DNA of 59,776 nt, the filler included, from Dugesia japonica (Eukaryota): assembly GCA_001938525.1 (NCBI GenBank). It is 4 parts of 4 records of this genome, joined end to end, with 100 filler letters (N's around TTAATTAATTAA, not from the genome) between each part and the next. Parts side by side here need not be neighbours in the genome. Positions count along the whole stretch, not along the records: positions 36,899 to 48,104 come from MQRL01497328.1; 3 more parts are not named here. One strand, written 5' to 3'. This document shows positions 1-59,776 of this stretch, one piece after another (positions within the stretch are counted from its first letter, which is position 1; every line of letters starts with the position of its first letter). Under the pieces are notes generated by a model. That model was not told the DNA's origin. It saw only the letters and a program-made list of their open reading frames with translations, and did no database searches. A program made the position numbers and the translations under genes.

Positions 1-712
1 GAAATTTTATTTATAATATTGAGCATCTCACACACTATCATACAAACATACACCATTCACACGGCTATTCATAAAACTTTATGTCCAGATACAATATTGC
101 AAAATTTATACGAATTTATGTTNNNNNNNNNNNNNNNNNNNNNNNNNNNNNNNNNNNNNNNNNNNNNNNNNNNNNNNNNNNNNNNNNNNNNNNNNNNAAT
201 GCATTGCCAACCTCTTCTTGCATTTTTATATCTTTGATCGATATTTGCTTCGCTGTATTTTATAAATTAGTTGAATTCCTCAAAAGCTCTCTATTTTGGA
301 AACTTACAGGTTTTTGGCCATTAAAATTTAAAATTTGAGGCTTCATAAAGATGTGAAATCATCTTGTTGAATTTTAAGCTAACTAAATTTTATCGATGGC
401 ATTGGAAACCTTTCTACTTCCTGACAATCCATTATGATTTTTTATCATTTATATAAAGCAATATTGTTTGAAGTTTTGTTTGTGGAACTTACAGCACAAG
501 TTATTGAATTTTTAAAGTTGATATATATGAAGTGAAGANNNNNNNNNNNNNNNNNNNNNNNNNNNNNNNNNNNNNNNNNNNNNNNNNNNNNNNNNNNNNN
601 NNNNNNNNNNNNNNNNNNNNNNNNNNNNNNNNNNNNNNNNNNNNTTGTATTTCACAATCTCGTCGTCCTTTCAGTGAATTTATAATTTTACTAGTAATTC
701 TGAATTATTTAG

Positions 713-808
713 ATTGTCGGTAGTCGCGGAACCTTAAATTTTGATCCAAGATTAACGATGGGTAAATTGTTGGACATTCGTGGTGTCGCTTTAGGAGTTA
801 ACACAATG
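713..808 (+). CDS. CRYZ: Exon of zeta-crystallin-like NADPH:quinone oxidoreductase (C-terminal region)
   Basis: AG acceptor at 711-712; translates IVGSRGTLNFDPRLTMGKLLDIRGVALGVNTM, resembling the CRYZ segment VGSRGTIEINPRDTM; GT donor at 809. Confidence 0.8.
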
Positions 809-849
809 GTATCCTTTAGATTTGTCAAACATGTAATCATCACATATAG

Positions 850-947
850 GAACAATGGCAAGAGGCCGCCAACAAAATAAGCAAATGGATGGAGAACGGT
901 TATATTATTCCTATAATTTCGAAAGAATATGATCTTGTTGACGCACC
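850..947 (+). CDS. CRYZ: Next exon of CRYZ-like gene (runs into N gap)
   Basis: 41-nt phase-0 GT-AG intron 809-849; translates EQWQEAANKISKWMENGYIIPIISKEYDLVDA, collinear with the CRYZ C-terminal segment. Confidence 0.75.
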
Positions 948-1162
948 NNNNNNNNNNNNNNNNNNNNNNNNNNNNNNNNNNNNNNNNNNNNNNNNNNNNN
1001 NNNNNNNNNNTTAAATTATTTTATAAACATTTTCGACCAATTATTGATTATTTTTCATTCTTAAAATTTATGAAATGTTCTTTTTTTTAATGATTTTAAT
1101 GTGATGCACAATATATTTTTATGGGCTTTCTGTTTTTTTTTGTGATACAATTTCAGTATGTA

Positions 1163-2238
1163 CAAAGTGTTCTAATTATCTATCGATAACTTTAATAGGT
1201 ATTGGAAATCATAATATTTGCAGGAGCAAGAAGAAACAAGTAAATTTTAATTGTTTATTTTCTATATCAACCACAACATCACAACTATTTTTGCGCTTTA
1301 AATGATCTCCACCACTTTATGAAACTTGAAACAAGCGGTGGCGATATTCCAGAATAATTTTTTCTCTATAATTTCTGCGGTAATCTCATTGAAGGCCTCA
1401 ATTAATCGATCCTTCAGACTATCTATACCTGCTGTTGTAAACTTTGGATTTAATTTACATCACCAAATAAATAAATCACATGGTGGTAAATCCGAGGATC
1501 GCGGTCGTCAAGGCATGATTGGACAATCTCTGCCAGTCTAACGATGTTGGAATTTTTTGTTAGGCATTCACACACTAATGAATATGATTCTGTCATTTAT
1601 GCCACGAGTTACTTCAAAATTATGATCAAATTTAGTTTTAAGCATTTCTAATAAGCGAACACTGTCAATCGATTTGTCAAAGAAGAATGGTCAAATTATA
1701 CCAAATTGTCCAAAAGTAGACCAAACAGTAGTTTTTGGGGAGTGTAAACCTAGGAGGATGTTGAAGTGACCAATAAAGAGGATTATGGCGATTCACACAA
1801 CCATCGAAATGAAAGTGTGCTTCTTCGGAAAATAACAAATTTTCAATGTGATATGTATTATCTTCCATTCTTTAGAGTTTGTCCAGAGCATATTGCGGGC
1901 ATTTCGCTTTATCTTATTTCATGATTCGTTGAACAATTTGAATTTTTAGGATACAATGTCAGACCTTCTAGTATTCTGGAAGTTGTGGTACGACCAAACT
2001 ACTTACTACTTTTAAATCATTTCAAACACGTGAATAAAATTTTTAATTACAGTTTAATAATTAAATAAATAAAATATTTGTTAATTATAAATAAATAAAG
2101 ATTTCGATTACAGGTAAACCAATGCTCTATTTAACTTGGCTGAAATGGATTACGCACATACAATTTTTCTTTGATTTAAACTAATACCATATATTCTACA
2201 GTGCCATAAATATGTCGATAGATAACTAGGACACCCTG
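1163..2238 (-). mobile_element. Decayed Tc1/mariner-superfamily transposon
   Basis: Imperfect TIRs flanked by TA (left TA-caaagtgttctaattatctatcga; right reverse complement TA-cagggtgtcctagttatctatcga). Minus strand FSEEAHFHFDGCVNRHN (FSDEAHF-like) and PRSSDLPPCDLFIW (PRSPDLTPxDFFLW-like). Confidence 0.85.
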
Positions 2239-2517
2239 TATTTGTGATTTTAAGATTCTTCATCTGATAAAATTTTATTTTTTGTTTAAATTGGGGAATT
2301 TTCTGAGAATTTTAAATTTCGTCATAATTTAAACTGTTTTTAAAAGGTATCGTGATATTGATGACATACGGTATTGCTCATGTGTGTGCGGAAAGTGTAG
2401 GCGTATATTATCAGATTGTTTTATTTATGTTGTGTGTTTAAATATATTGTAAAAATTTGACTCATATTTTATGGAAATGTTAACGTTTTGTAGGAATTAA
2501 TTTATTTGATTCGATAA

Positions 2518-2522
<5 letters not shown>

Positions 2523-2552
<30 letters not shown>
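2523..2552. repeat. (AT)n microsatellite
   Basis: Direct reading. Confidence 0.95.
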
Positions 2553-2554
<2 letters not shown>

Positions 2555-4287
2555 CTCGTTGAGATCCCTATAAACTTATATCTAGGATAATATGGCCTAA
2601 TGAAACCCTGTGAAGATTTTCATTTAGTGTTAGGTAGTTCGAATGCATTTTTGTAATCATTTACTTCGGGTTTTTACTTCGATACTTGGTTTTATTTTTG
2701 ATACAATTTTAATTTTTTTTCCTAAATCGGTGATTAGCTATAATGACAGAATCTTTAGATTTTAATCGGTAATCATGTCCGAATCAATTTTTAAGGACTT
2801 CAAACATTGTCCATATTTTTTCACTTTTGAAGTTTGGTGGTCAGTGTGATTATTATTACATCAGAAGTTAGCGTATTATTATTTCTATTGGATTTTGAGG
2901 GGATTATCACGTGTACTCAAAAAACCAACCCTTTGAATTATAACGGGTTATCAAAAATTTAAGTAAGATAATTTAGTTATAGGGAGATATGTAATTTATT
3001 ATTGCTTTTATATCTTATTACCAGCATATTTAGTCATTAATATTGTTTACATTCCTTAAGTGTTATCCTTATCACGACTTTTACCCTTTTCCTTGTAGCA
3101 TCATTGGTTATGCATTCTTATTGTTGTTATCACATTCATCAGTGTCATAAACACTGACCATGAATCGTTATCCTTTTCAAGTGTTGTCACTATTGGTTGA
3201 TAATCCATATCTTATTAATTACAGTTTTCATAATTATCAATTGCTAATGCTCAAAATTGTTACCAGTGCTTATTATTAATCGTTATCATGGATAATTATT
3301 AATTATTATCATCATTAATCCTGATCAATATTATTGATTACTGTTAATTATTAAAGACCTTTAGTTACTTATAAAACGTTAATTGTGATAATTACGAATT
3401 TCAAGAAATGAACATTACTAGTAATCATGAGTTAAAGAAATAGTATTAATAATCATAAAAAACGATTACTAAAAATGTATTTAACTTAAAAAACTTGTAT
3501 TGTTAATTAAAATCACTCATTACTTTGAAGTTAAATTTCAACTAATCACACAAATTACCTTACGTTAACAGGAGCCTACAACTAGAACAGAGCACATTCG
3601 TTTTTTATTCCTCATCTGAGCACACCAGCATATATGTTCCACCAAGTGTGAAGTAACTAATCTTCGTACATCTCCAGTAAAGTGTAAAGAATTTGATGCA
3701 CATTCCTCACAAACACTTAGGATGTATACCACTTACACACACTTTTCCGTCTATGACGTTTCTTGACCATAATTTTCTTACCTATTGCTTTTTCCTTATT
3801 GAAGGTTTTCGTTTTCTTGCAAATTAGATTTCTTTTATACAATAAATCATTTAATTGGTAATATTAGAGGTTGGGCCTACATACCATACATTTATAACAC
3901 TTTCTTCTGAAGACAAAATTTATTTGCTAAATCAAATGGTGTACAATAAATAAATGAATTAAATTCTACTTTACAAAATTAAAATAATATTACACAGTAT
4001 TATATTAAAACGTTACAATTTATTAGACAAGAAAATAATTTTACAAAATATAATTGTTTACACAATTATTAATTAATAAAAAAACTATAAACCTTATGTA
4101 CGGCTTTTTTCCAAATATGATTTAATTTCCTAAAAATATAAATACAAATTTCCCTGGGTTTTTCAAAAGTCTGCGTATCTATTATTGAAACAAAAGTTTC
4201 TCAAATTTAAAAACATAAACAATTAAGATTCAATAAATTAAACACTTAAAAAATAAAAACCACTTAAAACATTCAAGAATCATACAT

Positions 4288-5860
4288 TTCCTCACATCCT
4301 CCTTTCAAGAAATTTTTAAGTTTTTCGACATTCCTTGTGAGTTTTTTCCCATCTTGATCGACTAACACATATTGCCTTTCATGAATCTTTTCTAATATCT
4401 TTTAAATTCCTTCATATCTGTTTTTCTTTTTATTTTTCGCTTCAACCTCAACGAAGACATCTTCTCACACATTGAATTTTCTTCTTGTCAGAAACTTGTT
4501 GGAATTCTTAATTTCTGTTTCCTTGCATAATCTACATTGTTCTTTGACTGCCATTTTTCTCGACTGATCCACTAACCACAAACCATTACTAACAGACTTA
4601 CTTGTGTCGTTTTTTGTTTAGTTGCATTTATTGAAAACTAAATTTCTGGCAATAATTTCACCCAATCAATATCCCTCTATCTTGCATTGTAGCATCCATT
4701 AAGTCTCGCAACGTCCGGAACTGTCGTTCAATCTGCCCATTAGTTTTGTGATGGTAGGGACTCGTCAAATGCCAGGCAATCTTTAACCTTTTTGCAAAAT
4801 CTTTCATTTTCCAAGCTTCGAAAACTCTTCTTCAATGCGATCTAAGTTCTCTAAGACATCCAAATTTCAATATCCATATTCAACATCTACTTTCTATCAA
4901 CCTGAACACAAATACTAGGTCTTTCCTGAAATTTATTATACTCGATCTCCACTTGTTGACATGTTTCCTACACATTTACTGACTCTACACTACCCACCTC
5001 TTCAAATGAGTCTCTGCATATAAATCTGAAAACCTTCTCTTCTACCATATCCGAGTTCTCCTATTTCTCCATACCTCGAGGATATTCGGCAGAACTACCT
5101 TTCAATATATGGTTCCGACTAACTTATTTCCTTCCTTACTCTCTATTTCATCTTCCTCTTGTTAATTCAACTCCTCTTCTAGATAATTCAATTGTTTGCA
5201 TCTATTGCCTCGATTTAATTTATTAGTACTTCTTCATTATACGTCTTTATTAATATAATTATTTTGGTTTCCATTCGTATCATATTTTCTATACTTTTTA
5301 AAAGCGCTATTTATTGCTTAACATTCCCTACTGATATGACCATTCAATTCACATTGAAAACAATAAACTTGCTGTCTACCTATGTACTTTCTGCTGACAC
5401 TTCCATCCTTTCCACACGTCCAACATCTTATCCTTGGACTTAAAATACATTCCCGTCTGAAATGACCTTCTTTATTACATCCCAACATACTAACTTTGGT
5501 TGCCCTTCTATATTATTATTCCGTCGTTCGCTACCATAATTTTGGTTTTCCGAATGTTTTATTTCAAATTCCCGATTTCCTGGTCATCTCATTTCTAAAG
5601 ATTGATTGAATATTCTACTACCTTTAAGCACCTTTGCAAAACTCATAAAATTATCCAAATCCCCATGGACTATTACTTTATCTAATAGTTTTAGTATCTC
5701 TTTGATCTCTTCTACTCTCTGAACTTTACACAATACTACTTCTTTCTCAACCCTTTTATTTTTTTGCACAATGTACCAAGAGTTTTGTTGTTAACTTTTC
5801 TCTCGTGAACTCTTATTTTTGAGAATAACCTTGTTAGATGATAGTACACCTTTGGTCATT
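4288..5860 (-). mobile_element. Internally deleted Ty3/Gypsy remnant (gag zinc knuckles + integrase C-half + PPT)
   Basis: Minus strand: degenerate zinc knuckles near 5400-5490 (NKEGHFRREC, RCWTCGK), integrase SPYHHKTNGQIERQFRTLRDLM near 4690-4765, polypurine tract gaaaggagga followed by TGT near 4286-4300. Confidence 0.8.
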
Positions 5861-6659
5861 ATTTTGAAGGAAAAAATAAGTAAAAATATCAAACTGACAA
5901 GTAAATAAATTATCAAGATGACAAATATTACCTGTCGTTATAATTTATTATTAAAGTATTATTTATTATTTAAGCAAGGTAATTAATTAACAGAATTCAA
6001 CAATAACACTAATTATTTACAAACAATTACTTAAAATTGCACAACTTTAATAGTCTTTAATAATAGTAATATAGTCTTTAAATCTAATTAACAATTACCA
6101 ACGATAAAGTACTCCAATAGTAATCGAATTTTCCGATATAAATGATAACTGTAATGATATTAATAACAGAAATTTTCGTAGGATCTTCTCAATCGTCGGA
6201 TACAAATAATATCAACAATAATAATAATGTTAGGGTCGTAAGCTAGGCTTACATAATTATATTTTAATAGAAAATAGTTATTGATGATATTTATTTTAAT
6301 AAATGAAGGCTATTTATATTAAATATATTAACTTTAGAATAATTTTAATTATTATTAAATATAAACTTAACTATTATTTTAATTACTAAATTATTACATG
6401 AAAAACATTATTTAATTAAGAAGTGCAAAGAAAATTATTACCTATTATTATTTATATTAAGTCTGGTAAATTAAAATTACCAGTTGTTCTTTTACATTAA
6501 TTCTGATAAATTGAAATTACGATATATGTTTGTTTATATCAATTCTGGTAACATTACCAGTAGTTTATTTATATTTCATTCTGGTAAAATTACCAGTTAT
6601 TTATTATATTTACAGTCAATTCATGTAAAGTGACCTTTATTACCATTTATAATTTGGTA

Positions 6660-8400
6660 TAAATACTGCAATCTACTCAATGTATTTGCGTTTCTACGTC
6701 GTATACCTTTTCTGTATTCCAACTTGATGTCTCAACTACTAAGAAAGTTGATCCAAGTTTGGAAATGTCCTGTTATTGGTTTCTTTGTATTAAACATAAA
6801 GATGATAGCCTTGTGGTCTGCTCTCAGCGTGAATCATCTGTAATATAAGTAATGCTTAACATGTAAGCAGAAAAAATAAATTGCCAGTAACTCCTTTCTT
6901 GTTGTAAAATACTCTATTTTATGTTTTGACATTGTATATGATCCATAAGCCATTAGCCTTTCTCTACAGCGCTCATCTTTCTGTGATAAGACTGTGCCCA
7001 TTGTGCTGAAACTCACATCTCTCCACATACCAGGAAATTACAACACTGGTAATGTAGTTAATTCTGTCTTCATACTTTCAAAGACTTCCGACAATTCTGT
7101 GGATCACGCCAGTTTCGTATTTTCCGGGTCACTACATAGTTTTTCTAGTTCCCTAGCTTTCATCGAGTAGTCTTTAATAAATTTCTTATAATAATTACAT
7201 ATGCTTAAGAAGCTGCGTAATTTTTTTATGCATTTCAATTCGGCAAACGATTTATTGGCATCAATGTTGATTGGATCAGTTTGGAACTCCTTCTCACTAA
7301 TTATGTGACCCAAGAATTTTACTTTTCTTTTCATCAAGATACGTTTTTCAGGATTAATTCTCAATCTCTCTTCCACGATCCTGTCAAGAATATTCTCTAT
7401 TGCACTGTAATGCTCCTCTTTGGTCTTTGAAAACATCAATATATTGTCAAGATATACCATCGTTTCTTGTATTCCTTTCGTCTCTTTTACTATCATTTCC
7501 TGGAATGTCCCTGGTGCTGCTGCTATTCCGAATGGTATCCTCGTGAAACACTATTGTTCTTGTTTTTATGGAAAATGCCGTTTTTTCTTAAGATTTATTT
7601 TCAAGCTCCACTTGATAATATGCATTCCCCAAGTCTATGGCACTTAAAGATATCGCTTCGCTACGCACATCCAACATTTCCTCAATGTTTGGCATCAAAA
7701 TGCCTGCCTTTCCTTGATCACATTTAGCTTCCAGAAATCTAAGCATAACCTTATATCTTCGTTTTTCTACACGCACACCAGAGGCGGGTTCTACAGGGAG
7801 TTACATTTCCGTATTATACCGTTGTCGAATAAATTCTAGAAAGCTTCATTTATTTATTCCTCTAAATTCATAGAATGTCTATATGGTTTTACGTTGATTG
7901 GCCCTACTGTTGTGATTATTTTGTGTTTTATCAGATGTGTATTACCTATGTCATATCTGTCTGCCATAAATTCCTCTCCCATTTTCTTCCTTTAAACGTA
8001 AATCTCCTCCCCATTCAATGGAAGTGTTCACTTTCTTCCAGTGTTTTTCCACACTTGTCTGTCATATTTTGCCTCTAAATTAAATATGTAGCTGTCTTCC
8101 TCGATCTTTTCTTCTTTGTGGGTTAGTATAAAACCAACTTTATTTAAAAAGTCTATCCCCGCTATCATCTCTAGGAGTACATTTTTATATATTATAAAAG
8201 TTATCTGTTTTATGATGTCGCCAAGTCGTACCTCCAAAATTACTTTTCCTATTATCTCCAACGTGCTATTATTCACACAACGTAATTTCACCTCAACCTT
8301 CTCCGATTGTTTCTTCCCTGCATTTTTGAGTTCACATCTTCAGTCAACGCGTCTGTTCCTCTGCTTGCACCTCTGCTTTCTCGATTCCTTCTTTTTTCTG
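6660..8400 (-). mobile_element. Ty3/Gypsy pol pseudogene (protease region, RT, RNase H)
   Basis: ORF fragments AIDLGNAYYQV, VYLDNILMFS (YxDD site decayed), KVKFLGHIIS, LRSFL, KELLAIYFF; many stops and frameshifts. Confidence 0.92.
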
Positions 8401-10412
8401 AAAAATAAAAAACAAACACTTTTAGTAATTTGTAGAAATATTTCCTTCACTTCTATGTTTTTTGACTAATATATAATGCGTGGGACATACTTTGCTTATA
8501 ATTTTCAATACTTGGTTTATTGATTGCATTTAGTTTGATAGGGTTTAATGGACTTGGATAGTCTAATTTTAAAATAAATTAAATATATGATGGTTGATTG
8601 TATTAAAAATGGTATTATATTTCTATGAAAGTACTCTATACGTATTATATTAGTACATGCGTTTGAGTAGACTTATTAAGATTTGTATAAAACGAGTATA
8701 TATCCTATTAAAATTAATGCTTAATTTAATTAACGGAATAATGCACTTAATGAAATTACTGTTTACTTAAGAAATCTGTGTAGATTCTGTTGAAATATTA
8801 CTATTGAAAATTAAAATACTTAACAATAAAACAGAACAATTAATAAATCGTTGAACAAATTATTAGGAAACACAACAATTAATAAACAGACATTTCATTT
8901 TTAAAATATTTATTAGCGAAATTAGTCCACCATCTTCATGATTATTTTCTGCTTGTATCCATTTGTTTTCTATTTAGCCATTCATTTTCTGCATCTTCAT
9001 CGTACGATGGCCACTGTTCCTTTTCCATCTCGTTATTGTTTAAATAATTATTATGAAACGTCAACAAGATTGCTTCCATTTTAATGATTTAAGTATTAAA
9101 ATTAAAGCTATTTATAAAGATTCAACCAATCATGTTATACTTGTAATACCCAATCAAATTAATACATGTATACCTTAACGTATATTTTTGTTAGGTTTTA
9201 GTCTTGATAATAATAATAATTTTTAATTAGGATTCGGTCTTGATAATAATAATCATGATTACTATTTTTGATAACAATAACAATAATATTAGGTTTCGGT
9301 ATTGGTATTAGTAATAATAATAATAATTTAATCTATACTTATGAAATCTAATTATATTTTTTTATAATGTATACATATTCTTTAGTGTATACATATTGAA
9401 ATTTATATGAAATTAATGGAATTGATAAAGTATTTGATAACATTAGTGTTATTTAATTTTCATTATGCATATTTTATTGGTATAAGTCAATAGTGTATCT
9501 TGTATTAAATCTAATGTATTACTGCTCAAATTTAGGGGTTTCGTTATAAATTAATAAAAATTACTAATTAAAATCAATCTATTTATATGAAACTTTGATT
9601 GTACTTTGAAGAAATTACTGTATATTTATGAGAATTTGCTAGATAAAGAAGGTTAATAAGTAATGGAATTGTTGTATGAATTAATCAAGTTTTTATTTAA
9701 TTGTTACATTTCTTTATGAAACTCTTAGGAAATCAGTTAAATCTATCATATCTAATGAAGCCAATGTATCAAATACAATTTTATGCAACTCATAAAACCA
9801 TAGCAAACTCTAAAAGGCTATAAAATACTAAGAAAAAAATTGAGTATTCTGAAACCAATAAGTATCAAAAAGGCTATGAAATACTCAGAAACTTTATAAT
9901 AATGTACAAGATATAGTCAAAAGATGAAAACATACAACAGTATATTGATTTTATTAACAATAAAACTGATTATTTGGTATTTACAGAAGAGAAGGAATAC
10001 CTAAAGCAGAGGAGCAGATTAGTAGAATGAAAAAGAGCAAGCGAAGGGGTGGAAAGATGATGATGAACGATGTATATTTTCTGGAAAAGGATTCATGAGA
10101 ACTCTTAATTATACAATAAATATACTGAATAAATCTATTAAGTAATCATTTGTCATGAAATTTCAGTGATCAGCTTCCTTAATTTTCATTGAACATTGAC
10201 GAATTCTTTCATTGAGTTATTATTGAACCACTTGTCCATTTAGAAAAGCTAGCTAATAAAGAGGAAAAAAAGTAAATGAATTATAAGAATATTATGAAAA
10301 TGACAAATGATGCGTTGGCATATATTCAGTTTGTATTTTCAGTAGTTTACAAGTCAAACATATCACGTTAAAATTTAAATTAAAATTATTTTTCTTTTTA
10401 ATTTAAAATGAG

Positions 10413-10930
10413 TAAAAACATTTTAAAATTTATTTAAAATTTAAACTTTAAATAAATTTTCTCTGTTTATTCATTTTATTGACAATCGCGTATCACTATT
10501 TACTTTGCAGTGTACCACCAAAAGTAAAATGAATAAAAATATTTTATTTTTTTAATTAAAAATTAAATGAAATTATTTTTTTAATTCTCTACTACCGGTT
10601 GTAACTCACTAATTTAAAGTATTATTTATCAATAACTATAATAGATAGCTTTAAAAGTCAATTCATTTAGGTGATAATAGAAATTCATAGATTTGCTAGT
10701 GTAATACCACTAGCACTTCCTCACCGTGTTTTATAGTCTTGTAAACTAGAAAATGTAGACATTCCTTACAATTTAATGGTTTTAAATGATGTATATTCCA
10801 TAAACATTTTAAAATTTATTTAAAATTTAAACTTTAAATAAATTAACTCGATTTACTCATTTCAATCACAATTGCTTATCAAATTTTACTTTATAGTGTA
10901 CTACCAGTAGTAAAATGAATAAAATTTTTA
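10413..10930. repeat. Diverged ~130-bp direct repeat pair (about 10413-10545 and 10800-10930)
   Basis: Both contain aaacattttaaaatttatttaaaatttaaactttaaataaatt and end ...gtaaaatgaataaaa. Confidence 0.8.
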
Positions 10931-10935
10931 AATTT

Positions 10936-13900
10936 AGTAGACACATAGTGGCCCACTGCAAAACTTGAATCCCATGGGAGAGGCTGGTATTGCGCCAAAA
11001 TTTTCTGGTGGGTACTTTTTTTTCTAAGATTTTTGGGATCAAATTTTTTTGATCGGATCAGTTTTTTGATCCTGTTAGTGTGTATAGAAATTTTTTAAAA
11101 AATTTTTTTGTGTTTCGGTTGCGAAGGGATTTAATTTAAAGTAGGTTGAGTTGGTATGTGTGTAATAGTGGAAATAGACTCGAAAGGGGTGTGGAGATCT
11201 TAGAAATAGTTTTTTGAGTGTTTTTATGGGATGGGTGAGGTGGAAATAAAATACTGTCTATACTTTCTCTAATGGACTTATGTGGTAGAATGGATGGTTT
11301 GGTCTACAAGGGATGATAGCGCATTGGCACAATCATATGAGTTATCGTGGGTTGATTTTTGAGTGTTAACAGGTTTTTTTGTGGTAAAAGGATTTTGGTG
11401 GGTGATGTGTAGGTGGGTGATGCCGTCGATTGTGCCAAAATTTCGGATTTTTAGTGCTTGAATTTGATTGGTTTTTTTGTAAGTAGTATATAAGGTGTTT
11501 AAAAGACTTTTTGGGTGGGCAAAGTGGTATGGGAGAAAGAGAATTAATTATCGGTGATTTTAAAATTTAATTGAAATTTTTCTGTGGGGTGGGTATGACG
11601 TAATCATTCTTTGACAAAAGTTGATTTTAATATAATCTGGTACAATTAATAAAAATATTAATTGAAATATTGATTTTTTGAAATAGATGTATTTTTTTAG
11701 AAGACTTTATATTTATGTAAATGATGAGGCGGTCTCAAAATTTTGCATGGGATCAGGGAGTCTCACTATTTTTCATGGGATGGGACAGTCTTGATAAAGT
11801 GGATTTTAACTAAAATTGATTAATTTGTTTTAAATGATGATTTTAATTAAAAATGATTAATTTGTTTAAAATGATGTTTTATGTAAAATAAATGATTTTT
11901 TAGCAGGCTTGGTAATCTGGAAGGAATGAAGCAGTCTCGATATTTTAATAAAAGATTGGGACAGTCTAAAATTCCCTATTGCATACATATTGTATCCCTA
12001 TTGGATTTATTAAAATTTCTAGGCACCTGTTGCTGTATTGAATTCATAATGCATACCTATTGCATTTATTTTAATTTCCAGGCACGTGTTGCTATATTGC
12101 ATTCATATTGCATCCCTATTGCATTCATTAATAATAAACATTGGAGTAGTTTTTGTATCTTGTAGTAGATGGGACAATCTTGATATTTTTGCAAGAGATT
12201 GGCCAGTATTCATTTTTTTTGAAGTCTTGATATATATGTATGATATTAGACTGTATTGATTTTTTTTGAAGTCTTAATATTTTTGTATGATTTCTTTCAA
12301 GAGATAGATCAGTATGGATTTCTTTTAAAAAGTCTCGATATTTACGTATGATATTAAGCAGTCTTGATATTTTTGAGATTGTACTGTCTTGATATTATTG
12401 CGAAGATATTGGACAGTCTTTATATGTTATGGGCAGTCTAAAATTTAAATAAGTTAGTTAAAATTAATTAAATTTAATTAACATGATAAAATATTCAAAT
12501 TAGGAATTTTCTTTACAAAATGATAAAAACAGACCTTTTTTCATAAAAACATAATAGCTAGGTAATTTTCAATAAAAAAGATATGTGCTATGACATATTT
12601 TCATAAAACCATATTAGTTGTGAAATTTTTCATAAAAAACATGTTAGTAGTGACATTTTTTATGAGGAAATGTCACTACTAATGTTTTTTATGTTTTTAT
12701 ATGTTTTTATCATTTTGTAAAGAAATGTTTTGATTTTAATATTTTATCATGTAAGTATTTAAAAGACTCTCCTCTTTCAATATTTTATCATTTTAATTTA
12801 ATTTAATTAATTTTAGTTAATTAATTTTAATTAACTTATTTAAATTTTAGACTGCCCAGGACATATACAAAAATATCAAGACTGTCAAATATCTTTGAAA
12901 AATATCAAGTCTGCCCAATATCGTACATAAATATCAAGACTTCAAAAAAAGTCAATATAAAAAAAATATAAAGACTGCCCCAATGTTTTTTATTTATGAA
13001 TTCAATATAAATTTAATATGGATGCAATACAGCAACACGTATCTGGGAATTTTAATAAATGCAATAGACATTTAATATAAATGCAACACATCAACACGTG
13101 CCTGGAAAATTTTAGACTGCCCTAATCTCTTACAAAAATATCAAGTCTGTTCAAAAAAAAATTTTTCAAAAAATCAATTAATATTTTAATTAATTTAGCC
13201 GGATTTTATTAAAGTCAACTTTTTTCAAAAAATGATTACGTAACATCCACTTCACAGAGAAATTTCAATTAAATCTTACAAAAATCCGATAATTAATTCT
13301 TTTTCAACCCATACCACTTTGCCCACCCAAAAATAATTATTTTAACATCTTTATACTACTTACAAACTTTAACCAATCAAATTAAAACACTAAAAATCAC
13401 ACATTCTAGCACAATCGACTACATTCATATTTCCCATAACATTACCTTTCCAACAAAACATTACCCACCAAAATCCATTTACCACCATTTACCATTAACA
13501 CTCAAAAATCAACCCACGATAACTCATATGATTGTGCCAATACGCTATCATCCCTTGTAGACCAAACCATCAATCATACCACATATGTCCATCAGAGAAA
13601 GTACAGACAGTATTTTATTTCCAACACACCCATATCATAAAAACCCTGAGAAAATTAAAATCAATACCTACACAACACTATCGAGTGCACAAGCACATTT
13701 GCACTTGCCTACTTGCACACACACCAACTCAACTTGACCTACTTTAAATTAACACACACAACTTTCTAAACACTTTAAAAAAAATTTTAAAAAATTCCAT
13801 ACAAACAGGATCAAAAAATCCTGATCTCATCAAAAAAATATGATCCGATCAAAAAACTTTTAATCCTAAAAATCTTCGAAAAAAACTAGCACAAAATATG

Positions 13901-13942
13901 GCACAAAAATTCTGGCACAATCCTTACCTATTTACAAGCCTC
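10936..13942. mobile_element. ~3-kb non-coding foldback (long inverted repeat), possibly fused Polinton TIRs
   Basis: About 10980-12660 is the diverged reverse complement of about 12665-13942 (e.g. ttggcacaatcatatgagttatcgtgggttgatttttgagtgttaa near 11325 vs its complement near 13496). Central hairpin tagtagtgacattt..aaatgtcactacta near 12645-12681; internal cagtcttgatatt subrepeats. Confidence 0.85.
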
Positions 13943-15097
13943 CACGCTTCTTTGTTGTCTAAATTATTTGGTGCCTTTCTATTATTTTCTTTTCTCTTTG
14001 GTTTCTTCATTTCCAGTTTGTTTCCTTTTAGTTACAAGATTGCACTGGTTATTGTCTATGTTTTAATTTTTTAGTCCTAATATTCTTCTAATTACTTCTT
14101 TCTTTAACTAATCTTTGAATTCCTATTTTCTGATTTTCTCTTCTTTAATTTTATCTATATCTGCTGTCATAATAACCTTTCTATATCAGGTGTTCTACCC
14201 CAACCTGGTTATGATTGTATAGGGCTTATGAGTGTATATGGTCTATCATTGTATAGAATTAATGATTGTATAAGGTTTGTGAGTTTATGGGTTTTATGAG
14301 TGCATAAGGTTTATATGTGTTTTGATTTGTGTATAGGACACTCGCATCTGATTGGATATTTGTTAAAACCCTAGATAAAATCTAATTACTTTATCACAAT
14401 TTCAAATTTATTTTCAAAAAACAATTTAAAAATTATAATGAGACTGTGTAGTATGACTCTTTAATTATTGGATTTCTTATCCAAGCATTTATGTACACAC
14501 AGCTATTTTAACTAAATTAATTAAAGATTTTTAGATTAAAATTTGTAAATTTTGATTTTTTATAAGTTTCAAATTTTAAAATTTTATTATAGTCAAAATT
14601 GCATAAAGTTTTATTAACAAAAAAATTTAAATATTTTTTAAAATGATTTTATACCAGCATATTTTTTTTATCTAGTCAAAGAATTTTATTAAACAATTTT
14701 TTATTAAATTATTTCATTTTTACATTAAAAATTCAAATTCTAATAATAATTTATATAATAGTTGCAATTTTATCAAAACTCTTTGAAAATTACATTTTAA
14801 CAATTTAATCTTAAATAATATATCTTGAGAGACTAACCAAATATTAAATTAAAATTTTATAAATTAAATGTGTACCTACATTCTTTATCAAAAAATTAAT
14901 TAAAATTTTTCAATTTTATTCTAACTTTACTATAAAAATATTTAGACTGCATTTGAAATCAAATAAAAAATAAATGCATGCTAGTTTAGTCCTGCTGTTT
15001 GGTAGTGATAAGCAATAATTCTTTTACAAATTATACATTAATTTTCAGATCAATGACTTATTTTATTACTTTGTAGCAACAAAATGAATGTGTCAAC

Positions 15098-15135
15098 CAG
15101 TGGCGTAGCCAGGAATATATAAAGGGGGGTTTAAA
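15098..15135 (+). mobile_element. Isolated hAT-like transposon terminus
   Basis: CAGTGGCGTAGCCAGG followed by a G-run, a typical hAT terminal pattern; no partner end seen. Confidence 0.5.
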
Positions 15136-15608
15136 TTTTTGTCAAAATTTTTGTTTTTGTTTACTAACATAAAATAACAAAGACATCAAAGGTGTGAGCG
15201 CACGCAATTAAGGGGTCTGCATAATTGTATAATTAATATTTTACTGATATTATGACACTGTACCTATGCATCATCATCGCCGTTTTGCGACCATCTGTCA
15301 AATGTCCAAGAAAGCTTGTGTTAGTTGGCTTCTCCCCAACAACAAGACAGATATCCAGTTAAACTTTTAACGACAAATTCTTTAACAACCATATACTTGG
15401 CTTGGGAAGCTGGTCAATTAATCAGCTATACTGGTGAATGCGAAGCAAAGTTTGACACCGGATGCTCTTCATAAGCAACCCTATTTTGAAGAACTGGATA
15501 TCCTACACAGTGAAAAAAATGTATAGTTTTATGATGGCACAAACTTAAGATGTAAAAGAAAGTATAAAAAACATCTGATGCCTAAAAAACAGGAATTTTA
15601 CAAACAAA

Positions 15609-16694
15609 TAGGCAGATTCCATTAAAATTAAAAACTTCACATTTATTTATTAAATACTTTTAAGTTCAACTTTCGAGTAAACAACAGTCATCAACCAGCC
15701 ATATTTATGTCATTTGAGGCTATAATGTAAAGTCCAAACGCCTTTTCATACAATCTAACAAATAGTCAGACATCGGATTTCTTAAATAAATTTTAGTTTC
15801 AAAAATTTCGTTATCTTTTTATTCTGTTAATCACTTCTTTTGAATGTTCCTCGTGTCACACTACAATATTTAGGGTTTGTATTTTCAAAATATCTTTTTA
15901 TGTATAGGATTTGACAGTTTTATATAATATTATTGTTATTCACTGTAAAGTTATCTATAGAATAGGTAGTTTAATTATCAAATTTGAAATACTTTTTATT
16001 TTTACTTAATTATTGAAAATAAGAAAATGTAAATTATTTTCAAAGTATTTTAAATTGATACTTTTTACATACCTGGGAAATTTAATAGCTGTTTACAATA
16101 AACCTGCTTAAATACTAGTATTTTATCGGTTATCATTTTATTATCCATCAATGTTGATGTCACACTTATCAAAATTGTTAAAACTAATAGTCTACAATAA
16201 AATCCGATAACAAAANNNNNNNNNNNNNNNNNNNNNNNNNNNNNNNNNNNNNNNNNNNNNNNNNNTAGGCAGATTCCATTAAAATTAAAAACTTCACATT
16301 TATTTATTAAATACTTTTAAGTTCAACTTTCGAGTAAACAACAGTCATCAACCAGCCATATTTATGTCATTTGAGGCTATAATGTAAAGTCCAAACGCCT
16401 TTTCATACAATCTAACAAATAGTCAGACATCGGATTTCTTAAATAAATTTTAGTTTCAAAAATTTCGTTATCTTTTTATTCTGTTAATCACTTCTTTTGA
16501 ATGTTCCTCGTGTCACACTACAATATTTAGGGTTTGTATTTTCAAAATATCTTTTTATGTATAGGATTTGACAGTTTTATATAATATTATTGTTATTCAC
16601 TGTAAAGTTATCTATAGAATATCCATCAATGTTGATGTCACACTTATCAAAATTGTTAAAACTAATAGTCTACAATAAAATCCGATAACAAAAT
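15609..16694. repeat. Near-identical duplication across N gap (probable assembly or haplotype artefact)
   Basis: 15609-15963 recurs at about 16266-16620 and 16142-16215 recurs at 16621-16694; the second copy lacks about 180 bp. Confidence 0.85.
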
Positions 16695-17064
16695 TCATTA
16701 CAACTACAAGCGGTCAACACTGTTTATTATGGTTGAAAAACAGATTTATTTGTACTTGTATAAAATAAATGACTTTTATTGAAATCTTTGTTATTTATTA
16801 AAACTAATAAAAATAAAACTAAGAATAATAAGTAAAAAGAATATAATACAAAATAACAACATTTATCCATTTATAAAATAGTACGTTTTTGGGGTTTTTA
16901 TTCAACCTATCGTTCGATATCAGCAATTCGTTGCCTTTTTTATCTTCTTATTTGATTGCATTGAGTCAGTTAGTTATAATATTCGTAATCAAAACTATCA
17001 TGACTCTTTGTACCCTAAAGGTAACAAAAGTAATATATACAATAAAAGAAAATATAAATTTACC

Positions 17065-17088
17065 ATGATGATGATGATGATGATGATT

Positions 17089-17135
<47 letters not shown>
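17065..17135. repeat. (ATG)n microsatellite running into gap
   Basis: Direct reading. Confidence 0.95.
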
Positions 17136-17404
17136 NNNNNNNNNNNNNNNNNNNNNNNNNNNNNNNNNNNNNNNNNNNNNNNNNNNNNNNNNNNNNNNNN
17201 NNNNNNNNNNNNNNNNNNNNNNNNNNNNNNNNNNNNNNNNNNNNNNNNNNNNNNNNNNNNNNNNNNNNNNNNNNNNNNNNNNNNNNNNNNNNNNNNNNNN
17301 NNNNNNNNNNTATTTATCAAACACCATGTTAAAATTATATTCAAAAAATTATTAAAATAAAAAAAAACTTCATATTTAAGAAATTTTTATTTAGATTTTT
17401 ACTA

Positions 17405-18190
17405 ATAAAAATATCTACATCCCAATACAAAATAATTTTTCAAAAAGGTTTAGTAGAAGTTACTCAAAACTATAGGAGGAGTCGAGGACAGAAACTTTGG
17501 AACGTTATATCTTTACTATTATTCAAAAAAAATTATTTAAAAATATTATAACACTCTACTTATTTTTTAAATGTTTTTATATTATAAAATTTAAAAAAAT
17601 CTAAAAATAAAAATTTATTTTTTCAGAAAAATTTGAAAATAAATATTTAAAAAATTTTAATTGTCATAACTTCCAATGAGATTTGTGTGTACACTTGTCG
17701 TACAGACAAGTAAATAAATATCATAACATTAAATCTCATAGTTGTCGAAAAAAATCAATAAAACCGTAACCTTTACCGATGCCATGGAAACTGACCCATG
17801 TTTTTTAATCGTGCCAAGTAAAAAATATATCCCATTACAAAAATAATTTTTCAAAAAAGTTTAGTAGAAGTCACTCAAAATTATGGAGGAGTCGAGGGTA
17901 GGAACTTTGGAATCTTATATCGTCACAACTATTCAAACTAATAAAAATTTAACATATTATTAAACTTGACATATTTTTCTATATTTTTTCATATTTTAGA
18001 ATTTTCAAAAATCGAAAAAAATTATTTTTTTTTCAGAAAAACTTCAAAAAAAAATATAAAATTTTTTTAAATCGCCATAGATACGGCTACCTCGGATACA
18101 CATTACACAATAAGTTTCCACGCACCAGTGCTCTTAGTTACCGCGCAAAATGAGAAATCCATTTTCGCGCCAGTTGCCATGGAAACAGTC
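17405..18190. repeat. Two diverged ~410-bp tandem units, each ending in an X-box-like motif
   Basis: gtttagtagaagt(t/c)actcaaaa..ggaggagtcgagg..aactttggaa near 17448 and 17859; gccatggaaac at 17781 and 18176. Confidence 0.8.
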
Positions 18191-18269
18191 GCAATCACGG
18201 TTCTAATACCGTTGTTATGACAACGCTTTACCTTTTTAAGTTATCCTGAGCCCCCACCCCGCTCCTAAA

Positions 18270-19070
18270 AACATCCTGCATTCTTTTATGATGCCAATTT
18301 TGACAATTGTTTTAATCATTTCACCAATCTTACCTTCTAGATGCATCAGTTGTCATCTTGGTTGTTGTAAGACAGGATTCCCCGTTGTTTAGATAGGATG
18401 TTTAACTAGGTGTGTTTTACTCAGGCCAAACGTATGAGCCATGAATATCGAGGCAAAACGCGTTAACAATTTTTTCAAGGTGTCATCTCTTGGTTTGACT
18501 CACATCACACATTACATTATCTGACTCGATTAATTCAATCATCTTTAATTGAATATTAAAAACTTTGAACATGCCTATTCCACAAATGAACTCTGGGCTT
18601 ATTCTCTGTACTGCCACCAAGTTGACAGTTTTGTTCATATTATGGTATTCAATTTTCACTTTTCCGATGCCTAAACATTTAACGGCTTCCTTCAAAAATG
18701 CTCCACTCAATTTTATCTATGAATTTTCCAATGAAAACGAACCCCATCTTTTTCAAGCATTCAGATCCATTATTGAAATCGATGCTCTTATGTCCCATAA
18801 CACCTTTACACATCTACCATTTACTTTAACCACGCTCCAAATTCTTCCATCGCTCTTCACATACATATCGTCTTCTACGTTTAAATTTCGATTTTGATTT
18901 GTTCTTACTGTCTTGACGCCACAGACGAAATTGGAACAGTGAAGTCCTTCTCGTCTAAATAGTTGAAATCATGCTCTTCTTCATCCGATTCATCGAAAAT
19001 TACATCTATTGCATTTTTTTCATTAGTTTCATTCGCAATACATCTAACATCGTTTCGGTGGTGATATTTC
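18270..19070 (-). mobile_element. Ty3/Gypsy fragment (gag end, protease, RT N-terminus)
   Basis: Minus strand VLWDIRASISIM (decayed DTG protease motif), FICGIGMFKVFNI, and the pre-RT segment NPVLQQPR...LEGKIGEM. Confidence 0.75.
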
Positions 19071-19499
19071 TCAAGTAGTCTACAACTTATTAATTATGTC
19101 CCGATTTTCAACAAATTAAACAACAAACTTTTAGAAGACAATTATTACGGAAATTTCAGATTGTACCACAACAAAAACCTATACCGGGTTTCAAAATCTC
19201 TTCTTTTGGAGGCGGAAAACCTTTGGATTGATTATACAGATTTTTTGGCCAAATTTTTTGGTAAATTTCTCTGGATTTGCTTTTGATATTGAATTTGAGA
19301 ATTTCTTTCTGGATAATTAACAACAGGATAATTCAATTACAATTAATTGCTTATTCTCAACTAGTCTTGAAAACTCTTAAAGTTTATAATGTTTGATTTG
19401 TTTATTAATGAAGAAGTCAAAACTTTATAAAACTGTATTTCAACTAATTTATTATTTATAAAATTTAATTTTTCATATAAAAAATTTTATACGATGTTA

Positions 19500-22260
19500 T
19501 GAATATCCAAGTACTTCAATTTATAATTTTAAATACATTTGAATTTACAACTGTAATGTTAGTTTTAAATAAATAAAGACTATAATATAATCTATGCAAC
19601 TTATTTGATTCTATCTGTGATTACTTTTACTTGTTTTAATTATATTGTTTTACTTTTTTCAGTGAATATTAAAAATATTGAGGTTATAAACCGGTAACTC
19701 AGTTAACTTTGATGTCTAGTTTAAAACTCATTGTCAGCCCTGTTTAATCTCACAAATAATTAGTTTATGATGTGCTAATCCAACCTTTCAGAATGATGCT
19801 TGTAAATTTCCTTTTTTAGCGTATGCATGCGTACACGTATTTCGTTCGAATTATTTCGTTTTATAATACGATTTTCTTAATGTTTATTTGTAACTTGTTG
19901 TTTTCCAAATATCTTAACTGCGAATTTGTCGATGATAGATTTTAATTTATTACTGTAAAAGAAATGGTTTGTGCTATAATTTTATGTGTTTAATAGCTGG
20001 TTCTTCATCATTAAATCCGTTAGTTTTTCCAATGTAATGTTCTTAATCTCTAGGAAAAAGCTATCTGTAATATCATCGGATACAATATGTATTTCGCATT
20101 TCTCTTCTCGTCTGTACTTTTCCAGTTCGATGTACTGTAATTGGTACATTCTTAGCTTATTTAAGTCAAATACAACCTGCCCTATATAGCTCGATCGATT
20201 CAAACATGCAGTCTCTTTGTTCATTAAAACAGCTGTCAGATCATCATCTATTTTTGTTGTTTTTTAAAATCAAACTTTTGACGTATAAGTCATCAGTTTT
20301 TGAGCTGCATTACACAAGTGTGGATTCAATCTCTTCATTAAATTCTCCGCAGTTTTACCGTGTATACTGTGGTTTAAAAACTCATAGTAATTCTTCTTTA
20401 ACTCTGTTTGACATTGTGATCTTAGTTCTGTATTTACATCAATATATTTTTGAAAAATTTAAACCAGACTTAATTTGATTCCTCTTTTTACTTTTATTAT
20501 TTGGGCACCTAATTGCATATACATTTAGAACAATCTCCAGTAATTGTTCTTCGGATGATGTGTTAACATCAATTTTGTAATATTACTTCTTGGAGTACAT
20601 TGATGTTTTGCTGCTACTGGTAGATCAATCAATCCATCTTGTTTCTCTGCTGGTATAACCATATCTACTTCCAATGAATATTGATTTTGGTAACTATTCA
20701 AGGTCTGATGTTCTACATTCTTCTAATATCTGGTCTAATCCTGAATAAACCCACTCAAAATCCTTATAATGCAACTTCTGACGCAAAGCCCAAGCATATA
20801 TATTATTGATGTCGATGTACAGTTAATCACTAACGACATAGTGTTTGTTAACGAATGTCAGTCCTCTTCCTATATCTCCTTTGACAAATGTATACATGTA
20901 ATTGTCATTCAACAGTTCAATTGGTTCATTTAATGACATCAAAGCAGATTTCAAACTCATTCCTGGAATACTAAAGAATATTAATGGGTTTAACTTATTG
21001 TGTGTCAATGATTTTGCACTGAACTGTTGAAAGAAATCCACCAATAGATATACATCCAGCTTTAGATAAATCATCATATAATTCAATAGATTCTTACAGC
21101 CGTTTATTATCCACATTTCCGCCGCTTTTTGCTAATCCTGCTCATTGTCTTCTTTTTATCTTGGTGACATTGATGTTGTTTCAACCAGAACTTGCAAACT
21201 GGTTGCATAATTAAAAGGAAATATCCCCTTTAACTTCGTTATTCTGCTATCTTTAAATTCATTTGTTGTCAAATGTGTCTCTTTTTAAGATTTCATTGCT
21301 GCGTCCAATGATGAATCAATAAATCGGTACAAGTCAATAAATTTGATTGTTATTTTCTTCAAATGAGCTATCAAAAAATAGAAACCTTTTTGATGTTGTT
21401 GGTAGGCAGGATATGCTCCAATTTTGAAATTTATTCAATCCATACTTCAAAATATCATGTAAATCATATCCTCTGAGATTATGGAATACTGCAGGCAGCT
21501 GTTCATGTATTCTTCGACTCAAGTTGCATTTATTACAAGCTGCACGAATGCATTTCTTAGTGAAATAGTCATGGTCACAAATTGTTTTTACTAGAGCTTT
21601 CGACTCAAATGACAATTGGTAGAGATTACGAATGATATGTCTTCTTGTTACAACATTATTAGTTTCATTTTTCCATTTGATTGATAATACAGGCACACTA
21701 TATTATTAGCCATTTTTTCAATAGCCTTTAAAAAAATAAAATATTTATTCATTTCTAATAAACTGACTGGATTTAGTCTTGTTAGTATAGTTGTTTACTC
21801 TCAAATTTAGGAATTTTAGATAACTTCATTGGCCTGTCACATTCATCAAACAGTAATTCAGAGATGTATTCTTTATATTTTGCAGCTTGGTATCTATGAT
21901 ATTTTCCATCTTGATCCTTTTTGAGAATTGCCAGAATACTGCATATAAAACACATATTATTTGTGTTTTTAACATAAACAACCCCCATTTTCTGTTCCAC
22001 GTTTTTTGGTGTTGGAATGTAGCTATGATCAGATAGTTGACTAATATCTGATACCTTGGTGATCTTAAGATTTATCTCTAAGATACGGCTAAATATCCAA
22101 CTAGATTCCAGCTCGCTTCCTATGGCTATCTTCTAATTTAACTGTTTTATTCCATCTACAAAAAATGAACCGGTAAAAAAGACAGCTCTAATTAATAATC
22201 TTTTGTTTCTTCGTCTTTGATAAATTTTACATGTATACCAAATCGATCTTAACTTGTTTC
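19500..22260 (-). pseudogene. Polinton/Maverick (adintovirus-like) protein-primed DNA polymerase B, decayed
   Basis: Ordered motifs: KNTNNMCFICSILA; DHDYFTKKCIRAACNKCNL (endonuclease VII-like); AVFHNLRGYDLH (exonuclease); RFIDS; KGIFPF; YLKLDVYLLVDFF; YIDINNIYAWAL (DxNxLY polymerase motif); YIGQVVFDLNKLRMY. Confidence 0.9.
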
Positions 22261-22519
22261 AATTCTTCAATAGTTAAAATAATTGAGTAGCTATGGAATT
22301 TGGTATAGTTATTTCAATAGTATTGTTGACGTGAAACATCCACTAAAGTGGAGATTAAACCAAAGAAAGAAATAAAACGGGAAAAGCAACCGTAAAAAAG
22401 AAATGAAGTTAAAATAAGGAAGATACAAGGAAAATAGAAACGGCTTATGACCATTAATTAAGAAAAAATTAATAAATAAAAAAGAATTATCAAGGAGAAA
22501 ATATTATAAAAATAATTAA

Positions 22520-22619
22520 NNNNNNNNNNNNNNNNNNNNNNNNNNNNNNNNNNNNNNNNNNNNTTAATTAATTAANNNNNNNNNNNNNNNNNNNNNNNNN
22601 NNNNNNNNNNNNNNNNNNN
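22520..22619. other. Artificial contig spacer
   Basis: 44 N + TTAATTAATTAA + 44 N; stops in all six frames. Confidence 0.9.
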
Positions 22620-22651
22620 AATAATTTATATATTTATTATTAATTGTTTAG

Positions 22652-23034
22652 ATACAGACGAAACGAAGAATAAAATATATTTAATATGTACAATAGAGTG
22701 TCTTAATTTCCCGTTGACACCGAAGATGTTACCTGGTCATTTAATCACAATAAGTGCCCCGTTTTCACTTGAAAATAGGCTACCGTGTGATGTTAGATTT
22801 GCAATGAAATCGGAACGTAATGACAATGGTTCGATAATTAAAAATGAAGCTCTTGTACGACCTTCGTGTCAATGTACAGTTTTAACCACTAGTATGAAAC
22901 AATCAACATATTTTTCCGTTTATCTTGATTCATTTCCTCGTTGTGATCCTTTATTGATTCATGGTAATGTCAAACTCAGCCATACAGTTTTAATACGTTT
23001 ATATGATGAACAGAATCGGCTTTTGGAATTAGAG
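22652..23034 (+). CDS. VPS13D: VPS13D internal exon (VAB/SHR-binding region)
   Basis: AG/GT bounded; PGHLITISAPFSLENRLPCDV...IRLYDEQNRLLELE resembles VPS13D PGHTIYLLP..NLLPCEL; ends phase 0. Confidence 0.85.
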
Positions 23035-23422
23035 GTAGTATTTATTATAATAAACTATATGTAAAAGTTTTATTTTATGCAAAACCAATTCCAGTATTCA
23101 AATTAATATAACATTTCAAATGATTCACGACTTTTTTGAAATCAACATTACCGCATATATCTTTTACTAATAAATTATTTTCTAAATGTACTCGTGTTTA
23201 AAAATCTTCATTTTTGGCAGTTTTTGAATATTGCGATATAAATCAATTTCATTTGTTGATTAATTTTAATATTAAAATTATATTTTTTAAATTTTCAAAT
23301 ATAAGGTGTTTCAAAAAAAACTGCGCTTTTTTACAAAATCTAAAATATTCAAAGTATCCAACAGAACTATATNNNNNNNNNNNNNNNNNNNNNNNNNNNN
23401 NNNNNNNNNNNNNNNNNNNNNN

Positions 23423-23495
<73 letters not shown>
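23423..23495. repeat. (TA)n(GA)n compound microsatellite in intron
   Basis: Direct reading. Confidence 0.95.
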
Positions 23496-23498
<3 letters not shown>

Positions 23499-23582
23499 AT
23501 TAGTTATTGTAAATATTTAAAATTCGAAGATAACTTTATTTTACTTATTTGATACTCTATTAGTCAAATTTAAATATTTCAG

Positions 23583-24081
23583 GTAAAAGTTGAATCTAGA
23601 CCATCCGGCCCGGTATCAGTTATTATTTATGCACTTTACTGGATTGTTAATCGTACATCCTTACCACTTGTTTATGCACAGTCCGGAGAAACAGATACTC
23701 TGGCAGCAGGTCATGTACCAGAAAATGAAGAGGCTTGCTCATCAATGTCATTTCCATTCAACTTTTCAAATAAGGATGATAGCTTTACTTTTCGAGTTCG
23801 ATTGGGATCGAAAGCCCAATTATCAAATCTGGATTGTTTCAAACCGTTATGGAGTGATAAAATATCTCTTGAAAAAGTAGGAACAACAACCCTTCAGTTG
23901 CGAGCTGCATCTTTGAATCAGCATCGACCGCATTTATTATATAATATTGGGCTGGAAATCAGACCTGGTAGAGGTAAACACAGCAATACTAAAATGGTAA
24001 TACTTACTGCGAGGTATTTGTTGGATAATAAAAGTTCATATCCTCTATATTTTGCCCAATACAACTGTACAGATCAACAAA
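23583..24081 (+). CDS. VPS13D: VPS13D internal exon
   Basis: IYALYWIVNRTSLPLVYAQ...AAGH...LYNIGLEIRPGRGK...ARYLLDNKSS; phase 0 start, phase 1 end, AG/GT. Confidence 0.92.
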
Positions 24082-24589
24082 GTAATTTTACTATTAATTA
24101 TTTATTGTTTTTTTGAAAGACCTAATTTCTTTTTTTTAGTATTTTTACTGTATGAGTATTGCTAATTTATTTCAATGTCTGCTTTCTCAGTAATTTTAAG
24201 GATGAAATAAAGTAGCAGTAGTTATCGAAATGCTAAAAATATTGTATTTCATTGAATTCCAAATCATTTGATCGATGGAAATGATACATTTAATTTAAAT
24301 TCTANNNNNNNNNNNNNNNNNNNNNNNNNNNNNNNNNNNNNNNNNNNNNNNNNNNNNNNNNNNNNNNNNNNNNNNNNNNNNTATTTTCGTATAAATGCTG
24401 TACAAAAACTATTTAATAGATCAATTATAAGAAAAAAACCAATTTACGTTATTGAAGTACAAGTTTTTTGATGTACAATAATTTGAACAAAGTTTTTAAA
24501 AATTATTTTTTAGCAATCTTCCCATTTGGGGCAGATACATAATATAATTATTTCTGTTATATTCTACTTATATTCTACATTATATTTAT

Positions 24590-25795
24590 TTTTTTACAAG
24601 ATACCTAATCTTTTGATATTCGCCACTAAACTGATTAACCAAAACATTACCATTTAAATGATTTCTAATAATTTCCAATGAGATGCTTGCTTGGATTGAA
24701 GCGCACCACTGAATCTTGAATTCCATTTTTTCATGACTTTATTTGTAATTCTTCGGCTAGAGTGTAATAGCATTTCCAAATATTTACTTCAAACCTTGGA
24801 GTAACTCAAATCTATTCATAATTTTGTCTTTTAGTTCCTATATAATGTCAACTTAAAAACTCAATAAAATTATTAATGGTTTAATGACAACTGTTTGAAA
24901 GCTTCAACGAAATCTTCTTCAGGTATAAATGGTAAAGTCATATATACAATAGTATATTTTATTGAAGTGTCTTCAGGACTTCTATATTGCGAAAAATATT
25001 TNCTACAGGTAAAATAAGTAGCCTTGAACTCTTCTATTTGAAAAGCAGTTTCTAATTTCGGCCATTACAGTCGATTAGAAATCAATCATTATAGATTGAA
25101 AAGAAAGTATAATACTTAATCATAATAAAATCTCTTTTAAATGAACATAGCATTTGTCTTGTGGAAACATAAACACGTGGAAAGGTGTATCCAAACATGT
25201 CAGTATAACTCATATAGATCTGAAAAAATATATTCGAACAGTGTTAAAGTCCCCTCTGCATAAAGCTTAGCACTTCGGGTTAAATGTTGCAATCCAGTGT
25301 TCGGATTAAAAATAAATATTCTATTTGAATCAGATTACTACTGAATAATATTTCAAAAATTCACCACCTGAAAAATTTCAATTATATGGTGCAGAGTTAA
25401 CACAATTGATTAAATTAGTATGAAAACTAGGTCTGGTGTTATTTTGAACTGTGCCGATGGAGTTTTAATCAATGAACTTCTTTCACTAAATTTTTAACAG
25501 CGTGTCAACTTCGCTTATATTTCTTAATTCTTCCCGTATAATGGAACTTGGGCGCGGTATTTTAATTTAACTTTTCTTTTATATTTTCAGTTGCAGGTCT
25601 AGCCATAATAAATGCGCGATGACCTGAATGAGAGTGTTTGCTGATACTAAAAACAGTTATATAATTTTCAACATCATAGTTTGTGACTAATCTGGGGTTA
25701 CATGCATCTCTATAACTATAAGTCCAATACGTTATTGTTATTTGAATTTTCTTTGAATTCAAATAGTATACAAATTCACCATTTGTAAGCATATA
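24590..25795 (-). mobile_element. Decayed Mutator-like (MULE) transposase with FLYWCH-like N-terminus, in VPS13D intron
   Basis: Minus strand FVYYLN...YWTYSYRDACNPRL...HSHSGH, then a decayed DGTF region (LYAEGT) and MIDF. Confidence 0.7.
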
Positions 25796-26123
25796 TACAC
25801 TTTGATTTAATTATATGCATTAAATTAAAATATAAATCGAATAGAATTTTATTATAATTATTTAATTTAAGTTTTATACGAAAAGTCTAGGTATGGCATA
25901 AAGTTACTTTTCAAATCAATATAAAATGTTATATNNNNNNNNNNNNNNNNNNNNNNNNNNNNNNNTGATAAGCCTAGATTTTCAAAAATTATATTGTGAC
26001 TTGGATTAAAATGATTTTTTTAGAATTAAATGTAAAATAAGTTTAAGAATGAATAAGCCAATGAATTATTCTTTATTTTATAAAACTATTGTTTTAAAAT
26101 AGGAAAATGTCTATTATTTTTAG

Positions 26124-26292
26124 CTAATCCAATTATGGCCTTGCCAGGATCTTTTCTTACATTTCATTGGCCTAGAGATGATTTGGATCAATTATTAACT
26201 GTACAAAAACTTGATTTAAACCATCAAATTATTTCCAAAGTTTCTGGGGGCTTTCAGATCGATCAATGTACTTCATTTCATGTTTATTTACG
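26124..26292 (+). CDS. VPS13D: VPS13D internal exon
   Basis: LPGSFLTFHWPRDDLDQLL...SGGFQID..SFHVYLR; phase-compatible with neighbours; an alternative in-frame acceptor lies 21 nt upstream. Confidence 0.9.
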
Positions 26293-26351
26293 GTATTATT
26301 ATTTAGTAATTTTTTTTTNNNNNNNATGTTTGAACGTTTTTTTTTCTACAG

Positions 26352-26610
26352 AGGAATCAACAGCAATCCGCCAAGTCAACTGAGAGTGTCAATAAGTCAT
26401 CGAGAGGCTAGATATAAAGTGGTTTTTACAGATGCTGAAGATTTACCATCTCCATACAAATTAGAAAATTTGACTAATTTACAGGTGTTCTTTTATCAGA
26501 ATGTAGCAGAAGACAGTTCTCGTAAATACTCTGTTCTCCCTCCATGCAGCAGTATACCGTATGCACTTGATGAGCCTACCCTTCCTCCAATTATTACTCT
26601 TTCACTAAAT
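26352..26610 (+). CDS. VPS13D: VPS13D internal exon
   Basis: LRVSISHREARYKVVFTDAEDLPSPYKLEN...PYALDEPTLPPIITL; follows a 59-nt intron. Confidence 0.92.
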
Positions 26611-28723
26611 GTAAATCACTAAATTTTGATTTAACAGTAAAAATTTCTAATTACTAATTTTTTTATTTCTCTATTTCTTTTTATTAACAATCATTGACAT
26701 AATAATATGATTATCAAAAAAAATTATGATTATAACAATTGTCAAAGTATTAAGTAAATCAATTTGTTCTGTTGACATTTAAAATAATTTTTATTCACTG
26801 AATTTAATTGAACATTATATTTTTTATCGTTCCAATAGAGTAAATATAAAATAAATATCAAAAATTTATAATTAAATAATGAAAATTTCTTTAATTTTAT
26901 TGATTATTTTGTGAGATAAAAGTAACGCGTTTAAAAAAACTATGTATTCTTTATTTATATATATATATATNNNNNNNNNNNNNNNNNTATATTCTTTATA
27001 TTATAATATTAATATTATAATATAATTAAGATTTATTTTAGAGTAGTCTCAGGCATTGTAATTTTAAAAATCATTATTTTTCTATTAGGCATGAAATTAT
27101 TTAAACACACTACAATAATCTAAAAAACCTAATTTAATTGGAATTTTCGCTATTAATTTCGTGAAGAAAATATATTTATTTTGCTATAATGTAATCAAAA
27201 CTAAATTTAGCATTCCAATTTCTATGTAATAGTTCATGTTCTTATTGATTTTTTGTTTACATCTAAGATTCATCCAATCATTCTTAATTAATTCTGTCAT
27301 ACGATTATCAACAGTACTCTTCCCCCTCATTCTCCCTCGCTCGTTCGCTCAGTTTTTATGTGCCATGTATAACTAACTATATTATTGCCTCGCAACAAGC
27401 TATTTAAAAATCAATAATATAAATATTTTAATTTAATAATTTTTCATAAAACTTTTCTATATATTTTAAAGTCATTCTTAAATAGAGATGACATCTTAGT
27501 ATTTTCATGAAAGAATTAGAAATGTTTATTATTTATCATAGCGTATGAATGAATGTTAGTGCAAATCGACGTAAAATAATATCGATGAATTTGAATTTCA
27601 TAATGATTATTAGCACGATACCATTATCTATAAAATGATGTCTAATAAATTGTAAGTTATTTTTATCCTAATTTTACTTGTCTATCTCTGTTAAACTCTA
27701 AATACTGATTTTCAGTTTGAATTGTCTAACATTTTTGATTTTTTGGTACACAAAGTTATTGAATGAATTAGATAGAAAATGAATTGTGCAAATAATTTTA
27801 GTAATTAATTAATTCGGCTGCTAATATATTTTTTGTGAAAGTTGCCATGGAAATGAAATTAATTTTATTCCCCTATTATGGCTTTGATTTAAATACTTTT
27901 TTAAAAGAACTTTTAAAAAAATATAAGCTGCAAAATGTTTTAAAACTGCTTTTATAAATTACGTTATGATTATGCATTATTATTTAAAATATTCTGTTAT
28001 TTAACACGTTGTAACCCGCAATGTTAAAATTTTTTTTCTCCCAGGACCACTATTTTTTTGTTTATATAAAATAAATAAATAAGATTTCACTATTATTTTA
28101 CTCAGCGTATTACCATAATTTGAACCAAAACTAAATAAAATAAGTAAGTGGAATTCCCAAGTATAACAAGCAACCTGTGGTACATTAAATACGATTTTCT
28201 CACGTGCTAATTAAGTATTTTTGGTCACTACGCTACCCTTGATCATCTCCTATTAGCATTTCATTGTGTTGTACTACATACANGACTCACAGAGCCCCAT
28301 TGGTAAATATTAATGTGAAACAACTTTGATTCACGTTCTAGAGAAGATAAGATGAGCATTATGAAAATAATTACTCTGCATCGTACGTGATTCACACGGC
28401 ACAACGTCTTAATTTTATCTAATATGTTAAAGATTTTAAGTAAAATAAAGTTACATTTTATCTATATCTAAATTTTAATGATTACATCTAGTATCATTAC
28501 ACAAGAGCGTACAACTATATATGTTTTCTTTTACGATTTTACCCATTATTATGGACTCACGTGAAACTATGTACTTGATTGTGTTTAATTAAACTTTTTT
28601 TAATCTCAAATCCTAATATTAATAACTAAAAAGGTTAATTTATTTATTTAATTTTAATTACTTTTGTAAAATGTTAGACACGAATGAATAAATGTGGCAG
28701 CATTTTGACAATTTTTATTACAG

Positions 28724-29134
28724 GGTGGCACTCAATGTTGTTTTGATATCAACAAAGTTGGTCGCGGTTCAAGTTTATACTATGACAATTTTCTCTATAT
28801 TGTTATTCGGAATTCAGTTGAATCTGATAATGATTCTTGCTTAGTTTTTGATGTTCCACAGAACACAAAGAAAATATTTCTCAATCAGAAAAACTCAAAT
28901 AATACTAGATCTCAATTGTGGTATTATTCAAATAATAATGAGTTATTTCATGAAGGATCAATTGCACCACATGATCCTAAACATAAACTTGATCGGTCTG
29001 CTGAAAATCATCTATTACTTGATGTTGATATTTTAGCACCATGTCCGTCGAGTTTACAAAAGAAAATGTATCGTATGATACTTGCAAAAGCAGATCCGAG
29101 ACGGGAAAAATATCAAAGATGGTTTTTTAAAGAT
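28724..29134 (+). CDS. VPS13D: VPS13D internal exon
   Basis: GGTQCCFDIN...LYYDNFLYI...SQLWYY...LFHEGSIAPHDP...YQRWFFKD; 137 codons, phase 0/0, cag acceptor and gtaagt donor. Confidence 0.92.
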
Positions 29135-29174
29135 GTAAGTTATGAGAAAATACTAAAATAAAAAATATGTAATC

Positions 29175-29918
29175 CTTATATAATTACCAAATTCACTCAC
29201 TGCCTTCAGAATGCTTCAGTTAAACAAAATATTTTAAGCTTAAAAATGTTTAAGCTTTTTTTATTTATTATTTTTAAATATTTTAAGCTTTTAAATCCTA
29301 ATTTATATGATATAAATTTTCCAGTAATCTTGACATTCTCTATGACCATTAATAAGGTACGAGGACAATAATTTGATGAAGTATTTGATGGCGTATTTGA
29401 TTGAACCAGTTTTCGCTAATGGCCAAGTCNNNNNNNNNNNNNNNNNNNNNNNNNNNNNNNNNNNNNNNNNNNNNNNNNNNNNNNNNNNNNNNNNNNNNNN
29501 NNNNNNNNNNNNNNNNNNNNACCTCACTCTGGAACGCTCGAACACAAGTAAAAAGTCAATAATAATTTATAAAGTTGTTGGAATTAACAAACTTTTATAA
29601 TATAACGGTTGATATATATTTTTGAATTAGTTTGGAGTGAAGAAATAGATCCGATTAACCGTGGATTTTTATGTGAATTACAAATACCGTTACTAAAGAT
29701 ATTTTACTCGCAATGTTGTGTATACCGAAATAATGCAGTAAATAAATGCTAACGCTTCAAACAAAAAAAATTTGCAAAATATTCTCATTTTCAGATTAAA
29801 AATTAATCCAATAATTACTGACGCCACAGTCACCCAAAAATAAACTTTAGAAGCTTAAAGTATTTTGCTTAGCTGAAGCGTTCCAGAATGAATTAGTGAG
29901 TGAATTGTGTAATTATAT
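29175..29918. mobile_element. MITE-like element with ~65-bp imperfect terminal inverted repeats
   Basis: ataattaccaaattcactcact..gcttcagttaaacaaaata..aagctt vs aagctt..tattttgcttagctgaagc..agtgagtgaattgtgtaattat. Confidence 0.65.
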
Positions 29919-30199
29919 TAATAAAAAATTATTTTATCGTTTATTACATTTAAAATGAATTCAAAATATTTTTTTATCTATATTTATTTGATGGTAAATC
30001 TGAATATCAAGTTTTAATTCTTTACTCATCTTATCTTATTATGTGAGAAATATTGAAGAGTCAACAATTTTCTAAATCACTTTTATAATCAATAAATTTA
30101 AACCCAAAAATTTTAATTTATAAATAAGGCTGAAAATTATTTTTAATTTTAAGTCTCAAGAAATTATTTTACTAGTCATGATTTAATTAATTTAATGTT

Positions 30200-31620
30200 T
30201 TATTCTGAACCAAACAAATCTATCTATTAGATGAGTTTCAAGTACTCATCGGATAATTAATATCCAAACTCGTTTCCATAAAAGATTTATTCATAAAACA
30301 AAACTATATCCATTATTATTTGTTGATTCAAACAAATTAAAACTCCATGCTTTAATTGGAAATCATTTTTCAATAAATTTAAAATTTTAGATTAAATTTT
30401 CATTTAAAATAATTTCGAAAATTTAAACAACATAATCATTTTTCATTAAAATATCATTTAAAATATTCCCAATATTTTAAAACCAAATAATTATTTGCTG
30501 TTAAAATATCATTTAAAATTGTTTCAAAATTTTAAAACAAAATTGTCATTTCTAAAAATCCACAATAAATTGTGTATAAAAATATTTCAATTAATTCTTA
30601 AACTATTCATAATTTTTGTACAAAAAATTTAATTTGATTTACATTAATTTTTTAATTAATTTCTCAATTTCAATTTTTAAAAAAAAAAGATTTTAAGAAA
30701 ACGATTTCCTACTAAAGCACAAAAATTTCAACTCGCTTTTCAAAACATACTCACACTACCATTTGCTAAGATTACAATTAACTCAAAAATTGATTTTATT
30801 ATATGCGTTAAAAAATATGTTTAATTTCAACATCCAATCTTCTTTTAAAAAAAGTAATTATCTACTATTAATTTTCTACCAATATTTTAAGCAAAAATAA
30901 GCATTCAAATCAATATAAGTTTATTCACTAAGATTTCATTGATTTTAATAATTTTAAATTTTAATGGAGACTTAAATTAAATTGAAAGTTGCTTGTTGTT
31001 TAATATCATTGATCTTTAAAATAAATTAAAGTAAATTAATTATATTATATTAGCTAAACATATTTGAAACTTTTATAATCTTTAGTTATAATTGTTAGAT
31101 AAGTTTGGAAAACTCATCTGATCATTTATATATTATCAGGACTCGAATTCACTACAAAATTTATTCAAACAAAACTATGCTAAACACTATTTGTTTATGC
31201 AAACAACTTAAAATCCTGTATTTTCATTGGTGATCATTTTTTTTAAATTTTAAAACGAAACTTTAATTTATTTAAAATTGATTTAATTTCATTATTTGAA
31301 ACATTTAATTTATTTATTTAAAATTTAAAACAAAATTTTCGTTTATGTTTAAAAATTTTACTTTATCTTTAAAATCGAAACTTTTATTTATTTAAGATTA
31401 ATTTAATTTCATTATTTAAAAACATTTTATTTATTTATTTAATTAGTCAAATTTCCGTTTACTCAAAAATTTTAATTTATCATTAAACCAAATATTTGTT
31501 ATTTAAATTTTTCATCAATAATTTAAATCTTTCTTTTAAACAAAAGATTTTAAAAATATGATCACCAATCACACAAAAATTTCAACTCGCTTTACAAAAC
31601 ACTCACAATAATGTTATTAA
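30200..31620. repeat. Diverged ~870-bp-period direct repeat in intron
   Basis: actcatc..tttattca..caaaactat near 30244 and 31112; cacaaaaatttcaactcgcttt near 30718 and 31572. Confidence 0.65.
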
Positions 31621-32322
31621 ATTTATCTTTCGATTAACAAGTTTCATTATAAGAAAGTTAGTCAAATAATATATATTTATTACTCGATAGATGAATAAGA
31701 TGCATTTGTAATACCTTTTAATACTTTAGAGGCGATATATTGACTTTTTATTTTAAAAACAATTATAACTTATGCTATAACAGTTAATTTTAATAAAATA
31801 AATTTTTGTAATAGGATATGTAATTCTACTGAATAGGAATATTCATGTTTAAACCTATTTCGCCTCAGATATGTGTACATACAAGAATTCTAGGTACCGA
31901 TCTTCACACTTGATCTTCACTTGTTTGATATGAAATTACTGTAAATGTAATTGAGTAGTTTTGTGGAAATTGGATAAAATTCAAAAATCTTAGTCCATAA
32001 CCATTGCCAGTTCCTAAATAAGATGCATTCAAAAATTTCTGAGCGAAAAGAGAAGAATTTTGTTGTCTATAGAGCAAAACCACACATATATTGATCAAGA
32101 ATATCATGCTCTAAGTACAATAAAAGGGTGCATGGAGGGTACATGGTCATTCGCGTAAAAAGTCTCCTTACTAACTAAATTATATTTTATCAATTTATTC
32201 TGTCACATAATTATGTATTATTTTGCAAATAAATGTATGTTTGGCATTTTTTATCGTATATTTTGTGTACATGCTTATTTTAAAATCGATTAAAATTATT
32301 CTTGTCTTTTTAAGTTAAAGAA

Positions 32323-32790
32323 AATGGAGGAAAAATTGCTATTAGAGTCTTAATTAGATTTAATTTGAAAAAGGGACTAAGTGCACGAAAATTAGTATAC
32401 GTCGAATATCAGATAATCTTGGGGCTTCAAAATCATTCATACTTGGGAAAGTGAACAGAAGCTGTCAAATTTTACCACATGATCTCATTTCTGCACCACT
32501 TTTGTGTGTGGAAGTCATGGTAAACTGCTTACCAATTCCCATGATGACTGTTTCTATAAACGAATTGTCATCTAAGATGAAAAATGGATCATGTACCACA
32601 ATTCTGATTTGAGAAAGCAATGGTTGGACCCAGGTCAGTAGGCAGAACTTGTTTTCAAACCAAAACGGTTTGGACAAAAAATTGTTTTATGTTCTTGGTG
32701 GAACTATAAGAGTTTGCTGCACTTCGAATTAGTTTCAGGTGGACGTGGATTTACGGCTAATCTTTATTCTAACAATTTCCAAAAGTCATT
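32323..32790 (+). mobile_element. Mariner transposase fragment
   Basis: MEEKIAIRVLIRFNLKKG, PHDL, DEKWIMYHN, LCSWWNYKSLLHFEL. Confidence 0.85.
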
Positions 32791-32829
32791 TTGTTAATAT
32801 GTGTGTGTATATATATATATATATATTGG

Positions 32830-32949
32830 ACAAAATTCTAAATTCCCAAAATAAAAAATTTTCAACTAAATTTCTATGAATAAAAATGTCTGCCTGAAAT
32901 AAAATATCTCCTCAGGTTGGGTGAGCTGGAGTGCCACTATGTAACTACT
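32830..32949. mobile_element. Putative Polinton terminus fragment
   Basis: Ends gccactat-gtaa-ctact, the reverse complement of AGTAG-N4-ATAGTGGC, shared with three other sites in the window. Confidence 0.5.
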
Positions 32950-33660
32950 ATAGATCCTTATGGATTGTATTTTGAATATTAGTTATGTGTGTNNNNNNNN
33001 NNNNNNNNNNNNNNNNNNNNNNNNNNNNNNNNNNNNNNNNNNNNNNNNNNNNNNNNNNNNNNNNNNNTGTTTTCATTTCGAAATATAAAAATGGTACAGA
33101 AGTGAAAATTTATCTACAGTAAAATAAGTTTTTGTAACGTTAATTAAAAGCTTCAGTTGGAATTTTTTTCTTTCCCTTGTATAAAATTACATATATTTTA
33201 AAATACAAAGAACCTGAAATATTTTCATTTTTAAGAAAAATATGTTAATTTTAAAAGTCGTGCAAATTGCATATCTTCCTAGGTATTTATGGCGGGTACA
33301 TTAAAAAACTTTTAAAGTACTAATAGGGATAATATTTAATTTTGCTTGAATAAAGTAAATGTTATTCACATGCAATTGAATTTAATCGAATATGATTAAA
33401 AACTTTCATTCTCATTCAGAGAATTAAATTAATAATAATGTTATCTAGCATAGTAAATAAAATGAGTACATCATAAATTCATCGATTCTGCAATGTGCTA
33501 AATTAATTCGGAATATTTTATNNNNNNNNNNNNNNNNNNNNNNNAAAAAAAATCAATTATTAATTCATATAATATAATTAAATTGGATAGTTGGTGTTCA
33601 ATTCTTTTCTTTCTAATGTTAAAAATAAAGTTTTTCCTATTTTCATTATTTATCATTTAG

Positions 33661-34233
33661 AATGGCTGTTTAACAAATAAACTTGGTATCCAATGTTATA
33701 TCAAGGCTAATTGTAAAAATGCGGCCGTGTTCGGCGGATTCGAATGTTTAGAATCATATTATTCTCCATTTGTATATAAAGATTGGTTTAGACCTGGATC
33801 TGGAGAAGTATTAGTTTCTGTAATCACAGATGGGCCTACTCGTGTTTTACGTTTGATTGATAAAAATGATAAATTTCATAGATCACAATCATTGGAAAAT
33901 ACCAACAATGAGGATTTATTGAAATGTCCTTATTTTGAAATACAACTTAGTATAAAAGGATTCGGTGTATTTTTGATTAATCACATACCAGAAGAACTCT
34001 TGTATGCTGTATGTAATAATATTGAAATTATATGTCGACGAAAAAAGCGTAAAGATTACTTCCTCGTCAGAATGGGACAAATTCAAGTTGACAATCAACA
34101 AATGAATACGGGTTATCCTTGTGTGATGTATGAAGAAAATATACCTCACATTGATTCGCATAATGCTTTCTCCTTGGAATTTGAACGAGAATTAGGTCAT
34201 CAATATGATATACTTGTGTTCAATTATATAATG
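33661..34233 (+). CDS. VPS13D: VPS13D internal exon
   Basis: FRPGSGEVLVSVITDGPTRVLRL...PEELLYA...IQVDNQ; 191 codons, phase 0/0. Confidence 0.93.
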
Positions 34234-34283
34234 GTTTTTAAAGTCATTATTTATAATTTCATTATTATTCCTAATATTTATAG

Positions 34284-34575
34284 ATGCACATTTCACCAAT
34301 GTGTATAATTCTTGAGGAGAAAATGCTACTCAAAACGATACAGATGTTTTGGTCTCCATCAAAAAAGATGGAACTTTCGGAGGAAGATTTTAATAGTTTA
34401 CAAAATCATTCTCATTTTCATGAGGGTCGAAAAATATATATTGGAAAATTAACATTGATAACTGGTAATATTAGTCTTTCAGTGATTACAGCGGAATCAC
34501 TTCCATTTGATTTAAAACAAATGAAAAAATTATTCCCTTCATTAATGAGTTTTACAAATGCACAAATTATAATAC
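34284..34575 (+). CDS. VPS13D: VPS13D internal exon (start of C-terminal region); later exons not found in window
   Basis: After a 50-nt intron; ILEEKMLLK...ISLSVITAESLPFDLK; donor gtaagt at 34576. Confidence 0.9.
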
Positions 34576-34953
34576 GTAAGTTTCCCATAATTGTATTGAT
34601 TATCGATTCTATTAATTAATACTTTCCTGTCTTTTATAATAACAAACTTGTGTTAAAAGATTAATGTTTGGTTAAGAATTTAAAATCTAGCATCTTTGCT
34701 TAAACTCCATTGCTGCTTCTTATTGAAGCAGCCATTATTTACATTTGAACATTTTTTTATAAGTTATAATAAAAATGTTTGCTTATAGATTCCAACAATA
34801 ACAAATTGTGAAAATGAATGCCATAAATTATTTGATAAATTATTTTTAGAGAACATTTAAACATCTTTTATTTTTAATTGATACAGTTTAAAATTATTTA
34901 ACCGCTGANNNNNNNNNNNNNNNNNNNNNNAACTTGTATTTATTTTTATAATA

Positions 34954-36293
34954 TTGGGGGTCTTATTTGAAAATTACCGAAAAATATAAAACAAATAGTT
35001 ATAGAAAATTAACGTAGTTTGGATAATACGAATTAACGTTATAATTTTTAATGAATAAATATTCTATTTAGTTATCGTTTAATTATGAGAGATTACAAGG
35101 ATATTGTAACTCAGATGAAAATGTCTTTTTATTACAGATAACAAATACTTCAATGTAAATCATTATGTAATTTCTATCTGATTGCACAACCATTCACCAT
35201 CTTTCAACCAAACTTTGAATACCCTCTTTGTAAAATGATGATGATTATTCAGCAAAAATCTGTTCCGCTTATATAGCATCAATGTTTGAGAATGATTTTC
35301 CTGACAAAAAAATGGACAATGATCGACTCTAATAATAGTCAGATGGCGCACAATCGAGGAAATAGGGAGAATGTTGCATGAGCTTCATTTCAAGTCATGT
35401 AACTTTTGTATAGTCTTTTTTGTTGCATATGGTTTGGCGTTGTCTTGGTGAAATATCATCAGTTCTTTGTGGACTAATGCTNGTCGCCCAACTTTGAGAA
35501 CGGCCGCAAAAACGAATTAATTGTTCGCACTTAATTGATTATATTAATGTACTCTTTAACATTTCTAGATGAGTTATTACCATGTTGAACCACCTTATAC
35601 ACAATAGATCCTTCTTCAGGTGAAACCCTGACTTGAACGAAGGTCTTGGATATAAACATTAATTTTTTCTGTTAAGGTTTTTATACAACACTTATTTATA
35701 ATCTACAGTCACTATTCGCTTCCAAAAACCCTCAAATTCATGGCGAAATTAATTAAAACCGAGAGACGCATTTCTTTCTGGATCGGTGTAAATTCATGAG
35801 GCAGCCAAATACCAGTTCCCCAGACTTTACCACTCAGATGGAAAATTTATTTGAACAGTTGACCAACTAATACCAAGAGTGATTGTCCTTTCTTTGATGG
35901 TCAATATCGGATCTTATTCAACCAACTTTCTTAGAGCGTAATTATCCAAAACATTTTAACGATCAGGTCTTCGAAGATCTTCAAAAGATGTTTTAGGTTC
36001 CCTGGACCGTTTAAATCAATTTATAGCCTGTCTATCGCTAATGGCATTTCCATAAATTGTACAAATCCTTTTGAGAACTTATATCGCTTTAGAACCACAA
36101 TCACATTCGTATAAAATACTCTGTCGGATATGTTCTTTATCATCTACGAATTTAGTCAACTTATAACACTATGGTAAAAAAATTTTAATGGTTTTAATAA
36201 CATTTTTATACATATAAATATATTTCCTTTAAAAATCTAAACAAGAATCAGTTACATATTAGCTAAACGGAAATTTTCGAATAATACTCCCAT
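34954..36293 (-). mobile_element. Full-length decayed mariner element (~1.34 kb)
   Basis: TA-flanked imperfect TIRs (ttgggggtcttatttgaaaattaccg / cggaaattttcgaataatactcccat); minus strand WLPHEFT, FHQDNAKPY and a YSPDLAP-like motif (PYFLDCAPSDYY). Confidence 0.9.
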
Positions 36294-36426
36294 TAGGTGA
36301 ACAGATATTGAAAGAACTCAGGTGAAAATTTGGGACACATAATAAATTATAGCAATTCGATACATTCATTTATTTAAAATCTATTATGTTGAATTTCGAA
36401 TTACAGGCCTCCTTAACTGAAATAAT

Positions 36427-36427
<1 letters not shown>

Positions 36428-36493
<66 letters not shown>

Positions 36494-36569
36494 NNNNNNN
36501 NNNNNNNNNNNNNNNNNNNNNNNNNNNNNNNNNNNNNNNNNNNTATTATTATTATTATTATTATTATTA

Positions 36570-36610
<41 letters not shown>

Positions 36611-36627
36611 TTATTATATTATTATTA
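36428..36627. repeat. (TAT)n microsatellite
   Basis: Direct reading; spans an N gap. Confidence 0.95.
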
Positions 36628-36798
36628 ATGTACGTTTTTATTAAATTAGTGCGGTTCTTTTATTTTCAATATATCGGGGTCGTCTTCTTCGGGAACTACA
36701 TTTTTATTAACATGTTTAAATTTCTATCATTTGTTTGCATTGATTTTGTTATTTTATGATATTATTAATAACAATTTCAATATCCTAGAAAAATAGCC

Positions 36799-36898
36799 NN
36801 NNNNNNNNNNNNNNNNNNNNNNNNNNNNNNNNNNNNNNNNNNTTAATTAATTAANNNNNNNNNNNNNNNNNNNNNNNNNNNNNNNNNNNNNNNNNNNN
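36799..36898. other. Artificial contig spacer
   Basis: 44 N + TTAATTAATTAA + 44 N. Confidence 0.9.
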
Positions 36899-36965
36899 AT
36901 ATTTTCCACTTTATTTTCCCCTTACTCTCCAGAATATTTTATTATTATTAAAATGTGTTCTAACC

Positions 36966-37000
<35 letters not shown>

Positions 37001-37001
<1 letters not shown>

Positions 37002-37405
37002 GTGTCCCACCTGAGTTAAGCGGAAAAGTTGGTGGCTGGGGAAAAACAGCCCTCAAGGAGACCCGTTCAAGAATTTGAAAGCTTTCAATCGCCAGTGCAC
37101 GTCAAAGGACTACAAAATTTTGGACGCATTAATCCGAATCCTAATGTTGTTGACGGTGTTGTCATAGATGACCTGCCGCTTACGAATTTTTCTACAAACG
37201 AACTTCTAGGAATTCTCGATGTCTGTTACGAGAATCCCATAAATATCAAGTATAGTACAGGGTATTACCAGCTTTTTGTCCGCGAAAAATTTGTTTGAAC
37301 GATTCATCACAATTATTCTCAAAAAACGTGAAAACTCCAATTTTAAAAGCTATATACAGACGAATAATTATACATAATTTTAATGAGAAACTTTATGATA
37401 AATTT
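37001..37405 (+). pseudogene. SF3 helicase domain resembling CRESS-DNA virus Rep (putative endogenous viral element), two frameshifts
   Basis: Joined reading: Walker A-like GKVGGWGKT (37022-37048); Walker B DGVVIDD; B'-like LLGILDVCYENPINIKYST; motif C LPAFCPRKICLN; arginine-finger-like KAIYRR. Confidence 0.72.
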
Positions 37406-37879
37406 ATTGTAATTGCATCATTACAGACGGAGAAGCAGACTTCCTACAAGCCGAGAGTTGGTCTAAACGTAGGCACTGGTATTGTCCAGTCGGTCACTCA
37501 GAAGATGAGCGAGATATATGGGCCGCACTTGAACTACATCGGTGGATCTCACAGTGCTACTGCGGATCGAAAGTAAAAATGAGTAGTTTCCACAAGGAAT
37601 CTTGTTACAAATTCTTCATGATATACTGCGACTTATTTTTTGTTGGCTTTTAATTTTAGTAATAATTTTTTTAACTGGTTTCATTTATATTACGACTTAT
37701 TTCATCTTGTTAACTCATAAAAATGGTTATTTAAATTTTTCCAGTAATGTCATTTTATGAAGATCTTACGAGATTTTGTTTTCAATTTATTTCTGGGGCT
37801 AATTTCATTATTAATAATAGCCATTATAACGCGATTATTAATAGTTATGAAATACATAATATGGTATTCGATAACGGCA

Positions 37880-38032
37880 TTAATTCGATTTGTGTGAAAG
37901 GAATTTTGAATACGCATAATCACTATTCTGTTTTCAGTCAGTATAAAGCTGCTCTCGTTGAATTATTTAATCGAACATTAAGAACAAAGCTTGCAAATAT
38001 TTCACTTATCGCGGTAATAAAGTTTGGATAAG
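37880..38032 (+). pseudogene. Polinton-type retroviral-like integrase fragment
   Basis: [25 protein letters not shown], frameshift, [11 protein letters not shown]; resembles the Polinton KAxxVERFNRTLK..KYFT..W motif. Confidence 0.75.
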
Positions 38033-38486
38033 ACGAAATAGAGGTGATGTTTGTATTTCTATTCTTCACACAACAGGCGATGATCCACAAAGAGGAGAAT
38101 TGCCTTCAGAACGGTGGAATCCTACACAAAACGTCAGAAATATTCTGCTCAGTGTTATTTCCATGTTGAATGAACCGAATATCAATTCAGCCGCGCACGT
38201 GGACGCATCCGTTTCATTCAGAAAATGGCAAGAATCCAATGGAAACGAGAAAAGTTATGAATGCATGGTTAGGCATCTTGTATTTTTGACTAAGGCTGAT
38301 GCTGAAAAAGATAAAGTTTAAGTCCTGACGACACTTGCAGAGTATTGTGGATCAGGAGGTACAAATAATCGAACTTCTGAATTGAGTAATCCGTGTGATT
38401 ATAATGATTATCTTACACCGGATTACGACGATGACGATGATNATGACGATGATGACTTTGAAGAGTTGTATGATGATACAGAATAA
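38033..38486 (+). pseudogene. CDC34: 5'-truncated intronless copy of CDC34/UBE2R ubiquitin-conjugating E2
   Basis: [46 protein letters not shown] (catalytic Cys and acidic loop); in-frame TAA at 38319-38321 inside KV*VLTTLAEYC; acidic tail ends with stop at 38484-38486. Confidence 0.88.
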
Positions 38487-38699
38487 TAGCAACAGTTGAA
38501 AAGAATTTCGTAGTCATTGCTGATTGATTGATTAATTGTGTCTCTGTGTGTGTATAATTGACTGATATTGCCTTATTTAGTGTTGCTTTATTGTTGCTGT
38601 TTCATTATTATTATCTATAATAATAATAATCATTATTATTGTACAAAGCAGACTTTCACAAACTAGAAATGTAGCACGAAAAATCTGGGGAAAATTTAG

Positions 38700-41600
38700 T
38701 GCATTTAGAATATTTGTCTCTGGATTAGCAGGAATTTATGCTATTTGTGTAATTGTGAAAGTGACATTCACTCAATTGTTATCTACATATAGTATATTTA
38801 AAATAGGTGGATGCACGTGGAGACTAATCATTGGGTTGTTTCCATTCTTAGCCAAATTTTTATTGTTCAAACATCACGACGAGATAAAGGTTAAAAATGA
38901 GACAAGGAACAGTAAAGCATACTGTGGTGCGTTTGCAACCGGATAAAAATGACCAATGAAGCGATGACGATGATAATCATAGGGTTGAAACGGCGGCCGA
39001 TGTAACAGTAATGATAATTATTATGGTCGTACCGACAAAAGTGATAATGATGAAAATTTTGATAAGGATATACCTACTAAACATGTATAGATGAAGATGG
39101 ATTTCCAAGATTTTGGAGTAAAGCTAAGAAAAAGACAATGGTAATTCTCAATAATAAACAGAAGAGGCGAGAGGGTATCCTAACTAACTGGGACGGAAAA
39201 ATGAAATATACAGGTCGTGGACCGTATAACTCACTAATCAGTACTATATTCAACCCACTATTGAAAGCAAGTGCTCCAACTGAAAGTTCAATGTTACCGC
39301 CACCAATGTATCCAACTTGAGAATTAGATGAACTAAGAGAACAGATAGATAACTGGGATTTGGAGAAAATCATAGAATATGTGAACAATAAACCAAGATC
39401 TCGAGGTTTAGTAAGCACTATATTTGAAAGACGAACGGGACAAAAATTGCCAGCAAACTATACTCAAGAAGATTTGGCAAAAGGATTTCNNNNNNNNNNN
39501 NNNNNNNNNNNNNNNNNNNNNNNNNNNNNNNNNNNNNNNNNNNNNNNNNNNNNNNNNNNNNNNNNNNNNNNNNNNNNNNNNTTACAAGAAAGAAATGGTA
39601 TGAATAATCAAACAGAACCAAATTTTAATACACAAAGAGAAAACATGTTAGGGATTTCAACATTAATGTCAACTTTTATGGTAAATGTAGAATATGCCCA
39701 CAAGCCAACAATTAAAATCAGAATTAATCGACATGTAGTCTACGCTATGATAGATTCTGGATCAGACAGAGCAATAGTAGAAGCCAATCTACTGAAAAAA
39801 TCAGAAACTGAAAATGTTAATTAAGAACAATAAGACAATACTGCAGCAAATGGAGAAAAATTAGATATCATAGGATATCTAGATTGTAATATAAAATTAT
39901 GTGACCAAGATATAAAACATGAAATAAAAGTCGTGAGGATGTATTATGTATGGATGTATTAAAAAAGCTCAAAGATGTGGTTTTTGATTGCGCCACAGGA
40001 CAACGGGTAAAGTTAACTAGAAAGCGTAAAAAGGAATACAATGAACACTTGGCTTATATCGATAGACAGATCACGATACCTCCTATGGTAAAAACTGTAT
40101 GTACTATCAATACTACACTCAAGCAGAATGGAGAAGTACTGTTTGAGTCAAATCCTCTGTTAATGGAAAGATATTGTATACCTAGAACCTATAGCATCAG
40201 CCAGGTTAGAGAGGGTAGAATTTCAATAAAATTGAGAAATTTAGACATTAGACGGATTACATTGTTTCCAGATACAAATATGAAAGTTATTTATGTACCA
40301 GATGATGAAATAATTGAGAAATCTTCAACATTATCTGTCATAGAGCAACGAGATCCAGATATCGAATACTATGATGCACCGTGTGCGATAGTAAAATTTT
40401 AACTAGAAAAGAAAATATTCTCATAAATATGTTGCTAAGAAAATTTGATCATATTTTCGCTAAACACGAATNTGATCTTGGAATAACAAATATCTTGGAG
40501 CATGAAATTGTGCTCACAACGGATAAACCAATCAAGTTGAGACCGTATCTAATTCCTGAGAAATTGGAAGCAAACGTAGAAAATCAAGTTAAACTGATGT
40601 TAAAATAAAAAATTATCAGTCACCATTCCAATCCCCATTAATAAAATGGCTAAATAATTAATGGCTAAAAAAGATGGAACAGTATGATTATGCAATGATT
40701 ATCGTAAATTAAACAAAGTGACAGTCAAGGAGAGTCATCCTTTACCATTATTGGAAAGGATATTCGATAAATTGAGAAAACCATTATATTACTTCGTAGG
40801 AGATGCACAAAAAGGATTTTATCAAATCGGATGCACTGAGGAAACTAAAAGAATAATAACATAAAGAGTATAATGTTATGCCATTTAGACTCACAGGAGC
40901 TCCGGTGACATTTCAAAGAACCGTGAATAAAATCCTAGAAGATGTACCATTTGCAATGGTATACATTGACGACATATATAATATCTCGGAAAGGAATAAG
41001 ACCTGATCCAGCAAATATAATAAAAGTACAAAAATCTCCTCAACCAAAGAATCCAAAACAATTAGAATTAGCAGGATATTATAGAAATATTATAGTTAAA
41101 TTTGTATGGGGAACTTTACAGTAAAAAGCGTTCGAGACGCTCAAAAATCTATGCCAGTAATAAAGGAGTTGGGGCTGTGTTAGGCCAACTCGATGAAAAC
41201 GGTAATGAATGTGCTATAGCTTATACAAGTAGAGGGCTGAAGTTTTAACTAGTAAAATTATGCTGTAATAGAGTTAGAGACTTTAGCAGTAATATTCGCG
41301 ATTGATAAATATAGACATTATCTTTGGGGTAGAAAGATAATAATCTACACCGACCATAAGCCATTAAAATGGTTGATGAAGCATAAGAAAATTCATCTAG
41401 ATTAATTAGATGGGGATTGAAATTACAGCCATATGATATATATATAATTTACAGAAAAGGAAAAGAGAACTCAAATTCAGATGCATTATCAAGAATGGAT
41501 CAGGATGATGAGCTTGAGGATATTAAAGAAGGAAGATTAGAAGGAACATATTTGCAGATCTTAAAATGTTAAACAACCAAGCCGATGTGATCAAGTAGCA

Positions 41601-44600
41601 AATCGAGAACGAGGAAATTAATCAAATAAAACAGGTTCTAGAAACTGGAATGGTACCAGTTGAATTTGAAAAGTTTTGGTCAAAGAACCACGGAAAATTC
41701 TTTTTAGAAGATGGATTAGTGAAATATCAGGAAGCAACTGATAATGTTTTCATGGTACCAAAAACTCTTAGAGATGCTTTGATGTTACAATATCATGATG
41801 GGCAATTGGGAGGACATCTCTTAGCCAAGAAAACAATTTCTAGACTAAGGCAGAAATAGTTTTGACCGGAAATTCGTCAGGACGTAAAGAAATGGTGTCA
41901 AACATATAAAGTTTGTGCTACCAGACGAAATAAAGGAGCCAAAACAAGGGTACTATTGAAACCAATGCCAGTTCCAACATCACCAATGGAAATTCTAGCG
42001 ATGGATGTGTTGGGACTATTTAAACCTACAAATGATGGAAATGAGTTTATATTAGTAGCCTGTGATTATCTCACAAAATGGCCTGAAGCTTTTCTGATGC
42101 CGGATCATGGCTAGAATCTTTGTGGAACAGATAGTCTTTCGATATGGAGTACCAAGAAAGTTGCTAACCGATAAAGGAAAAGATTTCATGAGTAATTTAT
42201 TAAAAGGAATAAATGAGTATTTTGGAATATTAAAATTGAATACATCTCCATATCATCCTCAGACGGATCGATTAGTCGAAATATTAAATTGAACATTAGC
42301 TCAAATGCTATCATCATATGTCAATTCTGAGCAAACGGAATAGGACATTACATTCCCACATGCTTGTTCGCGTATCGGAACGCAGTACATTCAAGTACAG
42401 GTTATTTGCCGTTTTATTTAATGTATTTGAGAAATAGCAACATGCCGGTGAATCTTGTATTTCAAACATCATTATCGCAGTACTTTGATGAGGGCAATTA
42501 TCTGCTCGAACTAAAAGATAGGATACAAATAGCTTGGTTAAAAGCTAACTTAAGTATTAAATATTCACAAGAAGGAATGAAAGAGGCATATGATAAAAAG
42601 ACTAAACCGCACGAGTTTAGAGTGCAAGATTTATTAATGCTCGAAGGGCATAATAATATAAAAGATTTGTCACCAAAGTTGGTACGATACTACATGGGAC
42701 CTTGTAAGGTATTAATAAAAACAGAAACTAATTTAGTCTTACACCTATACTATTACATGCAAATAGATGCAAAAAATATTATACGAAAGATGTGCAAGTT
42801 AAAAATATAGCGACAAAAGTCAAGGACAAGGCAAAAAGGTCTTCAACAAACACTCAAGAATCTAACAATAGATATCCACTAANNNNNNNNNNNNNNNNNC
42901 AAACATTAATGATTATTGCAATAATAAGTTGTCTTAATATGGTCAGTGCACAGATTGAATTTCAACCCAAAGCAGTACCAATGGAGAAAATAATATTACG
43001 AAGATGGTTCCATAAATTCTCTATAAGATCAACGGTCGAATCGACATTCAACTACCACATAGCGTTTATTTCTGATGGAACAGAAACATATTACAAGATA
43101 GGACATAGAAACAGAGAGGTCAATATCACAAATTTAAAGGCTAACTATACCTATGCTATGCAGTGTTGGTATCAGCAATTCAAATCTGTATATTGGGAGA
43201 CTGTAAGAACCACCGGATGGTATCTTACAACATTGCCAATAAACAAAGTAGTAATATTGTACAAAAATTCATGTCTATTTTTCACAAATGTACATACAGA
43301 GCAGGAGGAAACACAAATCGAGCTTCACTACGGAACATGAAATTCTACAATTCGTTTGAACAAAAAAGTTAATGTCGGGAGATGGTTTTTTGGATATAAA
43401 AAGAAAGATGCATAAACAGCCACATATCTGGTATTCTCTGAAGAAATACAACCAAGCAAGGTTATGATTAGTACGGTTACTAAGAGACCAATTTCCACAA
43501 AATTAAATGCAAACTTCTTGGGAATGGTAACCCCCGTTTACTTGGAAAAACATACCACCTTGGAGATCATCAATGGAGATGGCAGGGAGAGGAAAATAGG
43601 TTTCCAATGCATCAAATTTACAGCAATTATTGCTGTGGAGGTCTTATATTTTGAAAAACCAGTCATTAGGTTAGGCTATGAATGAGCTCACATGGACTTA
43701 TAATGCCAATTTTAATGACATAAAAACACAGAAATCATTTGTGCGTATGTCTCTCACCCTACAACAAGAAAATCGTGTAACGTGTTTTGTGGCTTTTCAC
43801 TATGTTACACTCAAAGAAAATTTAGAATCAGCTAGTTTCAGCCAACGTGCTTAATTTTGACCGTGAACAATGGAAGTACTTGAAGACTCAAAAATCGTGG
43901 GAAATGATGATGAGCTAGGAGACCCTCCTAGTATATCATTACAGTAAGTTGACGAATCTATACAGTAAATAGAAATTTCCCAGGTACCAGAAAAAGAAAT
44001 AGTACCAGAAAAGGAAATATAAAAAGATTCAGGGAAGTTCATTGATAAATTATATCCGAGATGAAGAAACTTCAAATGGCGGCATTAGCCTTACCGGAAA
44101 ATGATAATACTTCATTTTACAGCGAATTTAATGACTTGGACGATTATAAGATTAACGCTTATTGGAAGAAAGAAACTATTTGCGAAGCGCAGTTCAAAGG
44201 AAAAGAAGCTTCAATCCAAGAAATCCTCAAATGATGCTATGATCAGCTCTCCTCAACATCTTGAACACGAGCATGTAGTGCTGTGATCCGTTCGAGCAAT
44301 CTAATGGTCACGGATGAACAATAGACATTTATTTTTTTGTGATTCGATTGTATTTTATTTTATGTGATTCAAACTCTGACATTAGTGCTATTTACAAATA
44401 ATGTATTTTACTAGTTTATTTATTTTTCTGTTTTATTATGTTTCTTTAAAATGTTATAAATTTTCAGTACGAAAATCTTTTAGGGGGGAATATTTGTGAT
44501 GACTGGGAACAGTTTTAGTATAATTAAGTATTCAAGATTAAAATTAAATAATTTTAATATTTTTTGTTTAAAATTATAATGCAATACGATATTAATAAAT

Positions 44601-45110
44601 TAAATTAAATTACTATAAATAGTCACAAAATTGTTTCAATTAGGAAATAATAAAAATAGTTAATTTAATAATTAAATAATAAATAATGTTACTTTTTTCA
44701 TTTTCAAATGTTACCAAACGTGGTAACACAAAATAAAATTATTTTTTAAAAGAATCGTAGGTGAATACACCTACCACAATTGGATTTATATATATAGCCA
44801 TATGCAAAATATTTTAATTTGCAATAGATATTAATTTTATGTTGGTATGTATTGATTTTCTTTGGCAGTAGCTATTAATTTTATATAGATATTTTTCGAA
44901 AACAGTGGAATTTGATTTGAAAATTATTTCATAACTGGGATTTTATTTAAAGTAATTGAATTTATTTAATAGTAATACTTTATTAAATAGTCTGTCAAGG
45001 ACTAGCTTTCTTTATTTTGATAAATTATTTTAAAGTCTGGTAAAGACTTGTTTATATAATATTATTTTATTAATATTAAATTTTTGTCAGTTACTGACTA
45101 GTATTCATAA
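38700..45110 (+). mobile_element. Near-complete decayed Ty3/Gypsy element (gag-like, PR, RT, RH, IN, extra ORF, PPT, probable 3' LTR)
   Basis: AMIDSGS protease; YIDDI RT; ELETLAV, YTDHKPL and NSDALSR RNase H; HDGQLGGH, LTDKG and YHPQTD integrase; PPT aggggggaa near 44483 followed by TG near 44495. Both outer limits approximate. Confidence 0.92.
42909..44250 (+). pseudogene. Extra ORF in env position of the Gypsy element: signal-peptide-like start plus FN3-like segment, disrupted downstream
   Basis: MIIAIISCLNMVSA-QIEF; YHIAF...VNITNLKANYTY resembles the FN3 'ITNLKPxTxY' motif; two N-glycosylation sequons (NIT, NYT); lies between integrase and PPT. Confidence 0.55.
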
Positions 45111-46619
45111 TTAAAAAATACTTTAATAGAAAAGGATACTGTTAGACATAATTGTTAGCAGGTATCCTGTGTTACCTAAAATTATTTTAAAATTAACGAG
45201 GCTCAAAAATCTCGTTATCTTGTTCCCTTGCATAAAGGCAGTGTGCAGCAATTTGTTAGGGCCACTGTGCGAACTTCTNNNNNNNNNNNNNNNNNNNNNN
45301 NNNNNNNNNNNNNNNNNNNNNNNNNNNNNNNNNNNNNNNNNNNNNNNNNNNAAAAATTTGGATTTGACTAATATTTATTTTATTCATTTTCTGTGAAAGT
45401 TGTTTTTAGCTTAATAAAAGATATTATAAAAAAAACTTGTTTTAATTGTTTTATTTTTATTTATTATATTATTATCAATAATAAATAAAATAATATTTCA
45501 CCTACACGCGTAGTAACTTAATATCAATTGGAGTCAGATTATTTATTGTTAGGTACCTGAGCCCACTAGGATCTAACAATACCAATAAATATAATAATAG
45601 TAATGAGGATAATAAAAATAGTAGGATAACCCCAATGATGATATTGACGATAGATAGGAATTAATAATCACACTTATGGTATTATCCTCAAGGCATAAGT
45701 CACATTGACAATTCTAACATGGATGCTAAGGATATTAGCAATAACCATAATGTGTAATTTAATTTTCAGGAACGATACGAAACTAGATTGAATCTGTTTC
45801 CTATAGGTAAACATCGCATGTTATTTAATTATAATCTTTTTTCACAGTAAAACAATCGATAATGGCAGCTCGAATACTAATTACTCATTCCCCACTCACC
45901 ATATACTGACAACCATACGAATTAATCCTTATTCTTATAGTTCTAGATTATGATCTCATTAACACACAGTATTAATCTGTTTATAATAGATCCTAGTGAT
46001 GAGGGACAGCAGTTATTTTAACTTACTCGTGAAAATTATTATGTCTGATTGAATTAGCTATTAGGTAGTTAAAAATAAAACAACAACTCTTAGTATGTCA
46101 GCTGCCCTGGTTATCACAAGATCGTTATGTATCAACTACTAGTGGATTTTATTCTCACCGTAGCTTTGGTAGATCTCTGTCAAATATTATAGTCAAAATG
46201 CTGCAATTTCCAGCAGTTTATTATTTTACTGATAGATCGATATCTAGAAAGAAAATAGTTGCAGGGCAGTTCATGATATGAAACGAAGTTAATGATATCT
46301 TCTAACATGCTGGAATGAATTGTCGCTTCTATTATTGGTTATGTGGATGTGCTAAATGATGATTTTAATTATTGGAAACACCTGGATTTAAATTTTATAT
46401 TAACAGAAAAAATATTATTCCTTATCAAGTTGAATAAAATCTATCATACGTTACTTTTTGATTTATAATTTTTTTATTTTTTTGACATTACTTTTTGTAA
46501 AAGAGTGGACTAAGTAATTTTGTTAATATTTATTATAATACAATATAATAAAACACATTTATTCAATGATCAATAAATAATTACTTTTAAAAAAATTCTT
46601 TTGATTTTTCTGCAACGGG

Positions 46620-48104
46620 TTAGTTCACGGTTTTTCTCTGAGCTATTAATGAATCGAAGTATAATGTTTCCTCATTTTAAGTAAAATTAATTCAACTTAA
46701 ATTGCACGGGGTATTACTTTAGTTGTTTTCTTTTCCGATAAATGATGAATTGGGTTTACTTTTAACTAATTCATGAATCAAGTTTAAAGCAGTTCTAATT
46801 TCCTTTTAAAATCGGGTGTTTAACTCCAACAATAATAATTATAATAATATTTTTAATTTACTCAGTAAAATATAATTTGCTCAGTAAATAAAAAAATAAT
46901 ATAATTGGCTTAATTCTTTCATCGAAATGGAAGTATATACAAGCATTAAGACGCACGATACCAACTGATAATTCTCCTATTATGGAAATTGATAACAACA
47001 TTGAGAACCTAAAATTTAAACTATTGCAAACATATAAGAACAACAAGAATAAAAATAAAGAAAGTTATGAAAATCAAATTATCAAAGAAATTAAAAGTTT
47101 AAAATCAAATATTACTCCAACAGATAAAACAAATAAATTGGTAGCTCTTTCTGAACAAACATACAATGAATTGTTTTCGGTACATTTAAATAATTATGAA
47201 AAAATAGCTATCAAAAAACTACCAACTACAGAACTCTTGTAACCATTAGTTTTGCATCCAATAATTAAAATTTTGGTTCATCAATTTGGGAACATGTTGG
47301 CTTCTTGAGATATTCAATACATTAGATCTTTGTTACTCAATTCTTCAAATTTTATCGAAATTTTATTGGTTAATTTTTTTTTATACTTTTAATTTTAAAT
47401 TTTAATGGTTTTTATTTTTTAAATCAACTTAACTCAAAAAATTTCAAAAATAATTTTTTTTATTAATTAATATAGAAAAGTTTTTTAGGTATTTTAGATA
47501 TATTATATTTAGAATTTTTTAATATTAAAAAAAAATTTAAAAAAATTCTTTTCAATAAAAGGTGGTCTTGCAATGGGTAATAATTTATGTCCTATTCTAG
47601 CAATAATTTTCATGAACCTCATTGAAAATCTAATTATTCTTAAATCAAACAAGAAAATTCATCTATGTTTTTAATTCTTAGATGAAATTTTTTTTGTAAC
47701 TAATTTTCCTTTAGAGAAAATTTTAGAATTAGCCAACAGTATTAATTATAACATTAAATTCACTTTAAAGAAATCAATTGACTTTCAGATTTCTTTTCTG
47801 GACACTTTAATCTAAAAGAAACCTGGTGAAATATTAACTATCCAATTATATATGAAACCATTTCACAGGGTACATATATTACCTTGGAGTAGTAATATGA
47901 CCATCAGCTAAAAAAATTGGTATAATTAAAGGTGAAAGAATTCGAGCTGAGAGACTATTTTCAAATGAAGAAATGAAATTGATTTCTTTCAAGTTGATAA
48001 AAAATAAATTTTTAAAAAACGGCTACCCATATAAAATTTTATCGAAATATTTATCTTTAAATTCCAAACAAAATAAAATCAAACCAAAAACAAACACAGT
48101 TATT
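46620..48104 (+). mobile_element. Penelope-like retroelement RT, decayed
   Basis: ITPTDKTNKLV, GLAMGNNLCPILA, FLDE (YxDD site), NIKFT, ISFLDT, LYMKP, FLKNGYP; 5' limit approximate. Confidence 0.85.
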
Positions 48105-48204
48105 NNNNNNNNNNNNNNNNNNNNNNNNNNNNNNNNNNNNNNNNNNNNTTAATTAATTAANNNNNNNNNNNNNNNNNNNNNNNNNNNNNNNNNNNNNNNN
48201 NNNN
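48105..48204. other. Artificial contig spacer
   Basis: 44 N + TTAATTAATTAA + 44 N. Confidence 0.9.
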
Positions 48205-48317
48205 TGAGATTGTAAATCAAGTTTGCCAAAGCTTTAACAACATTGGCATATGTTATAATTTATGGAGTATTTGAAAAAGAAATTCAAATTAAAGAAAACG
48301 GAACAGTATTAGCGTAA
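48205..48317 (+). pseudogene. C-terminus of Polinton major capsid protein
   Basis: RL*IKFAKALTTLAYVIIYGVFEKEIQIKENGTVLA* resembles the capsid C-terminal LxLKFAxAL...IVYAEFE..I.I pattern; directly upstream of the protease. Confidence 0.7.
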
Positions 48318-48345
48318 ACAATATGTTGTGCAATTGGTACATGTT

Positions 48346-48728
48346 ATGAAGTAAGTGTTTTTATATTAATGATTTTTTTTAATAGTACTATTCAGATTGA
48401 TCGGATTGTATCAGAGTGGCTTGGATCAGAATGGTTAGGTGTTTATGCGTTAGATAAACTTCCAAAATATATTCCAGTAAAAAATGCCTTAATTGTCAAT
48501 ACTCATACATCAAATCTAGGTGGAGAACATTGGATAGCTGTTTACAACAAACTTGTTCAAATATTGGTATTCGATCCATTAGCATTTTATTATCCATCAA
48601 TTTCGGTATCACACTTATCGAAAATATCAAAGCCAATAGTCTACAATAAAATTCGATATCAAGATACATTTACAACTACATGCGGTCAACATTGTTTATT
48701 ATGGTTGAAAAAACAACATCGTACTTGA
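48346..48728 (+). CDS. Polinton adenain-type (C5-like) cysteine protease, intact; probable 35-nt intron 48351-48385
   Basis: LGVYALDKLP, IVNT, GEHW, VFDPL, YQ....TCGQHC. Spliced start ATG AA|T gives MNTIQID; the unspliced alternative starts at 48369. Confidence 0.88.
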
Positions 48729-49429
48729 CCATATTTATTTGTTCTTGTTGTAAAAAAAAATAAATGTATTTTATTTAAACGAAATCTTTGTTATTTATTA
48801 AAACTAAGAATTAAAAAAGAATAAAATAACAACATTTATTTATAAAATATTTGTAAGTAATATGCTAATAATAATCATTTTGACACGTTTTATTATCAAA
48901 AAAATAAAATTAATTTAAAATACTGCAACGTAATATATCTAAAATACCGCAACGTAATATATTTAAAATATCACAACGTAACATTTCTATAATATTTTTT
49001 TAACAAAAATACACACATACTAGAATTTGATTGGTTAAATTAGAAAACCTTAATAAAGTTTATTATTTTCATCACAATTTCAAAATATTTTTAAAAATTA
49101 AGTGAACAATTTCAAGAGAGCTTAAGTAATTTATTATTATTATTAACAATATTAATTTTATTTTAGAATTAAAATGAATTCGTATAAACAAAATGAAAGC
49201 AGATTTAATTCGTCTATGAATACTGTAAGAATGTTATTATTTATTAATAAATTAATTATATAATTTAAAATTTTAACGAAATGATACAAGGAGGATCTGG
49301 GATGATTATGACTGGAATTACACGTTAGTTTTTTTTTCATTATATTTTATTTATAAGTTAAATCTTAAAATAAAAACTAAAATTCGATGCTATTATATTA
49401 TGAAGAAGAAATTCTCTATGATTTTATGG

Positions 49430-49850
49430 AAAATTACCTCGCTATTTCTTTTCTTAAAAATTGCAACACTAATGAGATTTTTTACTAAAAATTGCATCAC
49501 TAATGAGAGAATATTATAAAATTGTATCACAAATGAGAAAATATTTTAAAAATTGCATCGCTAATGAGAAAATTTTTTAAAAAATTTCACGCTAATGAGA
49601 TTTTTTATTAAAAATTGCAACGCTAATAAGATTTTTATTTAAAATTGCAACGCTAATGTGATTTTCTATTAAAAATTGCATCGCTAATTAGAAAATGTTT
49701 TTAAAATTGCATAACTAATGAGATTTTTTATTAAGAATTGCAACACTAATGAGAAAATCTTTTAAAAATGGCATAACTAATGAGAATTTTTCTTAAACAT
49801 TGCAAGGCAAATAAGATTTCTTTCTTAAAAATATGATAGCTAATATATTT
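49430..49850. repeat. ~31-bp minisatellite, about 12-14 copies
   Basis: Unit approximately aaaaattgca(a/t)c(a/g)ctaatgagattttttatt. Confidence 0.9.
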
Positions 49851-50204
49851 TTAAAAGAAAATTGTTATTAAAATCATTATGTTATTGTTAAAATAGTATT
49901 ATTTTATTAAATTATTAAAATCTTTTAGAACATTGCGAATTATACAAACATTGCACAAGTGCGAGGCACAATGGTGACTGTCATATTATCATGGAAGGAT
50001 ACTATGGCCAACGGTTTTACGGAAAAACTATTTTGTGTGTCCTAATTGTAAGGTATTAGATTTAGGTGACTACATACGTTTTTATAGGATACATAAGAAC
50101 ACTTGTCCTGTTTTAGTATAAGTAAAAAAATTATATTAAAATCAATATTAGATAGGCAGATAGACAGAAAGATTTATGAAGCAACAGTAAATAAAAGAAT
50201 ATAG

Positions 50205-50510
50205 TTGGAAGAAATAACAGCTAAGGATAAACCTATTGAAATAATTGTTATTGAGGATGATGTTGAAGAAATAATAATCACGGATGAAACAATTGAATAT
50301 GTTGTTGAAGAAATAATCAATTTGGAACCGCAAGATGAAGAAACATTAAATCATGTACAAGAAGAAGCAATAAATATTGAATCAGATGATTGGAGCAGTT
50401 TTGAAATTATTGAAGAACTTGATGAAGAAGATATCGTGTTAAATGAGATCATCGATATGGAAGGAGAAAATAATCAAGTCGGTGAATCGATAGTGAATCT
50501 TATTACGTAA
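50205..50510 (+). other. Highly acidic ORF of unknown function just inside a putative Polinton end
   Basis: About 100 codons rich in E/D/I; annotated start is TTG, so coding status is uncertain. Confidence 0.35.
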
Positions 50511-50511
50511 A

Positions 50512-50746
50512 ATTTCACCGATGAAATTAATTTGATGACATAATTTGTGTGCAAAATGTCTTCCCGACTAAATACACAGGAACATTTAAAAAACAGTTTC
50601 GTAATAATGTCGCGACAAAATTATTTACATTATGTAATGCACACAAATGTGTGCTGCCGCCTATTTACATTAGAAAAATACAAAATACGTATGTAATAAT
50701 CCAATTACTGAATGTGTGCTGTTTTCTCCGCTACTATTCATCTACT
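50512..50746. mobile_element. Putative Polinton right terminal repeat
   Basis: Similar to 55825-56053 (tcgcgacaaaatta..tacattatgtaatgcac..cctatttacattagaaaaatac); ends gctactat-tcat-CTACT; downstream of capsid and protease. Confidence 0.65.
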
Positions 50747-50969
50747 TAAGTCAACACAATAAAATTATAATCCATGCATTAAAATTACTTTACAACAACA
50801 TTAAATTTCTTAGTTATAACATTTAAACTCTGATCAACAAGTGAACATATAATTTGTCACACTAAAAATATATTTCGTCACATTGAAATTTCTAAGTAAA
50901 CGGTTTAAACTTATAATCTATATCACAAAATTCTAATTTGATTCATAAAAATTAACACTGAACAAGTAA

Positions 50970-51049
50970 ATTTCTTCAACCACCTTCACTTTAATATACA
51001 ATAAAGTATCATTCAAATCCAAATATTCTGTTTGAGATCCATTTATAAA
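50970..51049 (-). pseudogene. N-terminal fragment of Polinton major capsid protein
   Basis: FINGSQTEYLDLNDTLLYIKVKVV resembles the capsid F.I.G....Y.DL..T.LY.K motif. Confidence 0.72.
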
Positions 51050-51689
51050 NNNNNNNNNNNNNNNNNNNNNNNNNNNNNNNNNNNNNNNNNNNNNNNNNNN
51101 NNNNNNNNNNNNNNNNNNNNNNNNNNNNNNNNNNNNNNNNNNNNNNNNNNNNNNNNNNNNNNNNNNNNNNNNNNNNNNNNNNNNNNNNNNNNNNNATATT
51201 GTTCCATGGCCTCTCATTCGTTTGTTTATACGTGATCCATGAGATTTCTTACGTTTTCTACTATTTTGATTAAATTAATGTCAAAACACAGATGTTTACA
51301 AATATGAAGTCTTTCAAATATCTGATCTGATAATCGAATATTGAATTGAAATAATATGCGATGTTGGGTTCATGCTGTATTGAATTATGTGATGTGTTAT
51401 GCTTTGTTTTTTATTTATTGTATTTACAATTCTCAACATTTTCTATGATATTAGATGTTCCCCTTGACAATATTAATGTTAATATTAATGTTAATGTTTA
51501 CATCCCCGAGCAATATTAATATTAATGTTTAAGTTAATATTGACGTTAACATCCACCTGGAAATAATAATGATCATATCAATGGAAATGTTAACATTTCA
51601 AGGGTTATACCAATGTCCATATTCCCTGACCAATATTATAATCATGTGATCGCCCAACAATATAAGTATTTACTGTTTTGTCCCTCTCT

Positions 51690-52630
51690 CCTCACAGGTC
51701 CTCTAACTTTCTTAACTGATTTTTCTAGCACTTTGCTGATCTTTTCTCATTTATACTAGATTTCAACTACTTTTCACAGATTCTTTATCACACCTACTTC
51801 ATTGCTCTCACTCTTCAATGGTATTCTGTCACACTCACTGGCTTTCTTCTACTCCACACTGGTATTCTCTTTCTATCCACTGATTTTTACCCACTACCCA
51901 CTGGTATTCTCTTACTCTCTACTAGTACTCTATTACTCTCTACTGTTCTTCATCCACTTCTCCTGGTATTCTTTACTTCTCCACTGGTCTATTCACACTC
52001 AATACAGGTCTTCTACCATTATACACAGATAATCTCCACTCTCCACTTATATTCACTCAATATTCACTGATCTTCTCTCACTCTTTACTGGTCTTCTCTT
52101 ACTCATACAGGTCTTCTGTCACTATCCTATGCTAATTTCTCACCATCCACTAGTATTATTCAGTATCCTATGGTATTCTCTCACCCTCTACAGATCTTCT
52201 GTCACAATTCACTAGTATTCTCTCACTTTTTACTGATATTCTCTCTCTAAATAGGTCTTCTCTCACTGTCTACTTGTCTTCTCTCACAATCTAGTATTTC
52301 TACCACTGGTATTCTACAAGTATCCACTAATATTCACTCACTCTCTACTGACCTTCTCTCATTATCTACAGGTCTTCCCTCACTATCCACTGGTATTCTT
52401 TCAAACCCCATTAGTCTTCTCTCATTATCCACAGACCTTCTCTCACTATTTACAGATCTTCACTCACTATATATTAATCTTATCCAAATACCAATAATAT
52501 TCTCTCACTATCGACTTGTATTCTCTCACTATCTACCGCTCTTATACTACTACCAATGGTATTTTCACACTATTCACTGGTATTATCTCACTATATACTG
52601 GTAATCTCCAACTCTCTATCTAATATTTCT
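51690..52630. repeat. Degenerate ~19-bp pyrimidine-rich tandem array
   Basis: Recurring ct(a/c)tc(t/c)actggt(a/c)ttctctca. Confidence 0.85.
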
Positions 52631-52639
52631 ACACTGCAA

Positions 52640-53800
52640 CTGAATATGGAGGAATGGGTTGCACTGACTTACTTTATGAATATCATACGCAAAGCATTGT
52701 TCAATTTTTCAGATTCTTGACATCTAAATGTACATACTCAAGAAACATAAATCTTGATTCAATGTGTTTTGTTATAGCTCCACGAATTAATCAAATTACT
52801 GCCCATCCTAGTGAAAGCTTCGAATGGATTAATGATAAAGAAACTTTAATCATCAAACTATCTAAGAAAACAAGATTCGTGAGATTACGTACTGCTGTCC
52901 AATACTTCAAAAAAACCACAATATAAACATTTCATTTGAATTTAATGAGAATGAATTAAACTTACACTTGACAACAAACACTTCTGGTACAAATACTTAC
53001 AATTTAAATTCTCGGAATAACTTATCCAGAGCAATTCGTAAATCTTTATCTCAGTCATATTTAGAACAATGGAAAAATAGTACCATAAACAAATTCATTA
53101 TTTCAGCAATAAAATTATCTCCATTTAAAAATAAACTCATTTTTAAAAGCCAAATAAATAAATTTTAATGGAATTTTGTTCACAAAGCTTGAACTAATGG
53201 ACTGTCAAGAAGAGCAAGACCATAGAATAAAACCAATGAAGAAAGATGTTGTCGACGATTTTATTTATCTGATGAAACATGGTTTCATGTCATACAAAAA
53301 TGCAATGTAAATCTAGAAATCATTAAAAGAAGACATAATGCGTGTTAAAGTTAATAAAAAATGAATTGGATAATCGCGAATTAATTGTTGTCGTAGATTA
53401 TATGTGTTCTTTAGTTCCATAGTCAAAGGAGAGAGTTTATTTGATGATTACAAATAATTTTAGTATACATTAAATGCTCAATTGATTCAATGCACAATTT
53501 TGAGAATATTGATAAAGCAGATCTTGAAAATTAAGCCAAATTGAAACAACAACTACAAACGATTAAACAAGATTTCAAAGTAAAGTTATTTACCTGTATC
53601 ATAGGATCACTTGGCTCTATACATCTTTCGACACAAAAAATTCTTATAAAAATTGGTGTGCAGAAATCTCAGATTAATAAGCTTCTAAAATCATGTGTAA
53701 TCTTAAACATTGGATTCTCAGAAAAAATTTGTAATTTTCACAAAACTGGAATTTTTATCACGGAAACAAATTAGTTAAAAATAGTTAAAACTTAAAAAGA
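52640..53800 (+). mobile_element. 3' portion of a restriction-like-endonuclease non-LTR retrotransposon (R2/R4/NeSL-type), decayed
   Basis: YGGMG RT-thumb motif; CRR...ETWFHVIQKC...RRHN CCHC-like region; terminal IIGSLGSIH motif. Confidence 0.78.
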
Positions 53801-54597
53801 CATAATAAGTATTTTGTTTTTTTAAAATGAAATGCTTATTAACATTTTAAAAAAGAAAATTAAGCAATAATATTAACTGTAACAATAAAACCTTTCAAAA
53901 TAAAATAAATTTTAGATAACTTGTTAATTTCTAAGAATGTATAAAATTTAATAAAATTAGTTATTGAAATATTTAGTAATTTTTAATTAGACAAATGATA
54001 CTATTTTGTAAACAAACTGATTATAATAATTTAAAACTTTCAAAATAGAAAATAAAAATAAATTTTAAAATAGAAAAAATTTTAAAATGAAATGAAAATT
54101 AGATAATTTGAAAATATTTAAAATTGTCTAATAATTTTATTGAATTTACATTACACTCAGTATTGATTGTTGTTGGTATTGCTATTTGTTTTCTGTAGTT
54201 CAGTCCCAAGAAGCACTCATTATGGAGACTAATGGAAATAATAAATTTTGTTTTAATTTTTAAACATTTTAAATCGATTTTAACATTTTCAAATTTTACT
54301 AAAGTTATCAAAAATTAATCAGAAGACACAAATGCATATGTTTCCTAATAAGAAAATAATCAAACTGTTTCAATTGAAGAAAGAATTGCAATCTTAGAAT
54401 CTTCAATAAATTTGATGATGTCCAAATTTCAAATGCATATGAATTTGTTTAATTTGTAAAAAGGAATCAGTCTGACTGGTGAAAGTGAAACATCAAATAT
54501 TAAAATGAGAGACGGAGTTGAAACTAGTTCCAAACAGAACTCGATAAAAAGACTACTGAAAATAATCAAATTTGGCATATTTAATAAATATTTTAAA

Positions 54598-54660
54598 TGG
54601 TACAGTGGTAATAACAGTTCTTTTACAGTTCATCAGTGGGGGTTCAATTCTTATGAGTGA
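54598..54660 (+). other. tRNA-like Pol III A/B-box remnant (possible SINE head)
   Basis: A-box-like TGGTACAGTGG and B-box-like GGTTCAATTC at tRNA spacing; no convincing cloverleaf. Confidence 0.4.
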
Positions 54661-55399
54661 CTATTTAATTTTTCACTTTGTTGTTTCTATAATTGTTTGA
54701 CCACCTGTAACCATGTTTTTCTTACTCAAAATAAAATCCTCTATTGAATGGATACTTTTATGTTCAAATTCGAGTTTCTCTTTTCAAAATTCATAATTTC
54801 CTCTATAAGTACATGTTATTTTTATATAACATTTTATCTATAAAATCTGATTTTAAATTTATATATTTGGAATCAGTGAAAGATTCTCTATCAAATGCAT
54901 ACCTTTATGGCGAATATTGAGATACTTTATCAATTTTCGAAAAACGTTACCAAATCCGAGAAAACAGCTGAATATCTTCGTTAGGAAGCATTTTTACTGA
55001 GACGATATTTTAACTTTACATTCCCACTTTTTCCTCCTGAGTAAAATAATACTAAATTCGAAACCATACGCGTAATTTACGAAGAGAAAATGGAGTACCA
55101 AAATTCAAAAGTTGAGATTTTTCACGGATAAACTTTAGCGATTTTAGGTTTATATAATTGGAATCAGGAAAACATTTTTTATCTAATATACATGGTTATT
55201 TATTGTAGAGATGAGAAATATTTTTTTCCTAAAAACTTTTATTTGTGAAAAATAATCTCCATCGAATTCTGCATCGATTGATGTACAACTCTCGACAAAA
55301 ATATTTTTCAAAAATTTCGAAATTTCATGTGTTCTCCTAGATTCTCAAAATAATTGAATTTAAAAATTTTATAAATCTGAAAATTTAAACAAAAATGAC

Positions 55400-56053
55400 C
55401 TAATTTAACCAATTTACCACAAAATTTTTAAGTAATTTTAAAAAACTTGAAAATTTAAAAAAATTTGACTTTACCATGAATTTCCGTAAAAACTTTACTT
55501 AAATTGACCAATTCGAGGAAATAATTTAACAAAACGTCCAAAAATGACATAAACCGACCAATCCAGAGGATTTATTGCCTAAACCGTATAAATAATTGAT
55601 CGAACCACACAAAAATTGCCCAAACTGAACAATCCCGAAGAAATATTTGACCAAATTCACCTAGATTAATCAAAAATCCACATCATTCCACCTCACCAAA
55701 TAAATTCCCAACTAAATACACAGTAAAAATATTGCCACTTAAAACGCGTATAAAAATTTTCCCAATTAAATACACATGAAAAATAAAAAATACTGGATCA
55801 TTTAATCCGATTACATAAATTTCTCGACGATGAAATTAATCTTGCACACATAAATTTTGTTCGTCGCCTAAATATACAAAAATACTGAATCACTTATGTA
55901 ATAATCTCGCGACAAAATTAACTACATTATGTAATGCACAAAATGTGTGTCACGACCTATTTACATTAGAAAAATACTGGATCACTTATGTAATAATCCG
56001 ATTAAGTCAACAGGCATGGGGAGGGTGATCCAGTGCGCTACTATTCTACTACT
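55400..56053. mobile_element. Second putative Polinton terminal repeat
   Basis: Similar to 50512-50746; ccaat subrepeats; ends gctactat-tcta-CTACT abutting a truncated LTR. Confidence 0.6.
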
Positions 56054-57630
56054 CACTAAATATTTACATTTAAAAACTTTTGTAAACAAATATTTTTTTA
56101 AAGCTATTCAATTAAATGTCAAATTTACATTTTAAAAATATTAAAAAATTTTTAAAATGACCTAACATCCCCCTTTTTAGAAATCTTTTAATTTTTTCAA
56201 AGTTTAGTTCTAACATCTTCAATATTTCGACAAATTTGTTTTTGTTCAAAGCTTCATCTTCTTCTTGTTTTTCGTCGTTTTGTTCGTCTTTTCATCGAAA
56301 TAGTATATTTTATCACCTTTACATATATCATCTTTTTCATCATATACTTTATTAAAATACCTTGAATTTTGTTGACTATTGTCATCTCAATCATTTATAT
56401 AATGATTCTGTTTTCTGTTTTCAGTTTTTCATCTTTCAGGCTCTCGAACATTCTAGTAACTTGTTTGTTTATTTATATTTGTATAACAATCTTCAGTACG
56501 GTGTCCTTTTCTCATACACCTGAAACAACTGAATTTATTACAATCCCGTCTTAAACGTGAACTATATTGTTACAAGTCCAACATTTAATTTCTCGTCTTT
56601 TTTATTCATAGTCAAATCCCTTTTCTCTTTGTGCTTAATATTTTTTTCTACTTGTTCTGGTAATCTCTCTTTTGCATCTTTATCGATCTGTACAATATTG
56701 ACATAATCCATTTACATTTCTTCTTTTATGTTGTCAGTCTTTTATTGTTTGAAATATCTCGTTTATTTTATTCTTTTTTCCATACTTGATTTTAAGCTTT
56801 ATCTTATTATCATCACAACTGTTTATTATTAATTCCTTTGTTAAAAATTCCTTGTTCCATTTGTAAGACATTATCTTATCTACCATTTCTTCAATCCTTT
56901 TTTTATATATACTGAGAGGCTCTCCATTTCTTCGATAACTTAGAGCTTTTTCTATGTCTTTAATCATTGATAATGGCTTTAAGAAAGCTTTTCTCCATCT
57001 TTCTTTATATCCTAGAGCTTCATTTTCGTTTTCCTAAATTTCCCGTAGTTCTTTACCAAGAAGAGCTTTTACAAATTCATTTCTAAAACTTGTTAATATT
57101 CCGAACAAATCATAATATTTTGTAATCTTTTTAATAAAAATTTCAACATCGTCACCTTTTTTGAAGATTCCAGAAAATATTGCTTCGTTAAGCAGATCCA
57201 TTGATACGTTAGTTTTATTTGGTTTCTTCATTCCAATAAACTAAAATAAGACTTTTGATTCAACACTATTTAAAATACAAATAATTCATTGAAATTCTTC
57301 TTGCTTTTTGAATGCTTCTTTCAACACTTGCCTTTCCCAATTTATATTTTTAAATAATAATAAACTTAAACAAATTTATTATATTTATTAAAAATATATT
57401 TTACAAATATACAACTTTCGAATTTAAAATAATTTAAAAATAACCCGATAAAATCTAATTATTAAACTTTTCACAAAATATTTACATTTAAAAAATTAAT
57501 TCTTATAAAGCTTTTCAATTAAATTTCAAATTTACATTTTAAAATTTTCAACTAATAAAATTTGATTTTAATGAAATAATTATTACATTAAATTTTAAAA
57601 ATATTTACGAATTTTTAAAATTACCTAACA
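56054..57630 (-). mobile_element. Internally deleted LTR retrotransposon (Gypsy-like) with both LTR starts
   Basis: Direct repeats ending cctaaca at 56167 and 57630 (TGTTAGG on minus strand); PPT aaaaaggggga at about 56168-56178; gag-like IFKKGDDVEIFIKK. Confidence 0.8.
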
Positions 57631-58221
57631 TTTACAAAGTTCGCACCTGAGATAATGTAAGCCTCCTGACTCAGACAGCGCATATCCCTTTACTCATAAT
57701 AATTATTAAATTTTTTAGTGGCAAGTTTTTTGTAGAATTTCAAAATTTTAATTTTCAATTAAATTTTTTTAAGACATAAGAAACAAAAAAGGTGTTTGAT
57801 CTGATTATATTTTCTTTGTATTACTTTTTGACATTTTGACATTTCATTGATTTTAGTATGTTAGTTAATATGTACTAAAAAGTATTCATTTTAAGCGCAA
57901 ATACAAAAATTATAATATTAAAGTTGTGCTAAATGACTTGTTTAAAACAATAGGTTTTAAAAACTAACTTCAGGGCATACTTATTTTAAAAAAGTGGAGA
58001 AAAGCCTAACACTGTCTCTTGATGCAAAGTAACTTAATCTTAGGTTATTTGGAAAGTAACTTTGGTTCTTTTTTGTTGAAGCTTTAGTCTTAATTTAAAG
58101 CATCAAAGACACATTTAATTTATAAAATCAATACAAACTACAACAATTTACATATCTAGTTTGATTTATTTGTAAATTTTTTATAATTTATCAAAATAGC
58201 TTTTTAGGTAGGATATTTGAA

Positions 58222-58800
58222 ATGGCTGACCAAAAATTGTATTTTCTGCATGTTCTATTTTCTTATTACCAAAAGAGTATAAATAATGCACATTCCAGAA
58301 GAAAATTATGTGCAATGTATGGAGAAAAATCGAACGCCGATCTCAAACCGTGTTCTCTAGGTTTCGTTCGGGAAATTTCGACCTTCAAAATGAACAGGGT
58401 TCTGAAAGGCTAGTCAAAGCTGATGCTGACAAGCTGATGACTTTGCTTAAAGAAAACCAGCATCAAACAACCATAGAAATAGAATAGACATAAAATATGC
58501 TTAATTCAACTTTGATTATGTTGCAATTTCCAATGTCTTTATTCCATAATTTTTCACAGAAAGGAATCTAATTCATTGGGTTGAAATCTGAGAATCGCCG
58601 CTGAAACGTGTAAAAAACTGGCCAATCTTGATAAGAACCAAAACGGACAATGAAATGTGGATAATCTACTACAGCCACAAGCGGTAATGTAACATGAGAC
58701 ATGAATCCCTTCAAAGCATACCAAAAACATGTATCCGTGCAAAGAAAATGATGCTCTTTGTCTGGTAGTACTGGTTTACTGTTATGAACTGGAAACATCT
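58222..58800 (+). mobile_element. Mariner transposase fragment
   Basis: MADQKLYFLHVLFSYYQK...LCAMYGE, RFRSGNFDL, DNEMWIIY, KMMLFVW. Confidence 0.85.
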
Positions 58801-59776
58801 AAAGGAATGTATCAAACGGAAATGTTGTTATATATTTATTATTTTTCATTTATTGATTATGTGTATATTAATAATAAGGACAGAAATATTTATTGTGGTT
58901 TTTAGTTATTTTTAAAGTATAATGACTCTTTAGATTTCTTTTGTGATGGTTTTCAGGCGAGTAATCTTTGCTGCCATATGAAAGAATCTTTTACAGTGAC
59001 TTGTTCTTTAAGAGGTTTTACAAAATGTTTATACGCCATTTATATAACTATAAAGATAAGTTCTAAAAAGAAAAGGGTTTTAAAACAATAAAAGTCTCTG
59101 TCGAAGAAAAATTTAATTTATTTTTACTAGCCAGAAAATTTTTTTAAAGGTTTATGAATTATCATAAATCTTAATCTACAACTTTGAAAGTATATTCTTC
59201 AAATTTTAAAATAATTTTAATTTGATTGTATTCCATAATAGATACCCCACACATAGCACACTCTGACAAACAAAAATTTATAACGAATAATATTTCATAT
59301 TAATTTTATACATTTTCACATTCTATGGGTCACACAAACTTTACACTGATTATTGTAAAGTGAATTTTGGGTTTCAATCCGCATTATTTTATTAAAATCC
59401 TTTTCTTTTTCAAATCTTTTACAACCCTTAAGTCAATTAATTAATGTATGGATTATACTATTTACAGATGCGTATCTATGATAATTCTTCAGATACAATT
59501 TGTTTTTTTCAGTCAGTAAATACTTTTAAAATCCTTTTTGTGTTTAATTTTAATTTATTTTCATTTTAGTTATTTGCAACATTCCAAATATCCTCCGTTG
59601 AATTTAAAACAAAAACCTAACCGAGTTGATTATTTTAAAAACGACATTAATGAAATAATAAATTATATGGGAAGTAACCCCATTTACGTTTATACATAAT
59701 ATGTGCTAGCAATTCTATTATTATTATAAAGTAATACTTCTTCTGGGAATTATTTGAGAAATTATTTTGTGGTTGT

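Follow-up and report, generated by a model that had tools for sequence, protein, structure and literature searches.

The locus and its surroundings

The window, by which we mean the whole stretch of 59,776 nucleotides analysed here, is animal DNA with an overall GC content of 27.8% and with frequent gaps. Its positions 37083-37576 encode the C-terminal portion of a Rep of the CRESS type, which contains a single frameshift near 37262 and no internal stop. This Rep piece is preceded by a truncated copy of a host repeat and followed by non-coding DNA that includes a stem-loop, and all of it is set among host genes and decayed mobile elements (Table 1).

Table 1. Positions of the features found at the Rep locus and elsewhere in the window
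Feature	Position	Strand	Remarks
Polinton/adintovirus-like gene pieces	21334-22132 (-), 37917-38034, 48318-48728 (+), 50933-51274 (-)	as bracketed	
Further RT piece	7104-7550	-	
VPS13D-like host gene exons	22576-34576	+	VPS13_VAB matches; 84% identity to P0018
Truncated copy of a very high-copy interspersed repeat without assigned family	36998-37076		contig depth, loose ends
Rep SF3 helicase, first piece (just past Walker A to B')	37083-37262	+	63% identity to P0001 over 60 aa; stop-free
Rep SF3 helicase, second piece (downstream of the frameshift, with motif C and arginine finger)	37262-37400	+	51% identity to P0001 over 45 aa; stop-free
Rep C-terminal tail including stop codon	37401-37576	+	homology to P0001 until 37534, to P0002 until 37525
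Second, overlapping Cys/His/Trp-rich frame (candidate)	37402-37653	+	83 codons, stop to stop
Non-coding 3' portion of the element	37577-37916		37730-37912 in several diverged copies
Stem-loop resembling a rolling-circle origin	37802-37853	+ (Rep-coding strand)	9-nt loop 37822-37830; 246 nt past the Rep stop
Cdc34/UBE2R-like ubiquitin-conjugating enzyme sequence	38035-38600	+	UQ_con E 1.2e-11; in-frame stop
Decayed Gypsy-type LTR retrotransposon	39321-43700	+	protease, RT and integrase pieces; long extra frame after pol

The last recognised exon of the VPS13D-like gene stops at a GT near 34576, and none is recognised beyond it. The Rep fragment may lie inside a large intron of this gene. On the other side, the RNA reads that fall on the Cdc34-like sequence contain no joints and carry many fixed differences, and for these reasons the sequence is likely a processed pseudogene whose parent gene lies elsewhere. 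Among the Polinton/adintovirus-like pieces, the protease has a Peptidase_C5 match (E 3e-4), and the others resemble genes of this kind. The stretch 37917-37997 is also a second very high-copy repeat. Two short frames, at 35385-35516 (minus strand) and 58165-58487 (plus strand), resemble mariner transposase remnants; the first of them has no Pfam match.

A truncated SF3 helicase

A profile built from 15 related Reps was searched against the 2572 six-frame pieces of the window and matched only two of them, 37020-37295 (E 1.1e-18) and 37256-37573 (E 2.2e-10), with the next best piece at E 0.9. When the middle piece (37065-37277) was used as a phmmer query against 1.84 billion proteins, eight matches were obtained at E<=0.001, the best being P0001 (1.7e-18). 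All eight are Rep-like, five of them with Viral_Rep or Gemini_AL1_M, and in every alignment the first query residue is at least residue 6. TBLASTN of these eight on the window finds one frame starting at a position of at least 37083 (8/8) and a second one from about 37262 (5/8). Pfam, PHROGs and PDB sequence searches with the window pieces alone gave nothing relevant; a word-indexed search with the first Rep piece found none of 17 candidates, and the leads from an Atlas query with a window piece all scored below 0.8.

Four of the motifs named in the preliminary description, judged by the SF3 definitions in PMC5923481, are indeed present: Walker B VVIDD (37158-37172), B' LD..ENPINIKY (37215-37253), motif C KICLN (37286-37300), and AIYRR (37349-37363), which contains the arginine finger. 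These four follow one another in SF3 order, as had been claimed; the spacing of the proposed Walker A is wrong. The motif-bearing pieces are spread over the three plus-strand frames. Of the two frameshifts counted earlier, one falls inside the Rep homology, near 37262, and the first was not confirmed. Over its whole length, the second Rep frame is 46% identical to P0001 (81 aa).

The reported GC content above that of the flanks holds, with 39.8% over 37001-37580 versus 27.8% for the window, and part of this excess is due to the repeat, whose GC content is 50.6%. The helicase core (37077-37400) is at 34.3%, and 37077-37576, at 38.4%, belongs to the top 0.7% among 1041 sliding windows. The HUH endonuclease half was correctly described as absent: none of the 2572 window pieces matches one, and the relatives have one.

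A Walker A look-alike within a high-copy repeat

GKVGGWGKT, the motif first put forward as the Walker A of this Rep, maps to 37022-37048. Its GKT ending and its place directly before the helicase homology are what one would see in the Rep's own diverged Walker A if a frameshift had set it apart, but this reading is hardly credible. The motif is unscored by the 15-relative profile at E<=50, and BLASTP gives no alignment of it to P0001 at E<=100. Its spacer comprises five residues, versus GxxxxGK[TS] in 15/15 relatives. In all 15 relatives, too, a hydrophobic strand precedes the Walker A and six residues (18 nt) lead from it to a conserved H-F/G, whereas in the window the distance from GKVGGWGKT to the conserved F codon is 34 nt.

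The motif sits within the repeat that ends at 37076, only a few bases from the start of the Rep homology. In the first bin, summed contig depth reaches 19,896-28,039 in three of three DNA runs, against 0-10 for the helicase core; summed contig depth is not copy number, and the contrast between repeat and Rep is thousands-fold. A single variant at 37056 is shared by 87-101 contigs. Loose ends past 37076, seen in 4/4 runs, indicate that other copies of the repeat continue into sequence that is not Rep. An Rfam search of the repeat matches only (AT)n artefacts, and its fold is unremarkable (z -0.02). Diverged copies of the repeat also turn up in a few RNA reads.

The 5' side of the Rep is cut off by the repeat, with the loss of the Walker A and of the whole HUH domain. 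Since the supposed Walker A lies outside the Rep, the helicase is truncated and not merely frameshifted, and because Walker A and nuclease are both missing, the remnant cannot act as a helicase or as an initiator.

Relatives of the fragment

The closest relatives of the fragment, at 40-63% identity and with its helicase signature in common, are P0001, P0002, P0003, and P0008, four unnamed Reps on Logan/ENA contigs of 2.1-4.3 kb. That they are unnamed agrees with the unclassified lineage proposed in the preliminary description. The C-terminal tail is common to the fragment, P0001, and P0002. Unlike the fragment, which has neither, the four Reps are whole or nearly whole, with an HUH domain and a true GxxxxGKT. 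P0001 has no plasmid match.

Trees were built on about 105 residues of the fragment, with midpoint rooting and with rows other than family reference Reps. In these, the fragment groups with P0001 and P0002 (support 100/96), and nine rows (the fragment, P0001, P0002, P0003, P0008, L005, L004, P0004, and P0005) form a clade with support of 98/96 among 55 rows and of 96/97 among 43 rows, the smaller set being the larger one minus one long row and 11 near-duplicates. L001, which gave a single 10-residue match in the first scan of viral contigs, was taken as chance and excluded from the trees.

Comparisons made with the relatives point to CRESS Reps. In the Atlas, P0002 matches Cressdnaviricota Rep clusters at 0.97, with a Parvo_NS1 cluster only at rank 16. 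An alignment of 31 relatives matches the PCV2 Rep in the PDB (E 2.8e-22), and the fold matches of the P0002 model (pLDDT 84.7) are led by the PCV2 Rep in the PDB and by CRESS Reps in BFVD, where the PEVE type 2 Rep stands at rank 6 (E 9.5e-19). Profile, phmmer, and the Atlas and fold matches of the relatives thus bear out the assignment to a Cressdnaviricota-type Rep helicase remnant. CRESS Reps rank first, and the best match is not to a Polinton, parvovirus or non-SF3 protein, the identifications that had been named as competing with this one, nor to a papillomavirus E1 helicase.

P0001 carries a 17-residue insert in its HUH domain (at about 106-123), P0002 begins at the matching site, and the Rep of L005 (3548-4944) is split across two frames at the position that matches the insert. 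The coincidence of these three suggests, from sequence comparison, that the Rep of the fragment's lineage contains a spliceosomal intron. P0004 joins a Rep helicase piece belonging to this clade directly to a piece of PIF1-like helicase (E 2.9e-8), and is probably a further endogenous copy in decay, next to a Helitron-like element.

Comparison with PEVE, PIVE and small CRESS viruses

A scan of viral contigs with the four closest Reps found one locus, L005, which is 5699 nt long and has 243-nt terminal inverted repeats. The inverted repeat of L005 is also present in L043 (1911 nt, from the same record series), which encodes a Parvo_NS1/PPV_E1_C helicase. A pattern scan for the inverted repeat found eight loci, L005 and L043 among them; the others, in the range L039-L042 and L044-L046, are single matches. 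According to Liu et al. 2011 (PMC3198968), PEVE, a virus-like element of planarians, has a large segment with the Rep and a small, parvovirus-like segment, and is reported as non-integrated. The L005/L043 pair matches this architecture, and we infer that L005 is PEVE type 1. That paper also places PIVE_3p, a Rep integrated in Schmidtea, among the PEVE large-segment Reps, treats PIVE as an integrated repeat in Repbase, and argues that integrated Reps may self-propagate. PEVE is still unclassified.

L005 belongs to the same helicase clade as the fragment but is only 27-31% identical to the window Rep pieces; the Reps of L005 and P0001 are 26% identical over 287 columns. L005 and L043 have the long terminal inverted repeats and were negative for a nonamer hairpin, whereas in the window element the hairpin is present and no inverted repeats were found. 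L043 has no match to 37401-37920. Like the fragment, PIVE has an integrated Rep of the PEVE group, in its case in a planarian genome; as described, PIVE also has a parvovirus-like NS gene, and none is seen adjoining the fragment. The unclassified CRESS DNA viruses of about 2 kb (L002, L003, L006-L038) share the ALxHF..P helicase type, many of them have a nonamer hairpin, and L002 and L003 have a capsid-like gene. These viruses fall outside the clade of the fragment, with a 100/99 branch between, and are about 21-36% identical over the longer matches.

The fragment is an endogenous Rep remnant related to PEVE and PIVE, from an unnamed sub-lineage. In the open literature, bioRxiv supplements excepted, no publication was found on this sub-lineage, nor on planarian CRESS fossils beyond Liu et al. 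2011. The preliminary description saw in the fragment a fossil linking a viral lineage to this host. The integrated fossil stands; the link itself is probably not new, as a PEVE-like Rep lies in the clade and an integrated PEVE-like Rep, PIVE_3p, was already known in Schmidtea.

The origin-like hairpin and the overlapping frame

In the replication of CRESS DNA viruses, Rep nicks a nonamer in the loop of a hairpin and unwinds the DNA by means of its SF3 helicase. The stem-loop past the Rep stop has a loop that differs by one mismatch from NANTATTAC. Its DNA fold has an energy of -10.1 kcal/mol (z -2.7), and none of 200 shuffles folds as well; four of 2000 shuffles of 37577-37916 yield a comparable nonamer hairpin. 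Applied to the whole window, the nonamer hairpin test gives four matches, and the exact 9-nt loop is found only at 37802-37853. The plain nonamer count for the window does not stand out from chance (10 vs 7.3 expected); only the hairpin test is informative for the nonamer, and the hairpin was spotted post hoc. A looser form of the test is positive for 19 of 38 Rep-related loci and negative for L005 and L043. In the literature, a search for nonamers of this kind turned up only matches unrelated to viruses. The hairpin is likely an origin of replication.

The Cys/His/Trp-rich frame overlaps the end of the Rep. Relative to a diverged copy, with nine differences listed, the changed codons are silent in 4/7 cases in this frame and in 1/6 cases in the Rep frame. 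This is suggestive, at most, of a second gene, and no homologue of the frame was found, viral contigs included.

Integration, copies and transcription

Contigs and reads of four runs, three of DNA and one of RNA, were compared with 36998-38800. Among the runs listed, 20 contain part of the stretch and four contain at least half of its words, under one organism code; X1 may be the source sample. An X1 contig (37035-37402) spans both the repeat-Rep junction and the frameshift without a difference, and an X3 contig (37039-37264), from another sample and another study, spans the junction, again without a difference. Since the junction between host repeat and Rep is identical in DNA runs from two studies, integration, as first proposed, is supported.

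These contigs also bear on whether the Rep piece belongs to an unintegrated virus or to a contaminant and reached the scaffold through a wrong join. Gaps surround the site in the scaffold, the helicase core is absent from X5 (no contig over 37181-37302, with an exact contig at 37444-37785), and the right junction is not formally bridged, being spanned by only 29-30 letters, below the threshold of 31. A mis-join is nevertheless very improbable, given that the same repeat-Rep junction recurs in two studies about ten years apart, that the exact X1 contig contains the frameshift, and that the depth matches neighbouring unique DNA; furthermore, a live virus would not have a frameshift and a missing Walker A.

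Part of the non-coding DNA past the Rep is present more than once. Depth at 37730-37912 is 35-120, versus about 6-11 immediately upstream, a difference of about ten times. One X3 contig aligns to 37507-37613 and to 37746-37884 with 259 other letters between, and the same joint occurs in X1 and X5. In 3/3 DNA runs the Rep end is present in a diverged version (18-22 other letters per 107-132) that is joined, through different sequence, to 37746 onward. That the 3' end and the hairpin region exist in several diverged copies might be expected under the main rival reading, a decayed, capsid-less mobile element that was driven by Rep through rolling-circle replication, spread in the host genome, and relied on the hairpin to signal replication or termination. 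It would fit such an element that no capsid is seen, that PIVE is an integrated repeat in Repbase for whose kind self-propagation has been argued (Liu et al., PMC3198968), and that in the relative P0004 a Rep piece is fused to a PIF1 piece. We nonetheless regard a mobile element as unlikely. The copies are few, with the hairpin region at about ten times single-copy depth and the helicase core in single copy, and relatives further removed have 2-kb genomes that include a capsid-like gene. There is also no target-site duplication and no terminal or inverted repeat in 36900-38040; this copy is truncated, and the result says little about the parent.

In the oligo-dT RNA run X22, of which about 25% was read, 37120-37424 has zero reads and 37425-37546 has a depth below 2.5. 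No RNA dataset is among the runs listed for the stretch.

Proposed history and significance

Together, these results favour a dead fragment of a CRESS-type Rep, accompanied by a likely origin hairpin and integrated in an animal genome, a reading to which we assign a probability of about 0.8. The host is likely a planarian, judging by its low GC content, its repeats, the 84% match of the VPS13D-like gene to P0018, and the kinship of the fragment to PEVE. The parent of this remnant would have been a small ssDNA virus, or a virus-like replicon of the host, that replicated in the nucleus, its Rep nicking the hairpin loop and its SF3 helicase unwinding the DNA. We can only infer a parent that formed virions, because a search of the window revealed neither capsid nor HUH sequence. 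A piece of genome covering the end of the Rep and the origin would then have entered the germ line, probably by end-joining, either more than once or in a single entry with later copying, and the repeat would subsequently have replaced or deleted the 5' part of the Rep.

A more far-reaching possibility, which we hold to be doubtful, is that the fragment and P0001-P0003 represent an undescribed family of planarian circular ssDNA viruses whose Rep is spliced and whose genome combines a hairpin origin with an overlapping Cys/His gene. By joining a parvovirus-like segment, this lineage would have given rise to the linear genome of PEVE, with its two helicases and flanking inverted repeats. If this were true, a transition from a circular to a linear genome could be traced in a laboratory model animal.

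For most CRESS DNA viruses the host is not known. Endogenous copies are a main route by which hosts are assigned to CRESS viruses, and animals commonly carry endogenous Reps. Should the host be a planarian, the fossil ties P0001-P0003 and P0008 to flatworms and to PEVE, and it hints that the lineage had rolling-circle genomes with a hairpin origin besides the linear form of PEVE. The gain is modest: the fragment is short, broken, and silent, and an endogenous Rep has already been reported in Schmidtea. What is new is the origin-like hairpin, together with the presence in three DNA runs of diverged copies of the 3' region. The locus also provides a case in which a host repeat is able to mimic a convincing Walker A.

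Follow-up and report, generated by a model that had tools for sequence, protein, structure and literature searches.

The Gypsy element and its surroundings

The window, by which we mean the whole stretch of 59,776 nucleotides from Dugesia japonica that was analysed, is AT-rich eukaryotic DNA with VPS13 exons, and it carries on its plus strand a decayed Gypsy element that runs from about 38,650 to beyond 44,500. The parts of this element follow the Ty3/Gypsy (Metaviridae) order of protease, reverse transcriptase, RNase H and integrase, an order that is intact in two related loci, L007 and L008. Relatives came from two sources, namely, a search with the integrase as query, which gave eight proteins among 308 candidates (P numbers), and a lineage-specific integrase motif, which gave 12 metagenome loci (L numbers), ten of them relatives. 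The remaining two, L005 and L011, did not match the element and were set aside; L005 carries FecR/DUF932. Signal sequences and transmembrane segments (TM) were called by hydropathy (KD). The parts of the element are as follows.

38,653–38,886, plus strand: gB-like (Monjiviricetes-type) fusion glycoprotein, C-terminal end with the TM; 52% identity to L008 residues 627–701 (E 4e-21); PF24664 at E 1.6e-9, above cut-off
38,887–39,701, plus strand: broken linker from the Env TM to the protease, with a 92-N gap; probably the Env tail (PPPMY motif), given the same position in L007 and L008
39,702–39,935, plus strand: aspartic protease (DSG), broken; tblastn to L007 residues 1015–1092, weak Pfam RVP/Asp_protease match (E ~0.025)
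39,923–41,530, plus strand: post-protease domain, reverse transcriptase and RNase H, interrupted by stops and frameshifts; tblastn to L006, L007, L008 and P0007
41,560–42,879, plus strand: integrase, broken, ending in HANRCKK ... RYPL, with a frameshift near 42,740; Pfam Integrase_H2C2 (E 1.2e-6), tblastn and tree
42,900–42,950, plus strand: internal signal-like sequence that continues the frame of the integrase end over a 17-N gap; KD 2.75 over 11 residues, position shared with P0008 and eight of the nine loci extending beyond integrase; putatively cleaved
42,951–43,244, plus strand: predicted fibronectin type III (FN3) domain with two N-glycosylation sequons; AF2 model, Foldseek, VIA and repeat HMM
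43,245–43,499, plus strand: ambiguous stretch with two in-frame stops, in which either a second beta domain begins or the exonuclease ORF has its N-terminal part; conflicting weak matches
43,500–43,820, plus strand: N-terminal remnant of an accessory ISG20-like exonuclease ORF, with a frameshift near 43,660; shuffle test, and bit score against control strands
43,821–44,234, plus strand: broken frames without a significant match, by their position probably the decayed remainder of the exonuclease ORF
44,482–44,490, plus strand: polypurine-tract-like run, followed by TG at 44,495 (presumed start of the 3' LTR); L009 has a similar run where its exonuclease ORF ends

This copy is dead, with stops and frameshifts and without a TM behind integrase, and it also lacks the ectodomain of the fusion glycoprotein, gag and the 5' LTR. 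No Pfam gag match was obtained for the window ORFs tested, and the L007 and L008 sequences end on their 5' side before reaching beyond Env. A second LTR to pair with the presumed 3' one was not found in the window, the 5' end being missing from the copy. A fragment of a ubiquitin-conjugating enzyme (37,971–38,663; PF00179, E 1.2e-11) adjoins the element, and since RNA reads and a single-copy contig match this fragment and diverge from the window at 38,663, the 5' break of the element is placed there.

Elsewhere in the window, the VPS13 exons (VPS13_VAB) lie at 22,576–26,622 and exon-like ORFs continue to about 34,600, belonging to a host gene whose introns contain repeats. A second decayed Gypsy pol, unrelated to the first, occupies about 4,590–7,550 on the minus strand (RVT_1, E 3e-13). 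An adenain-like protease at 48,318–48,728 (Peptidase_C5, E 3e-4) suggests a Polinton-like remnant, and there are related 134-nt stretches at 16,080 and 16,558. There are also a large imperfect, foldback-like palindrome (about 11,010–13,890; nested inverted arms, centre near 12,600), a degenerate array of a 21-nt unit (51,835–52,623) and an exact 300-nt duplicate (15,609–15,908 and 16,266–16,565), the last possibly an assembly artefact.

The end of integrase (near 42,880) and the purine tract (44,482–44,490) are separated by 1.6 kb, the spacing given in the original prediction, and this region holds an open frame of 143 codons (42,909–43,340) that starts MIIAIISCLNMVSA and contains NITNLKANYTY and sequons, again as described beforehand; the sequons are two, at residues 72 and 79. 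Neither of the furin-type motifs R-x-[KR]-R and R-x-x-R occurs in this frame between 42,909 and 43,340, and hydropathy reveals no convincing TM after it in the window, so that both absences noted for this copy were borne out. A hydrophobic stretch at 43,596–43,652 (KD 1.65) was rejected as a TM, being only moderately hydrophobic and lying within the exonuclease-like part. What did not survive is the proposal of a third ORF. Read from stop to stop, the frame opens at 42,732 within integrase and passes through HANRCKK and RYPL, motifs of the integrase C terminus, and then through a 17-N gap (42,883–42,899) before reaching the Met, which makes the module the C-terminal part of the Pol polyprotein, continuity over the gap being read from its nominal length and from similar spacing in relatives. 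Because the frame starts inside integrase, the signal-like sequence at 42,900–42,950 is internal; a signal-type sequence is present as proposed, but not as an N-terminal signal peptide. Direct searches with the ORF found no homologue among 71 and among 491 candidates, and neither further searches nor viral-contig scans yielded one. Three matches from one of the homologue searches were repetitive, unrelated proteins and were discarded as repeat artefacts.

To place this copy within its host family, contigs from two runs, X1 (read as DNA) and X4, were compared with the element. The contigs of the two runs span the whole element. Their summed depth in X1 is about 440–3,900, whereas the 5' flank has 14.8, and the ORF, at 3,528–3,826, is as deep as integrase; depth is not to be taken here as copy number. 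Single ORF sites are overlapped by 15–18 distinct contigs. The segment is therefore multi-copy in the host and not unique to this copy. The contigs listed at the first stop codon all differ from the window there, which makes that stop private to this copy, and most contigs are less than 95% alike to the window, implying that the copy is old or a side branch. One contig with a short private deletion collinearly joins 43,393 to 43,481; as one other copy is thus apparently collinear over this interval, the family of the host itself may be TM-less. Two RNA runs placed 77 and 244 reads on 6.6 kb, at a depth of at most about 4 and with no joints, which is too thin for splicing.

The module behind integrase in related elements

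The clearest counterpart is the protein P0008 (45% identical), which reads without a stop from integrase into a signal-like segment and on through three repeats, each about 95 residues long, and a stalk rich in S/T to a TM and a short tail. By tblastn, its residues 469–628 align with window positions 42,747–43,241 in a single frame that takes in HANRCKK, the signal and the FN3 motif. The other seven proteins of the integrase search do not extend so far, with P0009, P0012 and P0013 ending shortly past integrase and the remainder stopping in or just past it.

Nine of the ten related loci extend beyond integrase, L003 ending within it. A signal-like segment is present in eight of these nine, as in P0008, and has been lost in L010, and a TM follows integrase in six loci and P0008. 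In five loci (L004, L006, L007, L008 and L009) no stop interrupts the frame between Pol and the end of the TM and tail, that is, over 400–1143 codons beyond integrase, a span for which composition predicts 33–97 stops and in which the other frames contain 34–142. The order in these five loci and in P0008 is integrase, signal sequence, beta-rich ectodomain, TM and short tail, such that, of the secreted or surface protein originally proposed, it is the surface form that intact relatives show, being TM-anchored. The class I PDZ-binding pattern [ST]-x-[VLIF] closes six of the seven complete tails (P ~6e-8 by composition, for a motif spotted post hoc in related sequences). In the window, L002, L004, L006, L007, L009 and P0008, the signal core contains a Met or has one a short way ahead of it; L008 has none across the 119 residues preceding the core.

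In the integrase tree, the window and nine relatives form a clade, with support of 96/97 in one segment and 82/94 in another. The ectodomains of L002 and L012 are 41% identical, as opposed to 86–95% for their integrases, and dN/dS between L009 and L007 is about 0.32 for the ectodomain and 0.08 for integrase, with dS near saturation. By these sequence comparisons the ectodomain changes faster than integrase yet is constrained between relatives, which answers the call for evidence of purifying selection, at least in the relatives. Open frames, TM and tail motif are moreover kept in elements less than 20% identical over this region. Some loci show additional features: in L006 (2,223–8,882, minus strand) the frame leading from integrase to the signal sequence also encodes ankyrin repeats and a second aspartic protease; in L008 the reverse transcriptase is preceded by two protease stretches; and tandem arrays (64-nt and 12–13-nt units) lie 3' of the coding region in L009 (519–1,228) and L002 (4,428–4,805).

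A gB-like fusogen (Monjiviricetes-type, PF24664) is encoded in the same ORF ahead of the protease in both loci that reach that far, L007 and L008 (E 8e-91 and 6e-84), and its remnant in the window is the TM end alone, at 38,653–38,886. These two loci therefore have the arrangement that marks GAG-ENV-POL gB-type or Burro-like elements, in which a gB-like fusogen precedes Pol and shares its frame. Since this gB-like Env sits upstream of Pol, the module behind integrase is a second glycoprotein rather than a replacement of Env, and the protein in the env position is not the Env of the element.

Downstream of the module, a separate ORF is found in four loci, L006 to L009. In L008 it matches ISG20L2 (E 7e-12; four-way profile, E 6e-14) and shows D-x-E, D and H-x4-D. 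The corresponding ORFs of L006, L007 and L009 lack the first acidic catalytic motif, and hence may be inactive, RNA-binding forms. The window stretch at 43,500–43,820 resembles this ORF at 12.1 bits, compared with at most 4.2 bits among 205 control strands, and none of 1000 shuffles reached the score for both pieces; past 43,850 in the window, exonuclease homology is not significant. The window accordingly retains only the N-terminal part of this ORF, a candidate ISG20/REX4-like DEDDh exonuclease. Part of what had been read as further disrupted frames is thus the remnant of a separate gene. It also follows from the position of this match that the window copy is devoid of stalk, TM and tail, and the junction at which they are missing falls within 43,245–43,499.

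Predicted fold of the ectodomain

Folding of the ORF as a single sequence failed (pLDDT 32.6). With a nine-row alignment, made of the window and eight repeats from relatives, only 7–16% identical to it, AlphaFold (AF2) returned seven strands at a pLDDT of 83.5; given the failure of the single-sequence fold, this confident model leans on those distant rows. The best PDB rows in Foldseek (E 3.6e-4, TM-score 0.64) were monobodies and the FN3 domains of fibronectin and of cytokine receptors, and VIA-align ranked fibronectin first (Z 10.6, rmsd 3.3, 90 aligned). Cytokine-receptor rows tie with those of fibronectin, Dscam and monobodies (Z within about 1), and include IFNGR2, IFNAR2 and IL-22R1; a further fold match, at rank 40, is the soluble IFN-gamma receptor of a poxvirus. 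An HMM built from ten repeat units of relatives, from which the window was left out, has its best match in the whole 60 kb at 43,014–43,184, a score reached by 7 of 2000 shuffles.

Sequence profiles give a fainter signal. The window protein gave no Pfam FN3 match, and the relatives matched weakly (best E 0.0016 for Fn3_Dep-1, 0.062 for fn3). The Atlas fn3 call was 0.90 for the window protein, which is under the recognition threshold, and 0.93 for P0008, with 178 shared features; eight of the ten matches of the repeat profile to PDB sequences are FN3 proteins, each non-significant. The predicted model is nevertheless a seven-strand beta sandwich of about 90 residues that superposes on FN3 domains, and the PDB matches listed are of FN3 type. 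We thus assign to the window ectodomain a predicted FN3-type fold, as first surmised from its sequence. No known fusogen is found among the 50 BFVD structure matches listed.

The closest integrase relatives of the window (L002, L007, L009 and L012) possess, despite this proximity, a second type of ectodomain, with one or two copies of a unit of about 180 residues. This unit does not align with the FN3 repeats (hhalign probability 0.5%) and matched no PDB sequence. Going by these comparisons, it is the slot of the module that is conserved, its ectodomain content having been either swapped or diverged. Moreover, FN3 folds are common to cytokine receptors, and thus the fold by itself does not specify adhesion.

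A candidate attachment protein and its alternatives

An attachment role is likely to judge from the observed layout, which is conserved among relatives and has a gB-like fusogen upstream and an exonuclease gene downstream. We lean, by a little, towards a module that is cut free as a second surface glycoprotein and helps particles or expressing cells to attach, alongside gB-driven fusion. In intact relatives, a single frame encodes fusogen, protease, reverse transcriptase, RNase H, integrase, internal signal, ectodomain (of predicted FN3 type in the window), TM and short tail. The polyprotein would enter the ER at the gB signal and halt at the gB TM, the part from protease to integrase would stay in the cytosol between this TM and the second signal sequence, and re-entry at the latter would thread the polyprotein through the ER twice. 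Cleavage by signal peptidase would then yield a type I membrane protein whose ectodomain is of FN3 type, and integrase would be cut loose by the viral protease close to the RYxLR linker. Through its PDZ-type tail end, the membrane protein might be positioned at a junction or a polarised membrane. The variable ectodomain would bind a host surface, with gB carrying out the fusion.

A more ambitious proposal, which we put forward tentatively and with somewhat less than even confidence, is a two-component entry system in a clade of Gypsy elements. A gB-like fusogen of class III and a host-like glycoprotein for attachment, released on its own, would flank Pol in one polyprotein, supplemented by the ISG20-like exonuclease. 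The attachment protein would consist of FN3 repeats or a swappable alternative, a TM and a PDZ-binding tail, and glycoproteins on either side of Pol may hold Pol at the budding membrane. If true, a retrotransposon would split attachment from fusion as a herpesvirus or paramyxovirus does.

The same polyprotein could instead carry the FN3 protein as an accessory immune or signalling decoy, a host-receptor mimic with no role in entry, to which the ISG20-like exonuclease would be a companion as a second host-interaction gene. The matches to IFNGR2, IFNAR2, IL-22R1 and, at rank 40, the poxvirus receptor point this way, as do the sharp differences between the ectodomains of different elements and the many host-regulation domains of Burro elements (PMC6431247). 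However, the cytokine-receptor rows only tie with fibronectin, Dscam and monobody rows, and equimolar synthesis with Pol and Env, together with the kept TM, would better fit a particle component; we regard the decoy as rather unlikely. As for the suspicion that the ORF is a functionless captured host fragment, or a chance frame unique to this copy, it could draw on the direct ORF searches, which found no sequence homologue, but it is scarcely credible, and indeed refuted, given an ORF depth of 3,528–3,826 that equals that of integrase against 14.8 in the flank, and the persistence of open frames, TM and tail motif in relatives less than 20% identical here.

Two further possibilities are side questions, compatible with either attachment or decoy. 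The host family may have settled on a TM-less, secreted FN3-exonuclease fusion, in which case the window copy would show a rearrangement stably kept in the family instead of decay of its own. The signal, the FN3 domain and the exonuclease-like part do share one frame in the window, contigs span the whole stretch, one of them joining 43,393 to 43,481, and no large-insert joint is seen among the 15 of 63 joints listed (986 loose ends besides). Yet a random deletion stays in frame one third of the time, and an exonuclease in the ER lumen would make little sense, so we deem this unlikely. Production of the module also, or mainly, as a protein of its own, from a spliced or internally started mRNA of a functional third gene as first proposed, would accord with the Met in or near the signal core in the window, five loci and P0008, and with the spliced env of errantiviruses. 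This is improbable in view of the five loci and P0008 without a stop between integrase and module, and of the 119 residues upstream of the signal core in L008 without a Met; the lack of joints in the two RNA runs, at a depth of at most about 4, is a weak test in the same direction.

Comparison with known elements

Env of the Drosophila gypsy and ZAM errantiviruses (F-type, ORF3) is a separate, spliced ORF encoding a furin-cleaved fusogen. The module likewise places a membrane glycoprotein 3' of integrase, but it is in frame with integrase, has no furin motif and has a predicted FN3 fold; neither an ORF3, a furin site nor a fusogen fold was found, in keeping with the claim that it is unlike errantivirus Env. 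GN and GC of Atlas virus are adjacent parts of one viral env. The two glycoproteins described here, in contrast, flank Pol, and the second has a predicted host-type FN3 fold. Common to both cases is a retroelement with two glycoprotein chains, phlebovirus-like GN-GC in this nematode element (PMC9094657).

Closer likenesses exist among planarian elements. The giant Gypsy elements Burro/GYPSM1 encode a single polyprotein in which env follows gag and precedes protease, all in frame, and this env matches mononegavirus fusion proteins of arthropods and fish (Arkhipova and Yushenova, 2019; PMC6431247). The in-frame env before the protease, ankyrin repeats (here in L006) and accessory ORFs are shared, whereas the section describing Burro includes neither a signal-FN3-TM module after integrase nor an exonuclease, and the word 'fibronectin' does not occur in the paper (PMC6431247). 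Burro ORF1, of about 4,900 residues, bears AIR1, MATH, BIR and BCL2 domains in the same source (PMC6431247); none is among the Pfam matches here, where L007 and L008 are cut 5' of Env. GAG-ENV-POL errantiviruses of HSV/gB type are known from Nematoda, Bryozoa and Platyhelminthes, with six families of 1–215 copies listed for Schmidtea mediterranea (Chary and Hayashi, 2026; PMC13524379). They share with our elements the gB-type Env upstream of a Ty3/Gypsy Pol and multi-copy families, but a second glycoprotein is not described, the main text being free of fibronectin, exonuclease and immunoglobulin (PMC13524379); these elements may have the module unannotated. The Juno and Vesta LTR elements of bdelloid rotifers also have an exonuclease ORF (ORF3) 3' of pol; this is of the RNase D-like DEDDy type, unlike the ISG20/ISG20L2-like ORF of L008 (E 7e-12), and 'fibronectin' is absent from that article (Rodriguez et al., 2017; PMC5408684). 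The term is equally absent from PMC8532177.

Overall, a full-text literature search, the scope of which was running text as distinct from figures and Repbase entries, found no retroelement with a post-integrase FN3 membrane protein. Of the undescribed lineage originally suggested, the Env-before-Pol layout is already published, while for the post-integrase glycoprotein no description was found. We conclude that these elements are a gB-type, Env-before-Pol Gypsy clade with a second glycoprotein fused behind integrase, the latter apparently undescribed; by its layout the clade is likened to the Burro and GAG-ENV-POL families, to which it may belong.

Herpesvirus gB requires separate receptor-binding partners. 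Envelopes of gB type are common among invertebrate Gypsy elements (PMC13524379). For the way in which such envelopes find their target cells, a conserved slot for a fast-changing, PDZ-tailed surface protein is a concrete candidate, which can be searched for at once in the published GAG-ENV-POL and Burro elements. For annotation there is also a correction: a stretch with signal and TM behind integrase is not necessarily Env.
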